From: a virus
Taxonomy: Duplodnaviria > Caudoviricetes
DNA length: 60,418 bases
IMG/VR virus record: IMGVR_UViG_3300025325_000023
Span: 1-60,418 of that record
Direction: 5' to 3' (one strand)
Every line of letters begins with the position of its first letter. The stretch's first letter is position 1. Under the pieces are notes generated by a model that saw nothing but the letters and a program-made list of their open reading frames with translations, did no database searches and was not told the origin of the DNA. The position numbers and the translations under genes are program-made. Positions 1 to 60,418 of the stretch are shown here, piece after piece.

Positions 1-94
1 CGCCCCGCAGTTCGGACACAGCGCCATAGGGTTTGGGAACGGTACCGGGCTTCGTGGTTGTTTGTTTTTGATGGAATTGTAAATTGGTTTTCAT
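1..94 (-). CDS. Hypothetical early protein, truncated by the window edge (MKTNLQFHQKQTTTKPG...)
   Basis: Minus-strand ATG at 94, preceded by AAGGGACC, similar to the AAGGACC leaders of the neighbouring early genes; frame is open to position 1. Confidence 0.45.
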   Translation of the reverse strand, partial: MKTNLQFHQKQTTTKPGTVPKPYGAVSELRG

Positions 95-125
95 AATTGG
101 GTCCCTTGTGTGTGTGTGTGTGTGT

Positions 126-180
126 GAGTAGAACAACCAATGTCGCGCCCTACCAGCCGGGCGCGCGGGTGGTGGGTCTA
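126..180 (-). repeat. 55-nt intergenic repeat with GC hairpin, copy 1
   Basis: GAGTAGAACAACCAAtGTCGCGCCC-taccagcc-GGGCGCGCGGgTGGTGGGTCTA; near-identical to 933-987 apart from the loop. Confidence 0.85.
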
Positions 181-906
181 CACAGCGAAATTGGCTTCCA
201 GGTTGCATAGTCCGTGCAATTTGTTAGTGCGGGCCACAACATCGGGCGCAGCCCACTTTTTCCCCACTTCAGTAATGGCGTTGAATAGGCGCCAGATCGT
301 GGGGTCTTTGAACTGTTCGTACGCAGGGCTTTCCCACGCGGCCAATGCGGCTGGCAGTTGGGTACAATTGAGGACACCTAGTTTCATGGATTCCATCAGC
401 AGCGAGCGGGCCCGGTCGTTTGTAAGTCCGATCTGCTTGTAGGCTGTCACTTGCTCGTGTTGCTTTTCAATGGCGGACCCCAACCGGCCCACGGCATTGC
501 TCACAAGCATAGGTAAATCGTCCATGATGCGGCGGGTGTGACGGCGGGAGATCACCACTTCGGCGCTGAAAGCGAGGTTGTCGCACACAAACACCCGCGA
601 CCCAACACACAAGCTCGCGGGAAAGCGTTTATCATGGGAATTACGCAGTCCGATGGTAGTGCAATAGTCTTCTGCGCCCTGAGCCAAGCTTAGAAGGCCG
701 AAATACCGAGATCCATCGGGAGTTATTGCGTGCTGTTCAGACGCAATTTCTTGGCCATGAAACCCCAGGGAGTTCACCACGGCTCGGTACAATGTGCCAT
801 GGGCGATTGGATAGTGGGTGTCGGTGTTGGGGGGCGGCACGTTGGCTAGTAGATCGGCCAGAGAAACGCGGGAGGTTTCTCGGTGGAGACATAGAGCAGA
901 TGCCAT
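178..906 (-). CDS. DUF932 (DUF945)-family protein
   Basis: T.THYPI.H, GLRNSHDKRFPA.LCVG.RVFVCDNLAF and RRHT motifs, plus C-terminal W.LFNA.TE. Confidence 0.85.
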   Translation of the reverse strand: MASALCLHRETSRVSLADLLANVPPPNTDTHYPIAHGTLYRAVVNSLGFHGQEIASEQHAITPDGSRYFGLLSLAQGAEDYCTTIGLRNSHDKRFPASLCVGSRVFVCDNLAFSAEVVISRRHTRRIMDDLPMLVSNAVGRLGSAIEKQHEQVTAYKQIGLTNDRARSLLMESMKLGVLNCTQLPAALAAWESPAYEQFKDPTIWRLFNAITEVGKKWAAPDVVARTNKLHGLCNLEANFAV

Positions 907-932
907 GGGGTGGTCCTTATGTAATAGGAGTG

Positions 933-987
933 GAGTAGAACAACCAAGGTCGCGCCCTGGTGTTTGGGCGCGCGGTTGGTGGGTCTA
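933..987 (-). repeat. 55-nt intergenic repeat with GC hairpin, copy 2
   Basis: GAGTAGAACAACCAAgGTCGCGCCC-tggtgttt-GGGCGCGCGGtTGGTGGGTCTA. Confidence 0.85.
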
Positions 988-1176
988 GTTATGGGAGCGT
1001 GGGGCGAGGTGATAGGTATCCCACAGGCGAGCGTATAGGTCTAATCGGTTGCAAACGGTAGCGGCATGGCGTGCGGCTTCTCGTGTTCGATGACGAGAGA
1101 CAGTGCGGTTGAGGGTACTGTCCACCACAACGTAGGGCAGCGGTTCATTTGCACGCAATTGGATTGTGTAATTCAT
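985..1176 (-). CDS. Hypothetical early protein (63 aa)
   Basis: ATG preceded by AAGGACCACC; same strand as the neighbouring genes. Confidence 0.65.
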   Translation of the reverse strand: MNYTIQLRANEPLPYVVVDSTLNRTVSRHRTREAARHAATVCNRLDLYARLWDTYHLAPRSHN

Positions 1177-1196
1177 TGGTGGTCCTTCAAGATAGA

Positions 1197-1221
1197 GGAT
1201 AGGATAGGATAGGATAGGATA
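1197..1221. repeat. (GGATA)5 intergenic microsatellite
   Basis: Direct reading; a (TG)10 tract lies similarly at 107-126. Confidence 0.9.
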
Positions 1222-1239
1222 GACTTCAACAACAGCGAA

Positions 1240-1617
1240 CTAGGTGGTAGTGGTTGCGAGTACCTTGTGAATGGTTGTCAGTTGTTCAATGAGATCGCGT
1301 TTGGCTATGTCGCACATATCATCGTAGTAGCCACCGGGTTGGGTGAAGTCTGTTTCGTCCGCATACGAGCAGCATCCCAACATATCACGCCCGACAATGT
1401 GTGGAATGCCGGGGTATCTTGCCTCAACCGTCACATGGGCCCATGCCCAAACATCGCCAGTATTGAGCCGTTCGATTATTTCGTTTTCAATGCGAGTGTC
1501 AAAGGCGTCATCGCCCGAAAACATTGCATTGCCGCGCACGTCGCAATCGTCTTGCCGAACGGTCAGGGCGTAGGTGATTGCGTTTGGGTCCAAGTTTAGG
1601 GTGCGGGTGGTTGTCAT
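1240..1617 (-). CDS. Acidic hypothetical early protein (probable start MTTTRTL)
   Basis: GGAGGAG Shine-Dalgarno upstream of the ATG at 1617. Confidence 0.7.
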   Translation of the reverse strand: MTTTRTLNLDPNAITYALTVRQDDCDVRGNAMFSGDDAFDTRIENEIIERLNTGDVWAWAHVTVEARYPGIPHIVGRDMLGCCSYADETDFTQPGGYYDDMCDIAKRDLIEQLTTIHKVLATTTT

Positions 1618-1662
1618 TGTGTGCTCCTCCGGGGAGATGAAGTGGAATGGTCTGACATCACA

Positions 1663-1690
1663 AGTATGGACCACAGTGGACTAGATGCAA
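1663..1690 (-). promoter_or_regulatory. Putative sigma70 promoter for the leftward early genes
   Basis: TTGCAT-N16-CATACT on the minus strand with an AT-rich upstream tract. Confidence 0.45.
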
Positions 1691-2188
1691 GGAAATTTTC
1701 TTCCGATTACCGACTTTTCCGGCTGGGAGGTTGAGAGTGTGGGGGTTGAGTAGATCACGGATGATTTTCGCTTTCGTTTTTTTTGCGACCGCGTTTGTCA
1801 ACTCTTCTTCTATAGTGGTTTTCCAAAACGGCCATTTTCCCGGTCAGTCGATGTCGATCTCGGGTTGCTTTTTCTGTCCCCTCTTGTGTCGTTGGTATAG
1901 GTAGTGATAGTGACCTAGGGGGTGTGTGTATCGTTATGATACACATTGGTGGATGTAGTGAGGGCGTGGTGTTTGGTGTCACGCTATTGACACAAAGCGT
2001 TACACTGCGTGAGGTTAGGAGGGGTGGGGAGTTAGGGTTGTAGGAATAGTAGGAAGTGTCGGAGTGGGGGAGGGGTGGGGGAGGGGTAGTGGGTGGCACG
2101 GAAGGGTGCGATATTTTAACCCTGGGGTTTTTCTGTCCGGCCTCACTACATATCTAGGTGTCTCCGACTCGCGCAAAATTTTTCAAAA

Positions 2189-2217
2189 TTGACCCTGGGT
2201 TGTTAGCGTCCTATAAT
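2189..2217 (+). promoter_or_regulatory. Consensus sigma70 promoter
   Basis: TTGACC-N17-TATAAT preceded by an A/T-rich UP-like tract. Confidence 0.8.
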
Positions 2218-2223
2218 TAATAT

Positions 2224-2377
2224 GGCGTAGGATGTTTGTCGGGGGGAGGACAGTTATGAAATGGACTGTCAGGATCGTGAGTAAGCTGATTAGTCTCAGT
2301 AGCGGAACGATCTAATGACGCCTGACTAGCGAAAGGTGGCGAAAACGTACCACCCTCCCCCGACAAACGTCCTACAG
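2224..2377 (+). ncRNA. Putative ~150-nt structured RNA or leader of unknown class
   Basis: Starts at the expected +1 of the 2189 promoter; 2227-2249 pairs with 2354-2375 (~22 bp, one G-U pair, one bulge); internal pairings GTCAGG/CCTGAC and GATCGT/ACGATC. Confidence 0.55.
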
Positions 2378-2462
2378 TTTCTGGTACTTGCATTGCCAGA
2401 ATGTACTGGTGGTGTGATGGGTGTGAGTGTTTTTTTGAAGAAGGTTGCCGAGGAGGACCAAC

Positions 2463-2825
2463 ATGTTACGACGTGATTTATTTAAGTTTCTGGCGGGCGG
2501 GGTGGTGGCGGTCGTGGTACGCACCATTCTTCCTGAGAGTTCACCCAAGGAGAGTTCGAACAGGATAAAGGTGGATTGGGAACATGGGCTTGCGGCGGAT
2601 TACAATGTTCCTATGAGTGCCTCGGATGAAGTGGTTAGGATATGGTGGGATGGCGCAGGTTTCGTAGGGCGTCCTGAGTCTGCTGTGCGAGTCCTTTCAG
2701 ACCTAGAGACCGCCAGGGACAAGGCCAGGATGGTAGTTGTCGAGGAGTTGGAAAAGTGTCTATGGGGCGATCTTCCCCAGGACGCCAAGGATGCGTGGAC
2801 AATTAAACGCTGGGGGCCGGTTTGA
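2463..2825 (+). CDS. Twin-arginine signal peptide fused to a major-capsid-like fragment
   Basis: AGGAGG RBS; N-terminus MLRRDLFKFLAGGVVAVVV; mature part VDWEH...VVEELEKCLW...DAWTIKRW resembles MCP VPWRH...LVEELENKAW...DPYSIQYY. Confidence 0.7.
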   Translation: MLRRDLFKFLAGGVVAVVVRTILPESSPKESSNRIKVDWEHGLAADYNVPMSASDEVVRIWWDGAGFVGRPESAVRVLSDLETARDKARMVVVEELEKCLWGDLPQDAKDAWTIKRWGPV

Positions 2826-2850
2826 CAGGGTGTGTTTTGTGTGGTATAGT
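2822..2850 (+). promoter_or_regulatory. Consensus sigma70 promoter with extended -10
   Basis: TTGACA-N17-TATAGT with TG upstream of the -10. Confidence 0.8.
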
Positions 2851-2865
2851 TATCTTTGTTAGGAT

Positions 2866-3099
2866 ATGGGCTATATGGCACACATTTGTTCAGGCATTGA
2901 TTTTGTTCGTCTTGAATCTCCCTCTTCTTTAGTATGTCATCATGCTGGGTTCACTTGTCCGTCGTGTAAGGTACGTATGTATGCGTGTTGCATATCTTAT
3001 CTTCAAGGGGAGTTCGAGGATAGCCGCGTGTATTCTGTGGCGTTGGCGTGCCATGTGTGTAGTTGTTACTGGGTGGAATGGCAGGAGGGTCCGCAATGA
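2866..3099 (+). CDS. Small Cys-rich protein, possibly Zn-binding
   Basis: CPSC...CHVC; lies directly after the promoter; ATGA overlap with the next gene. Confidence 0.55.
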   Translation: MGYMAHICSGIDFVRLESPSSLVCHHAGFTCPSCKVRMYACCISYLQGEFEDSRVYSVALACHVCSCYWVEWQEGPQ

Positions 3100-3353
3100 G
3101 TGATCCAAAGTATCGTGTGTGTAGTGGGGAGGCTCGGTGGGCCATTATCGTCCGTGATGATGAGGGGTGGAGTTTCATGGGAAAGTTTTGTTGGGAGACC
3201 GACAACGATGCACCCGGGATTAGGACGTTTAGGACACAGAGGTCGGCTAGGGCGGCCTTGAAGGAAAGTGGGAGAGGCCGAGAGTCGAAGATCGTTAGAG
3301 TTTTGAATACGGTTGTAGCTGTAAAGCAAGATACTGTGGAGGGGTACCAATGA
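3096..3353 (+). CDS. Hypothetical protein
   Basis: AGGAGG RBS; ATGA coupling at both ends. Confidence 0.65.
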   Translation: MSDPKYRVCSGEARWAIIVRDDEGWSFMGKFCWETDNDAPGIRTFRTQRSARAALKESGRGRESKIVRVLNTVVAVKQDTVEGYQ

Positions 3354-3814
3354 AACCTGCATGTATAATTGTAATGTTAATTGTCTTGGGTGCGGCGGCC
3401 TCTGTTGGGTTTACCAAGCCCAAGTCTGCGCAAGGGGATATTTCCATTCCCTTTGAGGAGATCGGGTTGTTCGACCCATTGCCAGCAGAAGTGGCGGACG
3501 CGCCGCCAGAATTTAGGTTTAAGTGGATTCGTGCCTATAATGAAATGGCCGTACTTCAGGCCCAACGCAGGGCCGATGCGTATCGTGCGAGTAACCCCGT
3601 CCTGGAGGTGTACACCCAAGACCAAGAGTACGTGTCAGGAAGCTCGTTGAACCAACAAGCAAGTGGCGACTACAACAGCGCTCAGCTACAGGCACGGACG
3701 CAAACCACTTACCAAGGACGTAATGTGCAACGGACGTACAGGCCAGATCAGTGGGGTGGGGGTCCCGTAACAATTCTCAACCCGTATACCGAAGTGGAGG
3801 TGGAACATGAGTAA
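3350..3814 (+). CDS. Secreted or membrane-anchored hypothetical protein
   Basis: Signal-peptide-like N-terminus [20 protein letters not shown]. Confidence 0.7.
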
Positions 3815-4433
3815 AAGAATGGTATTTGTACTGATCTTTGTGGGAACAATTGTGTTATACTTTGGGTTACGGTCGGCATTTGGACACGAGAACGGTGCCG
3901 ACCCGCACTCTACCCAAAATGGCAATGGCCATGCAAACCACCATGGATGGGGATTTGGGCACCACGGCGGGCTTACAGGCGGCCCGCCGAATCCTCCAGG
4001 CCCTCCGGGAGATCCTGGCCCCCCAGGCAATCCTGGTCCGCCAGGAACTCCTGGCTCTCCTGGCTCTCCTGGCTCTCCTGGCTCTCCTGGCTCTCCTGGC
4101 TCGCCGGGGGCACCGGGGGCACCGGGGGCACCGGGGGCACCGGGGGCACCGGGGGCACCGGGGGCACCGGGGGCACCGGGGGCACCGGGGGCACAAGGTA
4201 ATTCGAATGGTTCGAATTCTTCGAATAGTTCAAGTAGTTCCAGTAGCACAAGCAGTTATGTTAGTGGAGGTTGGTATGTTCAGTCTAGGTCTATGTACTG
4301 GACGATCCCGTGGTATTCACCAGTGGTTACCCCTTACCCTCTACCAACGATAGTGCCCCCTAGGGGCAAGCCTGGGGTCGATCTTCCCAACTCCTCTTTC
4401 TCTTTCTCTGGTACCGTCTACACTTTTGAATAG
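3807..4433 (+). CDS. Secreted collagen-like (Gly-X-Y repeat) protein
   Basis: Hydrophobic N-terminus, His/Gly-rich segment, run of GPP/GSP/GAP triplets, Ser-rich linker. Confidence 0.75.
4048..4193 (+). repeat. Two perfect 9-bp tandem arrays: (CTCCTGGCT)6 and (CCGGGGGCA)10
   Basis: Direct reading; they encode the PGS and PGA collagen triplets. Confidence 0.95.
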
Positions 4434-4442
4434 GAGTCTTGT

Positions 4443-4634
4443 ATGAATTTCATCCAATTGTATACTAGTCTTATGTGTCTTGGCGTTTTTAGCCTATGTT
4501 ACGGGGGGCTTGAACTGTTGTGCGGTATGTGGGCTGAGTGGAGGGCGGCTCGATTGATGTGCCGTCTGGACGGTTTTGGGACCATCTTGGCTAACCAGTT
4601 TGATAGAGATTATGGAAGGCATTTTGAAAAGTAG
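4443..4634 (+). CDS. Small membrane protein
   Basis: AGGAG RBS; hydrophobic N-terminal half. Confidence 0.6.
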   Translation: MNFIQLYTSLMCLGVFSLCYGGLELLCGMWAEWRAARLMCRLDGFGTILANQFDRDYGRHFEK

Positions 4635-4649
4635 AGGTGGAGTGGGACA

Positions 4650-5096
4650 TTGGGGAGTATGACGACACTGCATGGGGAGAAGAGTGTCCCGAGACTTGGA
4701 GGTAACATGGCTATATTAGCGAAAACTCCGTGGCTGCGTTGTAGGAGAATCAAGGACATGGATTCCTGGTATTATTATTCGGGCTCTCGCCTCCATATCG
4801 GAAAGCAGAGAGCCTGGGTATGTGAGATGGAATTGCATAGAGTGTTTTCTATCCCGTTGGGGTGCGATGTTCGGTTGGTGGCGTTCAACAGGCCTAGCGA
4901 GGATAGGGTCGAGTGCAAGATATTGACAAATGGGGAAGAGGGTAATCTTTTGTATCTTTCTTGCGATATAGGGGACTTTTGTGTAACCAATACGTTGATG
5001 AAGGCTTTGCGCAGGTTGTTGGGTGCCGGATATCGTAAGTTCTATGCAGGAATCGAGGTGCGAGGTGGCAGGAAAAGGCGATCGATCAAGGCATAA
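4650..5096 (+). CDS. Hypothetical protein (start may be the ATG at 4707)
   Basis: GGAGG upstream of MAILAK; fits the operon packing. Confidence 0.6.
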   Translation: MGSMTTLHGEKSVPRLGGNMAILAKTPWLRCRRIKDMDSWYYYSGSRLHIGKQRAWVCEMELHRVFSIPLGCDVRLVAFNRPSEDRVECKILTNGEEGNLLYLSCDIGDFCVTNTLMKALRRLLGAGYRKFYAGIEVRGGRKRRSIKA

Positions 5097-5190
5097 CCCG
5101 CGCTTGTATGGGCGTGGGTGGGAGAGAATTTTTGGTAAGCAAGCGTCTACCCCAAAGAAGATTAGTTTTAAAAAGGAGAAGGTGGCATGA
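5065..5190 (+). CDS. Small phage protein of the GKGD.R...W.RIF type (41 aa, below the ORF-track cutoff)
   Basis: MAGKGDRSRHNPRLYGRGWERIFGK..., a short motif family I recognise from phage genomes; ATGA coupling to the next ORF. Confidence 0.55.
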   Translation: MAGKGDRSRHNPRLYGRGWERIFGKQASTPKKISFKKEKVA

Positions 5191-5288
5191 TTGACAACGA
5201 TATTCCACCGTGGGCCATGTTCATCACGATTATTATTGGCCTGGCCATTCTGTGCTATGTTATTTGTCCTGGAGGGTTGATGCGATGA
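5187..5288 (+). CDS. 33-aa single-TM peptide
   Basis: MIDNDIPPWAMFITIIIGLAILCYVICPGGLMR; ATGA coupling on both sides. Confidence 0.55.
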   Translation: MIDNDIPPWAMFITIIIGLAILCYVICPGGLMR

Positions 5289-5596
5289 CGCTTGGCAGTT
5301 TTTCTCACATAATTGCTGAGTTAGGTACTCCTGTTCACTTAATAGACAAGGAGGATTACAAGTATGCTTATGTGAATCTCTACGACAAAGGTTGGGCGGA
5401 ATGGACAGTAAAATACCTTGGGTTAGAGATGATGTTGAAAGATTTGATAGCGTGTCTGGAAAAGACATCCCCGCAACCTAAGTGCATTGATTATGTCATT
5501 GTTGATCTAAATGATGTTCTTTATTCATACCTGGCCCGGTATGAGGACGACATTGACCTTGAGGGTCCTGTGACAGAGAACTTGGAGATAGATTGA
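5285..5596 (+). CDS. Hypothetical protein
   Basis: GGAGG RBS and ATGA overlap at 5285. Confidence 0.6.
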   Translation: MTLGSFSHIIAELGTPVHLIDKEDYKYAYVNLYDKGWAEWTVKYLGLEMMLKDLIACLEKTSPQPKCIDYVIVDLNDVLYSYLARYEDDIDLEGPVTENLEID

Positions 5597-5775
5597 CCAT
5601 GTTAAGTTACATCCTTTTCTGCCTTCGTTTTTTTATCAGTCTATGTCTCTTGGTTTCAGCATGGAAGGCGTTTGATTGTTCTGGGGACGCAGATACCGTT
5701 TTGTCTACGTGGGGTTGGTGCTCTATAGCCTTGCTTAGTTCGATTCTAGCAGTCGCGGTATTGTTCGTCTCTTAG
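5593..5775 (+). CDS. Small two-TM membrane protein
   Basis: Two hydrophobic stretches. Confidence 0.55.
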   Translation: MTMLSYILFCLRFFISLCLLVSAWKAFDCSGDADTVLSTWGWCSIALLSSILAVAVLFVS

Positions 5776-5786
5776 GAGGTGTTCGT

Positions 5787-6020
5787 ATGGTGGTGGACAA
5801 ATCCGTGGATACAGGGATTAACTATGTCATGTATGATAAATCTCAAATGCCCGAGGGGGCCGCGAAGAGATTGAGATTTATACATGAGCGCTTGGAACTT
5901 GGGTGGGAGTATGTTAGGATTACGAGGCCTTGGTCGGGTAATCCAATGCCGGTGTTTCTGGTAAAGAACGATGAACAAATTCCAACATGTTCAATATCCG
6001 GACCGAATGATCCAAAGTGA
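5787..6020 (+). CDS. Hypothetical protein
   Basis: AGGAGG RBS. Confidence 0.6.
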   Translation: MVVDKSVDTGINYVMYDKSQMPEGAAKRLRFIHERLELGWEYVRITRPWSGNPMPVFLVKNDEQIPTCSISGPNDPK

Positions 6021-6225
6021 TGAAGAGGCACAATGGATACGGAAGTGCGTGGAGTTCGGCACCCTGGAGATTTCACAGTTGGCCAAACATTATGGGGTTC
6101 GCCAGTGGGAGATTCTACGTATTGTGAACCGCGAGGGAGAGTGGTCGCATCTGCCTCCAATAAGCTTGATGGGGGAAGTAGTGGCACTCCATCGCAGTAT
6201 GATTCGTTGGACTCCGCCAGATTGA
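5971..6225 (+). CDS. Small helix-turn-helix DNA-binding protein
   Basis: ISQLAKHYGVRQWEILRIVNR..WSHL resembles the HTH tail of phage HNH/NUMOD-type proteins. Confidence 0.55.
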   Translation: MNKFQHVQYPDRMIQSDEEAQWIRKCVEFGTLEISQLAKHYGVRQWEILRIVNREGEWSHLPPISLMGEVVALHRSMIRWTPPD

Positions 6226-8006
6226 ATTCGGATTTTCAGGATCAGTTTGTCCGGTGGCATGAGAATTTCGAGGAGGAAGTGTCTCCGAAATGGCCCTCGT
6301 TGGATAGAATCTGGGTAGGCGACTTCGAATTTTATCAGCCACCCGGCGCCCGTCAATCACCGCATTGTTGTGTCTTTCGTAACTTGGGGCGTGACATTGA
6401 GGTCAATGGGGTCCCCCACGGAATTCTCACCTCGGATGATATCTTTGTCTTTTACTACGCGCCGGCCGACCTCGGATGCTACCTAGCTCTTGAGGTCCCT
6501 CTTCCTCGATATGTGGTTGATCTGTATGCAGAATTCAGGAATCTTACCAACGGGGGGCGCAAAGATCGAGGGGAGGGGTTGTATGATGCCATGGACTATT
6601 ACCACATTCCTCACGCCACAAAAGAAAATAAAGCGGGGATGCACGACCTTGCTACGAAAGCCGCCCACTTATCTGACGAGGAAACGGCCCTCTTACTTAA
6701 GTATTGTGCTGATGACGTAAAGTGTACCAGCGCTCTGTTCGAGACTATGTTGCCATTGATGAATCTGCCGCAGGCCCTCCTCCGTGGGCGTTATACCAAA
6801 GCCGTGGCGAGAATGGAGGCCGTGGGAGTTCCTATAGATGCTCTGGGGTTGGGTGAGATTCGAGCTAGTCGCGTCTATTTGCAGCACAAGTTGATTGATC
6901 GTATTGATGACCAATACCATATCTATAATAAAGGTGTTTTCAAACAAAAAGCATTCACCACATGGGTTAATGATAATCAATTGCCATGGCCGAGGTTGAA
7001 AAGTGGGAAAGTGGCCTTGGACAAGGGAACATTCGATTATATGAGTGAAGCGTATCCGATTGTTGAGCCTATAGCCGAGTTACGTCAAACCTTGGGCACC
7101 ATTAGGAACGAGAGTCTGTCAGTAGGTCAGGATAATCGTAATCGGTGCATGTTATCCCCGTTTCGTTCACAGACGGGAAGAAACCAGCCGTCTAACTCTA
7201 AATTCATTTTCGGGCAAAGCGCCTGGATGCGACACTTGATTCGACCGGAACCGGGGCAGGCCCTGGCGTATTTGGATTGGGAGCAACAGGAGTTTGCTAT
7301 TGCGGCGGCTCTATCTAAAGATAGTCGTATGATGGAGTCTTACCTGTCCGGCGATCCGTATTTGTATTTTGCAAAGATTGCCTACAATCTACCTGAGACC
7401 GCCAAGAAGACAGACCCAGATGTGTCAGAGAAGCGGGATCGCTGTAAGCAGTGCATCTTGGCGGTTCAGTATGGCTTGGGGGTGCGGTCTTTGGCCAACA
7501 GGTTGGCTATTGAAGCTAAGGAGGCGGCCTATTTGATGTACCTTCATCGATCCACCTATCGAGACTACTGGCTGTGGTCTCAATGGGCTATTCGTTTTGG
7601 CCTTATGACCAAGAGTATTCATACTGTCTTTGGGTGGAATCTGACAGTGTCTAGGGGCACTGGGCTGCGGAGTGTTATGAACTTCCCAATGCAAGCCAAT
7701 GGGGCGGAAATGCTTCGTCTTGGGTGTTGTTATCTTACCGAAGAAGGAATTGATGTGTGTGCGCCGGTACACGATGCGGTATTGATCGCAGCCCCCCTCG
7801 ACCATATCTCCAGTACGGTGGTCAGGGCTCAACGCCTTATGGAACGGGCGAGCCTTGACGTACTGGAAAACCTGACCGTGCGCACCGAAGCTAAAATCAT
7901 ACGATATCCTGATACATACATACAGGCTAAAGGGCAAGGTACATGGGAAGAAGTACAGAAAATGCTGAAGGACAAGGAAAATGAAGATAACAAGAAAGCC
8001 AGGTAG
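6033..8006 (+). CDS. polA: Family A DNA polymerase with 3'-5' exonuclease (true start probably the TTG at 6222 or GTG at 6279)
   Basis: ExoI DFEF, ExoIII YCADD, TGRNQ, motif A DWEQQE, motif B RDRCKQCILAVQYG, NFPMQANGAEM, motif C VHDA. Confidence 0.95.
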   Translation: MDTEVRGVRHPGDFTVGQTLWGSPVGDSTYCEPRGRVVASASNKLDGGSSGTPSQYDSLDSARLNSDFQDQFVRWHENFEEEVSPKWPSLDRIWVGDFEFYQPPGARQSPHCCVFRNLGRDIEVNGVPHGILTSDDIFVFYYAPADLGCYLALEVPLPRYVVDLYAEFRNLTNGGRKDRGEGLYDAMDYYHIPHATKENKAGMHDLATKAAHLSDEETALLLKYCADDVKCTSALFETMLPLMNLPQALLRGRYTKAVARMEAVGVPIDALGLGEIRASRVYLQHKLIDRIDDQYHIYNKGVFKQKAFTTWVNDNQLPWPRLKSGKVALDKGTFDYMSEAYPIVEPIAELRQTLGTIRNESLSVGQDNRNRCMLSPFRSQTGRNQPSNSKFIFGQSAWMRHLIRPEPGQALAYLDWEQQEFAIAAALSKDSRMMESYLSGDPYLYFAKIAYNLPETAKKTDPDVSEKRDRCKQCILAVQYGLGVRSLANRLAIEAKEAAYLMYLHRSTYRDYWLWSQWAIRFGLMTKSIHTVFGWNLTVSRGTGLRSVMNFPMQANGAEMLRLGCCYLTEEGIDVCAPVHDAVLIAAPLDHISSTVVRAQRLMERASLDVLENLTVRTEAKIIRYPDTYIQAKGQGTWEEVQKMLKDKENEDNKKAR

Positions 8007-8436
8007 GCCTGTCAACAAACGTGCAAACTGTCATCATCCGCTTTATGCTTCGTGGAGGTCTCATAGAGCTAGAGGTAACCTATTGACAACGACTTTCCGG
8101 GAGTTTTTAGACAGGGTGGCCCTCGCTGGCTGGCGCCCTGATGTTGGGTATCGGGTGTTTGTTGACCCCTTGACCGAAGAGATTACTGTCTATAAAGCCA
8201 TCCACGACTTTGCGGAGTATCGGTTGTGGATTCGTATGATGTCCGAGGGGTCGGTGGGTGGAAAGTCTACAGTGTGCGTTGCTTGGCACGATTTCTTTGA
8301 GTTTCGGGAATGGGTACTATCTTTTTATTTGGATGGAAAAATAGATTTTACCAACAAGTCGGTAAAGGTAGCCCGTCAAGACTCGTTGCGTTTTTTTAAC
8401 CCAGCTAACAGTTTCCTAACTTATGGTGTCCAATGA
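7981..8436 (+). CDS. Hypothetical protein, resembling a degenerate HNH-associated domain
   Basis: HPLYASW...Y.LW..M...VC.AW.DF.EF.EW pattern; no intact catalytic motif seen. Confidence 0.55.
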   Translation: MKITRKPGRPVNKRANCHHPLYASWRSHRARGNLLTTTFREFLDRVALAGWRPDVGYRVFVDPLTEEITVYKAIHDFAEYRLWIRMMSEGSVGGKSTVCVAWHDFFEFREWVLSFYLDGKIDFTNKSVKVARQDSLRFFNPANSFLTYGVQ

Positions 8437-9179
8437 CTTATTTTGAGTGCCCGGAATTTTTTTCTCCAGAGGGGGTGGCATCTATCTTTGGCCCACTTCC
8501 TGGGGAGTTGCGGTGGCCAAAAACTCATAGTACCTTGGTTCGCAATCCCACGCTCAGTAAATATGCGCACCAACCTTTGTTAACTATGGGCCAAGAGTAT
8601 CACCTGTTTAGGAAATACAATTACTGTAAGTTTGCGGACAGGGACGAGGAAGTTATAGGGTTGCGAAATGAGCTTGTGAGGTATAATTATCGTCTGGTTA
8701 TCTCTTTATGGTCCAATTATAACCGGCGGGCGGAATTGTTTGATGATTACATACAGCGCGGGGTATTGACGTTGATACGTTGTGTGGATGGATTTGATTA
8801 CCGGAGAGGTTATAAGTTTGTGACCTATGCATACAAATCGCTGCGGTGTACCTTGACCGACCAAGATCGGGAAAATTGTAAGTATTATAGAAGATTTGAG
8901 GGATTATCGCAACTTACAGCTGGGTGGGTTGAGGATTATCGCGAAAATTGTCATAATACTAATAGGGACCCTGTGGTGATTTCCGCCATTTGTCGGGCTA
9001 TTAAGGCTTTGCCGGAGAGAATGCAGGAAACACTAAGGTTTAGGTTTTGGGAGGGGTTGACGTATTCCGAAATTGGTAGGCGGCGGGGGGTGACCAAGCA
9101 AGCGGCAGCATTGGCTGTAAAGTTCGCCATAAATCGAGTTGGCCGCAGCCCAGAAATGAAGAGAATAAGGGAGTGCTAA
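8433..9179 (+). CDS. Sigma-70 family RNA polymerase sigma factor 1
   Basis: PLLT..QE..LF (region 1.2), NYRLVIS / DYIQRG..LIRCVDGFDYRRGYKFVTYA (region 2), LPER...LTYSEIG..GVTK (region 4). Confidence 0.9.
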   Translation: MTYFECPEFFSPEGVASIFGPLPGELRWPKTHSTLVRNPTLSKYAHQPLLTMGQEYHLFRKYNYCKFADRDEEVIGLRNELVRYNYRLVISLWSNYNRRAELFDDYIQRGVLTLIRCVDGFDYRRGYKFVTYAYKSLRCTLTDQDRENCKYYRRFEGLSQLTAGWVEDYRENCHNTNRDPVVISAICRAIKALPERMQETLRFRFWEGLTYSEIGRRRGVTKQAAALAVKFAINRVGRSPEMKRIREC

Positions 9180-9838
9180 TGACGGGTATGGACCCCCAGA
9201 TGTTTGAGCAATGGCGGCATTTGGTTGAGCATATTGTTGGGCATAATTTTGAGTGGGCATACCGGGCTGGGGCCGCGTCAGTTGACGGACGGCGAGTGTC
9301 TAGGTTGTTGGAGCGAGAGGATTTGCTGCAAGAAGGGCGTTTGGCGCTGCTGGAAGCGTGGCGAGACTATAAGACAGATCATATTAAACAGGCTAAGTTC
9401 ATAACGTATGCGTATACCTGTATTTATTGGACGGTGTTCAAATTTGTGTGTAATAATTTGTCTCCAGTTTCTATGCGAGGATGGCAAAAAGATTTTCATA
9501 GCTCTAATGCGGCCCATAGAGGCAGGTTCGTGGCGGCCTTGGCGTGCCATCTTTTTAGTGAAACTGACGGGGAGGACGCTGTGGTTCTCCAAGGAGAGTC
9601 CATTGTAGACTATCGAGAGAACGAGTTGTCAGATTTTGAAGATCACTGTTTGGAAAAATTGCGGGCCAATCTTCTAGAATGGGAAGTGGAGGCCCTGCTG
9701 TTGCGGTTTAACGGAAACACCTACTCTCATATTGGGCAATACCTTGAATGCTCAAGAGAGACTGCCAGGAAGATAGTGGGAAACATGCTTATTGAGGCGA
9801 AAATGGTATTAAAAGAGGAGAGCCATGACAAGTTCTAG
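9173..9838 (+). CDS. Sigma-70 family RNA polymerase sigma factor 2
   Basis: EDLLQEGRLALLEA..DY...AKFITYAY (region 2), G.TYSHIG..LECSRETAR (region 4). Confidence 0.85.
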   Translation: MLMTGMDPQMFEQWRHLVEHIVGHNFEWAYRAGAASVDGRRVSRLLEREDLLQEGRLALLEAWRDYKTDHIKQAKFITYAYTCIYWTVFKFVCNNLSPVSMRGWQKDFHSSNAAHRGRFVAALACHLFSETDGEDAVVLQGESIVDYRENELSDFEDHCLEKLRANLLEWEVEALLLRFNGNTYSHIGQYLECSRETARKIVGNMLIEAKMVLKEESHDKF

Positions 9839-10043
9839 GCACGGCATCGCTAAACAGCGCAAAACGTTAGAGGTCTCTGTCCAAAGTTGGAACGCTTGGA
9901 AAGTAGCCGCTCAAGTATCAAACATCAGTATCTTAATGTTTATTACAACGGTATGTGACCACGCGGCCAAGCAGGTGATTGCAGCTTGGGAAGAGGAGAA
10001 TAACATTGTTGAACGTAACGGCGAGCGACTCATCGACATCTGA
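9825..10043 (+). CDS. Small ribbon-helix-helix-like protein (DUF1778-like pattern)
   Basis: Beta-strand followed by WKVAAQVSNISILMFI...AAKQVI; GAGGAG RBS. Confidence 0.45.
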   Translation: MTSSRHGIAKQRKTLEVSVQSWNAWKVAAQVSNISILMFITTVCDHAAKQVIAAWEEENNIVERNGERLIDI

Positions 10044-10419
10044 TTATGCGTTGTCGAGGTCTGAGGTACAGTTAGACGTAAGTCATGTATATGAAATTAC
10101 GTTATTGCGCTTAATGTGGGAGGTGGTGTTGGTATTGATGCGAGCTACCAAGGCTGAGGAGGCAGCTTTGTTAAGTTTGTTTTTAACGTCCGCACACGAG
10201 GAAATGTTACGCTTTGGTATGGTGTTGGTCAATAGTGGCCGGTTTCCTAGTGCGAAGTCTGATAGTATTTTGGAAGCTGTCAGTGACATGTCTATTGGGG
10301 TCTCTCGGGTGTATAAGACACAACTAAAAACACCACTATTGACCCCTATGATTAAAACTTTTTTAGCGGAATTGGTCGAGAAGGGAAGTCGAGGGTCGGA
10401 TGCGCCACCCCCGTCATAA
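9979..10419 (+). CDS. Hypothetical protein
   Basis: Open frame filling the operon. Confidence 0.5.
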   Translation: MQLGKRRITLLNVTASDSSTSDYALSRSEVQLDVSHVYEITLLRLMWEVVLVLMRATKAEEAALLSLFLTSAHEEMLRFGMVLVNSGRFPSAKSDSILEAVSDMSIGVSRVYKTQLKTPLLTPMIKTFLAELVEKGSRGSDAPPPS

Positions 10420-10684
10420 TATTGTATTCCGGGCCGGAAACTGCTTAATTGAGTGTTCGGTCGTTGCCAGCGTTGTCGCTTCGGCAGAAGAGGAGAAGGG
10501 TCCCTGGACGGTAACGGTGGGATTTTGTGGAAGTGACAGGACCATACAACTACGGGTGGGCGATAGGGAGGAGGCGGTGTGTATTTTGGCCAGCCTTGAG
10601 AGAGGCATGGTGGCATCCCAGACTGGTGATTGGCGCCTTCTTGAGGGTTACGGGGAGGACGAGGCAGGATCCCCGGCTGAGTGA
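10400..10684 (+). CDS. Hypothetical protein
   Basis: Last + ORF, converging on the recombinase. Confidence 0.5.
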   Translation: MRHPRHNIVFRAGNCLIECSVVASVVASAEEEKGPWTVTVGFCGSDRTIQLRVGDREEAVCILASLERGMVASQTGDWRLLEGYGEDEAGSPAE

Positions 10685-10691
10685 GAAGAGG

Positions 10692-11264
10692 TTACCAGCG
10701 GACCGTTTGAATCGTCTTTACTAATGCTGGGTCGCCAATATGGTCAATGTATTTGCTCGTCACCGCGATGTTCGTGTGGCCAAGTTGGCGTTGTATGATC
10801 CGTAGGTCTACTCCGCTGTTTGCCAGGTGGAAGGCTGAGCTATGACGAAATTTGTGTGGGTGGACCCGCTTAGAAATGCCAGCCTTACGTGCGGCTGCTT
10901 TGACAGTACGGCGGACGGAAGAAGTGTCCATGCGCCCCCCTGTCCATGTGCAAAACAGCGTGTCTCCTTTTGGCCGCACCTTGTTCCACTCGATGATCTC
11001 CGCGAACACTTTTGGGTCAGCCCCTACTACCCTCCTCTTTCCACCCTTCCCGAGCACTATGGTTATAGTACCCGCAGCTTCGTTTATATCCCCAGGCCTT
11101 AGTGCCGTAAGTTCAGCACACCTTATGGCTGTCCTGTACATGACAAGTATCATGGTTCGGTTTCGAAGGCCCGTGTTATTTGGCGGGAATGTTCGCAAGA
11201 TACGATCCACTTCGTTTGTTGTAAGAACTTCAACATCGAATTTCTTGCCTTTGTTGTTACTCAC
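10692..11264 (-). CDS. Tyrosine recombinase, catalytic domain only (190 aa; Xer/FimB/resolvase-like)
   Basis: R (TAIRCAEL), K (GKGGK), HxxR (HKFRH), LGH, catalytic Y (TSKY). Confidence 0.92.
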   Translation of the reverse strand: MSNNKGKKFDVEVLTTNEVDRILRTFPPNNTGLRNRTMILVMYRTAIRCAELTALRPGDINEAAGTITIVLGKGGKRRVVGADPKVFAEIIEWNKVRPKGDTLFCTWTGGRMDTSSVRRTVKAAARKAGISKRVHPHKFRHSSAFHLANSGVDLRIIQRQLGHTNIAVTSKYIDHIGDPALVKTIQTVRW

Positions 11265-11538
11265 ATTGAGTCTCCGAAGTTAAGTGTACCACACTTTTTG
11301 GAGAAGTCCAGTAGGGTTATGATTTTTTATGTAAGGAGCGGAGTGATGTTGATTTTGTATTGTGGCGATGATTAAATTTTGGTGTGCAGCAAGAAATCTG
11401 AGGATAGGTTGTTGAAGGTCTGGTTTAAGAAGGGAGAGCGAGATTTAGAGGATTATGAGCGATCGGAGCACAAAGGTGATATTGTAGAAATTGAAACCCG
11501 GTTTGCAGTCGATGGTTGTGTTGCAACTTAGGGTATTC

Positions 11539-11609
11539 GCCCTGTTCGACTTCTGGGAGGTCATCAGCCCCGCAAGCTGATTAGGAGAGTTCGACTCTCT
11601 CACTGGGTG
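11539..11609 (+). tRNA. Atypical tRNA-like element, anticodon CGC (nominally Ala), possibly pseudo-tRNA
   Basis: Cloverleaf: acceptor GCCCTGT/ACTGGGT (1 mismatch), D-arm GACT-TCTGGGA-GGTC, anticodon arm TCAGC-CCCGCAA-GCTGA, 4-nt variable loop, T-arm GAGAG-TTCGACT-CTCTC; C33, no encoded CCA. Confidence 0.65.
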
Positions 11610-11622
11610 TTGAGGTGGTAAT

Positions 11623-12570
11623 ATGTCAAGAGATGGTAAGCGTAGGTTTCTACTTAAGTGGGTTCGCAGCCGGTGCGAGAAGTCCAGTAATTGGGGTCGA
11701 TTCAAGATGAAATGGAAGGAATTAAACCTGGCCATGACGACCCATTATCCTAATGATGAGACCCGTAGGTGGAAAGCGTTTGCCGCCGCCACAGAATCTT
11801 TCCCCGAGACCGAACTTGCCGTCGGCCTGGCTTCTTGGAATGACCGCATCAACAATTATAAGGAGCAAGCACATGGCGACAAATTGGGGTTTGCGGCTGC
11901 TAAAATCGTGGAAAACCTTACGAACATTGATTTGTTACGCGCAACAAAAGAGGCCGAGGAGAATTCTGAAAGCATTGCACGGGAAGACAGGGAGGAGCGT
12001 CGACGACAACGAGAGCTGGATGTAGCGGAGAGACAGGCTGAGGCACGAACGAAAGAAGCGGAGGCTAAAATAGAGATAGCGAAGACGAAGACGGAAAGGA
12101 AAACGGAGATGAAGGAAGAGAAAGATCAAGACGTAGCAATAATCCCAGTTACGGTGTCCGACGATGGGCGCGTCAATATAGTTAGAGACATTGCATGGGT
12201 CTATAATCGTCTAAATGAGTTGGTAGTAACTTCGAATTTAGGTCTACGTGTCCTAAACTTAGCGGTGGTTTCCCAGGCTCCCAGTAACGGAGCGGTCACC
12301 CTGGCCAGTTACGCGCTCGCGGATGTGAAAGGGTTTTTTGAAAAATTCGTTGTAAAATTACTGCCTAGGGATGTTTCTGAATCAGAAGAGCTAGGGGGGA
12401 AGAAAGCTATGGAGGAGTCTTTGGACCCAAGCTTAAACGAACTAACTAAGTTTTTAGAACCGAAAGAAGTACCAAATCATGACGAAGGGGATGAAGGGGA
12501 TGAAGATAGAGCTGAAGACGAAGGTATGCACGAAATGCAAAAAGAGGAAGAAGAGGGGGGAATATTGTAA
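11623..12570 (+). CDS. Candidate terminase small subunit
   Basis: Position upstream of TerL; coiled-coil centre, IAWVY...APS.GA..L...A...FF segment, acidic tail. Confidence 0.4.
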   Translation: MSRDGKRRFLLKWVRSRCEKSSNWGRFKMKWKELNLAMTTHYPNDETRRWKAFAAATESFPETELAVGLASWNDRINNYKEQAHGDKLGFAAAKIVENLTNIDLLRATKEAEENSESIAREDREERRRQRELDVAERQAEARTKEAEAKIEIAKTKTERKTEMKEEKDQDVAIIPVTVSDDGRVNIVRDIAWVYNRLNELVVTSNLGLRVLNLAVVSQAPSNGAVTLASYALADVKGFFEKFVVKLLPRDVSESEELGGKKAMEESLDPSLNELTKFLEPKEVPNHDEGDEGDEDRAEDEGMHEMQKEEEEGGIL

Positions 12571-13072
12571 AAATAAGACGTCTAGGGATGCCTTAGATTG
12601 GTGGTGCAAGGGGTGTCAAGCGGAGTATAGGAGGGCGTATTATGATCTAAATGGAGAGCAAGTGAGGTTAAGAAGCAGGGAGTTTTATAAAATCAACCGA
12701 GAGGAAAAGCAGGCCTACCAGCGGCGGTACAGAGAAGAAAACCTGGAAAAAGTGCGGGCCAGCCAACGGCGGTATAGAGAAGATAATCCTGAAAAAGTGC
12801 GGGCAACTTACTTAAAGTGTGTATATGGGTTGGATCTACTGCAATATAATAAATTGCTAGAGAAGCAAAATGGGGGGTGTGCTGTCTGTGGAGGGTCTGA
12901 AAAAATAGAAGTTGACCATTGTCATCAAACAGGAGTCGTCAGAGGGCTCCTTTGTACTAACTGCAATAAATCTCTGGGTGGATTCAAAGATTCCATACAA
13001 TCTCTACGTGCAGCTATACGATATTTACAAAACCCTCCCGCTCAGAAAGTGTTGAACAATGGACACGGGTAA
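12479..13072 (+). CDS. Endonuclease VII-family (HNH) homing-type endonuclease
   Basis: N-terminal CTKC/CKGC, then YGL...Y..LL..Q.G.CAVC..VDHCH.TG.VRGLLC..CN..LG.FKD. Confidence 0.9.
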   Translation: MTKGMKGMKIELKTKVCTKCKKRKKRGEYCKNKTSRDALDWWCKGCQAEYRRAYYDLNGEQVRLRSREFYKINREEKQAYQRRYREENLEKVRASQRRYREDNPEKVRATYLKCVYGLDLLQYNKLLEKQNGGCAVCGGSEKIEVDHCHQTGVVRGLLCTNCNKSLGGFKDSIQSLRAAIRYLQNPPAQKVLNNGHG

Positions 13073-15038
13073 TAAGTTAATAATACCCCATCAAAAGGTG
13101 GCCAATTTGCTAATGAGGCGCGACCTGCGATCTTGGTGTCTTAAAAGCGAATCTAATAGGCGTTGGATGTTAGAACAGTGTCAGGATTTCAAAACTTGGG
13201 TATCTTTGTTCGGTTGGTGTCTCGAACCGCGTGTAAAGGGCGAAGAGTCAGTCGTGCTTCCGTTCATTCCATGGAGATCTCAGCTTGGGTTCATCGAGGC
13301 GCTCGAACTCCATGCCGGTCACTCCGATGTTATAGTGGAAAAGACTCGTGGGGCAGGGGCGAGTTGGATTGCGGTTCTCTTTACGGTACATCAATGGCTT
13401 CTGAATCCAAGCCCTCAATTTATTGGATTTGTTAGTCGAACGGAATTGGCTGCCGACAGCCCGCAAGACCCCGACAGTCTCGGCTACAAAATCGATTGGA
13501 CGTTGAAACAGTTACCAACATGGATGTTAGCTCCTGAGGGTAAAGGATACCTTAGAAACGTGGCCCGTCATACGTGGGTGAATTTGACTCCAAAGATTGG
13601 ACTGGCAGGCAAAGATACGTTTTCGACAATTGCTAGTTACTCTTTAACCGGCGACCTGGCGGCTGGGGGCCGGAAAAGGTTTTTCGTATGTGACGAGCTG
13701 GCGCGATGGGCTCCCGCTCATGCCGAGGATGCGTTAGAAGCCACAGAGCCCGTAACCGAATCTAGGATTATGATTTCAACCCACACTGGTCCAAATACTA
13801 CATTTGCTCGTGCCGTGGAGGAGGACTCCTCGGCGGTTAAAATTCGTATGCCCTGGACAGAGATGCCGATGCGCAGCGACAATATGTTTAGGATTGACTC
13901 TAAACGACATGTGTTGTTACACCCCACGTCTTCTGATACTATTTTGGGGGGCGAATATACTAAAAAATTCTTTGACAAAGACTATCCTATTCTGTTACGA
14001 AGGGGTTATGATGTTACTTCTAACATTAAGCTGTTTAGCCCCTGGTATGTAGATAGGTGTTTGCGTCCTCGGATGGGGCCACGTCGGGTAGCGCAGGAGT
14101 ATGATATCGACGTAGGTGGTTCTGGGTCTCAATTCTTCCAGTCGGCTCTCATCGAGTCTTTAGCTAAGCGTACCCTCGCCCCTCGGGGTGTGTATGATCT
14201 CGACATTCACCCCGATAAATTTATTGTCACGCGGGCTTTCAAGTCCCTTAGTGGTCCCCTTCGTATGTGGGTTTCGTTTAATCCGTCCTCAGGCCCCCCT
14301 AAGGCAGACTATGTAATAGGAGCCGATGTGGCAGCGGGCACTGGTGGCTCGTTATCCTCAAACAGTGTGTTAAGCATCGTGGATCGTATGACTGGCAGCA
14401 AGGTGGCTGAGTATGTCTCGAACAGGATTTCTCCGGAGTCGTTTGGTGAGTTATCCGTCGCCCTGTGTCGTTGGTTCCGAAGTGTCTCGGGTTCACCCGC
14501 CCACCTATGCTGGGAAAGTAACGGCTATGGCAGCAGTTATGGAAATAGAGTTGTCGACCTAGGTTTCGGGAATTTTTACTACAGGCAAACATCCACTAAG
14601 AACAAAAAGCGAACGAAAGCTCCAGGCTTCGCCACGACAACCAAGAGTAAGCCAATGCTGCTGTCTCGATATAGATGGGCACTCACGGAAAGTTTTTTCG
14701 AAAATCCTAGCTTAGCTGCCGTACATGAGCTTGCTTGTTACGCATACGGCCCATCCGATCGAATCGTCTTTTCCTCGTCTTCTACGGACGACAGTGACCT
14801 CTCCGCTTCTGGACAGGCACATGCGGACAGAGTAATAGCTGACGCTTTGGCCAATTTGGCCATGGAAGAATTAAGCGGAGGGGCCGGGCGTAATATGAGA
14901 AAGAGGGGTGGGGAGGTCAAAACTCCCAAGAAGGCTATTCCGGGTAGTTTTCTTTGGAGGCAGCAGAGACACAAGGATAGGGTTAGGGAGGAGAGGGAGC
15001 AAGTTACCACTTGGAGTAGCATTGCCGATAATAGGTAA
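13059..15038 (+). CDS. Terminase large subunit
   Basis: PFIPW..Q, Walker A VEKTRGAGASW, Walker B FVCDE, IMIST, RNase H-like YVIGADVAAG, WESNG, HADRVIADAL. Confidence 0.92.
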   Translation: MDTGNKLIIPHQKVANLLMRRDLRSWCLKSESNRRWMLEQCQDFKTWVSLFGWCLEPRVKGEESVVLPFIPWRSQLGFIEALELHAGHSDVIVEKTRGAGASWIAVLFTVHQWLLNPSPQFIGFVSRTELAADSPQDPDSLGYKIDWTLKQLPTWMLAPEGKGYLRNVARHTWVNLTPKIGLAGKDTFSTIASYSLTGDLAAGGRKRFFVCDELARWAPAHAEDALEATEPVTESRIMISTHTGPNTTFARAVEEDSSAVKIRMPWTEMPMRSDNMFRIDSKRHVLLHPTSSDTILGGEYTKKFFDKDYPILLRRGYDVTSNIKLFSPWYVDRCLRPRMGPRRVAQEYDIDVGGSGSQFFQSALIESLAKRTLAPRGVYDLDIHPDKFIVTRAFKSLSGPLRMWVSFNPSSGPPKADYVIGADVAAGTGGSLSSNSVLSIVDRMTGSKVAEYVSNRISPESFGELSVALCRWFRSVSGSPAHLCWESNGYGSSYGNRVVDLGFGNFYYRQTSTKNKKRTKAPGFATTTKSKPMLLSRYRWALTESFFENPSLAAVHELACYAYGPSDRIVFSSSSTDDSDLSASGQAHADRVIADALANLAMEELSGGAGRNMRKRGGEVKTPKKAIPGSFLWRQQRHKDRVREEREQVTTWSSIADNR

Positions 15039-15092
15039 TTATTGCATAATTCTATTAGGGGTAACTCCGTTCCTTTAACCTGAGGTATCAAC

Positions 15093-15260
15093 ATGTTGGA
15101 AGCCGACAAATCCCAATCTATGGTCGATTCAGAGGTCGCTTCTGTGAAAAGTTCTACGACCCTGAGCCCGGATAATCAGAAGGATGACTATAGTGGTCAT
15201 GACTCTGCGCCATACAACTCGCCGGCGAAACGCGGGGACTATGGGCACGATGAAGCCTAG
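15093..15260 (+). CDS. 55-aa acidic disordered protein (below the ORF-track cutoff)
   Basis: GAGGT RBS; MLEADKSQSMVDSEV...DYGHDEA. Confidence 0.5.
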   Translation: MLEADKSQSMVDSEVASVKSSTTLSPDNQKDDYSGHDSAPYNSPAKRGDYGHDEA

Positions 15261-15342
15261 TTCTAAGCCTTCTCGCCCGAATTCTTGGTGATCCTCTACC
15301 TCTTTCCCACCACGATTCGGGCTTTTCTGTAGTGGGGGTGTT

Positions 15343-15582
15343 ATGGCAAGCGAAAACTATCAAGACATGGGTGACCAGACAGGTGGCGAGACGGAAGTCT
15401 TTGAGGCCGAGGATGCGGTTAACCGTACATTATCTGGTCTCAGAGGCGATGGCTGTACTGTCCAACCATCCCAGTGGGAACCTGACGACGACACCTCTAA
15501 CGATGGTGTCAGTGGCTCAGAGGGCATGGGCGACGATGAGGATGATGGCCGCGCGTCTCATATGGGCTCTCGCTGGGAGTAA
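15343..15582 (+). CDS. 79-aa highly acidic protein
   Basis: D/E/G-rich ORF between TerL and the portal. Confidence 0.55.
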   Translation: MASENYQDMGDQTGGETEVFEAEDAVNRTLSGLRGDGCTVQPSQWEPDDDTSNDGVSGSEGMGDDEDDGRASHMGSRWE

Positions 15583-15601
15583 TTGGCATGGGGGGTGCTA
15601 G

Positions 15602-17467
15602 GTGTCAAGACATCCGGACGAAGTTTTTGGGGCGCCCCATGAACAGCTTGACGAGCAAGCCAGGCCGCCGAAGCGCAAAATCGGCGCGCTAAGCAAGGTT
15701 GTCAACGTACAGCGCTTGCGCGATGCCATGGATGAGTCGAAACGTGCTATTAAGCCTTTTATCGACAAGCACGTCTCCGCCGTTAAGCTGACGGCAGGTA
15801 ATAGGTACGGGGCATCTGAGCATCAAAAAAGTCCGATTAATATGATGCGCCTCGCTGTCTCAATATGGTTGAGGCAGCTTATCTCTCAGACTCCACGGTC
15901 CCTTGTTATTCCTCGTACCCCTGATCTCAAGGTTGCTGCCTATGAATTGCAGTTAGCCTTGGATTATCTCCTTCGTGAAATCCGGTTCGGTCCCTCTATC
16001 TCTGCCTGCGTCCGTTCTGCGATCTTTTCCATGGGTATTATGAAGGTTGGTATTACCTCGAAATATCTACACGAAGCTTCGGGATTTCTAGCTGACGCGG
16101 GGCAGCCTTTTGCGGAGCCCGTGCTTATGGAGGACTGGTTGCATGACATGTCGGCTCGACGGCGGGAGGAGTGGGATTGGTGCGGGAACAAATACAAGTT
16201 GCCATACGAAGCGGTAATGGAGAATCCAGATTTTTCTGCCAAAGTCAAAAATAAATTGGTGGTCGATGGGAAATCTCAAGAGTACAGCATAGGTGAGTCC
16301 GACGCCCGCACGTCGGATATGTCCATGGGCTCGTCTCTGAACGATACAGAGTATAGGGATCATGTGGAGTTATGGGATATTTGGATTCCTGGGGACCATA
16401 GATTTGTGACGCTCCCAGTTCAATCGGGCCTCGGGGTGTTGCAAGAGCGAGATTGGGCTGGGCCGGAAAATGGCCCGTTTCACTTACTTGGGTTTTTTCA
16501 ACTTCCGGGCAATGTCATGCCTATTGGGCCCGCCCAGTCCATATTTGATTTGCAGGAGTTGATTACAGTCTTGTTTGCCAAGCTCGGGGAGCAGGGCACT
16601 GCCCAAAAGACCATAGTCATGGTGGACGGACAGGCAGAGAGTGATGGGTCGGCCGATGCCATTTTGAAGTCCCGAAGCTTTGATATGGTTCGGGTTGGGC
16701 ATAGCGACGGCATAAAAGAGGTCCGCATGGGAGGCGTGGATGCCGATACCCTGTCCTTAGTCCAATGGCTAAAAGAGATGGCCAGTTACGTGGGCGGAAA
16801 TGTAGACACTGTGGGCGGTCTAACCACGCAATCGGAAACCGTGGGACAGGAGCGCCTCTTGGCCGCCACCAGTTCTGAATTTATTAGAGACATGCAAACC
16901 CAGGTGACGGATTTTACCACGGATATTCTCAGCGATCTAGGAGAATACTTGTACGGTGACCCAGCTTCTGAATTGAAACTTACCAAACAGATCAATGGCT
17001 ACGGAGACATACCCTTCGTGTGGGGCCCCGAAAATCGGCAAGATGGGGTGTTCAACTTTAATTTTAGTGTCCAACCCTACTCGCTAAAGAGCAAAGGACC
17101 GCAGGAGCGCATGTCTACTTTGACGGACTTGATGATGAAAATCCTTATGCCCCTTGCGCCACAGATGGCTGAGTGGGGTGTGTCCCTTCGGTTAGACAAA
17201 TTTCTTGAGTATTTCTCCCGGTATGCAGACTTGCCCGAGTTGGAGGATATTATTCAGATGGCTGAAGCGACCCCCACCCAGCAGGCCGGCAGCGGTGGGG
17301 TAATCGAAAAGCGCCGACCACTCCAAGCTCCAGTAACCTCCAGAGAAAACGTACGAACAAATAGAACGGAAGAGTCTGCCGGGCAAAAAGCTAACGATTT
17401 AGTTACAACGCTGGCGGCTGGCGGTAAGAACCGACCAATACCAAAACCTACTGGGACACAACCATGA
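15602..17467 (+). CDS. Portal protein (P22/podovirus-like)
   Basis: 621 aa after TerL; PINMM, GIMKVG, VELWDIW, GPF, ETVGQERLL motifs; mainly helical. Confidence 0.8.
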   Translation: MSRHPDEVFGAPHEQLDEQARPPKRKIGALSKVVNVQRLRDAMDESKRAIKPFIDKHVSAVKLTAGNRYGASEHQKSPINMMRLAVSIWLRQLISQTPRSLVIPRTPDLKVAAYELQLALDYLLREIRFGPSISACVRSAIFSMGIMKVGITSKYLHEASGFLADAGQPFAEPVLMEDWLHDMSARRREEWDWCGNKYKLPYEAVMENPDFSAKVKNKLVVDGKSQEYSIGESDARTSDMSMGSSLNDTEYRDHVELWDIWIPGDHRFVTLPVQSGLGVLQERDWAGPENGPFHLLGFFQLPGNVMPIGPAQSIFDLQELITVLFAKLGEQGTAQKTIVMVDGQAESDGSADAILKSRSFDMVRVGHSDGIKEVRMGGVDADTLSLVQWLKEMASYVGGNVDTVGGLTTQSETVGQERLLAATSSEFIRDMQTQVTDFTTDILSDLGEYLYGDPASELKLTKQINGYGDIPFVWGPENRQDGVFNFNFSVQPYSLKSKGPQERMSTLTDLMMKILMPLAPQMAEWGVSLRLDKFLEYFSRYADLPELEDIIQMAEATPTQQAGSGGVIEKRRPLQAPVTSRENVRTNRTEESAGQKANDLVTTLAAGGKNRPIPKPTGTQP

Positions 17468-17874
17468 AGATGACTGATGAGATTAGAGCACACACGAAAG
17501 CACTGTTGGTGCCCGAATGTTGCAAGAAAGCTAAGGCTGGGCCGGGGCGTCGAAAGCCGCGAGCTGGAGAGTCTTACGGACTATGGTGCCGGCCCTACGC
17601 CAGCGACGCACTTGGTGTCAATCCCGAGCAGATAGGAGAGGCTCGTGCGGCCCTAAAGGCACACGGGGTCAATGCCGACTTCGATAAAGAGGGTCGGCCA
17701 ATTATAAATTCTAACAAGCACTTTAAGGACATAGCCCGAGCCACCGGCATGTACGACGGAGGGCACGGATATGAAGTAACGGGAAATGACGGATACAAAC
17801 GAACTACTGGCCGGGCCCCGGTGATGGAACGAGAACGCCTGAAGAAGCTAATTTCAGAATGGGACGGGGTGTAA
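17464..17874 (+). CDS. Hypothetical protein
   Basis: ATGA coupling with the portal; SDALGVNPEQI..A motif. Confidence 0.7.
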   Translation: MKMTDEIRAHTKALLVPECCKKAKAGPGRRKPRAGESYGLWCRPYASDALGVNPEQIGEARAALKAHGVNADFDKEGRPIINSNKHFKDIARATGMYDGGHGYEVTGNDGYKRTTGRAPVMERERLKKLISEWDGV

Positions 17875-17902
17875 CATGATATCTCCATACCAACATGCCT
17901 TG

Positions 17903-18037
17903 ATGCTACCAAAGCCTCTATATGCTATGGATGCAGGAACACGAGCGAAGAAACCAAAGAAGCCACCGTATCGTACGGAGGCAAAACTGTACCTGATGGA
18001 TAAAAAGACAAAGAAGCCCTGCAAAGGGCCTTGCTAA
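17903..18037 (+). CDS. 44-aa Lys/Pro-rich peptide
   Basis: MLPKPLYAMDAGTRAKKPKKPP...KKPCKGPC. Confidence 0.35.
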   Translation: MLPKPLYAMDAGTRAKKPKKPPYRTEAKLYLMDKKTKKPCKGPC

Positions 18038-18076
18038 GAGAGGTGACGTATTAAAGGTTTACCAGATACCGTTGCT

Positions 18077-18397
18077 ATGCAATCTTTGGCGGTTAACACA
18101 GCGGCTTCGGGGGCGGCTAGTACAATAACGTTGCCCACCCCGGCAGCGGGTGAGCAAAATGTAATTGATTGGGTGGCTTGCAGTTACGCGGCAGCACCGT
18201 CAGCGGGGATTCTAACCATAACTAACTGTGCAAATTCTACGGGGTCGGCAGTAACCTTTTCTGTTGACATTACGGCTGCTGGTGCCGCAATCATACATTT
18301 TGGTGATCGGGGTCTTCGTGGCATCTTGGCTACTGCGATGGTAATTAACTTAACAGATGGTGGACAGGCAAAAGATTTGAACGTGCAGTACAGGTAA
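18077..18397 (+). CDS. Small beta-rich virion protein
   Basis: A/T/G-rich composition within the structural block. Confidence 0.65.
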   Translation: MQSLAVNTAASGAASTITLPTPAAGEQNVIDWVACSYAAAPSAGILTITNCANSTGSAVTFSVDITAAGAAIIHFGDRGLRGILATAMVINLTDGGQAKDLNVQYR

Positions 18398-18398
18398 T

Positions 18399-19169
18399 AT
18401 GAGTGTTCCACATTTCTACCTTCCGGCGGTCTCTGGGGTTAGTGGTCTATATCGTGGAGGATACTCTAACGATCGTGCGATTGAGTTCAATGGAACTACA
18501 CAATGGCTATCAGCAACAAACGTCTCAATTGGCGTGGGGGCACCGGCGTCTGGTACGCTTGCTTTTTGGGTGGACTTAACGGACATAGTAGCTGACCCAA
18601 ATCAAGTTATGTTTTCTCTAAATGAGGGGGCCACTGGAACATTTACTGTTTATTTTTCCTCGGTCAATAACCGCACATATATTTCTGGAGAAATCGGAGT
18701 AACTTCTTTTTTGTTGTACAACGCCGCAGTTGATTTATCGGCTAGTGGCTTTCACCATGTTGCAATTACGTCTAGTGGGTCTGCTTGGACGTTATATGTT
18801 GACGGCACTGCTCGTACGTTAACGGTAGAGGATGGGTTGAACTCTGGGGTGTGGTTTGATGATGTGAATCCAAATGGTGATAGTGAATTGACTATCGGAG
18901 CAAGCGCGGGCGGGGCAGATTTATTTGTTGATGGAATAATTGATGAAATGGGAATTTGGAATTCCGCTTTAACTCAAGCCAACATTAACTCACTGTACAA
19001 CGCTGGGGCCGGGGTTGTATATGGGGTAGCTCGCGATATTGGTACACTTTTGCACTATTGGAGTTTTTCGACCAATCATGGAAGTATGCTTACAGACAAA
19101 GTCGGTGGTGTCACATTAACGAATAATGCGACGGCTACAGATGCTGCCGGAGTTACTACAGGCCCATAG
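18399..19169 (+). CDS. LamG/concanavalin-A-like domain virion protein
   Basis: TLAFW, FHHVAIT...LYVDG, LTIGA, FVDGIIDEMGIWNSALT..INSLY. Confidence 0.85.
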   Translation: MSVPHFYLPAVSGVSGLYRGGYSNDRAIEFNGTTQWLSATNVSIGVGAPASGTLAFWVDLTDIVADPNQVMFSLNEGATGTFTVYFSSVNNRTYISGEIGVTSFLLYNAAVDLSASGFHHVAITSSGSAWTLYVDGTARTLTVEDGLNSGVWFDDVNPNGDSELTIGASAGGADLFVDGIIDEMGIWNSALTQANINSLYNAGAGVVYGVARDIGTLLHYWSFSTNHGSMLTDKVGGVTLTNNATATDAAGVTTGP

Positions 19170-19176
19170 GTAATGT

Positions 19177-20019
19177 ATGACATATCCAATCTCCAATCGT
19201 CGCACTAGTTTCGTTATCGACTATCATGCCATACGTCGCCAAGTTGGTGCGTATTTGGAGATAGGTTACTCGCATGAAGAGTGGGATGATGAACAGAATG
19301 AAACGGTTGACGACATTATACGTGATGGACTTCACCTCTACTACAATCCGCCCGTTTTGGAAGAACCCTATGCAATAGGCATGACCGAATCACATCAATG
19401 GTCCTTTTTACGACCAACATGGACTTTTAAAACTCAGGCCAACCAACGACGATACCCGTTACCGGGGGATTTTGAAAGTCCCATTGGTGACATTACCTAT
19501 CCGGATTCGTCCAGCTCTGCCTATGCTCCAATACCCTTCACCTCGGCCGCGAGATTGAGGGCATTAGAATATCAGAATGAGGCCACGACAAATCCTGAAT
19601 TAGCTGCTATAGACCCGCGAGAGTCTCAAGGAACTGGGCAACAGGAACTTGATTTGATATTGCACCCAACGCCAGATGCAGTGTACACCTTGTCTCTTCA
19701 GTATCAATCAGCCGGCCGGGCCATAGATTCGACGTCGGTATTTCCATTAGGAGGCGTGCTGCACGGGCCCGCGATCATGCAAGCCTGCCTAGCGATAGCA
19801 GAGTTTAGGAAGACGGGGGACGAAGGCCCGATGTTCAAACAATTTATGAGAATGCTCGCTGCAAATGTGATTAGAGATAGACAGAGGGGGGCCAGACTGA
19901 TTGGGTATAATGGGGATAATATGCTAGGCAATCCTATCTCTAGGGGGCAGATGCGCCGACTAGGGGGGTTGTTCTACGATACTGTCCTTTATGGAAACAC
20001 GGCTTATACGTCGGAGTAG
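19177..20019 (+). CDS. Head-tail adaptor / tail tubular protein A-like, paralog 1
   Basis: HQWSFL...YPLPGDF...ILHPTPDAVYTLSLQY; similar to 33265-33981. Confidence 0.7.
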   Translation: MTYPISNRRTSFVIDYHAIRRQVGAYLEIGYSHEEWDDEQNETVDDIIRDGLHLYYNPPVLEEPYAIGMTESHQWSFLRPTWTFKTQANQRRYPLPGDFESPIGDITYPDSSSSAYAPIPFTSAARLRALEYQNEATTNPELAAIDPRESQGTGQQELDLILHPTPDAVYTLSLQYQSAGRAIDSTSVFPLGGVLHGPAIMQACLAIAEFRKTGDEGPMFKQFMRMLAANVIRDRQRGARLIGYNGDNMLGNPISRGQMRRLGGLFYDTVLYGNTAYTSE

Positions 20020-20024
20020 TAGGT

Positions 20025-21620
20025 ATGGCTCGTGCAACCAAGTCCACATTGCTCTCATTCCCAATTCGTGGAGTCGATTTGGTTGCCCCACGGAGCGAGC
20101 AACAGGAGGGTACATGCGTTAACGCGAGAAATGTGCGAGTATTTGACTCTTTGGAGGGACGGGCGCGTGGGGGGATTCGGCCTGGATTGGTAAAATACAA
20201 TTCGGCATTGATAAATGGAGCTAATAGAATCCAGGCCCTGGCCGTAGCCACAACCGTAGTGAATAGTGCCCCAAGCACCACTGGTGTCGGACAACGACGT
20301 ATTCGTACTGCCGCCATAGCGGCTGGCTCTATCCGGATGTTCGATTCTGGTAGCACTGTAAATGCAGCCACCGCTAGTGGGTCTCGTACTTTGAGTTCCA
20401 CGGCTCCAGTCATATTCGGTGCCGAACTATTTGGCCGTTTATATTTCACGGACGGAATTTCTTACAAGGTGTGGGTCTCCAGTAACAACACGGCGACAGA
20501 TTGGACTCCTGCGGCGGGAAGTTTGCCTGGTACCGATGGGACAATTGTAGCGCGTTTAATTACGATGTGGAGGTCACGAATTGTGTTAGCCGGCCTCCCA
20601 TCCGACCCCCACAATTATTTTATGTCAAAAATCGGAGACCCCCTCGATTTTGACTATTCCCCCACGACCGTGACAGCTGACCAGGCGGTCGCTGGAGATG
20701 TCGGCGTGCTCGGCAAGATGGGGGATGTTATAACTTCGCTAATTTCGTACAACGATGATATTTTGCTCTTTGGTTGCGATCACTCCATCTATGCTATGTC
20801 CGGCGATCCTCAGTCCGGTGGCGGTTACGATTTGCTCTCCGACACCATAGGATTTCCATTTGGCGCCCCCTGGTGTATGGACTCTACAGGTCGTGTGTAT
20901 TTCTTTTCCTCCAAAGGTCAAGTTTATCGTTTGGACGGCCCGCAGTCAGCGCCTGTCCCAATCTCTAACGAATCAATCGCCCCAGACTTGGATGCGATTA
21001 ATCTAAATACGAATTTAATCCGCATGACATGGGATGAGAAACAACAGGGTGTAAATCTATTCGTAACTCCATACACGGCCGGCGCTACAACGCATTGGTT
21101 TTATGACGCACGTACCCAAGGGTGGTTTCGAGATATCTTTGGGAATACCAGCCATAATCCTATGACTGTGCTTACCCTAGACGCTGACGATCCCGCCGAT
21201 CGTGTGATTTTGATAGGCTCTGAAGATGGGTACGTTCGACAAATAGACGATACTGTCTCAACGGACGATGGAGGTGCTATTAGCAGTTTTGTTGTCATGG
21301 GCCCAATTCACAATAATGGCAGTCCCATTGTTATTACGGAGTTGCAGGGATTTTTGGACCCGGATTCGTCGTCCATGCTTTACGAGATTTCCATAGGGAA
21401 TACCCCCCAAGGAGCTATCGACAACATAGCCGGAACATTCACGGGCGATGGAACGATGGGCGCAGGCTTGGGGGTAACTCACAACCCCCGCCAACGTGCG
21501 AATTGGGCATTTGTCAAAGTCGGCCATACCTCTTCCTCTACCGCTTGGGCATTCGAAAAAGTGCGAGTCGCATACACCACAGTTGACTCCAGTCGTGGGA
21601 GAAAGCATTCTGAAGTTTAA
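20025..21620 (+). CDS. Tail nozzle / tubular protein B-like (P22 gp10-like beta-propeller)
   Basis: FP..G.D...NARNVR..RPG, RLYFTDG, WRSRIVLAG...YFMSKIGDP.DF pattern. Confidence 0.7.
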   Translation: MARATKSTLLSFPIRGVDLVAPRSEQQEGTCVNARNVRVFDSLEGRARGGIRPGLVKYNSALINGANRIQALAVATTVVNSAPSTTGVGQRRIRTAAIAAGSIRMFDSGSTVNAATASGSRTLSSTAPVIFGAELFGRLYFTDGISYKVWVSSNNTATDWTPAAGSLPGTDGTIVARLITMWRSRIVLAGLPSDPHNYFMSKIGDPLDFDYSPTTVTADQAVAGDVGVLGKMGDVITSLISYNDDILLFGCDHSIYAMSGDPQSGGGYDLLSDTIGFPFGAPWCMDSTGRVYFFSSKGQVYRLDGPQSAPVPISNESIAPDLDAINLNTNLIRMTWDEKQQGVNLFVTPYTAGATTHWFYDARTQGWFRDIFGNTSHNPMTVLTLDADDPADRVILIGSEDGYVRQIDDTVSTDDGGAISSFVVMGPIHNNGSPIVITELQGFLDPDSSSMLYEISIGNTPQGAIDNIAGTFTGDGTMGAGLGVTHNPRQRANWAFVKVGHTSSSTAWAFEKVRVAYTTVDSSRGRKHSEV

Positions 21621-24400
21621 TGGCCTTCCGCGAAGAATCCATCCCACGAACGACATATCGCTATGGACAAACCCGGTCTGTTCGAGGCAAGAGAGCAAAC
21701 CAGGCATTTCACCCCACGGCCAGCGGTGACCAAAGTTGGAATATAACTCTCGGTGTCACGGATTCTGCTATCCGGATTCTTGTAGCCCCGGACCCTACTA
21801 CTAATGTAGATCGAGATGTCTTCGCATTTCGTCTATTGTCTACTGAGATGGTCCCTGGTGCCGAAGATCGTGCGGTTTATGGTACTGGTAGTAGCACAGA
21901 CTATTTGAGCGCTACCGTTGGTGCTGGGTTTCGTCCGTCTGATGCAAGTGGCTCAATCTCTGCATGGATCAATCCCTCTGATACAGGTGTGAATGTCATT
22001 TTAGCCACATTTACTGTATCTACAAATCGCATGACACTCTACTTAAATAATGTGTCCGGCAATCTTAACGTACATATAGAAAGCAGGCTCGCAGCAGGAA
22101 CAACCAACTTAATTCGAGGTAACACAGACATAACTCGCAATGCCTGGCATCATGTGGTTGTAACCTCTAGTGGAACTGCGTGGGTTATGTATGTGGATGG
22201 AGTAATACAGTCTTTAACTACTACTTCGGGTTCTAATACAGGGGATTGGTTAGGGGATGTTGATGGCACGACCCTATACTTGGGTCAGAATGCAGCTGGG
22301 ACCGCCTTCTTAGACGCGGCTTTGGACGAAGTTTGCGTTTTTACCACTACTCTTACGCAAGCACAAGTAACTACGTTGTACGCCCTGGGTAAGGGATTGT
22401 TATTCAATGACGTATTTCAATCCCTTCCTGGACTCGTTCATTACTGGAGTCTCTCCTTAAATCACACCGCAGTTGGGTTCGACCGGGTTGGGGGGATTAC
22501 CTTAACAGATGCCGGATTGGATGACAACATTGGAGGGATTCCTAGGGCAACTATCGGCTATGACAGAGCCGTAGAATTTTTTGGAGGCACTACGTCATCG
22601 TTGAGAGCCACCTCGACTAATTTACGGCCAGCGGATACCTCGGGATCGATTTCGGTTTGGTTAAACAAAGCCGGTGGCACCGAGCCAATTTTTTCTAAAA
22701 GTACCGGCACGGCCGCCAATCGTTTTGAGGTGGGAACAGACAGCAGTAATAGGGCAACAGTCAGGCATACTATAGCCTCCGGAACGACAAATGAGATTAG
22801 AGGAAACACATCAATAGGCACGGACACCTGGGGGCATATTGTAGTAGTTAGTAATGGCACTGCGTGGGCAATATATGTTAATGGGGTCGCCCAGACACTT
22901 ACTACTGTGACCGGCAGTAATACCGGCGATTGGTTCGGGGATTTTGTTGGAACGCAGTTTGAGATTGGTCGCGCGGTAGGGGTAGCGACAGAACTGGATG
23001 GCATTGTGGATGAGTTGGGAGTTTGGTCTACGCAATTGACCGCCGGTAACGTGACCAGCCTATACAGCTCCGGTAGTGGAGTTCTCTACGACACAGCTCG
23101 AACTATACCCGGTCTGGTTCATTATTGGAGTTTCTCAATTCAACATGGGGGCTTAGGCGCCGACCGCCTTGGAGGTGTCGCTCTAACGATAGACAATAAA
23201 CTTTATGACGAGGTCGGCATTACTGTCGGTGCCACCCTAGAGCCATATATAAACCAACTCACTCTAGGAATACGAAATAATGAAGGGTTCGTCGAACTCA
23301 AGGATGATGATGGGAACATCACCTGGCGCATGGACGACACCGGGATGTTGTTTGAAGAGGGTGGAACCATAGTTGAGGCCACGGATGGGGAAATTGTAAT
23401 TACTACTGCCGGCTCCGATCCAGATTTCCGACTTCAATCACTAGCCGTGGCTAATGCCATGTTGTTTGATTCATCGGTACCAGAGTTTTTGTTTTTCGGC
23501 GAACTAAGTATAGATAACACCAGTGGCGGACGAATCATGTTCGCTAGCAATAGTTACGTTGTAGAGGAGTCTGACGGTGCCTTGTCCGTTCGTGCCGTCG
23601 GCACAGACCCAGACATAATCTTGGAGTCAAATACGGTCACGGGCGCCCTGCTATTCGATCAAAGCGTGCCCGAATGGTTATTCTTCGGGGAACTGGGCAT
23701 CGACAATACTTCCGGAGGTAGAATTACTTTTGCCTCCAATAGCTCAATAACTGAGCAATCTGACGGAGAATTGACGATAGGCGCCGTGGGAACAGACCCA
23801 GATATTTTACTAACGGCGAATGCCGGTTCTGTAGTAAATACAATTTTTGTAGACCAATCTGCCGCAACTTGCATGTTCTTTAACACTAAAGTTCGCGTGG
23901 ATACTACGGGTGCGGCGGACGGAGGGGGTTTTACATTTGAACCAGGAAGTGTATTCCGTGTGACCGCCACAACAGGGCTTACATCGTTCCGAGCCGTCGG
24001 CACAAACCCCGACTTGCAACTAGGAAGCACCACATACGTCAACGCCATTTACTGGGATTTTTCCTTAACTAATTTGGCCCTCCTTGCTGGAACCGACACT
24101 GCACAAACTATGACCATCGGGGCGGCTGCGGTAACCACAGCCAATCGGGCTAGAGTGGACATTTATCAGAGAGGCGCTACGGACTCCTTGCCCGTGTTGT
24201 GGTTAAACCAACAAGATACCTCGGAGCCATTCATCGCCTTCGAAGGGTCATCTACCCTTTCTAATACAACTGAATCTATTGTGGTGGTCAACGCTGTCAC
24301 TACGGCTACGATAGTGGGATACGTTAAAGTTTATGTAGAAGACGATGGAAATAATTTAACAGACGCTGCCTACTACCAAGCTCTCTATTCTCTTGCATAA
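21620..24400 (+). CDS. Tail fibre / receptor-binding protein with two LamG domains and C-terminal repeats
   Basis: Two SISAW/WHHVVV..YVDG/DE units; repeated GG.I.FASNS..E.SDG.L..AVGTDPD.L. Confidence 0.75.
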   Translation: MAFREESIPRTTYRYGQTRSVRGKRANQAFHPTASGDQSWNITLGVTDSAIRILVAPDPTTNVDRDVFAFRLLSTEMVPGAEDRAVYGTGSSTDYLSATVGAGFRPSDASGSISAWINPSDTGVNVILATFTVSTNRMTLYLNNVSGNLNVHIESRLAAGTTNLIRGNTDITRNAWHHVVVTSSGTAWVMYVDGVIQSLTTTSGSNTGDWLGDVDGTTLYLGQNAAGTAFLDAALDEVCVFTTTLTQAQVTTLYALGKGLLFNDVFQSLPGLVHYWSLSLNHTAVGFDRVGGITLTDAGLDDNIGGIPRATIGYDRAVEFFGGTTSSLRATSTNLRPADTSGSISVWLNKAGGTEPIFSKSTGTAANRFEVGTDSSNRATVRHTIASGTTNEIRGNTSIGTDTWGHIVVVSNGTAWAIYVNGVAQTLTTVTGSNTGDWFGDFVGTQFEIGRAVGVATELDGIVDELGVWSTQLTAGNVTSLYSSGSGVLYDTARTIPGLVHYWSFSIQHGGLGADRLGGVALTIDNKLYDEVGITVGATLEPYINQLTLGIRNNEGFVELKDDDGNITWRMDDTGMLFEEGGTIVEATDGEIVITTAGSDPDFRLQSLAVANAMLFDSSVPEFLFFGELSIDNTSGGRIMFASNSYVVEESDGALSVRAVGTDPDIILESNTVTGALLFDQSVPEWLFFGELGIDNTSGGRITFASNSSITEQSDGELTIGAVGTDPDILLTANAGSVVNTIFVDQSAATCMFFNTKVRVDTTGAADGGGFTFEPGSVFRVTATTGLTSFRAVGTNPDLQLGSTTYVNAIYWDFSLTNLALLAGTDTAQTMTIGAAAVTTANRARVDIYQRGATDSLPVLWLNQQDTSEPFIAFEGSSTLSNTTESIVVVNAVTTATIVGYVKVYVEDDGNNLTDAAYYQALYSLA

Positions 24401-24409
24401 TGGTGATAT

Positions 24410-24715
24410 ATGACTGTCGAAGCTACTTGGGCCACCCTAAAGGGCGCCATGAGGGGCAATAATCCTACATTAGTATTGCGAGTGGCCGCTCAACTTGCCG
24501 ATGAGATGCGAGCCAGCGGCCAAAAGCCTGCTGAGATGAGAGATCGTACTTTGGCTGAATGGACAACAGATAACCCTACAGCCATTCTACCGGTCGCCGC
24601 GAAAATTGTTCGATCTCTTGATCCAGAGCTTCGCCACCTGTCTGACTATCTTCTAATGTCTGTGGACGAAGGAGAGGGCCTTAGCCTCCTTGTACCTAAG
24701 TCAATTGGGTCCTAA
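24410..24715 (+). CDS. Hypothetical protein, possible fibre chaperone
   Basis: Follows the fibre gene; has an internal duplication (NPTLVL.VAA / NPTAIL.VAA). Confidence 0.6.
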   Translation: MTVEATWATLKGAMRGNNPTLVLRVAAQLADEMRASGQKPAEMRDRTLAEWTTDNPTAILPVAAKIVRSLDPELRHLSDYLLMSVDEGEGLSLLVPKSIGS

Positions 24716-24716
24716 T

Positions 24717-24745
24717 TTGCAAGTTACCCTCGTTTTAACCATAAT
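24717..24745 (+). promoter_or_regulatory. Putative sigma70-type promoter for the scaffold-capsid operon
   Basis: TTGCAA-N17-CATAAT. Confidence 0.55.
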
Positions 24746-24770
24746 TCTTTAGGGGGAAGGTATATCATTT

Positions 24771-25859
24771 ATGGCAAAAAAGTCTAGCGGTTTTGTTATT
24801 CCCGATCGTGTGCCTTTGGAGGACGTCATGGCTACAGGCCCAGAAGGTGCAGTATCTTTGGACCAAGCCGTGGGATTGTCACAACCGGGGGCGTTAGACA
24901 GTGAGTGGGCCGAGGACCCCCAATCGGAGGCCGTGGATGCTATGCAGTTAGCCCCTAGTCCCGAACCGGTCATAAACCCCGCCGCAGAATCCCCGGCCTA
25001 TGAGGCGCCAGAGGAGCCGACAGAGGCGATCGCCACCGAAGAGATCACAGCTCTACCTGCCACGGACGAGGAAATCTTTGACCCGGTGCTCTTGGAAGCC
25101 GCTGGCCTAACTGCCGAGGAGGCCCAAGCTCAGTTCAAGTCTCCGGCAGCCCTAGCGAACGCCGTTAGACTGTTGGATACACGATATATCCAAGCTGGGG
25201 AAGATTTTGCCCGGCAACCTCAACCTAGCGTGAGCGACGCAAGTGGGTCGGGCCAGGTTGACAACGAGTATCAGCTGCCAAAGCCAGTAGAGTCCGAGGA
25301 CTGGACAGAAGACGTTAAGGCCCTCATCCAGTCACTGCAAGACCATCAGAAACAACAACTTGGTCGCCGAGACACAGAGCTACAGAAGCAGCGAGAACAA
25401 TTAGAGGCGTTGCTTGCCCAGCAATCAGAACGGGAACGGCTCTCCTACGTTGAGAGGCTTGATTCTTTTGTGAACAGCCTTGGCGACGAGTGGGCGCCAA
25501 TCCTCGGTAAGGGCAGTGGGTTTCAACTTCCCGCTAATAGCTTGGCCCTGCAAAACAGAATACACCTAGATGTGATTGCTGGAAAACTAGCCAGCGGTCG
25601 CAATAAGTACGGACAACCGGATCTTCGGCCGCATGATCTGTACGTACGGGCACTTCACGCGGCTTTCCCGGACCAAGTAGTCCGAACCGTTCGACAAGAT
25701 GTCACGCGACAATTAGAGTCGCGCCAACGGCAATTCACTGCCAAGCCAACGCAAAAGCAGGGCCGACAACTTTCTGGAGTCGACCAAGCTATCTCACACG
25801 CGGAGGACTGGTATCGTAGCAAAGGTCCCATTTTGGATGACGGAAACGATGAGATTTAG
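24771..25859 (+). CDS. Capsid scaffolding protein (putative)
   Basis: Acidic disordered N-terminus and Q-rich coiled coil; lies immediately upstream of the MCP. Confidence 0.7.
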   Translation: MAKKSSGFVIPDRVPLEDVMATGPEGAVSLDQAVGLSQPGALDSEWAEDPQSEAVDAMQLAPSPEPVINPAAESPAYEAPEEPTEAIATEEITALPATDEEIFDPVLLEAAGLTAEEAQAQFKSPAALANAVRLLDTRYIQAGEDFARQPQPSVSDASGSGQVDNEYQLPKPVESEDWTEDVKALIQSLQDHQKQQLGRRDTELQKQREQLEALLAQQSERERLSYVERLDSFVNSLGDEWAPILGKGSGFQLPANSLALQNRIHLDVIAGKLASGRNKYGQPDLRPHDLYVRALHAAFPDQVVRTVRQDVTRQLESRQRQFTAKPTQKQGRQLSGVDQAISHAEDWYRSKGPILDDGNDEI

Positions 25860-25884
25860 TTTCCACACACTGGAGTAATCAGAA

Positions 25885-26928
25885 ATGCCTATTCTTTCAG
25901 TCTCCGATTTGGGTGACTTGACGGCCGTAACCCTACGTGATTTGGGTCCCCTCAAGTTTAATCAAATCGCCCAAAGCCTTCAATATTACGAGGTGTTCTC
26001 GAAGTGGTTCAAGAAGGACAAAGTTCAATTTGAGAGCGGCCAAGGCATTCAACGGAACCTTATGCTCTCCTTTGATATCACGGCGGCCAGGCACGTTGGC
26101 TTAGGAGAGACGGATCAGGTCAATATTCCTGACGTGATCTCGTTGCTCCAAGTGCCGTGGCGTCACGCACAGACCAGTTGGGGCTTGTTCTATCAAACGG
26201 ACATTTTGATGAATCGCGGCAAGGCTCTGATTCTCAATGTCTTGAAGCCTCGCCGGGCGTCGGCTTTGCTGGCTTTAGTTGAAGAGCTAGAGAACAAGGC
26301 ATGGGCGACCGCTCCAAGCACTACAAATGAAGTCGACCCGTACAGCATTCAATACTACATTGTAGAGAACGCCACGACGGGATTCAACGGAGGTGCGCCT
26401 GGAAGCCATACTTTGGTGGCCAACATCAATCCGACTACCAACGCCAACTTTAAAAACTACACGGCTGTGTATACGAATAAGACAAAGGCCGACCTCGTGT
26501 CCAAGTTGCGCACGGCCCACCGTAGCTGCCGATTCAAGAGCCCGGTGACTGTGCAAGACTACCGAGCTGGGCTTGGAGACAAGTACCGGTTGTACTGCAA
26601 CGAAACGACCATTACCGCTTTCGAAGACCTTGGCGAAGCCCAGAACGAAAATCTCGGCCGCGACATCGCTTCTCTCGATGGCATGGTTATGTTCCGCCGT
26701 CATCCAATTATCTGGGTTCCCAAATTAGACGCGCGCACGGACGATCCGGTCTACATGATCGACCATAGCACGTTCTATCCGGCGTGTCTCAAGGGTGACT
26801 ATCTTCGTGAAAGCACGGCGGACAAGGCTCCGAACCAACATAACATGTTCGAAGTCTTCGTCGACCTCACGTATAACTATGTGTGCGACGATCGTCGTCG
26901 AAATGCTGTGTTGAGCACGAGTGTGTAA
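25885..26928 (+). CDS. Major capsid protein (HK97 fold)
   Basis: 347 aa after the scaffold, GGAG RBS; E-loop-like SGQGIQRNL...QVPWRH, long helix ending VEELENKAW, MFRRHPIIWVP, C-terminal RRRNAVL. Confidence 0.85.
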   Translation: MPILSVSDLGDLTAVTLRDLGPLKFNQIAQSLQYYEVFSKWFKKDKVQFESGQGIQRNLMLSFDITAARHVGLGETDQVNIPDVISLLQVPWRHAQTSWGLFYQTDILMNRGKALILNVLKPRRASALLALVEELENKAWATAPSTTNEVDPYSIQYYIVENATTGFNGGAPGSHTLVANINPTTNANFKNYTAVYTNKTKADLVSKLRTAHRSCRFKSPVTVQDYRAGLGDKYRLYCNETTITAFEDLGEAQNENLGRDIASLDGMVMFRRHPIIWVPKLDARTDDPVYMIDHSTFYPACLKGDYLRESTADKAPNQHNMFEVFVDLTYNYVCDDRRRNAVLSTSV

Positions 26929-26936
26929 AGTAGCCC

Positions 26937-27113
26937 ATGCCAGCTGACGTGAAGTCTAAAGCGCAGGCCGGTTTTTATGGAGCCATAATCTCCGGCCGGG
27001 CTCGCAAGGGCGGGCCCTCCAAAGAACAAGCCAGGAAGGCCCTCCGTGGTAGCAATGTAAAAAGCTTACCACGAAAAGCACATGATGTTAAGGAAGAAGT
27101 ACGCAAAAAGTGA
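26937..27113 (+). CDS. 58-aa basic protein, DUF3008-like
   Basis: MPADVKSKAQ...KSLPRK pattern. Confidence 0.5.
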   Translation: MPADVKSKAQAGFYGAIISGRARKGGPSKEQARKALRGSNVKSLPRKAHDVKEEVRKK

Positions 27114-27151
27114 AAAGGTCATTAACGGGCGGTCGCCCAGGGGCATGAGAT

Positions 27152-27424
27152 ATGGCTTGGTCTAAAGAGGGTAAAAAGAAACTCCGGGATGAAGGAGTAA
27201 CAGATACGTGGGCGCCAGATTTCCTTGATCGCCTTAGAGACAAGGGATTTGGGTCTAGCCCAACACCACCACCCCGGCCGCCAACTAGGAGGCCGCCCAG
27301 CAGTGTGCAATATGACTCCCAAGGGAGAATGGTACGCCCTCCCGTTTCAAACCAATCATCGAGCCGGGCCAAGGCTTTTGACAAGGCCACGGCGGCTAAA
27401 CGAAAAGCCAATAAGCCTTACTAA
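27152..27424 (+). CDS. Basic Pro/Arg-rich hypothetical protein
   Basis: Open frame on the coding strand. Confidence 0.5.
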   Translation: MAWSKEGKKKLRDEGVTDTWAPDFLDRLRDKGFGSSPTPPPRPPTRRPPSSVQYDSQGRMVRPPVSNQSSSRAKAFDKATAAKRKANKPY

Positions 27425-27545
27425 TGCAAGTAAACTTCCCCAACGTAGGGGAGGAATGAGAGTGACCCAACGACCTAATGAAGTCGTGAACAAGTAAGCT
27501 AAGGGGGCTTAGCGCTATTCCCGCTAAACGGGGGAGAAAAGAACA

Positions 27546-28385
27546 ATGAGTAATTACGTTCGTTACCGAGGCGAAACCGGCCGTGCTCCTAGTCCGAAGA
27601 TTTTCGGTGACATGGCCAAACTTCAACATGATTCCTATCTGGGGAAGTGTATCTTCCTCTGGGATGATTTTGCAGTTAATGCGGTCCACGCTACTTTGCA
27701 GGCCAGCGGTGGATATTACACCATTCAAGACACAGGGGTGACTGTAGAAGGGCAGTCGGCTGTTTCAGACCTGGCCAAAGAGTTGGGTGTTTTGGAAATT
27801 ATCCACGATGGAACGGATAATGATGAAGCCTACATCCAATTTGGCTCGGGCAACATGTGGCGCATGGCCAACTCGGCCGGCAACACAGGACGATGCGGAT
27901 TCGAAATGCGATTGAAGACGAACACCATTGCCGATGACGGCTTGGCATTTTTCGCCGGATTGGGTTCGGATCGGGTCGCTGCCAACTATTTGGTGGACAA
28001 TGACGGTACGATCATAACCACCGAAAGTTTCGTAGGGTTTCGACGACTCCAAGATGACGGCGACCAACTCGACATCATCTTCCAAGAGGCCTCGCAAACC
28101 CTGCAAACAGTTTTGGCCAACGCCAATCCATCGGCCTTGGTTGCCAACACGTATTACAATCTTGGGTTCTTGTATAACCCCAACGCCCCTGACGCGAAGC
28201 AAGTCAGCTTCTATATAGACGGGGTTGAGTCGAATTCGTACATTACTCGAACCCAGATGGACGCGGTCACGTTCCCAGAAGACATCGGCCTTCAGCCCAT
28301 GTTCTTGTGCAAGATCGGTACGGCTACGGCTTTCACGGCTCAGATTGACTGGGTTGGGGCTTTCCAGTATCTGTCTGATGAGTAA
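27546..28385 (+). CDS. Virion structural protein (beta-sandwich; possible capsid decoration)
   Basis: GGAG RBS; DDF, FE.R, FAGL, YNLGF, FYIDGV pattern shared with the C-terminus of 28484-29662. Confidence 0.7.
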   Translation: MSNYVRYRGETGRAPSPKIFGDMAKLQHDSYLGKCIFLWDDFAVNAVHATLQASGGYYTIQDTGVTVEGQSAVSDLAKELGVLEIIHDGTDNDEAYIQFGSGNMWRMANSAGNTGRCGFEMRLKTNTIADDGLAFFAGLGSDRVAANYLVDNDGTIITTESFVGFRRLQDDGDQLDIIFQEASQTLQTVLANANPSALVANTYYNLGFLYNPNAPDAKQVSFYIDGVESNSYITRTQMDAVTFPEDIGLQPMFLCKIGTATAFTAQIDWVGAFQYLSDE

Positions 28386-28483
28386 GAAGTTTGAATAATC
28401 TCCTTTCCGATGGAGTCAACCTAAGCGTGGTTGGGCACTTTGCCTATCGGAACCATCACCAATTTTGAGAAAGATGTAAAAAT

Positions 28484-29662
28484 ATGGGTTCCTCAAATAT
28501 CTGGCGTCTCTTGCAAGCGGCTTGGTTGAATGGCGCGGAGCCGTTCCGTCTCTCAAGTTCGCAAAACCTAACTATTCGTCCTGTTGCTGACGACACCGGC
28601 AGTGTTAATTTCGGTGACGGGGCTACGGATATGGATGTCAAAATCTTTGTGGGCACCGCGACAGACTTTGCCCTCTTTGACGTGGGAAATGGCCAGCTCA
28701 CACTAGACAGCATGGAGCTAAACCTCGGCGATGACGATGAACTAGAGTTCGGAGATGCCACTGATGGTGATGTCAGGATTCGGTGGGATAACACGGACCT
28801 AGACATGTTAGCAGCCGCAGACGACACTGTGTTTAAGCTCGGTACGGGCACTAACAGTTTCGATGTATGGGTTTATGGAAACATTCCAACTAGTTATATA
28901 GTTTTTGACGCATCGGCGGATGAGATTCAATTACGCGGCCCCATTCGCCCGCGCGGATTCAAGAACCTTGGTCGCAGGTTCGAGCTAGGTACACAATTTG
29001 CAACAGGCGGACTCCCCCAACTAAACAGCGGGATTGACACCTCTGCCGCCACCCACGCAGTTTCTAGTAGTGAGTTTGAAATTCTTGGCGTAAACGCCGT
29101 AAATACAAGTGTTACTAGAGCCATTGGTGGGGGCATACTTCTTACGACGGCCGGGGCCGATGGTGATGAAGTAATTCTCCTTCCACACCTGGACGCGGGC
29201 GTATCTCCATGGACGACCACTACCTGGCCCACAAGCCAGGAAGTAGACTGGGAATGTCATATTGCCACAAACGCAAACGTGTCAAACCAAATAATCTGGG
29301 CCGGCCTAAAGCTTACCAATGTCGAACCCATATCTACTGACAATGACGCTGTGTGGTTCAGGTACGAAAACGACGTGGCTAGTGGATCATGGCAAGCAGC
29401 CGCGTCTATTGCCACCGTGGACACAGTTACAAACTCCTCGGCGGCGGTTGCTGTCAATACAATCTATCATTTGAAAATTGTCATAGCATCTGACCGGACT
29501 GCCCAAATGTATATTGACGGAGCCCTGATTAGAACGACGAACGCCCTAACGTCCACAAACCTAATTCCTTACATTGGAGTAGCTACGGACGGCGCAACGG
29601 CTGCAAAGTCTCTTCAAATTTTGGGTCAGTCCATCAGTCGAAATGTGGCGGTTGTTGCATAA
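28484..29662 (+). CDS. Virion accessory protein, paralog family member A
   Basis: P.ADDTG.V.FG.G..D.DVKIF.G...DF.LFDVGN module plus a C-terminal beta-sandwich. Confidence 0.75.
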   Translation: MGSSNIWRLLQAAWLNGAEPFRLSSSQNLTIRPVADDTGSVNFGDGATDMDVKIFVGTATDFALFDVGNGQLTLDSMELNLGDDDELEFGDATDGDVRIRWDNTDLDMLAAADDTVFKLGTGTNSFDVWVYGNIPTSYIVFDASADEIQLRGPIRPRGFKNLGRRFELGTQFATGGLPQLNSGIDTSAATHAVSSSEFEILGVNAVNTSVTRAIGGGILLTTAGADGDEVILLPHLDAGVSPWTTTTWPTSQEVDWECHIATNANVSNQIIWAGLKLTNVEPISTDNDAVWFRYENDVASGSWQAAASIATVDTVTNSSAAVAVNTIYHLKIVIASDRTAQMYIDGALIRTTNALTSTNLIPYIGVATDGATAAKSLQILGQSISRNVAVVA

Positions 29663-29675
29663 TTAAGGTATAGGC

Positions 29676-29771
29676 ATGAGTTCACAGAACGTACTCCGAC
29701 AACTACAGCAAGCCATAGAAACTGGGAGCTTTGGGCAACCACTAAGTCGAGTCGTGCCTGTAGTTACATAA
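29676..29771 (+). CDS. 31-aa mini-protein matching the N-terminal motif of the flanking paralogs
   Basis: MSSQNVLRQLQQAIETGSF vs MGSSNIWRLLQAAWLNGAEPF and MSDRNVLRRLQNALTRGEAF. Confidence 0.55.
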   Translation: MSSQNVLRQLQQAIETGSFGQPLSRVVPVVT

Positions 29772-29830
29772 TGAGAGAGCCAAAGTTATTGATACTATGG
29801 CGATCGCAACTTAGCCCAATGCTAAAATAT

Positions 29831-30631
29831 ATGAGTGACAGAAATGTGTTGCGGCGGTTACAGAATGCTTTAACACGAGGGGAGGCATTTTCTATCACCT
29901 CCGCACAGGCCCTAGTCATTAAACCTACATCGGACGATACCGGAGCGGTTCATTTTGGGACAGGTACGGAGGACCTGGATGTCAAAATCTTTGTTGGGGC
30001 AAATACAGACTTCGCCCTCTTTGACGTAGGCAATGGTCAACTGACCTTGGACTCGATGGAGCTCCAGATGGGAGACGCCGATAAGATAGAGTTCGGCGAT
30101 GGAGTTGACCTAACCATGGCCTGGGACGGCACAGACTTTGATGTATTAGCGGCCGCTGATGATTCGGTCATAAAATTTGGAAACGGCACAAACAGTTTTG
30201 ATATTTGGCTATTTGGGCAAGCTTCTGGGGAATATTTATTGTGGGATGCCTCCGACAATAAGTTAATTTCCACTGGAAACGCTTTTGTAGCCAAAAAGGT
30301 AACAGCATTAACGTCCAATACCGTATTAAGCACGGCGCAAATGGGAGGCATTATTACCAACCGAGGAACTAGTGGAGCACTTAACCACACCCTCCCGGCA
30401 ATCACTTCTCCATATTTAGGAGCATGGTTCCAATATTTTGGAGTAGCCGATCAAACTCAAACCTTCACGGCCGACCCAGCAGACACTTTGATAGCATTCA
30501 ATGATGCGACAGCTGACTCGATCGCATTCTCTACGGCAGGGGAAAAGATTGGGGCGCACGCCACCTTTGTATGTGATGGGACGAGTTGGATTGTAGCTGA
30601 CGTAAAGGGTGCGGCCACCGTGGCCACGTAA
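29831..30631 (+). CDS. Virion accessory protein, paralog family member B (alternative start 29771)
   Basis: Same DDTG/DVKIF module plus the C-terminal GIITNRG..GALNHTLP...FVCDGT.W module. Confidence 0.75.
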   Translation: MSDRNVLRRLQNALTRGEAFSITSAQALVIKPTSDDTGAVHFGTGTEDLDVKIFVGANTDFALFDVGNGQLTLDSMELQMGDADKIEFGDGVDLTMAWDGTDFDVLAAADDSVIKFGNGTNSFDIWLFGQASGEYLLWDASDNKLISTGNAFVAKKVTALTSNTVLSTAQMGGIITNRGTSGALNHTLPAITSPYLGAWFQYFGVADQTQTFTADPADTLIAFNDATADSIAFSTAGEKIGAHATFVCDGTSWIVADVKGAATVAT

Positions 30632-30641
30632 TAGGAATCAT

Positions 30642-31058
30642 ATGGACATACGACCACTAGAGGGCAACCACGAAGCTCAGCTCAAGACAGCCCTGAGACT
30701 TCAAGATCACGAGCCGCTTCCTCCAGAGATCGTCGAACGGTACTGGGAATTGTCCAGGACATTCCGGCGGCTAGGAGAGGTAATTCGTGGTCCAGACTTG
30801 GCGTGGCTAGTCGTACTGGCGGGCCGCCCGATCCCAAAACCCCCAACCACCATCCTAAACTCAATCAAAAACGGACAACTCGCAAAGGGTGACCGGGTAC
30901 TAGGACTGTGGAGAGACGAATGGAAGTTCGGAAGATATATCAAGCAGCGCGGGAAGAAAGTGGTTGTAATACTCGACGAGGGTCCACCTGAAGAGCGAGA
31001 ATTATCAGCACTAGAGGTGAGAATACCAGACATAAATGAGCTTGCCGTTGTAAGCTAA
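30642..31058 (+). CDS. Hypothetical protein with SH3/Tudor-like C-terminus
   Basis: KGDRVLGLW..EW..G...V.VILD pattern. Confidence 0.6.
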   Translation: MDIRPLEGNHEAQLKTALRLQDHEPLPPEIVERYWELSRTFRRLGEVIRGPDLAWLVVLAGRPIPKPPTTILNSIKNGQLAKGDRVLGLWRDEWKFGRYIKQRGKKVVVILDEGPPEERELSALEVRIPDINELAVVS

Positions 31059-31080
31059 TAGTTTACAACGTGGTTATATA

Positions 31081-31112
31081 AGGCTTCGGGCGCATGTGGC
31101 CGAAGCCTTTTT
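31081..31112 (+). terminator. Rho-independent terminator
   Basis: AGGCTTCGG-loop-CCGAAGCCT followed by a T run. Confidence 0.8.
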
Positions 31113-31124
31113 CATAGGCGTAAA

Positions 31125-31718
31125 ATGAATACATCAGTATACATAGATGAAGTAGGGAAAAAATACGGACAATTGCTGGTTACCGCACGACATAAAAATA
31201 AAGATAGTGGAAGTGCTACTTGTCTATGTTTATGTGATTGTGGTATCATTGTACCCGTAGCTGGTTACGCCTTACGATATGGCCATATTAAAAGTTGTGG
31301 CTGCTTAAGAAAAAATGGAAATTTGGGGGCACCTAGAAAAGGATTAGGAGAAGCGTCAAAAAACACTACCTACAGGAATATGCAACGTAAGGCCAAACAT
31401 AAAAAAAGAACCTGGGCTATAGATTTTGACCAATTTTGCACTTTTACACAACTACCGTGTTATTACTGTGGATCGTCTCCAGAAAATATAACACGTAATT
31501 TTAGAGGAACGGGAGATTACATATATAATGGATTAGATAGAGTTAATAACGCAGAGGGTTATACTCTAGAAAACATAGTTCCTTGTTGTAAAAAATGCAA
31601 CTTTGCCAAACGTACCATGGATGTCCTCGAATTCAAAACCTGGATAAAAACAGCTCACGACCACCTATTTAAACTCCAGGTTAGTCATACAAGATTTGCA
31701 GGTGTACCATTGCAGTAA
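31125..31718 (+). CDS. HNH homing endonuclease
   Basis: GKKYGQL...CLCDCG..KSCGC; C.YCG..NGLDRVNN..GY..EN.VPCC..CN; more AT-rich than the flanks. Confidence 0.85.
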   Translation: MNTSVYIDEVGKKYGQLLVTARHKNKDSGSATCLCLCDCGIIVPVAGYALRYGHIKSCGCLRKNGNLGAPRKGLGEASKNTTYRNMQRKAKHKKRTWAIDFDQFCTFTQLPCYYCGSSPENITRNFRGTGDYIYNGLDRVNNAEGYTLENIVPCCKKCNFAKRTMDVLEFKTWIKTAHDHLFKLQVSHTRFAGVPLQ

Positions 31719-31741
31719 CCATTCAACATTATTCTAGAGCC

Positions 31742-32119
31742 GTGGTCAGAGTCGACGGCGTGACCTATCAGGTGGGGAGTCTGGAGACTCCGATATCCGT
31801 GACGGCGACTAACGAGATAGTCTATCAGCGCGTGTTCTCCATCTCCAATAGTGCCAACGCAACCGTTTACGATGATACTTTAGGGAATTTCGACTACCTT
31901 TGGGTAGCTTCCGATTTCAATACCCGATTGCTTTGCACGAATGTTAATAGCGTCGCATTAAATTTTCAGTTACTTGGTACTGGCACATCAGGTAGTTACG
32001 GGGTTCCCTTCGTTTTGGGGCTCGATCTCAGCACCAATTCGTCGGTCACAATTAACACGTTGCAGGTCTTCAACGACAGCGGTAGCACGGCGAACATCTT
32101 GGTCTTAGCATTGGATTAG
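31742..32119 (+). CDS. Beta-rich virion protein (start may be the ATT at 31709)
   Basis: Composition typical of the structural block; frame is open upstream to the ATT. Confidence 0.65.
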   Translation: MVRVDGVTYQVGSLETPISVTATNEIVYQRVFSISNSANATVYDDTLGNFDYLWVASDFNTRLLCTNVNSVALNFQLLGTGTSGSYGVPFVLGLDLSTNSSVTINTLQVFNDSGSTANILVLALD

Positions 32120-32121
32120 TT

Positions 32122-32679
32122 ATGGTCTTTGCTACAATTCCATCAGGCGCTACGACTCGAATTCAATACAATACGGCAGATATAAACGTATTGCCCGATG
32201 TAGACGATACTGGTACAGTCAGCATAGGTAACGGAATTGCCGATATAGACTTCAAAATTTACTTAGGGACTACCGCCGATTTCGTGTTGTTTGATGTAGG
32301 TAACACAAAAGTGACTCCTTCGGGGGCGTCTTTCTTAGCGGCAAAGGTTTCCGCTTTGACTACAAATACTACCCTGAGTGCTACACATTTTGGTGGAATA
32401 ATCACAAATCGAGGAGCCGCAGGGGCCTTGAATCACACTCTTCCTACGGCTACCGCGGCGCTAAGCGGTGCGTGGTTTGAATACTGGGGGTTTGCTAATC
32501 AAAACCAAACCTTCACAGCAGGGCCAGCAGACTCGTTAGTGATACTGAACGACTCCGCTTCCGATTCAGTTTCGTTCTCCTCGAATAACCAGAAAATTGG
32601 TGCGAGTGCCAAGTTTGTCTGTGATGGTACTAATTGGTATGTAGCTATCCTTCAAGGAAATGGTACGACAACTACTTAA
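32122..32679 (+). CDS. Virion accessory protein, paralog family member C
   Basis: DDTG/DFKI module plus the GIITNRGAAGALNHTLP...FVCDGTNW module. Confidence 0.75.
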   Translation: MVFATIPSGATTRIQYNTADINVLPDVDDTGTVSIGNGIADIDFKIYLGTTADFVLFDVGNTKVTPSGASFLAAKVSALTTNTTLSATHFGGIITNRGAAGALNHTLPTATAALSGAWFEYWGFANQNQTFTAGPADSLVILNDSASDSVSFSSNNQKIGASAKFVCDGTNWYVAILQGNGTTTT

Positions 32680-32702
32680 TACAATTTTCACGGATTTCAT
32701 AT

Positions 32703-33260
32703 ATGCCATACCTTACCGGCGCTAGTGTTGGAAATGTGGGCTTTTTTTTCGATGGAGATAATGTAAACATACTGCCCACAACAGATGATGCGGGGACAAT
32801 AAGCATTGGGGACGGCGCTCTAGATATAGACTTAAAAGTCTTCATGGGAACCACAGCAGATTACACACTAGTTGATATCAGCGCAGCTACCATAACCCTG
32901 GTGGGCGCGGTAACCGCGCCCCATAAGGTAAATGCTCTAACCACCAATACAGTATTGTCCAACACACACTTTAACGGGGTAATCACCAACCGTGGAGCTG
33001 CTGGAGCCCTTAACCACACAATTCCAAACGCCAATGCCGCCTTAGCAGGTATGTGGTTTGAATACAGGGGTGTGGCGGATCAGAATCAAACTTTTACTGC
33101 CGCCACTGCCGACACCCTCATAACCCTAAACGATGCAACTTCAGATTCAATTGCCTGGTCTACTGCGTTAAGCCGGATAGGGTCCCACGGGGTCTTCTTT
33201 TGTGATGGAACAAATTGGTTCGCAACCTCTCTGTCTGGCGTAGCCACCATAGCGACATAG
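32703..33260 (+). CDS. Virion accessory protein, paralog family member D
   Basis: Same two modules as member C; tandem duplicate. Confidence 0.75.
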   Translation: MPYLTGASVGNVGFFFDGDNVNILPTTDDAGTISIGDGALDIDLKVFMGTTADYTLVDISAATITLVGAVTAPHKVNALTTNTVLSNTHFNGVITNRGAAGALNHTIPNANAALAGMWFEYRGVADQNQTFTAATADTLITLNDATSDSIAWSTALSRIGSHGVFFCDGTNWFATSLSGVATIAT

Positions 33261-33264
33261 CACC

Positions 33265-33981
33265 ATGGCCGAATCCTCAATCTCCGTAGCATTCGCAGAC
33301 ATTCAAAGCGAGATCGCACATTACTTAGGGTGGGATAGAACGGCTTCCAGCTGGACCACCAATAACAATACCGACTTTGCCTTGCTCATAGAACGCGGAT
33401 TACGAATGTTCTACTTTCCGGTAATCTCCGAGGAGCAACCCGTATACGAGTGGTCGTTCCTTCAGATTGAAGGCACCATTACGTTGGCCACATCTGACGT
33501 AGATTACGACTTGCCTGACGATTGTAGCGGTACGGTCCTTGACAATAGTGTTACCCATGCGGTCGGGTCCACCCGCCGGCCGCTTTTGAAAATCTCCGAG
33601 GCAGCGTGGCGGAAGGTGCGATCTATGGATGATCTAACGGGGACGACCAAGTATTACGCGGTGCGCAATAAGGCGCAAGCAGCAAATACGGGACAGCGCT
33701 TTGAGCTCCTGATCTACCCAACGCCAACATCCACCCAAAATACCCAAGTGATAACTTACCGGTACGTCACAATTCCAAATGTCATTTCCGCAACTAATAT
33801 CTATCCGGCCGGCGGTGGACGGCACTCAGAGACTATCCTGGCGGCAATGCTCGCGGCGGCAGAAGAAAAACAGGATGATGATCCGAACGGACCATACAAG
33901 CAGAAATTCAAAGAGTTACTGATGAGCTCAATCCGATCGGATATGCAACTTAAGGATAACAACAGGGGAGGCGAAACTTAA
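33265..33981 (+). CDS. Head-tail adaptor / tail tubular protein A-like, paralog 2
   Basis: YEWSFL...DYDLPDD...LIYPTP...ITYRY. Confidence 0.7.
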   Translation: MAESSISVAFADIQSEIAHYLGWDRTASSWTTNNNTDFALLIERGLRMFYFPVISEEQPVYEWSFLQIEGTITLATSDVDYDLPDDCSGTVLDNSVTHAVGSTRRPLLKISEAAWRKVRSMDDLTGTTKYYAVRNKAQAANTGQRFELLIYPTPTSTQNTQVITYRYVTIPNVISATNIYPAGGGRHSETILAAMLAAAEEKQDDDPNGPYKQKFKELLMSSIRSDMQLKDNNRGGET

Positions 33982-34640
33982 TGGCACAAGCTAATCCATA
34001 TTTGTCTAGAATACTTAAACTCCAAGAAAACCTTCGACAACAAACCTTGGCACCAGGGGAGGCTAGATATACAGACATACTAGGCCAGTACAAAACCTTA
34101 GCCGGCACCACCTCCAGTGCCCTCGGGCAAGTGCCTGGCATGTACCAGAACCTAGCAGACGCCTACGGGCGCCGCGCTGAGGACTTTCGTGGAGATATAG
34201 AGGGCGGGGGCGCCATACAGCGAGAGGAGCTGGCTAGACGAGAACAACAACAACTTGGGGAGCTAAATGCAAGACAAGGTGGTCTGGCCGGATCTTATGT
34301 GGCGGGCCTATCCAGAGGTATACGCAGCGATGCGGCCTTTAATCAAATGCGTCTAGAAGAATCTCTACGCCAACAGCGCCTTGGATATCTCTCCAAACTC
34401 ACTGGAGAACAACTCGCAGCCCAGGGAATGGTCCCACAAGCGACGGCACAAACCGCTTTGCAACAAATGCAAGTGGGAGAAAGACCGTTACAATTCGAAG
34501 CGAGCAAACAGGACCAAGGGTTTGGATCGCAATATACACAAACTTACGGCAAGTTGGCGGACCTCCTAGGCCAACAGGCCAATATTGGAACCGGAGGTCT
34601 TTATAAACCATACGGAACCGTATCCAGTCTTAGGCAATAA
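33981..34640 (+). CDS. Putative internal virion (ejection) protein
   Basis: Q/G/A-rich helical protein at the start of the ejection block. Confidence 0.55.
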   Translation: MAQANPYLSRILKLQENLRQQTLAPGEARYTDILGQYKTLAGTTSSALGQVPGMYQNLADAYGRRAEDFRGDIEGGGAIQREELARREQQQLGELNARQGGLAGSYVAGLSRGIRSDAAFNQMRLEESLRQQRLGYLSKLTGEQLAAQGMVPQATAQTALQQMQVGERPLQFEASKQDQGFGSQYTQTYGKLADLLGQQANIGTGGLYKPYGTVSSLRQ

Positions 34641-34642
34641 TC

Positions 34643-35581
34643 ATGGCCTTTCCATTAACCAAAGGTTACAAATCAACCGTTGGTCAAGTACCAGGAATGT
34701 CCTTACTAGCAAGGGCCTTTATGGGACCGCCTGGCCCAAGGCCTATCAATTGGGACCGGGCTGGCCAGGGTTCCCAACAACAGGCGCAACCCAGTCCCCA
34801 GTTAACTGGCTTAGGGGGCGCTCCGTCTCTAGATTCTTACCAACAGTCACAAGGCCGGCCGCAATTGCGATCCCAACCACAAGGTGCAGCCCCAACTACA
34901 ACCCTGACTGGCATTGCTCCGGTCGAAGGGGGTACCCCCCCACCTACCATGGGGTCTTTGGGTTCTTTATCCGGCCCTGGTGTTACGATGCCCCAGGTCA
35001 GTATTGGTGGAGTAGGCACGGGGGGTGACGGCTCTACTGATGGAAGTAGTGGCGGTGTAGTGGGCAGTGGCGGTGGAGTGGGCAGTGGGGGAGGAGGGGG
35101 CATATCCTATGACCCAGCTGTCGTTGCACGCATTAAAGCCGAATCTGCGGAGAGAATGCTGCGGAGTCAATTAGACTTGCAGTCAGCCAGGGATGCACAA
35201 GCACAGAGGAATTTAGAACACCAATTTCGATGGGGAGCCGGTGGAGGAAGTGGAGGAGGTGGAGGGGGAGGTGGTGGCGGAGGCAGAAACGGAGGAGGAG
35301 GCGGAGGCGGAAGCGGAGGCGGAGGAGGCCCTGGAGGGGGAGTTGTCGGCCAAATGATTGAAAACCCGTACGCAGGCAAAGGCGGAGCGTTAACCGGACT
35401 GGATGAAGGCATTAAGTCTGGAGACATCTACGGAGGACTTGGGCCACCAAAGAAGAAGGACCCTTGTGCCATATACCAACAATATGTAAACGCCGGCACT
35501 GGTGGCCCGGCCGCACAGCGAGCCAATCAACGAAATCTAACGGCGTGCAGACAATCGAACGCTCCTCTAAAGAAAAAGTAG
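34643..35581 (+). CDS. Gly-rich putative internal virion protein
   Basis: Long poly-Gly tracts; position in the ejection block. Confidence 0.55.
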   Translation: MAFPLTKGYKSTVGQVPGMSLLARAFMGPPGPRPINWDRAGQGSQQQAQPSPQLTGLGGAPSLDSYQQSQGRPQLRSQPQGAAPTTTLTGIAPVEGGTPPPTMGSLGSLSGPGVTMPQVSIGGVGTGGDGSTDGSSGGVVGSGGGVGSGGGGGISYDPAVVARIKAESAERMLRSQLDLQSARDAQAQRNLEHQFRWGAGGGSGGGGGGGGGGGRNGGGGGGGSGGGGGPGGGVVGQMIENPYAGKGGALTGLDEGIKSGDIYGGLGPPKKKDPCAIYQQYVNAGTGGPAAQRANQRNLTACRQSNAPLKKK

Positions 35582-35591
35582 GGGTATATGT

Positions 35592-35783
35592 ATGGCTATG
35601 ACTAAACCAAAAATTAAGCCCAAAGCTAAACCTATATCATACTACGCGGCCGCGCTTAAGGAAGCCGCACTAAAGAGAGAATCAGCAGCGATGGCCAAGC
35701 AGCACAAAGACTTCGATGCTAAGGCGCTTAGCCTACTACGAGCACGGGACAAGCCAACTTACGGACAGACCTACTATGGCTAA
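35592..35783 (+). CDS. Small basic protein
   Basis: K/A-rich; overlaps the next start codon. Confidence 0.5.
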   Translation: MAMTKPKIKPKAKPISYYAAALKEAALKRESAAMAKQHKDFDAKALSLLRARDKPTYGQTYYG

Positions 35784-37329
35784 AAGCATAGGGCCTTACG
35801 AGTGGATACCAAATCCCTATGCAGGGACCAGATCGCCCTACCGAAATGCCTTACCCGGCTTGCAGGATGCCCAACCCAAGGCCCAATCGTACATAAGTGA
35901 AGACGATGCTTACTTAGCGCACCTAGCTGGCCTGCCCCCGCAAGAATATGTATCTAGACGAGACGAACGGGCTGCCGATGAAATATTTGAAAACAAGCGG
36001 ATGGAGGCAGCCGGAACACTTACACCAATCGCCCGAGGGATGCCATCCGCGTATACCCCACCACAAGGGATTAATTTAGGAGGCGCAAGTCCTGCCGAAT
36101 TGCAGAGGATGGCAGATGAGGTTAAGAGGGGAACAAGGTCTGCCGCAGATTACGCCACATTCATAAAAACCCAACCTGGGTATACGGACCCAACCCTAGA
36201 ATTTCGCAAGGCCGAATCAGCCAGAGGTATACGAGAGAAAGTGGCCGCTAAGGTCGCTGCTATAGACGTAAAAAGTCAACGGTTTAATCAGTATGGGAAG
36301 CAACTCTGGACCGAGCGTCGCAATAAATACAGCAGTTTATTAAAGGGCGAGGGAGAACGGCTATCTCCACAAAGCCTAACGATAGAACTTGAGACGTTCG
36401 ATAGAATACTAGACTCTGAAAATTGGGATTCATATAGCCAGGCACAACCGGGCGATGCTACCCCTGTCACCGATGGGGCGGGAGAGCCAGTAATGTCGCA
36501 CAACGGAATCCCATTACTACAAATTGTAACACCCGATGGCAAGGTCAAACATTTCTGGCAACGACCCGTAATCACCGAATATCCGGATGGTCGCAGTATC
36601 TCTACTACCCTAGGTGAACAAACGTGGATACCCCGAGCCCAAACAGAGGAAGCCAAACAACAGACAAAAGACAGAGCAGCTGACGAGAGATCGGCCGGCC
36701 GCCTTGTAGAAAAATACTTCGAAACGTCGGTTTTCCCAGACACCCCCCCGGAAGAAATTAAACAAAACGTAGCTGCCATAATCGACAATGCGATGGATAT
36801 ACGGACTCAGATAAAGAAGGCGTCGCAAAAGATAAAACAAGGAGACGAGACCGGCCAATATACCACCATCGAGGATGAAACAGACCTTCGATTAAATGAG
36901 GCGGCACAGCAACAGCAAGAGGCCCTTGACCAACTAAATAAACATGTGCAAGAGCAACAAGCACGAGAAGTAGAGAGAAAGAAACGATTGGATGCTGACA
37001 GGGCAGCCTTCATGGAAGCCAGGCAACGTCAAATACAACAAAAGGCCGATAATGCTAGGCTAGAGCAACGCCTAAAAGATGCCAAAAACTCTTTCGAACA
37101 ATGGTCCATAAGAGTAGGAGAGTGGGAAAATAACCCACGCATGGTAAACCTCGCACGAAATCCTGTAATCGCAAAAACTGACGGAGACATACGAAATGCC
37201 CCAATGAATACCATCATTAGCCACAAGGGAACTCTCATCTACAAGGCAGACGTTGACGGGCAGCCAGTTCTTTTCAAACTCCCTGCGGCCAGACCAATAA
37301 CACAAGCTGGACTCGTGCCTCCTGCATAA
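35776..37329 (+). CDS. Putative internal virion (ejection) protein
   Basis: Coiled-coil protein upstream of the largest ORF. Confidence 0.6.
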   Translation: MAKSIGPYEWIPNPYAGTRSPYRNALPGLQDAQPKAQSYISEDDAYLAHLAGLPPQEYVSRRDERAADEIFENKRMEAAGTLTPIARGMPSAYTPPQGINLGGASPAELQRMADEVKRGTRSAADYATFIKTQPGYTDPTLEFRKAESARGIREKVAAKVAAIDVKSQRFNQYGKQLWTERRNKYSSLLKGEGERLSPQSLTIELETFDRILDSENWDSYSQAQPGDATPVTDGAGEPVMSHNGIPLLQIVTPDGKVKHFWQRPVITEYPDGRSISTTLGEQTWIPRAQTEEAKQQTKDRAADERSAGRLVEKYFETSVFPDTPPEEIKQNVAAIIDNAMDIRTQIKKASQKIKQGDETGQYTTIEDETDLRLNEAAQQQQEALDQLNKHVQEQQAREVERKKRLDADRAAFMEARQRQIQQKADNARLEQRLKDAKNSFEQWSIRVGEWENNPRMVNLARNPVIAKTDGDIRNAPMNTIISHKGTLIYKADVDGQPVLFKLPAARPITQAGLVPPA

Positions 37330-37338
37330 CGAGATTAT

Positions 37339-40300
37339 ATGGCTGCTCTTTGGGACACGTTGCGAAGTTTCTTCCCACCGTCTAGGAATACGCAATCCGA
37401 TACCCAGCCACAACCCTCCAGGTCTACCGGAATATCCATGGAGGACTATCTAAGTGGCACCTCTTTCGAAGACCAAGAAGAATCAGAGAGGCCCGAGCTT
37501 CCCCTTACAACCACCAAACGCCAACCCGCCCCCGAGCCACCCGTCCCTAAACCTCCCAAACCAACACACGGGATGACGATAGATGACTACTTAAAAGATG
37601 TGGAGCAACAAGAACGGGAACAAGAAAAGGAGAATCAATATGTATTAAAAAACTTGAAACAAGGCTTCACTGTACTTGGGGAGAAGGCACAAGGTAAGAC
37701 ACAAGCTTTCGGACGAGGCCTTACTACGATCTCTAACACCTTCACGAAAAATTTTAACCAAGTGGCCACAAACGCGAAGTATAGGATTCGACATCCCATA
37801 GTCCGCCAACTGGGACTTGTTACTGAAGGCGCCGGGCGAATGGGAGAGTTAGCGGCAGAACTCCGGCAATATGCTGTACCACAAGGTTTATCGGAAGCCT
37901 TAGCAAAGGGCATTAACGAAATCGGTATACTCCCTGCTGGACGAAAAGCCATTGTTAAAGCAGACCCCATATCTAAAACTGAGCGCGACATATACACCTC
38001 TATTCAAGACCTCGGCCAATACTTACAAGACAAAGCCCCCACGTCCAAACACGTCGCCAATCTTGAAAGACACACCGCCGATACTTGGGACTTGGTGCAA
38101 GATTGGGACTGGGTGGCAGAGCGCGGATCAGAAAATTTAGCCCAACTTGCCGCAACCATAGGACTCTATGCTATTGGCGGACCTATACCAGCTATGGGGC
38201 ACCAAGCCGCACTGAGCTTAACAGATAAGAAGGAACGATATCAACATAACTTAGAACAATATGGCGATGCGAAAACAGCAAAAGCTGTATCAGAAGGGCA
38301 AGAAATTCTCACGGCATCCGTGAATTCTCTCCTAGGAATCCTTCCACTAAAATTCATGCTCCACACCCCCGGCGTAGGTAAGACTATCTGGGAGAGCCTC
38401 GCCAAACGATTTGCAAACTTCAGCCTAGGAGCAGCATCGGAGGGAATTGAAGAGTTCGTCCAAAATATCGCTACAGATGTTATCGCTAAAGTAGGATCGA
38501 ACGATCCATTAGTGTGGAAAGATGTGTTAAACTCCGCTACCACCGCAGGAATAATGGGTACCCTCGTCGGTGGGGTAGCTGCGGGGCCAGTTTCCCTAGC
38601 TGGCTTGTCTACCCTAGCGGACATTCCACAAAACCAATTCCAAGACGGAGCTAGAGGCCTTCTCTATGCGTTAAAACGTGGCGAAGTGGACGCCGTTCGC
38701 CTTTTTGGAGACATGCCAAACCCGTCCAAAGCAGACTTAAAGGCAGTAGGTATAACTTCACCTGCCAATCAAGTAGTACGGAAACACCTTTCTACGCTAG
38801 CCCGGTCTCTTACTGATGGAACTTTTGTTAAAGGTTACAACGCCCAAGGGTACTACGCAGCCGTAGGCCAATTAGCTTCTCTATACCAGAAAATAGGGGC
38901 CAACCCCAAGGCGACCACCCAAGCCGACCCGAAACTTATTAGTACGATTACGGAACTCACAGAGGCTGCTGCGAAGCTACGAGGAGTACGCCAAGGCGAT
39001 GACCAACTAGTTGAACAGTTAAGGTCATCTGCAAAACTTGATGCCGACGCAGGAAATTGGGATGACTCTTACGTTAAACAGGCACAAGCAGATGTCATAA
39101 CGAAAGCCAACGAGACTATTCAACCTAAACCAGAAGTCCCGCCAGCTGAAGTACAACCCTTGATTGAAGAGGTAGCGCAGACACAGGAACCACCTGGTCC
39201 AGCGCCCCCGGCCATAACGCCCCAGATTGCGGGCGGCCCCCATGTCGGACCCCTAACTCCATACTTCCCTAGAGCAAAAGGCACAACAACTCCCACATTA
39301 GCCGAGATAGCATCCACCCAGACCGCTCCCGCCGCCCCATCGCCCCGCTTCTACGCCCCCCGCTACGAAGAAGACATCAGCCAGCCCGTCAAAGGGACCA
39401 CCGCGTCAGTGCCAGGAGAGACTAATCGATATTCCGAACGACAAATAGTCGAATTTTTAGCCACCTTAGACCCGGCGATCGCCGCCAGCATAGCGAGCCG
39501 TTTAGGTTCTGGTGACGAGTCAAACAAGGCTGAGGCTGAAAAAGAATTCTACAGACTGATGCAAAAGGCCGGGATCGTACCAGCGGCCTCCGCACAAGCC
39601 CCCACAACCAAGCCAACACCAACAAAACCAATTCCACCCGGCCTAATCTCTGGTGAAGCTGGCACCTTTCCACTTATAATCTGGAATCCCCCAGAATCAG
39701 TTGTCAAAGAGGCCAAGGCAGGAGTAATAAAGTCAAAAGAATGGTTATTGCCACAAGGACTAATGCCAGAACCAATATTCGATGAATTGATTCAAGGACG
39801 AGGTCGACTAGGAGAACGACGGCTAGAAGTTGATTACGCCATCCGTGATTTTAGGGCTGCGGTATACGACGCATACGGTACAAAAAAAGTATCCATAGAC
39901 GATTCGTCCCTTATCAACACCGCCTTACATAACCCCCAGGAGCATTTATCTAAACTGCCTCCGCAGTTACAACCAACTGTAGCTAAACTGCGCGACGACA
40001 TAGATGCCTTATCTATAGAACTTCTAAATTCAGGGGCTATTGAGGGAGACATCCTCACCATTATTGATAAAAATTTAGGCGTGTATCTTCATAGATCATA
40101 CAGAGTATTCGACGATCCCGAATGGTCGAATAGGGTAGACGATCGGATTAAAAATGCGGCCAAGAATTTTATTCGTAAAGAATATCAAAACTACACGGAC
40201 GACCAAATTGAACATACCATAAATGCCTTGCTATACGTTGGCAAAGATTCCGACTCACCAATGGCTGCCCTAGCCAAGGCAAAACTAGGGCGTAAAGACT

Positions 40301-42570
40301 TATCAATCTTACTGCGACGTAAAGATATTCCAGAAGAGATACGCACTTTATGGGGAGAGTATACCGACCCTCTTGTGAACTATGTAAAGAGCGTAGAAAA
40401 ATTAGGACGGCTGATAGAAAACCACAAGACACTCACCGAAATACGTCAAGTAGGGCTAGACAACGGGTTATTCTTTACCGACAACACAAATCCAGAAGCA
40501 TACGTCCAAATCGCCAAGGGCGACTATTCTATGGAGCCGGTGGCAGGACTGTGGACAACCCCAGAGACCAAACAAGCTATAAATGAAACCTTTGGGAAAG
40601 CTGCCCAAATTAGTGAGGCGCAAAAGTGGTTGGCTCGGGCAATGGCTGGGACCAAAATTAGCAAAACTGCCTTGTCCTGGGTAACACATACCTCGAATTT
40701 GGCTGCCAATCATTCACTTATGATAGCGAATGGCCACTTCGATTTTACTCATGCCGCAAAAGCCTTTGCCGCAGCCGGACTGCATATAACAGGCACTGAC
40801 AAAGGCAAATGGCGAGACTACATTCTAGACGCCGTAAGAGAGGGGATTATAGGAGAGGAGGTGGGGGCAGAAGATATACGATCAGTTGTCTCCCAATTAT
40901 TTATAACTCCAGTTGAGGCAACTCTAGGAACCGAGGCAGCGGAAAAGCCCGTAGGTAGAGCAATCACAGCAACCCTGGGGGCCGTCAAAAAAACATACGA
41001 AACCGCCCTGGAATTGTACAAATGGGGAGACGCCATACCTAAGCTTATTGGATGGGAAGTTGAAAAGGCAGAATATAGAAAGGCGAGGCCGGACTTGTCT
41101 GAAGCAGAGATAAAAACCCTCACTGCTAAGATAATCAGAAACCAATACCCATCAAATGCAATGTTATCAAAGTTAGCCAAAACGGTAAGGCACTGGCCCC
41201 TCTTCGGGCCATTCGTTAGTTTCTCGGCCGAAATGATACGAGTTCCACTATACACATATCGCCAAGCTGGATTAGAAATTGTCGACCCCAGAACTCGAAT
41301 CATAGGCATGAAACGAGCCTACGGATCGATACTCGCACATGGAATATTGACCTCATCTCTAGCGCAACTTTTCCGATATTTTGCAGGAGTCGATAAAGAC
41401 GAAGAAGAAAAACTGCGCCACCACATAGCCCCATGGTCTAAAAATAGCCAATTAGTACATCTGGGGAAAGATGAAGATAGTCTAACTTATGACGTAATCG
41501 ACCTCAGTCGCTGGACAGCCCACTCGAATATCCAAAAAACCGCCATAGCCTTTTTGCGCGGAGCTAACTGGAAAGACGCTATGTGGGAGGCATCGAAAGA
41601 AGCATTTCGGCCCTTCATATCGGAAGAAATACTAGCTGGTAAATATACCGACATTATGAGAAACAAAAAAGCAACCGGAGGTACAGTATATAATGAAGAG
41701 GATGATGCGGAACAAATCGCTATCGACGTACTTAAACATATGTGGGATGCGTTTGAACCGGGCACACTAACCTCCCTCAAACGGGTCAAGCAGGGGTGGG
41801 AAGGATATGTGTCTCCAAGTGGGAAGAAGTATGATTTCACAAATGAAGCCATCGCCGCCTCTACTGGGGTACGCTTGACCACCATAGACATACCCCAAAG
41901 TTACGGCTATAAAGCCAGTCGTTACCAATCAAGCCTCGTACAGGCTAACAAAATTCTTTTAGGACCACTACACAGACGAGGAACCGTCACGCCAGAAGAG
42001 ATAGCCGACAGCTACCAACGAATGGAAAGGAACCGGAAACGACTGTTCGACGAATACGCGCAGGTGACTCGGGACACACGAGCCCTGGGGCTGTCAGATA
42101 AAAAAACACGAGCAATCCTAAAAGAGAATCAGTTGACAGAGGATTCTATCGACTCGATTATGACCGGAGTCTACCGCCCATACATTCCCTCCACCTTACC
42201 CGACCTGCTAAAAATTCTCCCGCTGGCCGCCCCAGAGCACAAACTCGAATTACAACAAGCCATTGAAGACAAGGCAACTACAGTTATAAACTCGGCCTAT
42301 GCAACCCCAACCTCAGCTAACAAGAAAGACATAGCCAAAGCAAAGGCGCTACTCGCTGAACTAAAGATACCAACAGACCAATTAGAAACTATGGCCAAGA
42401 CATCCTGGGCACGAGAGGATAATGAGAAACTGAACAAGAAAAGAGCCGCCGCACGCCTAGACCCACTGCCGGCACGAGACACCCCGATGCTTTCCACCGC
42501 CCGGAGACGGGTCCTGTATCAACTACGCAAATCTAGCACCACCCCCGCCACTATAGGAACCACCCCATGA
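37339..42570 (+). CDS. Large internal virion / DNA-ejection protein (1743 aa)
   Basis: Size and position; EGIEEFVQ and GTLVGGVAAG hydrophobic segments typical of podoviral ejection proteins. Confidence 0.65.
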   Translation: MAALWDTLRSFFPPSRNTQSDTQPQPSRSTGISMEDYLSGTSFEDQEESERPELPLTTTKRQPAPEPPVPKPPKPTHGMTIDDYLKDVEQQEREQEKENQYVLKNLKQGFTVLGEKAQGKTQAFGRGLTTISNTFTKNFNQVATNAKYRIRHPIVRQLGLVTEGAGRMGELAAELRQYAVPQGLSEALAKGINEIGILPAGRKAIVKADPISKTERDIYTSIQDLGQYLQDKAPTSKHVANLERHTADTWDLVQDWDWVAERGSENLAQLAATIGLYAIGGPIPAMGHQAALSLTDKKERYQHNLEQYGDAKTAKAVSEGQEILTASVNSLLGILPLKFMLHTPGVGKTIWESLAKRFANFSLGAASEGIEEFVQNIATDVIAKVGSNDPLVWKDVLNSATTAGIMGTLVGGVAAGPVSLAGLSTLADIPQNQFQDGARGLLYALKRGEVDAVRLFGDMPNPSKADLKAVGITSPANQVVRKHLSTLARSLTDGTFVKGYNAQGYYAAVGQLASLYQKIGANPKATTQADPKLISTITELTEAAAKLRGVRQGDDQLVEQLRSSAKLDADAGNWDDSYVKQAQADVITKANETIQPKPEVPPAEVQPLIEEVAQTQEPPGPAPPAITPQIAGGPHVGPLTPYFPRAKGTTTPTLAEIASTQTAPAAPSPRFYAPRYEEDISQPVKGTTASVPGETNRYSERQIVEFLATLDPAIAASIASRLGSGDESNKAEAEKEFYRLMQKAGIVPAASAQAPTTKPTPTKPIPPGLISGEAGTFPLIIWNPPESVVKEAKAGVIKSKEWLLPQGLMPEPIFDELIQGRGRLGERRLEVDYAIRDFRAAVYDAYGTKKVSIDDSSLINTALHNPQEHLSKLPPQLQPTVAKLRDDIDALSIELLNSGAIEGDILTIIDKNLGVYLHRSYRVFDDPEWSNRVDDRIKNAAKNFIRKEYQNYTDDQIEHTINALLYVGKDSDSPMAALAKAKLGRKDLSILLRRKDIPEEIRTLWGEYTDPLVNYVKSVEKLGRLIENHKTLTEIRQVGLDNGLFFTDNTNPEAYVQIAKGDYSMEPVAGLWTTPETKQAINETFGKAAQISEAQKWLARAMAGTKISKTALSWVTHTSNLAANHSLMIANGHFDFTHAAKAFAAAGLHITGTDKGKWRDYILDAVREGIIGEEVGAEDIRSVVSQLFITPVEATLGTEAAEKPVGRAITATLGAVKKTYETALELYKWGDAIPKLIGWEVEKAEYRKARPDLSEAEIKTLTAKIIRNQYPSNAMLSKLAKTVRHWPLFGPFVSFSAEMIRVPLYTYRQAGLEIVDPRTRIIGMKRAYGSILAHGILTSSLAQLFRYFAGVDKDEEEKLRHHIAPWSKNSQLVHLGKDEDSLTYDVIDLSRWTAHSNIQKTAIAFLRGANWKDAMWEASKEAFRPFISEEILAGKYTDIMRNKKATGGTVYNEEDDAEQIAIDVLKHMWDAFEPGTLTSLKRVKQGWEGYVSPSGKKYDFTNEAIAASTGVRLTTIDIPQSYGYKASRYQSSLVQANKILLGPLHRRGTVTPEEIADSYQRMERNRKRLFDEYAQVTRDTRALGLSDKKTRAILKENQLTEDSIDSIMTGVYRPYIPSTLPDLLKILPLAAPEHKLELQQAIEDKATTVINSAYATPTSANKKDIAKAKALLAELKIPTDQLETMAKTSWAREDNEKLNKKRAAARLDPLPARDTPMLSTARRRVLYQLRKSSTTPATIGTTP

Positions 42571-43205
42571 CCCACCACGCATCCGATGCTGGACGATTCC
42601 TGATCGTACTGACCCTACTGGCCTTAGGCATCGCCGCATATAAAGGTATTGGCCTTGACGCCATTGTTACACAACCCCCAGAAATGTGGCTAAACACCGA
42701 CCACCGATACCTGCCACCGCTAGAGGATTTGGCGGACATACCGGAAGAGATGAGAAAGAGAAACTGGAGAGGACAAACCGGTGGCAGTTGTGTCCACGCG
42801 AGTTTAATCTCACTGCTTCGTTATCAGGGCCTAGACGACATGGCCACCTGGTGGAGGCAAAATTTCGATGGCGGGGAATATTTCGATCGCCTCGAAACCC
42901 GGCTCGATGCGGCCAACTTACGCTACGCCGCTGCCTCGGGACCAGAAGGCGAGAAAATGCTTGAGTGGGCAATGAAGAATCGTTTGGGCGCCATAATCGG
43001 TTATACCGATGATGAGGCCTTCCAAGCACATGCACTACTTATAGTAGATTTAACACCTACGCAGGCGGTCCTGTTGGATAATAACCACATTGAGCAATAC
43101 AAGTTCGTGAACAAAGAGGAATTCTTCCGAATTTGGCGAAAATCGGGATCGTATATGCTTACGCTGGTGTATTCACCATCGCCACCCTTGCCCTCGTACC
43201 CTTAA
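42567..43205 (+). CDS. Papain-fold cysteine peptidase (C39-like) with N-terminal TM/signal
   Basis: QTGGSCVHAS (catalytic Cys), AHALLIV (His), VLLDNN. Confidence 0.7.
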   Translation: MTHHASDAGRFLIVLTLLALGIAAYKGIGLDAIVTQPPEMWLNTDHRYLPPLEDLADIPEEMRKRNWRGQTGGSCVHASLISLLRYQGLDDMATWWRQNFDGGEYFDRLETRLDAANLRYAAASGPEGEKMLEWAMKNRLGAIIGYTDDEAFQAHALLIVDLTPTQAVLLDNNHIEQYKFVNKEEFFRIWRKSGSYMLTLVYSPSPPLPSYP

Positions 43206-43216
43206 TCCTGTATAAT
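43188..43216 (+). promoter_or_regulatory. Putative sigma70 promoter
   Basis: TTGCCC-N17-TATAAT, then AGGAG RBS. Confidence 0.6.
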
Positions 43217-43230
43217 TAGAATAGGAGATA

Positions 43231-43884
43231 TTGTGCATGTTAGTTCGTAAACTACTTTTAAGCCTGTTGATACTTCTCCTCTTACTCTCCACTGCCCAGG
43301 CCGAGAGGGTACTCAATCCATACGACTATGAATTTAAGAACAAATGGTATTTGACAGTCGTCTATGGGGAGCCCAGCACACAGGCGGATACAAATCTGCG
43401 ACAACTGATGGGGACAGATTTAAGATGGAGGGCCCTTCAATCTAGAGTCATCTTCACTGAATGGGAGGCCGGAGCTCTTTGGATGCGACAATCGGCATGG
43501 GGCTACTTCCTTTCGACTGGTAAAAAGCCGGCGATTATACTGCAATCGCCCCATCGCGCTGATGGAAAAGCCCCCGTCGTATTCTATGGAACCGCCGATA
43601 CGGTTAAATTTGATGCAACACTATTTGATCGTATGTCCGTAGTAGCTTCTAGGTACATAGAGACATATCCCGACAGGGCCGCCGAGCAATGTCCATTCAC
43701 CCCACGACCAAAGACTCCAGCACCAACGATCCCAGCACAGCCGCCAGCAACTCCGGCCCCACTAGTACCAACGCCGGCCCCTGCAACCCCAGTTGAAGAG
43801 AACTACATCCCGTTACTGTTTTTCCTCCTGCCATTCGCGGGGGCGGCACTTGGCGTACGTGCATACCTTAAAGAAGGACGATGA
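43231..43884 (+). CDS. Exported protein with Pro-rich linker and C-terminal TM anchor
   Basis: Signal peptide ending AQA; PAP repeats; C-terminal hydrophobic helix. Confidence 0.7.
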   Translation: MCMLVRKLLLSLLILLLLLSTAQAERVLNPYDYEFKNKWYLTVVYGEPSTQADTNLRQLMGTDLRWRALQSRVIFTEWEAGALWMRQSAWGYFLSTGKKPAIILQSPHRADGKAPVVFYGTADTVKFDATLFDRMSVVASRYIETYPDRAAEQCPFTPRPKTPAPTIPAQPPATPAPLVPTPAPATPVEENYIPLLFFLLPFAGAALGVRAYLKEGR

Positions 43885-44297
43885 ACATGAACATGTTAGG
43901 AATTTTGTTACTCGCTGGCGGTGGGGTACTTGCGTACGTTGTCGCCAAATTTCTACTACGCCAAGATGATTCCGTTGAGGATCGGCGGAAAATAGCGATT
44001 CGTCTGTCGGCCAAATGTACAGCTAATGGCTTGCCCATTTTAAGTTCTTTTCTTGAGAATTACGCCGTAGGCGGGTATCAAGAATTGTACCGTGGCGGCA
44101 AGGAAATTTTAGCTATCGTGGCCGACGACGAAAAGTTGAACGAGGTTGTGAACCGATTTCTCACTCTGCAACTTAACAAGAAATTGGACTCGGCCGAGGG
44201 GCGAGAAATTGTCCTCTCAATCATCGAAGCTAAGTTAAACATTACAATCCCTCGCAACGCACTTGCGAAGCCGGCCACAGAATTGAAGGTATCCTAA
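43881..44297 (+). CDS. Membrane-anchored hypothetical protein
   Basis: N-terminal TM; ATGA coupling. Confidence 0.7.
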   Translation: MNMNMLGILLLAGGGVLAYVVAKFLLRQDDSVEDRRKIAIRLSAKCTANGLPILSSFLENYAVGGYQELYRGGKEILAIVADDEKLNEVVNRFLTLQLNKKLDSAEGREIVLSIIEAKLNITIPRNALAKPATELKVS

Positions 44298-44707
44298 TGA
44301 TTCCAGCAGCCCTGCTCTCTCGATTGGCCATAATCGGCGTATCAACGTTGATTACGGTAATCGTACCTTATATGGTGCAAAATCGTCCCGTAGCAACTTT
44401 CGTCTTCGATCGTCTCGGTCCACGGATTGTTGATCGTGCTACAGATGTGATCGTTGATAAAGTAGGTCCCCCGATTCCAGAGGTGCGGCCCGACTGCCCC
44501 CCGTGCCCCCAAGTAACCCCGGCACTGCCGGATGTAGATATTAAGATTCCTAAACCAGAACCTTCAAAACCCCTGCCGGTACGGATCGTAGATGAAACTC
44601 TCGATGTAGTAGATAACTCTGTTGATGCAGCTTCAACGGCGGTAACGACCACAGTAACTTGGGTTGACCAATTGGCAAGACTAATCCTCAAATTAGTCCT
44701 AGAATAA
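44297..44707 (+). CDS. Membrane-anchored Pro-rich protein
   Basis: N-terminal TM; CPPCP motif. Confidence 0.65.
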   Translation: MIPAALLSRLAIIGVSTLITVIVPYMVQNRPVATFVFDRLGPRIVDRATDVIVDKVGPPIPEVRPDCPPCPQVTPALPDVDIKIPKPEPSKPLPVRIVDETLDVVDNSVDAASTAVTTTVTWVDQLARLILKLVLE

Positions 44708-44715
44708 CGGGAACA

Positions 44716-45132
44716 ATGATTAGCGGACGATGGTTCGAATACTTGTACGCATTTCTAACGGTGTCTCCTACCGGCGCGGGAGCGGTAATAACCTACACTG
44801 CCCTGTATGGCCAGACCTCCGTCTCCCCTGATCGTGGGTGGTCGACGCTAGTCTATACGTTATTGGCCTTGGGTCCGGTTATCATCGGGGCCCTAATTTC
44901 CTTGCTGTCCTGGCAAACTTACGAAATCATAGCATCAAAAACCGAACGGTGTACCACAACGAAGTTTCTGAATATACTTCAAGCGCAAAGCCTTTCAATC
45001 ATAGCTACGCAGCAAAGTCAGAGCAACCTGATTATCACGGCACAAAACGAGATTCTGAAAATCTTGATAAGACTACAGGTGTCAGACACACGCGATGCTC
45101 AAGAAGGCAAGAATCAGGCAAATTTGATATAG
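44716..45132 (+). CDS. Holin-like membrane protein (putative)
   Basis: Two hydrophobic segments plus a coiled C-terminus at the end of the late block. Confidence 0.4.
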   Translation: MISGRWFEYLYAFLTVSPTGAGAVITYTALYGQTSVSPDRGWSTLVYTLLALGPVIIGALISLLSWQTYEIIASKTERCTTTKFLNILQAQSLSIIATQQSQSNLIITAQNEILKILIRLQVSDTRDAQEGKNQANLI

Positions 45133-45137
45133 GTGTC

Positions 45138-45165
45138 TTGACAACCTCATGCTAGGGCCGATAAT
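45138..45165 (+). promoter_or_regulatory. Putative sigma70 promoter for the nuclease/recombination operon
   Basis: TTGACA-N16-GATAAT followed by AGGAGG. Confidence 0.55.
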
Positions 45166-45185
45166 TACACCAGGAGGGTGTAACC

Positions 45186-45557
45186 ATGCCGGTCCCCGAC
45201 TCTAACTTCTCCCCCTATCTGTATTACGCTTCCGTTAATCGCGTTATCGATGGCGATACCGTTGTCATGGATGTTGATCTTGGGGGGCGTATCTCGGCCC
45301 AATGGGCCATGCGGCTGTATGGCATAGACGCCCCGGAAAGTCGCGGCCCAACGGCAAAGGCGGGGGCCGACGCGGCCGATCATCTAAAGTGGCTTCTGAC
45401 CACCTATCCGCCACATCACATCGAAACACTTAAAGACAAGACAGACAAATACGGCCGGTACCTAGTTCGAATATGGAGCACAGGAGACGCAGGTATGCTC
45501 TTCGAAATTAATCAAACCATGGTCGACGACGGGCATGCTAAGGAGAAGACATACTGA
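45186..45557 (+). CDS. Staphylococcal-nuclease-like (thermonuclease) protein
   Basis: RVIDGDT..DVDLG, RLYGIDAPE, DKYGRYL, INQ.MV..GHA. Confidence 0.9.
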   Translation: MPVPDSNFSPYLYYASVNRVIDGDTVVMDVDLGGRISAQWAMRLYGIDAPESRGPTAKAGADAADHLKWLLTTYPPHHIETLKDKTDKYGRYLVRIWSTGDAGMLFEINQTMVDDGHAKEKTY

Positions 45558-46270
45558 TGGAAATCGTCACCATGGAAACTCTGGAGGAGCTGTGTACCAA
45601 AACCAAACGGTACGCCCTGGTCTTCGATATAGAGACAGGCCCCTTGGCACGGGAAGTAGTGGACGGGTACTTCAATCCACACAAAGTAAAATTAGGAGCA
45701 CTGAAAGACCCAAAGAAGATAGAGAAAAAGATAGAGGAGGAGAGGGAGACATTCTACGAACGAGCCCCGTTGTTCGCACACACGGGACGGGTCATGGCGC
45801 TTGGATACGGGTACCATACAGAAGAGGAAGGCCTTAAAGTAGCTACACAGGATGAAACGGAAACCGACGAGCGCGGGCTAGTAACGAAATTTTGGTACTT
45901 ATTCCATCTAGTAAAAACGTCACACGGTAACATCTTAGGTTATAACAGTCATCGCTTTGACCTGGTCTTCCTTAAACGCCGCGCTTGGTTTCTAGGAATA
46001 AAAACCCTCCCCTTAATGTCCCAATACGGAAAGCCCCCGGCTAATTGCATAGATTTATTTCAGGAGTATCGCCTGGGGGAGTACCAATTCGACAGCGCAA
46101 TTTCGTTAAACAATCTGTGTAAGGCACTGGGAGTAGAGGGCAAGATGGAAGGAATCAGTGGTGCTAATTTTCATAAAATTTTCCCCGAAGATCGAGAGCG
46201 AGCCCTAGAGTACCTACGCGGGGACATTAAATGCACTTACGAATGTGCCAGCAAAATGAACTACCTATGA
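45557..46270 (+). CDS. DEDD 3'-5' exonuclease (RNase H-like)
   Basis: VFDIET, GYNSHRFDL.FL, YLRGDI. Confidence 0.85.
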   Translation: MEIVTMETLEELCTKTKRYALVFDIETGPLAREVVDGYFNPHKVKLGALKDPKKIEKKIEEERETFYERAPLFAHTGRVMALGYGYHTEEEGLKVATQDETETDERGLVTKFWYLFHLVKTSHGNILGYNSHRFDLVFLKRRAWFLGIKTLPLMSQYGKPPANCIDLFQEYRLGEYQFDSAISLNNLCKALGVEGKMEGISGANFHKIFPEDRERALEYLRGDIKCTYECASKMNYL

Positions 46271-47202
46271 CAAAAAACAAAACCATACCAGCTCTGTGGG
46301 GCGGCTGCCCTTTGCACTTACTGGTCTTATGTGGCGCCCCCAATTCTGGTAAAAGTTGGTTAGCAACCCACATAGCCCCAGAAAGAACACTATACCTCGA
46401 CAGCGAGAAATCGGGCACAGCCTACCAGACATTGGTTAAAAAATACATCGACATACGTGCGGCTACCCGAGCCCGAATTGCACGGGCCCCAACACCTCGT
46501 GATTTATTTGATACTGTACGCCTGGAAACTGACCAAATCGCCTTAGGAGAGTTTGAGGTTGTGGCCATAGATGTGTTCAGCGGTACTCTAGAACAAGGAA
46601 TCGTCGAACTCGTAGCGGGCGATTACGCCAAATACGGATTTACCACCGAAGCCAAGTTTACAGCCAGCGGGGGCCTATTTTGGAGCCGCGTTAGAGGCTT
46701 TGTCGAAGAGTTCATCCTAGAGTTGTCAGATCGTTGTACCACCCTTGTGCTGACCACCCAACTAAAAACAATTTGGCGAGATGGGCGCGCTACAAAAGAC
46801 CAAGAACCTAAGGGTAAGACCTCGGTGTATGATTTGGCAGCGATGTATCTCTTATTGGAACGCAAATCCATCACAAGGCATGCCCCACCATCCCCAATCC
46901 CCACCGCACAAGTCCTCAAGTCGCATACCCTACACCCATTCCCGCCCAGATTACCAGAAGCCACCTATAATTCTATCCTCCATTACTTGACTGCGGGTGT
47001 GAATTATGGTACCCTGACAGAAGAAGAATCGATCAAAGACGCCCAGTTGACGGCCGACGAGAAACTACAACTCCAGGCTACTATCGAAGAAACCAAGCTA
47101 GAAGCCGCCACGGCCGAATTAGAGCGAGCCAAGATAGACGAAAGAGTCGGAGTGGCCCGCGCAGAGGCCCTGAAGAAATTACAAAATAGGAGTTTAGGAT
47201 GA
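46267..47202 (+). CDS. AAA_24 / Sak4-like P-loop ATPase (recombination)
   Basis: Walker A GAPNSGKS, LYLDSE, Walker B VVAID; context between the exonuclease and an SSB-like gene. Confidence 0.7.
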   Translation: MTKNKTIPALWGGCPLHLLVLCGAPNSGKSWLATHIAPERTLYLDSEKSGTAYQTLVKKYIDIRAATRARIARAPTPRDLFDTVRLETDQIALGEFEVVAIDVFSGTLEQGIVELVAGDYAKYGFTTEAKFTASGGLFWSRVRGFVEEFILELSDRCTTLVLTTQLKTIWRDGRATKDQEPKGKTSVYDLAAMYLLLERKSITRHAPPSPIPTAQVLKSHTLHPFPPRLPEATYNSILHYLTAGVNYGTLTEEESIKDAQLTADEKLQLQATIEETKLEAATAELERAKIDERVGVARAEALKKLQNRSLG

Positions 47203-47411
47203 GATTTACAAAGTCCTGTACCGACGACTTGGCCAGTGTAATCAATAAACACAACATCGGTGTATCTACGGACACCCCAACCGTCGTCTTAGTAAATTAC
47301 ATCACTAGGTGCCTTAAAACCTTTGATGAAAGTATACGAGAACGAAGTTTTTGGAGAGGAAGCGATATAGAAGAGTTTACAGACGATAATACAGAAGAGA
47401 CAGTCGGATGA
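47199..47411 (+). CDS. Conserved small phage protein
   Basis: INKH...DTP..VL.NY...CL..F pattern. Confidence 0.6.
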   Translation: MRFTKSCTDDLASVINKHNIGVSTDTPTVVLVNYITRCLKTFDESIRERSFWRGSDIEEFTDDNTEETVG

Positions 47412-47815
47412 AACGCCCACCCATAATGTTTCAGCGGGACCCGTACGTAGTAAACTCCACTGATGCTGTAAGTTCATTCGCAACGGCAGTGCGCGATACG
47501 CCATTGTGGTCACATATTCTAAATGTCGTAGGGCGACACCTACGCGAAGTGGGTTACGCTTGGACCGCAACTTTCGGCACATACACTACCGACCCACGAG
47601 ACAATACTATTTTCACACCTTCGGAGGCGCCGTTACTATACCTTAACCTGGTGGAACTCGAATGGATGACCTCTGATGTAGAAGCCATCCTCTACAAAAA
47701 ATCCCTGGACGACTATACGCCCTGGCTATTCACTTCAATCGAATATCAACGTACAATTATGAATACCGACGTTAGCAATTACATAAACAACCTACACGCA
47801 CAAAAAGAAAGGTAA
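47408..47815 (+). CDS. Hypothetical protein
   Basis: ATGA coupling. Confidence 0.6.
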   Translation: MKRPPIMFQRDPYVVNSTDAVSSFATAVRDTPLWSHILNVVGRHLREVGYAWTATFGTYTTDPRDNTIFTPSEAPLLYLNLVELEWMTSDVEAILYKKSLDDYTPWLFTSIEYQRTIMNTDVSNYINNLHAQKER

Positions 47816-47820
47816 GAAAC

Positions 47821-48312
47821 ATGGTATATCTCGATCTCACAGAATCTAGTCTAATTCCAGAAGGAAAATGTCATCTACTCGTTACAGACGTCGAAATCGG
47901 TGAGAATCATATTATCGTTAATCTCGACATCCTCGCTCACGAAAATGAGTTAGCTTGCGGCCGTCAAGTAAGAGACATGTTTAACCTAACAGGAAAATAC
48001 GCAATTCGTGGTCAGCACTTTGGCCTCGCGTGCGGAATTATCACAGAAGACGACGTGAAGGCGTCACAAGCAGCCGGCAAGGGCGGTATAGACATTGACT
48101 TCGAGAAAGCCAGGCTCTCTACATTTTTTGGAACTACCAAGTGGTCAAAAGACGGGAAATACTGTAATGTCGCATGGGATTACAAACACGTAGACAGTCC
48201 CGAGGCTAGGGACTATCCCAAGAATGAACTTTTCTTGAAGAAAGCGCCCAAGACGGGTAAAAAAACGAAGATCACGGCTAAGGAAACAGAGGAAGTTGGA
48301 GAGGTGTTTTAG
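47821..48312 (+). CDS. Putative ssDNA-binding protein (DUF669-like OB fold)
   Basis: IPEG..H..VTDVE, G.QV.D.F, acidic tail ending in F. Confidence 0.55.
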   Translation: MVYLDLTESSLIPEGKCHLLVTDVEIGENHIIVNLDILAHENELACGRQVRDMFNLTGKYAIRGQHFGLACGIITEDDVKASQAAGKGGIDIDFEKARLSTFFGTTKWSKDGKYCNVAWDYKHVDSPEARDYPKNELFLKKAPKTGKKTKITAKETEEVGEVF

Positions 48313-48330
48313 GTGTGGGGACCTAGGGTG

Positions 48331-48364
48331 AACCTAGTCGGCGCAGGCCGGCTAGGTTTTTTTA
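48331..48364 (+). terminator. Rho-independent terminator
   Basis: AACCTAGTCGGC-GCAG-GCCGGCTAGGTT followed by a T run. Confidence 0.8.
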
Positions 48365-48376
48365 CTGGAATGTAGT

Positions 48377-48865
48377 GTGGTACGGACATACAAGTCCCCG
48401 TTCGTCATTATAACAGACAATCGTGAGCGACAACCCTGGGACTTTAACATCACTATACAACGAGACAGCCACCCTATGTTGATTGAACAGGCGTGTGTTC
48501 GCCGTAAGCTTCCAACTGGGGACTACGCCATCGAGGGTTACGAGACCCAAATCGTAATCGAACGCAAAAGTCCTGGAGATTGTATACAGTCACTAACGCA
48601 ATCCAGAAAGCGGTTCGTGCGAGAATTCGAGCGCCTCCAGGAGTTTCCGTGGTCGGCAATTGTTGTCGAATGCGAGTGGTCCGAGTTGCTTAAAATTTGC
48701 AAGGAGAAAACATCGGTTCACCCAGCCAGTATAGACGGAACCATCATAGCCTTTATGCAACGCTATCCACGAACTCACTGGATATTCCGAACCAACCGAT
48801 ACGTGGCCATGAAGACAACTTGGAAAGCACTTTACCGCTTCTGGCAAGAACATAAGGTACCTTAA
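48377..48865 (+). CDS. ERCC4 (XPF/Mus81-like) nuclease, probable resolvase
   Basis: IITDNRE..P, LPTGDY, IERKS..D, RF.RE..RL. Confidence 0.88.
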   Translation: MVRTYKSPFVIITDNRERQPWDFNITIQRDSHPMLIEQACVRRKLPTGDYAIEGYETQIVIERKSPGDCIQSLTQSRKRFVREFERLQEFPWSAIVVECEWSELLKICKEKTSVHPASIDGTIIAFMQRYPRTHWIFRTNRYVAMKTTWKALYRFWQEHKVP

Positions 48866-49024
48866 TGATTGACAAACATGAAAAACCGACGCTCACAAAT
48901 GACGAGCTAGTAAAGAAAATGCGCTAAGCAAACAAAAAGCTTAAATTCGCCCCCATGAGTCCTGAGGTACGGGAAATCGCCGATCAATTGTACAAACAAT
49001 ACAAAGACCAAGTAGGAGAATACA

Positions 49025-49645
49025 ATGAGAGCTAAACTTCTAAAAGATGTACAACGGGACGGCATACGTCGCACACGGAAATTGTACCTATTGGACACAC
49101 CCTATGAGTACAGGGACACCAGTGACCCACTGAGCCCCAAATACGCCGAGACCTACTACTTATTGGCTTCGGCATCTATTAAAGGCACTGAAGCGGAAGT
49201 TACCCTCTTGCCCGCCGACGAGCGCGGAACGCCACTAAGCACCACACCACTTTCGGGAAGCCTAAAGGGAACCTACGAACACGTCGAAGCTGTACGGAAA
49301 CTAGGATATGACGTCGTCCCGAATACCATCTTATTCCCAGTAGAAGGTGGGGCCACACCTCTTACTCTCGTACCACCGGATTTCACCGCCTGTGTGCCTT
49401 ATGGGGATAATTACACCTTAATACAATTCAAAGATGTATTCAACAATCGATACACCATACCAGGCGTAGCCCATCGGGATGGATACGTGACCATTTTTTC
49501 CAGAGAATATCGCAACACTGGAAGCCTATCAATCTCTTGGAAAGGACAAATGCCCGACTCTATCGTTCAACCTACGATACCACCAAAACAATTACCTATC
49601 CAAGTTCCACAAACCCCGCCGGAGATCACCTGCAATGACCCATGA
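49025..49645 (+). CDS. Hypothetical protein
   Basis: AGGAG RBS; long ORF. Confidence 0.65.
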   Translation: MRAKLLKDVQRDGIRRTRKLYLLDTPYEYRDTSDPLSPKYAETYYLLASASIKGTEAEVTLLPADERGTPLSTTPLSGSLKGTYEHVEAVRKLGYDVVPNTILFPVEGGATPLTLVPPDFTACVPYGDNYTLIQFKDVFNNRYTIPGVAHRDGYVTIFSREYRNTGSLSISWKGQMPDSIVQPTIPPKQLPIQVPQTPPEITCNDP

Positions 49646-49814
49646 AAACTGCCTTGGATTTTGCCCCCGGTGCGGCCGGGACTACATAAAAGACTTCTAC
49701 GCACCACAAGTCTGCCCACGATGTACAAAAGATATCTGGCAAGAAAGGAAAGACGATGACTCAAGAAATCGACAACTTACTAAAACTGAAGACACGACTA
49801 TCGGGAGACCTTGA
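49635..49814 (+). CDS. Small Zn-ribbon protein
   Basis: CPRC...CPRC; GGAG upstream. Confidence 0.45.
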   Translation: MTHENCLGFCPRCGRDYIKDFYAPQVCPRCTKDIWQERKDDDSRNRQLTKTEDTTIGRP

Positions 49815-50343
49815 ATTTCTGAGGGACATCAAACGCGAGTTACAAAAAAAGTTTCTTGCATCTTTAGCCATTTATATTGACCAACAAAAGACAAACTCCT
49901 CAACCTTAATACCATCGACAACGGTATTAGATACCCTGGACAATCTAAAAACCCACCTGACAATAGAAGAAGTGGCTGTAAAACTCCATCAAAGCCTAGA
50001 GCGCACACTGCAAGACCAACAATACGCAAGAATTGACGCAATAGAATTCTGGAATAACTGCCATGGGCCTGAGCAACAACTACCACCGCCAGAGACTTAC
50101 ACAGTCGACCTTTCCGCAGACGGATGTAAATGGGTGATCTCCAGACAGGGGGAAGTGATAGAAACGCCCAACACACTCTTCGGTATTGAAAAACACCAAA
50201 AACTCAGAGCAAAACTTTTGGCTGACCAACCTGAATATGTTGACTGGGCCGAAACGTGCAAAAAAATTTTGGACCCTCATGCCACGCAAAGGTCTATTAC
50301 AACCTATATACAACGTATGTTTAGGTGGAACTCGAATGACTGA
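49756..50343 (+). CDS. Hypothetical protein
   Basis: Long + ORF. Confidence 0.6.
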   Translation: MTQEIDNLLKLKTRLSGDLEFLRDIKRELQKKFLASLAIYIDQQKTNSSTLIPSTTVLDTLDNLKTHLTIEEVAVKLHQSLERTLQDQQYARIDAIEFWNNCHGPEQQLPPPETYTVDLSADGCKWVISRQGEVIETPNTLFGIEKHQKLRAKLLADQPEYVDWAETCKKILDPHATQRSITTYIQRMFRWNSND

Positions 50344-50602
50344 CACCACGATAGACCCCGTCTACACTGTAGAACTAGCATTTGATAGACAGAGCTGGTT
50401 GATCTACACGGATGGCACTTTAGTAGACCGAGCCATTACCATTTTGGGTTGCAACCACGACGACGACCTGGAGTTCGCAAAAGTTGAAACAGAGGCTGAT
50501 TACGAAACCTTGGTCGCCATCGCGGAGGCGCGTCAACGACGGTACAACGGATTTACCGCCAGACTACTGCGAACCATCCTCCGACGCTGGGGAGTCATCT
50601 AG
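50336..50602 (+). CDS. Hypothetical protein resembling the C-terminal half of the preceding ORF
   Basis: YTVEL..D...W.I...G vs YTVDL..D...W.I...G; both end in R..R.W. Confidence 0.55.
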   Translation: MTDTTIDPVYTVELAFDRQSWLIYTDGTLVDRAITILGCNHDDDLEFAKVETEADYETLVAIAEARQRRYNGFTARLLRTILRRWGVI

Positions 50603-50830
50603 CTCTATATGGTAGATTCAGATGGCAACGACATCGTAGGATAGTTGTAGTTAATGAAGATCAACAATTCGCTTGTGTCCTATGCCCACACTGTAATCTT
50701 ATGTGTGGTGTAAGCGTGGCCGTCCACAGTCCGTACTGGCCCCTAATGTGTCCGAGTTGCTCCCGATGCACCCAAAAAGCACTCCACGAACTGGCATGTC
50801 GCCTGATAGAAGAACAACGAGATAAGTAGT

Positions 50831-51133
50831 GTGTATGGACACTTCCACTCCCCGGACGCCCAACAACTTTATTGGAAATGCCAATTCTGTTCAATAACCA
50901 GCTCCACCTTAATGACAGTGCCGATGCTCAGTTTTTACCCCGTATGCGCTCCATGTCTGCAAAGCAAATGGCCACGACTAATTCCTGAAGTGTGGAAAGA
51001 CTACTCCCAATGCGAGGAGCAAAACCAGGATCTACTAAATAGACAACTAGACATACTGCAACTGGAAAGGGAACGGAAAGAGTTCTGGACTCTCGCGGGC
51101 ATATGGAACTATGTACGAGGCAACCCGGGATGA
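50831..51133 (+). CDS. Zn-finger-like hypothetical protein
   Basis: CQFC...CAPC; ATGA coupling to the primase. Confidence 0.5.
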   Translation: MYGHFHSPDAQQLYWKCQFCSITSSTLMTVPMLSFYPVCAPCLQSKWPRLIPEVWKDYSQCEEQNQDLLNRQLDILQLERERKEFWTLAGIWNYVRGNPG

Positions 51134-53865
51134 GCTTAAAAGAGACCCGCGCCACCCTGTTAAAGACTATAAACTTATTTGAATTCTACGACAGCGTAGG
51201 TTGCACAAGTGATAATTCGGCCACCGGAGAATGGGTGCCATGTCTCTCCCACAAAATCTTTGGTGGAGAAGACACTCACCCCTCAGCGTCATTCAACCGC
51301 CTAACGGGTCATTATAAGGACCACCGTACTGGGTTCACCGGCACCCTATTTGACTTCTGCGCCAAAGTAGGGTTATACAAAGACTGGAAAGAGGCGGTAA
51401 AAGGATTAGCGAAAAAATATGCCCTCCCCCCACCCACCGATGACGACCTCAAGCCGAAGCTCATAGAGTGGAATGACTGCCTGGCCGACGATTTCTTGAA
51501 GGCCAAAACCCCATGTACGTTAGAGGGCCTTAAACTCTCCGGGGCCGCCATCTACTCTTTTCGTAACTCGACCTGCCTAGGCTGGAGTGTCTACGGCAAC
51601 ATAGACAACGTAATAGGAATACACCTAATGCCACGGAATGGACGCCCATTCCCGAAAAACCAAAAAACACACACGGTGAAAAAAAAGAGGCAGGAAAATG
51701 GCTTAATAGGATATCGTGGCATGGCCTTACTATTCCACGAGAACATCGCGCCCAGGAACATATTCTGGACAGAAGGAGTGTCCGATCTTGTAGCCCTTCA
51801 AAGCTATTTTGGCCCCGGTAGCGTTTGTCTTACCAACCCAAATGGTTGTAGCGAAGCCGTCACCCAAACGCAAATCTCTTGCTTGCCCCCAGAACGTATT
51901 AAAATCGTATATGTCATTGCCGATGCCGATCTCCCAGGCCTCAAGGGGGCGGTCGCCAAGGCCTCCGTATTAAACCTCCACGGAATCCTCGCCCTCCCCG
52001 TAGTAGTCCCCTTCCCCATAACCCCTAATCACGGCAATGACCTTAGAGACCTCTTGGCCGCCGGTATGCCCTATAAAGGGTACGAAACGTATGAGGAGCT
52101 ACTGCTAAAACACCTAAAACCAATAACACCGGATATGTATGAAGAAGCAGAGAAAGAGGAAAAGAAAGAAGAGAAGAAAGAAGCGTTACAGTTAATGCAA
52201 CGGTTAGGACTTAGTATTGTTGAAACTAATCTGGCCGGAACAGCCGTCCGCCTATACTGTTCACACACAAGCCGTCAACTAGACTTCTCAATGCGCGTCG
52301 GCTGTTATGATGAACTAGCAATGCTCATCGGAGAACCCTTCACTCAGTCCGTCACCAAGGATCGCCAACCCCCAGCCGGGGTGTACTCCATGGAATTGTT
52401 CAAAACCGCCTTGGCGTTATTCGTATCCTGCGAAAACCTAAAACGTAACCGAGTCGTTGGTGCCGGGGTGTGGAATGCGGGAAGCGGCGACCTCTTGTTG
52501 GTATCCAACCAACAATGCTTTACTGTTACCAAAGGGGTCCTTCATAGCTCGCCCCCAGTACAACACAACCTCTTGGCTAACCTGAACTGTGATGCTGACT
52601 GGCTCCTTCCAGAACGACTGACGACGGAACTGGCCCTGGCCCAGGACCCTGTTTACCGAATCAAGCAGTTTCACGACGTAGTGAACATCGTCCACACTTG
52701 GCCATGGGCCGAACCACATATGGGAGAAATGGCCGTCGGCCTACTCTGTGCTACCCTAATTCAAGACCTTTGGGCTTGGCGACCTACCGTTATAGTAACA
52801 GGAGAGAGTGCAACCGGTAAAACCTCTCTCTTTAGACTATTCCGCAAACTCTGCTTAGGGCTCGCCATCGAAACAGCCAACACTACCGTGGCAGGCATCA
52901 TACAATCAACCCAAGGAAGCTCAAGTCCACTATTCATCGACGAAATTGACCAGAGAAGGACCAAAGAACAGCAAGAGCTACTCCAAATGTTACGATTGTC
53001 ATCACAAGGACAACCGATAAGAAGAGGAACGGGAGGACAAATAGCTAAAGTCTATCATGTCAAACACTTAGCATGGCTGGCAGGCATTTCCTCCGCCTCA
53101 CTAGCGCAGGCAGACCTAAACCGACAAATCGACTTGTCCTTAGTACGCCGAGACAAGGGCCGATTCGCCACCCCCACGAACCGAGAGATTGAGAGTTTGG
53201 GTTGGGCCTTGATGGGCTCCGTGTTGGTTGTGGCCAAGGAGGCTATAGCCCTCGCTAGGGCTCTCCAGATGCCCCCAGATGGCGTCGGAGGAGAACTGGC
53301 CCGTCTATGGGAGTCCCGCGTCGTCCCGTGCGCCATGAGGGCCGCCCTGCACGATATGGACATAGATGAAGCTCGCGAGTACACAGAATCGGTAGTAATA
53401 CCGATGATAACCCCCGAAGCCAAAAATGAGATAGCTGGGTCTTCGGACCATAACCTCTTATTCGACCATTTAATGCACACACCCCACAAATACCGCATAG
53501 CCGGACAGGAGTACACGGACACCCTCTACTCTCTAATTGCTACAGACCAACCCATCCCTCCAGATGTACAAACTGTCTTTGGCTACGCCGGTGTGGCTTT
53601 TTTGAAATCTCACCGTGACGGTCCATGTGTTGCTTTTAATTGTACTAAACTTGTCGGCCCTGACGGCCTACTTGCCAAACACACTGAATGGCACGGACAT
53701 GGTGGGATTAAAACGATTTTGAGGAGAATGATTGATCTCGCCCCCGTGGAGAGATACTGCATTATCGGGGGCAAAGGGGCCCGTGCTATGGTATTCCCAA
53801 TCGCTAACATACGGCAACGTTACGAGTTAGAGAAAAATTTGGCGGAAAGGGAAATTATACATTAG
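51130..53865 (+). CDS. DNA primase-helicase (Zn-binding-like N-terminus, TOPRIM, P-loop ATPase)
   Basis: EDTHPSASFN; TEGVSD, DAD.PG, DLRD (TOPRIM); GESATGKT and LFIDE (Walker A/B). Confidence 0.85.
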   Translation: MSLKETRATLLKTINLFEFYDSVGCTSDNSATGEWVPCLSHKIFGGEDTHPSASFNRLTGHYKDHRTGFTGTLFDFCAKVGLYKDWKEAVKGLAKKYALPPPTDDDLKPKLIEWNDCLADDFLKAKTPCTLEGLKLSGAAIYSFRNSTCLGWSVYGNIDNVIGIHLMPRNGRPFPKNQKTHTVKKKRQENGLIGYRGMALLFHENIAPRNIFWTEGVSDLVALQSYFGPGSVCLTNPNGCSEAVTQTQISCLPPERIKIVYVIADADLPGLKGAVAKASVLNLHGILALPVVVPFPITPNHGNDLRDLLAAGMPYKGYETYEELLLKHLKPITPDMYEEAEKEEKKEEKKEALQLMQRLGLSIVETNLAGTAVRLYCSHTSRQLDFSMRVGCYDELAMLIGEPFTQSVTKDRQPPAGVYSMELFKTALALFVSCENLKRNRVVGAGVWNAGSGDLLLVSNQQCFTVTKGVLHSSPPVQHNLLANLNCDADWLLPERLTTELALAQDPVYRIKQFHDVVNIVHTWPWAEPHMGEMAVGLLCATLIQDLWAWRPTVIVTGESATGKTSLFRLFRKLCLGLAIETANTTVAGIIQSTQGSSSPLFIDEIDQRRTKEQQELLQMLRLSSQGQPIRRGTGGQIAKVYHVKHLAWLAGISSASLAQADLNRQIDLSLVRRDKGRFATPTNREIESLGWALMGSVLVVAKEAIALARALQMPPDGVGGELARLWESRVVPCAMRAALHDMDIDEAREYTESVVIPMITPEAKNEIAGSSDHNLLFDHLMHTPHKYRIAGQEYTDTLYSLIATDQPIPPDVQTVFGYAGVAFLKSHRDGPCVAFNCTKLVGPDGLLAKHTEWHGHGGIKTILRRMIDLAPVERYCIIGGKGARAMVFPIANIRQRYELEKNLAEREIIH

Positions 53866-53990
53866 ACATTATACAGGGTCGATTTACATACATACCCCCT
53901 TAAGAACACACACTCTATAATAATAAAATAAATTCTCTAAGATAGATAGGTATATATGTACCACACCCCTGTATAATGTATAATTGTATA
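53856..53990. other. Putative replication origin: inverted repeats flanking an AT-rich core
   Basis: TATACATTAGACATTATACAGGG (53856-53878) vs CCCTGTATAATGTATAATTGTATA (53967-53990); strand composition flips from A/C-rich to G/T-rich here. Confidence 0.6.
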
Positions 53991-54011
53991 AAAAGAAAAG
54001 GGAAGAAGTAC

Positions 54012-54077
54012 ATGAAACGTCGTAGATTTCTTACATCATGTTTCCTAAGTACAACATTGGGGGGGGGTGGCCCGTAA
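54012..54077 (+). CDS. 21-aa twin-arginine-signal-like peptide
   Basis: MKRRRFLTSCFLSTTLGGGGP; contains a G9 run. Confidence 0.35.
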   Translation: MKRRRFLTSCFLSTTLGGGGP

Positions 54078-54087
54078 AATGGCCTGA

Positions 54088-54115
54088 TTGACAAATAGGG
54101 GTTTTGTAGTATAGT
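54088..54115 (+). promoter_or_regulatory. Sigma70 promoter for the membrane/Tat operon
   Basis: TTGACA-N16-TATAGT followed by GGAGG. Confidence 0.7.
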
Positions 54116-54133
54116 TACTTGGAGGATTTTCTC

Positions 54134-54310
54134 ATGTTTTATTTCTTCTCTGTCTTTTTTTCTCTATTTTTGGTCATGGGGTTCACCTACGTGTTGTCGT
54201 ATTTTGTGACTTATTCGGCGACTTTGCGGGCGATTAAGGCTGATAGGGCGGAGCAAGAGCGCTTGAATGGCGGGGCTCGGATTTTTACCAGAAGGGCAAA
54301 GGGTGATTAG
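54134..54310 (+). CDS. Small single-TM protein, paralog 1
   Basis: Phe-rich TM, then YF.T..A.L..I..DR..Q.R. Confidence 0.7.
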   Translation: MFYFFSVFFSLFLVMGFTYVLSYFVTYSATLRAIKADRAEQERLNGGARIFTRRAKGD

Positions 54311-54312
54311 TT

Positions 54313-54543
54313 ATGGAGTTTTCCATTTTTAATTTCTTTGTTATATTCGTACTTATCTCATTTATCCTTGTTTGTTTCTCCGTTTCTATGTACTTTATCA
54401 CACGTGTAGCTGTGTTAAAGTCTATTGAGGAGGATAGGGAGGGGCAAAAGAGGGAGGAAGCGGCTAAATCAAGGGAGCTATGGGCTTACGATAAACAGAT
54501 GAGGGCCCAAAAGAAGGCCGGGCTTCTGGTTAAACTAGACTAA
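54313..54543 (+). CDS. Small single-TM protein, paralog 2
   Basis: Same pattern as 54134-54310. Confidence 0.7.
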   Translation: MEFSIFNFFVIFVLISFILVCFSVSMYFITRVAVLKSIEEDREGQKREEAAKSRELWAYDKQMRAQKKAGLLVKLD

Positions 54544-54608
54544 TGTGTACTGATTATGAGTATTTTAGTACACAATTAGTATGACCTGTACTTGCGTCCT
54601 GGTGTAAT

Positions 54609-54845
54609 ATGGTAACATGTCAGCGCCCTTTGCTGAAGATCTCGGACCCAACCCGGGGGACGCTCCTTGATGATAAGTATATAGGGTGGGGGCAATCCGG
54701 TGGCGTTGACATTGTAGAGCTAGGGCCCGGCGACCCGGTTCCGGCGTTCCTTTTTGAACCACAGGGGGTGCTGTACCCGGCTGTTCTTATCCCCCATGAA
54801 GATGGGTTTCCCATACCTGAGGTTTACAATACTCACGTGTTTTGA
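54609..54845 (+). CDS. Hypothetical protein
   Basis: Fits the operon. Confidence 0.5.
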   Translation: MVTCQRPLLKISDPTRGTLLDDKYIGWGQSGGVDIVELGPGDPVPAFLFEPQGVLYPAVLIPHEDGFPIPEVYNTHVF

Positions 54846-54858
54846 AAGGCAGGTTCCC

Positions 54859-55098
54859 ATGGTTTTAATTCCTGATTTTGTGTTGGCCTCAATGATTCTA
54901 GTTGGATTTTGCATAGGGATAGGGTCGGGTTTAACTTGGCTTGAGAAGAAGTTTCCCCCATTTCCGTTGCACAGTCCCTTTTGGTTGAACAAAATCCATG
55001 ATGTTTGTTGGTTCCTGTTCTCTAGGTTCGTATTCGGGCTCGGGCTAGTATCTCTAGTTAGTGTGGTCATCCTTACTCTTTATGGTCAAGGAATCTAG
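54859..55098 (+). CDS. Two-TM membrane protein
   Basis: Two hydrophobic helices. Confidence 0.6.
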   Translation: MVLIPDFVLASMILVGFCIGIGSGLTWLEKKFPPFPLHSPFWLNKIHDVCWFLFSRFVFGLGLVSLVSVVILTLYGQGI

Positions 55099-55107
55099 GG
55101 GTGTATT

Positions 55108-55293
55108 ATGTTCGGCATAGGTCCTATGGAGATTTGTATTGTTGGAGTTGTGGCCGTGCTCCTGTTTGGGAGCAAGTTGCCCGGCCTGGCTCGGTCCCTT
55201 GGGGCGGCTATACCAGCATTCAAGGCTGGTTTGAGCGAGCTTGATAGGGAAACCAAAGAAGTAGAACGTGAAATACGAAAGGTGGTGCAGTGA
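55108..55293 (+). CDS. tatA: Twin-arginine translocase subunit TatA/E
   Basis: MFGIGPMEI.IV.VVAVLLFG.KLP.LARSLG.AI..FK.G: TM helix, FG hinge, amphipathic helix. Confidence 0.92.
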   Translation: MFGIGPMEICIVGVVAVLLFGSKLPGLARSLGAAIPAFKAGLSELDRETKEVEREIRKVVQ

Positions 55294-55724
55294 TGCCTGA
55301 TCGCAGAGGGTTTATAGGAGCCTGTTTCGCAGGTCTTGCTGGGGTATCCGTTGCTGCTACGGTGGGGCCAGTGTTGGAGGTAACCAGGAAATTGGTTTTT
55401 CCAAAGAGTCTTGAGGAGCTAGACAGGGATGGGCCGATTTGTGTGACCTCCATGGCGGGCGCACAACGGTTCCCCGAGTTTATAAGTATTTTGGACTCGT
55501 CATCCCGCCCGGATGTGTGGTTTGGGGTAACCCATAGGCAGATTACTGCGATGGGAAAAGAGAAGTACGCGGCCTTTGTTAAGGCGCATTTGCAGATAAA
55601 TCACGATTTTGGGTATAAACGGATGCATGGCGTAGCAAATACTTTTGACTTGTCCCATGGTGGTCCGTTTGGGGTTCGTCACGTTGATGGCTTTAGTGAT
55701 TTACAGGAGGGTGGGTATGTCTAG
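55293..55724 (+). CDS. Twin-arginine signal protein; mature part weakly resembles the MCP C-terminus
   Basis: MPDRRGFIGACFAGLAGVSVAA; TGATG overlap with the tatA stop. Confidence 0.75.
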   Translation: MPDRRGFIGACFAGLAGVSVAATVGPVLEVTRKLVFPKSLEELDRDGPICVTSMAGAQRFPEFISILDSSSRPDVWFGVTHRQITAMGKEKYAAFVKAHLQINHDFGYKRMHGVANTFDLSHGGPFGVRHVDGFSDLQEGGYV

Positions 55725-56094
55725 TCGTCGTGGTTTTATCGGTCGGTGCCTAGCCGGCCTGGTTGGTGTTGGTGCGTTGACTACCGGGGCCGTTGTCAAG
55801 GCGGTATCGCCAGAAGAGATGGATTCTACCAATGTTGCGAAGGATTACGACCTAGACGAAGTGATAGCGTGGGTGAGACGTGCGCAGCAGCATATAAAAT
55901 TTATTCCTCCAATCGCTCCTCCTCCTCCACCTCCGTCGTCACCGACGACTATCTGGCCTGGGGACGAGCAGCCTGGTTGTTTTTTAGTTTACGATGCAGA
56001 TAATAGGTATGAGTACACGTTTGCACCACAGATGGAGCTTGGTACTAAGAAAGATGGGCGCATTGTGTTTAATGCTGGGGGGTGGGTAGCATGA
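55717..56094 (+). CDS. Twin-arginine signal peptide fused to a major-capsid-like fragment
   Basis: AGGAGG RBS; MSSRRGFIGRCLAGLVGVGA; EVIAWVRRAQQHIKFIPPI vs MCP DLVSKLRTAHRSCRFKSPV; DGRIVF vs DGMVMF. Confidence 0.75.
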   Translation: MSSRRGFIGRCLAGLVGVGALTTGAVVKAVSPEEMDSTNVAKDYDLDEVIAWVRRAQQHIKFIPPIAPPPPPPSSPTTIWPGDEQPGCFLVYDADNRYEYTFAPQMELGTKKDGRIVFNAGGWVA

Positions 56095-56462
56095 AGATGC
56101 GGTCGTTTCTACGACGGTTAGATGCCTTGCGAATGCCGGTGGAGTGTTTAGCTGTGCGATGTAAGTTGGATGTGAAGAGGGTGGAGGAGTTGCTGGCTGG
56201 CAAGAGTGAGGATAAGGACGAGTGGTTTTCTATGTGTGATGCTATTGGGGTGGGCCCTTTGCGGCCTCCAACGACCCCGGCTGAGTATCGTAGGCTACAA
56301 GCTACCGCCAAGGCTTTGAAGATATGCAGTCTAACCCAAGTGAGTTCGGCCTTGGAGGGTCAGGCGTTAATTCAGACTCAATTTGATAAGATGGTTGCTA
56401 ATACAGCAGCTACGTTGTTGGTAGATGAGGATCAGGCGAAATTGTGGTGGCCTTTTGAATAG
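56091..56462 (+). CDS. XRE-like HTH protein with conserved C-terminal domain
   Basis: LRM..E.LA.RC.L....V..LL.G; C-terminal TQ.SSALEGQA...KLW. Confidence 0.55.
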   Translation: MKMRSFLRRLDALRMPVECLAVRCKLDVKRVEELLAGKSEDKDEWFSMCDAIGVGPLRPPTTPAEYRRLQATAKALKICSLTQVSSALEGQALIQTQFDKMVANTAATLLVDEDQAKLWWPFE

Positions 56463-56473
56463 GGGAAGATAAT

Positions 56474-56725
56474 ATGGTGAGTCCACAGGGGTTGGAGTTG
56501 CAAGATTTAGGTGGGTATGAAGCGGATTTGAAATTGGCATATGAAAATGCCTTGGCGGTGTTGGTATTGAGCGTTTTGAATGAACCTCGTCGACGGTTTA
56601 AACATCGGCGCTTGCATAGGCGTTTGGATCAAATTGAAAGTTTGCGGTGGGCGGTGCATAGTCTGCGCCAAGATTGCGAGAGGGATAAGGTCACGTATAT
56701 AAAGAATAAACGTTCCAGAAGGTAA
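56474..56725 (+). CDS. Hypothetical protein
   Basis: Operon packing. Confidence 0.55.
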   Translation: MVSPQGLELQDLGGYEADLKLAYENALAVLVLSVLNEPRRRFKHRRLHRRLDQIESLRWAVHSLRQDCERDKVTYIKNKRSRR

Positions 56726-56745
56726 TAATTTCTAAAGGGGGTGTT

Positions 56746-57045
56746 ATGTCTGAGCAAACAGTGATCCCTGTCGCTGGACTCGATCTTAGGCAACGGGACA
56801 AAGAAATCCAATTTAGGCAGCGTGCAATTCAGGAAAAGTTGGAAAACTTGAGTTGCGCCATCTTTGTTAAAGTGATATCGTCGCTCATTGCTGAGAGTAA
56901 AACTAGTCTGCCAGTGGATACGGTTGCGGTGATTGGGGCGGCTTCTATTGAAGCGTCGTTGGTTATGGGGAAAACTTTATATGGCGTCACTGCGGTGCGA
57001 GCCGAGGCGGTGCCACCTGTGAAAGAGGCAAGTGAGCCTTTTTGA
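56746..57045 (+). CDS. Hypothetical protein
   Basis: Operon packing. Confidence 0.6.
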   Translation: MSEQTVIPVAGLDLRQRDKEIQFRQRAIQEKLENLSCAIFVKVISSLIAESKTSLPVDTVAVIGAASIEASLVMGKTLYGVTAVRAEAVPPVKEASEPF

Positions 57046-57071
57046 CGGAAAGTTTTATGGGGTAAGGACAT

Positions 57072-57431
57072 ATGCCAAGTAAACTAGGAAAACAGTTTGA
57101 TATCCTAGCGGCCTGGGTTCGTAAAAATGTGGACTTTCAATTTAGCGTACGCTCTGTGGTGAATTTGAAAATGGATGGTGAGAAATGTCACGCCACGCTG
57201 TTGCACAGGGACGGTGGTGAGAGGTATATAATTTGTTTGGAGAGAACAGACCCCTATGCGGTGTTGGAAGACTCTTTGCTCCACGAAATAGCGCATGCGC
57301 AAACTATGGAAGAGGGAGAGTACACGGAGGATTATGCCAAGCAACATTCAGCGCGTTGGGGCGTGTTCTATGCCAGGCTATATAAAAAATGGAGGCAGGT
57401 TTGTGATGAAAAAGACCGGGGGGCCACATGA
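57072..57431 (+). CDS. Zincin-like (SprT-like) metallopeptidase
   Basis: LLHEIAH plus downstream H...WG. Confidence 0.7.
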   Translation: MPSKLGKQFDILAAWVRKNVDFQFSVRSVVNLKMDGEKCHATLLHRDGGERYIICLERTDPYAVLEDSLLHEIAHAQTMEEGEYTEDYAKQHSARWGVFYARLYKKWRQVCDEKDRGAT

Positions 57432-57790
57432 TTTATCTAGCTAGTCCCTACAGTCATCCTGCCCCTTCTGTTGTGCGCCAACGCTATCGCGATGCTTGTA
57501 AGGCTACGGTGTGGTTGTTAAAAACCCATAGGAATGTGTTCTCGCCTATTGTCCATAGTCATCCACTGATTCGTTATGGTGTGCCCAATAACTGGGAGGC
57601 TTGGGCGTGGGTTGACGAGGATTTTATAAAGCGGTGCGATGAGGTTAAGGTTCTCATGCTACTGGGTTGGGACCAAAGTGTGGGGGTGCGGGCCGAGGTT
57701 GAGTTGGCACATAAATTTGGAAAGTTGGTGTCGTATGTGAGTATGGAAGACTTAGAGGCATTGTTGGACAGTGGGGTGAGTAATGGCTAA
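57428..57790 (+). CDS. DUF1937 family (nucleoside deoxyribosyltransferase-like fold)
   Basis: MIYLASPYSH, VFSPIVHSHP, CDEV.VL.L.GW..S.GV..E. Confidence 0.85.
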   Translation: MIYLASPYSHPAPSVVRQRYRDACKATVWLLKTHRNVFSPIVHSHPLIRYGVPNNWEAWAWVDEDFIKRCDEVKVLMLLGWDQSVGVRAEVELAHKFGKLVSYVSMEDLEALLDSGVSNG

Positions 57791-58604
57791 TGTCTACATT
57801 GTCGTTCCAACTATGGGTTTTGATATCGGATCATTGTGCGTTAATGCACTTATGACGGCGGCCTCGCCTAAGCATTCGATTCGGTATCAGATTCAGGGGC
57901 TATCACTGTTAGCGCGAAACTTTAACACACTTTGGTGTGCAGCATGGGAGGCGCAGTCAGATTATTTTGTGATGTTGCATTCTGACATTGGGATTCGCGC
58001 GCCAGCGGGGTTTGTGGGATCGTGGCTGGACGCTTTTATTGAGCGAATCGAAGAGGCCAAGGCTGCGGTGCTATCTGCGGTCGTCCCTATAAAAAATAAT
58101 ATCGGTCATACTAGTACAGCCCTACAGTTGACGCGGGACAATTCTTTCACTCTACGACGGGTCGTAATTAAAGACCTTCCTAAGCTTCCGGTAAAGTGGA
58201 TCACTAGGGACGATCTTTGCGCACTTTACCAGGTTAATCCGGAAGTGGCAGGGCCCATGTTGGTAAACACGGGGGCGATGATTATGGATTTGAAGCGGTT
58301 TCCGTGGGCGAAGGAACGGTGGTGTGGGTTCGAAATTAGGGACCATTTAGCTTGGTCTTTAGATGGAGTGCCACGGCCGTTTTCTGCCCCAGAAGATTGG
58401 AGGTTGAGCCAATTTCTATTTAAGCAGGGCTGGATGTACGCGGCTACGAAAGAATTTCCTATCGCACATTTGGGCTCATCTCCATATTCAAACTATGGGG
58501 CGTGGGGAATGGATGAAGATACAGAGGGGCCTACGTGGCCCTCGATTCGAGGATATGAAAATTCGCGGGTGTTGTCATCCAAAGGTGTTATACTCAATGA
58601 CTGA
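57783..58604 (+). CDS. GT-A fold glycosyltransferase (family 2-like)
   Basis: IVVP, SLLARNFN, FVMLHSD (DxD-like), NTG, PEDW. Confidence 0.7.
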   Translation: MANVYIVVPTMGFDIGSLCVNALMTAASPKHSIRYQIQGLSLLARNFNTLWCAAWEAQSDYFVMLHSDIGIRAPAGFVGSWLDAFIERIEEAKAAVLSAVVPIKNNIGHTSTALQLTRDNSFTLRRVVIKDLPKLPVKWITRDDLCALYQVNPEVAGPMLVNTGAMIMDLKRFPWAKERWCGFEIRDHLAWSLDGVPRPFSAPEDWRLSQFLFKQGWMYAATKEFPIAHLGSSPYSNYGAWGMDEDTEGPTWPSIRGYENSRVLSSKGVILND

Positions 58605-59082
58605 CGGTGGCGTGTCCAAGATGCTTCCTGTTCCGAAGTTCCATGGTCGGTTGAATGGTCTGGAATTCACAGTCTCGCATCTTTGGGTTGAGCCGCAGGA
58701 TTCATACCATGGCAGTCGTCGTATCTATACGTTAGTGAAACCATTTCACGTGACTATGAAGTCTGCCGGCTGTTACTTGGACGTATTGGTCCCGGTTGGT
58801 TTCTCTAGCGATTTTGCCACGTTCCCTATTGTGGTCCAGTTTGTGTTAGGTGGTAATGACGCGGTGGGTACGTGCGAGGCCGCCATTATTCACGATTACG
58901 CTTGTGTCAATAAGTTGCCGGCTTCGGTTGCCAATGCGCTTATGCTCGCCGTGCTTACTGTATTCTCCGTGCCGCGCTGGAAACGGGGTTTGATCTTCAT
59001 AGGCCTATCGCTCTTTGGATATCGTACACCAGTGTTGCGGTGGGCTCAGACTATTCGGAGGTGGCTGTTGTGGAAGAAATAA
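58597..59082 (+). CDS. DUF1353 family protein
   Basis: VPVGF.SDFAT.P, AAIIHDY, AN..M...VP.WKR. Confidence 0.8.
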   Translation: MTDGGVSKMLPVPKFHGRLNGLEFTVSHLWVEPQDSYHGSRRIYTLVKPFHVTMKSAGCYLDVLVPVGFSSDFATFPIVVQFVLGGNDAVGTCEAAIIHDYACVNKLPASVANALMLAVLTVFSVPRWKRGLIFIGLSLFGYRTPVLRWAQTIRRWLLWKK

Positions 59083-59408
59083 TTAGTGAATCGGTGACGG
59101 GCGGGAAGAAGGGCGTAAAGCTGGCGCGGTTTGATCTTATTCCGACCAGGGCCTTGTATGCGTTGGCAGAACACTATGGCAAGGGCTGTCGCAAGTACGG
59201 GGACAGGAATTGGGAGAATGGGGTTGAGTGGGGCAAGGGCTACGCAGCGTTACAGCGTCACGCCACGCTGTTTTGGGATGGGACGGCCTCCGACGACGAG
59301 GGTAACTCACATTTGATTGCCGTTGCATTTTGGGCCATGGCACTCTACACCTACTCTACGGACCCCAAATATAGTGGGTTGGATGATCGATCTAGTTCTA
59401 ATCAGTAA
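59040..59408 (+). CDS. dATP/dGTP diphosphohydrolase domain protein (DUF5664)
   Basis: GGKK..K..RFDLIP, G.RKYG.RNWE.G, A..RH, D..G..HL. Confidence 0.85.
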   Translation: MGSDYSEVAVVEEIISESVTGGKKGVKLARFDLIPTRALYALAEHYGKGCRKYGDRNWENGVEWGKGYAALQRHATLFWDGTASDDEGNSHLIAVAFWAMALYTYSTDPKYSGLDDRSSSNQ

Positions 59409-59432
59409 GTAACTTTTACGAGGAGGTGTTTT

Positions 59433-59684
59433 ATGTTGTTCAAGAGAACTGTAGCGGATACACGAAGGGCTTTGATTATGAAGCGTCAAGAGATTTGGGA
59501 TAGGATAATTGCCACAATTTCGAATTACCAGGAGGATTTGTCTATAGGTTATGGGGAGACATTCAGCGCCGTAGATGCGTTGCAAATGCAACATCGCGAC
59601 TTGGGAAAATACCTTGCGTTAATAGACGAAGAAATTTCTGGCCACCGGGAGGCCGTGGAGAAAGGCACTTCAATTCTTCCATAA
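59433..59684 (+). CDS. Hypothetical coiled-coil protein
   Basis: GAGGAGG RBS. Confidence 0.6.
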   Translation: MLFKRTVADTRRALIMKRQEIWDRIIATISNYQEDLSIGYGETFSAVDALQMQHRDLGKYLALIDEEISGHREAVEKGTSILP

Positions 59685-59685
59685 T

Positions 59686-60243
59686 ATGATTTTCGTTTAC
59701 AACCTTCCTCGCTCATTCGGCCAGTCCATACAGGAGATGCTCTCTATTCTGTATCATACCGTCGAGAGTGGGGTTGATGTTTGGCATAGCCTCTTTCGTT
59801 ATGAATGGTTGAATCTCAAGCCTACGGATATCGGGGTAGTTGAATGCACGGCTCCTGTTTCGTGGTGTGAGGCCAATTACCCAGAGGCCCAGTATATTAT
59901 GGCTATCCGCGCTGACGAGGGTGCGTGGTTGACATCGTGTGCGGATATGTACGACTTAGCCCAAGAGGAAAGGTGGACTAACCCTATCTGGCAGCTTGAT
60001 TTAGATCACTTCTCGTATTATGCCCGTGAGTGGTGTAGCAACGTGTATCGTTGGTTGCCGGAGGGGCGTACGATGGTCTGGAATATCCAAGAGTGCGGGC
60101 CGGAGTGGGAGTCTCTGTGCAGTTTCTTGAATATGCCCACGCCGTCGGTACCCGTACCATGGGTGGATTGGATTGGCAGACAGACTGGGCCGCACGGCTA
60201 TGATCGAGGGTTGGGGGATTTGACTGTAGGAGGGTTGCTGTGA
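59686..60243 (+). CDS. Divergent sulfotransferase-like (Sulfotransfer_4-type) protein
   Basis: LPRS at the P-loop position, YPEA.YI..IR...W..S, W..LC.FL..P.P..P.PW. Confidence 0.6.
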   Translation: MIFVYNLPRSFGQSIQEMLSILYHTVESGVDVWHSLFRYEWLNLKPTDIGVVECTAPVSWCEANYPEAQYIMAIRADEGAWLTSCADMYDLAQEERWTNPIWQLDLDHFSYYAREWCSNVYRWLPEGRTMVWNIQECGPEWESLCSFLNMPTPSVPVPWVDWIGRQTGPHGYDRGLGDLTVGGLL

Positions 60244-60418
60244 GTCTGCTAGGCTGGGCTGCTAGTATTCTGCTGATTCTAGGTTGGTATGGGTACCCAA
60301 GACTTTGGGGCCTACTATTGAACACCACTGGCACCTGGCTGTGGTCGTGGGTGGCGTTTCAGTTGGGTATGTGGGATCTGTTTGCACTAGATGTCATCCT
60401 TGCTGTAATCCAAAGTCG
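60240..60418 (+). CDS. Small multi-TM membrane protein (PnuC-like pattern), truncated
   Basis: GTGA overlap; MSLLGWAASILLILGW...WGLLL..G..LW. Confidence 0.45.
   Translation, partial: MSLLGWAASILLILGWYGYPRLWGLLLNTTGTWLWSWVAFQLGMWDLFALDVILAVIQS

What the first reader, a model, noticed from the sequence alone, without database searches (positions are those of the whole stretch)
2463..2825. Tat-signal ORF whose body mirrors the MCP E-loop/backbone-helix region
By-eye alignment to the MCP: IKVDWEH vs LQVPWRH; VRVLSDLETARDKARMVVVEELEKCLW vs ALILNVLKPRRASALLALVEELENKAW (gapless, VEELE and W identical); DAWTIKRW vs DPYSIQYY. Three colinear blocks are unlikely by chance. It is the first clear protein gene after the consensus promoter at 2189 and the structured RNA, about 23 kb from the capsid gene.
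Basis: partly seen in the sequence, partly recalled or inferred. Interest (0 to 1): 0.85.

Follow-up and report, generated by a model that had tools for sequence, protein, structure and literature searches.

The report
Small phage gene, capsid likeness doubtful
A small early gene of an uncultured soil phage encodes a probably membrane-targeted protein, and its short resemblance to the phage's own capsid protein is most likely coincidence.

Summary
ORF 2463-2825 (+) is a real-looking 120-aa gene. It has a GAGGAGG Shine-Dalgarno 6 nt before the ATG and in-frame codon bias, and the identical protein is on record from 10 contigs. It has no relatives in any search.

All three quoted blocks exist, in colinear order. 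Only the helix block carries signal:
- Smith-Waterman scores 52; 1 of 2000 shuffles reach it.
- hhalign against a 30-sequence capsid profile gives probability 42%, E 2.6e-4.
- Capsid-family HMMs give 7.7 and 6.5 bits; 1 of 5000 and 0 of 5000 shuffles reach these.

The signal is fragile:
- BLASTP does not report it.
- Length-normalised, the pair ranks 20th of 3240 protein pairs in the window.
- 108 of 3240 pairs share an exact pentapeptide.
- With VEELE masked the score falls into the shuffle range (321 of 1500 as good).
- Blocks 1 and 3 add nothing.
- Both structure models are unusable (pLDDT 44 and 35.6).

The N-terminus has RR, then 11 uncharged residues, then a basic residue. It misses the curated Tat model, which does catch another ORF of this phage.

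Verdict: an orphan early gene for a probably envelope-targeted protein. Capsid mimicry is unproven, at about 1 in 5.

The parts
2189..2217 (+). sigma-70-like promoter, TTGACC-17 nt-TATAAT (11 of 12)
   Evidence: In 1-6500, 7 promoter-like sites were found against 5.7 +/- 2.5 in shuffles, so the site is a consensus match and not proof of function.
2227..2375 (+). structured 5' leader RNA: a multi-branch domain closed by a long stem of about 20 pairs
   Evidence: 2222-2470 folds at -92.5 kcal/mol, z -4.16, and 0 of 200 shuffles fold as well. There is no Rfam match at gathering score or at E <= 1.
2450..2456 (+). Shine-Dalgarno GAGGAGG, 6 nt before the ATG
   Evidence: read
2463..2825 (+). ORF P0001, 120 aa, an orphan gene
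   Evidence: Codon log-likelihood favours this frame by 0.18 and 0.29 per codon over the other two phases. The identical protein is on record from 10 contigs.
2463..2534 (+). N-terminal targeting region (residues 1-24): MLRRDLFK, then 11 uncharged residues FLAGGVVAVVV, then R20
   Evidence: Kyte-Doolittle maxima are 2.76 (11-residue window at residue 9) and 1.82 (19-residue window at residue 6). There is no TIGR01409 or PF10518 match.
2562..2582 (+). block 1, IKVDWEH (residues 34-40)
   Evidence: Its best profile match is colinear (HMM 87-95) but scores -2.0 bits; 352 of 3000 shuffles score as well.
2688..2813 (+). capsid-like stretch (residues 76-117): a predicted helix plus a Trp-rich tail
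   Evidence: hhalign probability 42%, E 2.6e-4. HMM scores 7.7 and 6.5 bits. PSSM Smith-Waterman 55.2 and 49.9 against about 26 +/- 4 in shuffles.
2739..2753 (+). pentapeptide VEELE (residues 93-97), shared exactly with the capsid protein
   Evidence: Masking it removes the signal. Of the five codon pairs, one is identical at DNA level. The one natural variant on record reads VEEVE.
2822..2850 (+). second promoter-like site, TTGACA-17 nt-TATAGT with TG (11 of 12); its -35 box overlaps the stop codon of P0001
25885..26928 (+). major capsid protein gene (P0002, 347 aa)
   Evidence: NF033394 capsid_maj_Podo, E 4.3e-32, 111.6 bits against a cutoff of 80. 921 relatives at E <= 0.001.
26227..26358 (+). 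capsid residues 115-158, the stretch that P0001 resembles. It contains the long helix 113-139, which is probably the HK97-fold spine helix.
   Evidence: Helix limits come from DSSP on a low-confidence model. Calling it the spine helix is inference from the canonical HK97 order and was not shown here.

Best explanation
ORF 2463-2825 is a genuine, lineage-restricted (orphan) early gene of an uncultured podovirus-type phage from soil metagenomes. The phage's capsid family is found mostly in Planctomycetota assemblies.

The gene is the only ORF between two near-consensus sigma-70-like promoters (2189 and 2822). It is translated from a strong Shine-Dalgarno after a structured leader of about 240 nt.

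The 120-aa product has a positively charged twin-arginine N-terminus (MLRRDLFK), an 11-residue hydrophobic stretch and a basic residue after it. No signal-peptidase or lipobox site is recognisable. I therefore read it as an uncleaved N-in/C-out signal anchor, or an exported protein. That places a Trp-rich domain of about 95 residues (two short strands, one helix of about 20 residues) outside the cytoplasm.

Like several neighbouring small ORFs with hydrophobic N-termini, it most likely acts at the cell envelope early in infection, for example in superinfection exclusion or envelope remodelling.

Shown here: the gene signals, the sequence features, and the lack of relatives. Inferred: localisation, timing and function.

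The resemblance of residues 76-117 to capsid residues 115-158 is a helix-to-helix likeness seeded by one shared pentapeptide plus three aromatic matches. It is most likely coincidental.
For: Gene reality:
- SD GAGGAGG 6 nt before the ATG.
- Codon log-likelihood +0.18 and +0.29 per codon over the alternative phases, similar to neighbouring genes.
- The same 120-aa protein is on record from 10 contigs in 4 source collections.
- 8 contig pieces from 4 further metagenome runs are identical.

Orphan status:
- The word-indexed search found only its own cluster among 10 candidates.
- phmmer over 1.84 billion representatives found its own cluster plus two low-complexity repeat proteins.
- The phage collection gave no match.
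- 0 of 23 pattern hits in viral contigs and 0 of 595 in metagenome contigs encode a relative.
- 0 of 5 related phage records match.
- Pfam, PHROGs, NCBIfam and PADLOC gave no family.

Envelope targeting:
- RR-x-L-F, then 11 uncharged residues, then R20; Kyte-Doolittle 19-residue maximum 1.82.
- Neighbouring ORFs 3350-3814, 3807-4433, 4443-4634 and 5593-5775 also begin with hydrophobic segments.
- A second ORF of the phage, 55290-55724, passes TIGR01409, so exported small proteins do occur in this phage.

Chance reading of the capsid likeness:
- BLASTP does not report the block.
- E is about 0.1 against the window's + strand ORFs.
- The pair is 20th of 3240.
- 108 of 3240 pairs share an exact 5-mer. 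P0001 shares one with three different proteins, and the DNA polymerase shares NLGRDI with the capsid protein.
- Masking VEELE leaves 28.2 against 25.9 +/- 3.7.
- Blocks 1 and 3 add no significance.
- There is no DNA-level trace of duplication: 39 of 81 nt identical, and 2 of 10 identical residues use the same codon, one of them the single Trp codon.
Against: The capsid likeness is stronger than a typical chance hit.
- The capsid protein is P0001's best hit among 249 window ORFs, 52 against 39.
- The likeness survives, and slightly improves, against family profiles. The PSSM score is 55.2 with z 7.2 and 0 of 1500 shuffles as good. hmmsearch shuffles reach it 1 of 5000 and 0 of 5000 times.
- It falls on conserved family positions: R124, A127, V132, L135, E136, W140.
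- 60 of 90 family members place their best alignment in the same stretch. Several score higher than the phage's own protein, up to 70, and 0 of 400 max-over-90 shuffles reach 70 (Gumbel P 1.2e-3).
- The predicted helix ends coincide under the alignment: P0001 81-101 against capsid 113-139, offset 39. Both models are of low confidence.

For the targeting reading:
- No curated signal model matches.
- No cleavage site is seen.
- No signal-peptide or topology predictor was available.

For the function: there is no evidence at all beyond position and sequence features.
Confidence: 0.6

Rival explanations
1. P0001 is an old, truncated derivative or mimic of the capsid protein's E-loop and spine-helix region (capsid residues about 41-158) that has acquired an export or anchor signal. 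It would act through that likeness, for example as a decoy for a host sensor of capsid protein, or as a modulator or poison of capsid assembly, its own or a competitor's.
For: - Profile-level similarity at single-test p of about 1e-4 to 1e-3.
- The matches fall on conserved capsid positions.
- The best profile match of the N-terminal half is also colinear, HMM 87-95 against residues 34-42.
- Softer gaps align almost the whole of P0001 colinearly with HMM 41-155.
- P0001 is the second-best non-capsid ORF of 3859 in seven genomes.
- Capsid proteins are known triggers of several defence systems (passages read in PMC13728456).
Against: - The whole signal depends on one pentapeptide.
- The extra blocks lower the significance rather than raise it.
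- The HMM score of 6.5-7.7 bits is far below the family cutoff of 80.
- After correction for about 80 genes, p is about 0.01-0.1. There is no correction for the other target proteins or for the many windows scanned.
- Comparable near-misses occur in other genomes.
- The only natural variant on record changes the pentapeptide to VEEVE.
- An exported or C-out domain would not meet capsid proteins or cytoplasmic sensors.
- There is no structural support and there are no homologues.
- No capsid-fragment decoy appeared in the passages that matched 'capsid', 'decoy' or 'mimic' in one review, nor in the 11 titles and abstract openings listed by one search.
Confidence: 0.2
2. P0001 is a true Tat substrate, a folded and possibly cofactor-free periplasmic protein exported by TatABC. 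Its function is unrelated to the capsid.
For: - R-R-x-hydrophobic-hydrophobic at residues 3-7, a Gly/Val/Ala-rich h-region and a basic residue after it. That last feature is typical of Tat signals; this is recalled knowledge.
- Protein-language-model neighbours include clusters carrying Tat signals, but at scores of 0.79-0.80, which the tool says are leads only.
- Another ORF of the phage passes TIGR01409, and a related phage has an RR-type 123-aa ORF.
Against: - No match to TIGR01409 (E up to 10) or PF10518.
- Only 11 uncharged residues. As I recall it, TATFIND asks for 13; that rule comes from memory and from no call.
- The residue before RR is Leu, not Ser/Thr.
- No AxA cleavage site.
- The host is unknown and only inferred.
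Confidence: 0.25
3. The frame is not translated. The 363-nt ORF is a by-product of a G-rich early leader region, and the transcript from the 2189 promoter works as RNA only.
For: - No diverged homologue exists, so purifying selection cannot be shown.
- A large structured RNA lies directly upstream.
- Some neighbouring small ORFs show no codon signal, for example 2866-3099 and 3807-4433.
Against: - A strong SD at ideal spacing and an ATG start.
- The codon log-likelihood favours this frame, and both shifted frames are negative.
- Four source collections hold the same 120-aa gene call.
Confidence: 0.07

Closest known systems
Podovirus-type HK97-fold major capsid proteins (NCBIfam NF033394 capsid_maj_Podo), here the phage's own gene 25885-26928
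   Same: P0001 residues 76-117 align with capsid residues 115-158. This is the long helix thought to be the spine helix, plus about 20 residues after it. Identities fall on conserved family positions: R, A, VEELE, W.
   Different: - 120 aa against about 345.
- HMM score 6.5-7.7 bits against a cutoff of 80.
- No A-domain and no N-arm.
- It carries an N-terminal RR/hydrophobic signal.
- It lies in the early region 23 kb from the structural genes.
- No structural evidence.
Twin-arginine (Tat) signal peptides (TIGR01409, PF10518)
   Same: RR followed by two hydrophobic residues, a moderately hydrophobic Gly/Ala/Val h-region, and a basic residue in the c-region.
   Different: It does not reach either curated model, while ORF 55290-55724 of the same phage does. 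The h-region is short at 11 residues, and no AxA site is present.
Small phage-encoded membrane proteins that act at the envelope, for example superinfection-exclusion proteins such as P22 SieA. PMC10883804 and PMC11436027 were seen as search listing and abstract openings only. T4 Imm and Sp are recalled.
   Same: It is small, has an N-terminal membrane segment, lies among early non-structural genes, and belongs to no wide family.
   Different: It has no sequence relation to any of them (PHROGs, Pfam and PADLOC are empty). No phenotype is known. The analogy is by position and architecture only.
Capsid proteins as triggers of bacterial defence (CapRel SJ46, TIR/Thoeris and CBASS examples; passages read in PMC13728456)
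   Same: This gives a conceivable use for a capsid-like decoy.
   Different: No capsid-fragment decoy is described in the passages read. P0001 would be outside the cytoplasm if its signal works. Nothing links it to any defence system.

Membership tests
HK97-fold major capsid protein (NF033394 capsid_maj_Podo) | Score at or above the family's curated cutoff (80 bits) | tested here: not met
   NCBIfam lists no capsid model for P0001 at E <= 10. My own family HMMs give 7.7 and 6.5 bits. The real capsid protein scores 111.6 bits.
HK97-fold major capsid protein (NF033394 capsid_maj_Podo) | Complete fold: N-arm, E-loop, P-domain with spine helix, A-domain (about 300 or more residues) | tested here: not met
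   P0001 has 120 residues. Even the most generous alignment covers only HMM 41-155.
HK97-fold major capsid protein (NF033394 capsid_maj_Podo) | Predicted or solved structure superposable on the E-loop/spine-helix part | tested here: inconclusive
   AlphaFold2 gave pLDDT 35.6 for P0001 and 44.0 for the capsid protein. The Atlas model has pLDDT 0.40. No fold search was run, because the tool states that low-confidence models give meaningless matches.
HK97-fold major capsid protein (NF033394 capsid_maj_Podo) | Similarity above chance after multiple-testing correction | tested here: inconclusive
   Single-test p is about 1e-4 to 1e-3. It is about 0.01-0.1 for the window's 80 genes or so. The pair is 20th of 3240. 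The signal is lost when VEELE is masked.
Tat signal peptide (TIGR01409 / PF10518) | Match to the curated signal model | tested here: not met
   No TIGR01409 hit at E <= 10. No PF10518 hit at E <= 10. As a positive control, ORF 55290-55724 scores 16.9 bits against a cutoff of 16.7.
Tat signal peptide (TIGR01409 / PF10518) | R-R-x-hydrophobic-hydrophobic motif near the N-terminus, followed by an uncharged h-region | tested here: met
   RRDLF at residues 3-7, then FLAGGVVAVVV (11 residues, mean Kyte-Doolittle 2.76).
Tat signal peptide (TIGR01409 / PF10518) | Signal-peptidase site (small residues at -3 and -1) after the h-region | tested here: not met
   The sequence after the h-region is RTILPESSPKESS. 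No A-x-A-like site and no lipobox Cys are seen (read by eye; no predictor was available).
Tat signal peptide (TIGR01409 / PF10518) | Export that depends on TatABC and on the RR pair | not testable with these tools
   This needs an experiment.
Phage superinfection-exclusion / envelope-acting small membrane proteins | Homology to a described exclusion or defence protein | tested here: not met
   PHROGs, Pfam and PADLOC each gave 0 families.
Phage superinfection-exclusion / envelope-acting small membrane proteins | Membrane localisation and an exclusion phenotype | not testable with these tools
   Only a hydrophobic N-terminal segment is seen.

The most novel reading that the evidence does not exclude
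P0001 is an exapted fragment of a capsid gene of this phage family. It would be a 'mini-capsid' made of the E-loop and spine-helix region, fused to an export or anchor signal and expressed first after infection. Its retained capsid-like surface (R..A....VEELE...W) would bind something that normally recognises capsid protein: a host sensor, a scaffold, or a rival phage's capsomers. That would be a new kind of phage counter-measure or exclusion device built from a structural gene.
Probability: 0.17. Interest if true: 0.7.

Novelty: not a real feature. Interest (0 to 1): 0.2.

Why it matters
If the likeness were real, it would be a first case of a phage re-using a piece of its capsid gene as an early, exported small protein. 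That would bear on how phages evade defences that sense capsid proteins.

As the evidence stands, the gene itself is real but ordinary. It is one more orphan early gene with a membrane-targeting N-terminus, in a poorly known group of phages probably infecting Planctomycetota.

The useful result is a caution. A by-eye match of three blocks, seeded by a shared pentapeptide, reaches p of about 1e-3 in a single shuffle test. Yet it is unremarkable among the 3240 protein pairs of one phage genome.

Tried and rejected
- **BLASTP, P0001 against the capsid protein:** it does not report the block. The best HSP is a 5-residue match at E 1.9.
- **Family libraries:** Pfam, PHROGs, NCBIfam and PADLOC gave nothing for P0001 except a spurious LipJ line at E 0.053.
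- **Homologue hunts:** all were empty apart from the protein's own cluster. P0124 and P0125 are low-complexity tandem-repeat proteins and were rejected as spurious.
- **Syntenic orthologues:** I tried to reach them through the neighbouring DNA polymerase. It has no relative in viral contigs and 0 of 5 matches in capsid-related records. The replication module is therefore not shared, and no positional comparison was possible.
- **DNA of 2180-2830 in 5 related records:** only 14-15-nt matches at E 0.14-0.5.
- **Structure:** both AlphaFold2 jobs gave unusable models, so no superposition or fold search was attempted.
- **Capsid profile against PDB sequences:** 0 hits at E <= 10.
- **Protein Atlas:** no hit reaches 0.9, no capsid-like neighbour appears, and the structural TM scores are below 0.5.
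- **Complex prediction (capsid alignment plus P0001 28-120):** no support and no verdict, score 0.00. This is not evidence either way.
- **Sequencing runs:** no RNA holder is listed.
- **Contigs of 4 runs laid on 2180-2900:** 8 pieces with 0 differences. There is therefore no natural variation with which to test selection, and no piece spans the whole stretch.
- **Technical failures:** an hhalign shuffle series timed out and was replaced by hmmsearch and PSSM shuffles. The first codon comparison was off by one residue and was redone.
- **i-spanin / o-spanin reading:** considered and rejected. The gene lies in the early block, and the only embedded + strand ORF (2737-2862) has no lipobox.
- **Small ORF of record G003 (22301-22570, -):** it scores 14.1 bits on the capsid HMM. 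I followed it as a possible second 'capsid-fragment' gene, but it too is an orphan, so it gives no test.
Full report
**What is at the coordinates.** Window 2463-2825 (+) is an open frame of 120 codons (P0001). GAGGAGG lies at 2450-2456, six bases before the ATG. The frame's codon usage fits the window's long genes better than either shifted phase does, by +0.18 and +0.29 log-likelihood units per codon; both shifted readings are negative. The identical protein is on record from 10 contigs in four source collections, the longest 68,972 bases. Eight contig pieces from four further soil or sediment metagenome runs are letter-identical. I take it to be a real gene.

It is the only ORF between two near-consensus sigma-70-like sites: TTGACC-17-TATAAT at 2189-2217, and TTGACA-17-TATAGT at 2822-2850. 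The second site's -35 box overlaps the stop codon. Between the first promoter and the gene lies a strongly structured RNA, 2227-2375. The stretch 2222-2470 folds with z -4.16, and 0 of 200 shuffles fold as well. It has no Rfam match.

**The genome.** The window is a whole IMG/VR virus record, estimated 82% complete. It has:
- a family A DNA polymerase at 6033-8006;
- a tRNA-Ala;
- a scaffold-like acidic protein at 24771-25859;
- a major capsid protein at 25885-26928.

The capsid protein passes NCBIfam NF033394 capsid_maj_Podo (111.6 bits, cutoff 80), although Pfam and PHROGs are silent. It has 921 relatives at E <= 0.001 in metagenomes but none in the cultured-phage collection. Of 18 relatives found in prokaryote assemblies, 13 lie in Planctomycetota MAGs or isolates. 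A planctomycete host is therefore likely; binning of phage contigs is imperfect.

**The observation.** All quoted strings are present and colinear. The gapless middle block, P0001 75-101 against capsid 114-140, has 10 of 27 identities.

Pairwise statistics:
- Smith-Waterman (BLOSUM62, 11/1) scores 52 over P0001 77-110 and capsid 116-149.
- Shuffles give 29.3 +/- 4.65; 1 of 2000 reach 52.
- The Karlin-Altschul E for the pair is 0.0016.
- The capsid protein is P0001's best hit among 249 six-frame ORFs; the next scores 39.
- BLASTP with composition adjustment does not report the block at all.

Profile statistics:
- hhalign of a 30-sequence capsid alignment against P0001 gives probability 42%, E 2.6e-4, over 42 columns.
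- Family HMMs score P0001 7.7 bits (30 sequences) and 6.5 bits (90 sequences).
- 1 of 5000 and 0 of 5000 shuffles do as well. The best of 248 other window ORFs scores 3.0 and 1.4 bits.
- A PSSM Smith-Waterman gives z 7.2 and 6.2, with 0 of 1500 shuffles as good each time.
- The matched residues are the family's conserved ones: R124, A127, V132, L135, E136, W140.
- P0001 scores higher against other family members than against its own capsid protein. The best is 70, its own is 49th of 201, and the median is 44. 0 of 400 max-over-90 shuffles reach 70, Gumbel P 1.2e-3.

Taken alone, the middle block is thus better than chance at about 1e-4 to 1e-3.

**Why I still read it as probably chance.**

1. 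*Multiplicity.* The pair's E becomes about 0.1 against the window's + strand ORFs. Among all 3240 pairs of 81 non-overlapping + strand ORFs, 31 reach a raw score of 52. By length-normalised E the pair is 20th; roughly half of those above it are obvious paralogues and the rest are unrelated pairs.

2. *Real-sequence nulls.*
   - Of the 2004 ORFs in the 80 capsid loci, 81 score over 100 bits as capsid proteins. Among the other 1923, one scores higher than P0001.
   - Among 3859 non-capsid ORFs of seven full records, P0001 is second. One ORF scores 8.4 and 14.1 bits, and another 6.1 and 5.8.
   - A hit of this size therefore turns up about once per few thousand ORFs. That is once per some tens of phage genomes.

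3. *The seed is ordinary.* 108 of 3240 pairs share an exact pentapeptide. P0001 shares one with three different proteins. The DNA polymerase even shares the hexapeptide NLGRDI with the capsid protein's most conserved motif.

4. *The signal is not distributed.* With VEELE masked, the profile score drops to 28.2 against 25.9 +/- 3.7, and 321 of 1500 shuffles are as good. What remains is three aromatic matches in a protein that is 5% Trp.

5. *The other two blocks do not help.*
   - Softer gaps that admit them lower the significance. Pairwise, 6, 28 and 21 of 1000 shuffles reach the score. With the profile, z falls to 3.3-3.5.
   - Block 1's best profile match is indeed at the colinear place, but at -2.0 bits. 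352 of 3000 and 268 of 3000 shuffles match that.

6. *No trace of duplication at DNA level.* 39 of 81 bases are identical. Of 10 identical residues, 2 use the same codon, and one of those is Trp.

7. *The one natural variant on record reads VEEVE* (P0004).

**What could not be tested.** AlphaFold2 gave pLDDT 44.0 for the capsid protein with its alignment and 35.6 for P0001 alone. The Atlas model of P0001 has pLDDT 0.40. The only usable remark is that the predicted helices (capsid 113-139, P0001 81-101) end at equivalent positions under the alignment.

Calling capsid 113-139 the spine helix is my inference from the canonical HK97 order: a long helix after the E-loop strands. It is not a result.

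No homologue of P0001 exists in any collection searched. The neighbouring polymerase module is not shared by capsid-related phages. Neither conservation nor synteny could therefore be used.

**The N-terminus.** MLRRDLFK-FLAGGVVAVVV-R-TILPESS has the core R-R-x-hydrophobic-hydrophobic motif, 11 uncharged residues and a basic residue after them. This looks Tat-like, and weak language-model neighbours carry Tat signals (0.79-0.80, leads only). But neither TIGR01409 nor PF10518 matches. TIGR01409 does pass for ORF 55290-55724 of this same phage (16.9 bits, cutoff 16.7). No signal-peptidase site or lipobox is visible. I read the segment as an uncleaved signal anchor or export signal of uncertain pathway.

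Four neighbouring small ORFs also start with hydrophobic segments. One of them carries collagen repeats. The early block seems rich in envelope-directed proteins.

**Best explanation and rivals.**
- *Most likely (0.6).* An orphan early gene for a small envelope-targeted protein, with the capsid likeness coincidental. A role at the envelope early in infection (exclusion of other phages, envelope remodelling) is inferred from architecture and position only.
- *Capsid-fragment or mimic reading (about 0.2).* It is not excluded, because the profile-level signal sits on conserved positions.
- *True Tat export.* This sub-question is compatible with either reading (about 0.25).
- *Untranslated frame.* Unlikely (0.07).

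**Comparison with what is known.** P0001 fails every testable membership criterion for the capsid family: score, length and fold coverage. It meets only the motif-level criterion for Tat signals. It has no relation to described exclusion or defence proteins.

Capsid proteins are known triggers of several defence systems (passages read in PMC13728456). I saw no report of a capsid-fragment decoy in those passages, nor in the 11 titles and abstract openings listed by the search. One review and one search cannot show that none is in print.

**Verdict.** I rate the flagged feature, a body that mirrors the capsid protein, as probably not real. The gene itself is real but ordinary. Interest 0.2.

Noticed in passing
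window 2227-2375 (+), behind the promoter-like site at 2189-2217: A 149-nt multi-branch RNA domain closed by a stem of about 20 pairs. The stretch 2222-2470 folds with z -4.16, and 0 of 200 shuffles fold as well. There is no Rfam family at gathering score or at E <= 1. It would be the 5' leader of the P0001 transcript, or a separate small RNA.
   Followed up: partly
window 55290-55724 (+): This 144-aa ORF begins MMPDRRGFIGACFAGLAGV. It passes the curated Tat-signal model TIGR01409 (16.9 bits, cutoff 16.7). Its mature part has no family in Pfam, NCBIfam or PADLOC and is unrelated to P0001. A related record has a 123-aa ORF with an RR-type N-terminus (G002 27944-28315). Small exported proteins may be a habit of this phage group.
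   Followed up: partly
record G003 22301-22570 (-) = L087:2301-2570 (-): An 89-aa orphan ORF lies upstream of the capsid gene, with about 1.3 kb between them where I assume a scaffold gene lies (not checked). It scores 14.1 bits on the 90-sequence capsid HMM. The match is LEDLQKRQNAVIGRDL against the family's most conserved motif, LEDvGEaQNENLGRD. It has no relatives beyond itself. It is either a second chance hit or a second capsid-fragment-like ORF.
   Followed up: partly
window 25885-26928 and loci L102-L119: The capsid family has 921 metagenomic relatives but no match in the 50,697-record cultured-phage collection. 13 of 18 matches in prokaryote assemblies lie in Planctomycetota. This is probably a large uncultured group of planctomycete phages with genomes of about 60-73 kb.
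   Followed up: partly
window 3807-4433 (+): A 208-aa early ORF has an N-terminal hydrophobic segment and about 25 collagen-like G-x-P triplets (Pfam Collagen, E 9.5e-16). It is unusual outside tail-fibre genes, and its frame shows no codon-usage signal.
   Followed up: no
window 18399-19169, 21620-24400, 28484-33260: There are several families of internal paralogues. 28484-29662, 29771-30631, 32122-32679 and 32634-33260 score 130-511 against one another. 18399-19169 scores 390 against the 926-aa Laminin_G_3 protein at 21620-24400. These are likely a diversified set of fibre or receptor-binding modules.
   Followed up: no
window 1-12000 and 54000-60418: There is a strong positive GC skew (0.12-0.30) on the + strand in the non-structural parts, against about 0 in the structural block. 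G-runs are abundant around 2000-2100.
   Followed up: no
window 6033-8006 against 25885-26928: The DNA polymerase and the capsid protein share the exact hexapeptide NLGRDI. This is a handy in-genome example of how long a chance identity can be.
   Followed up: yes
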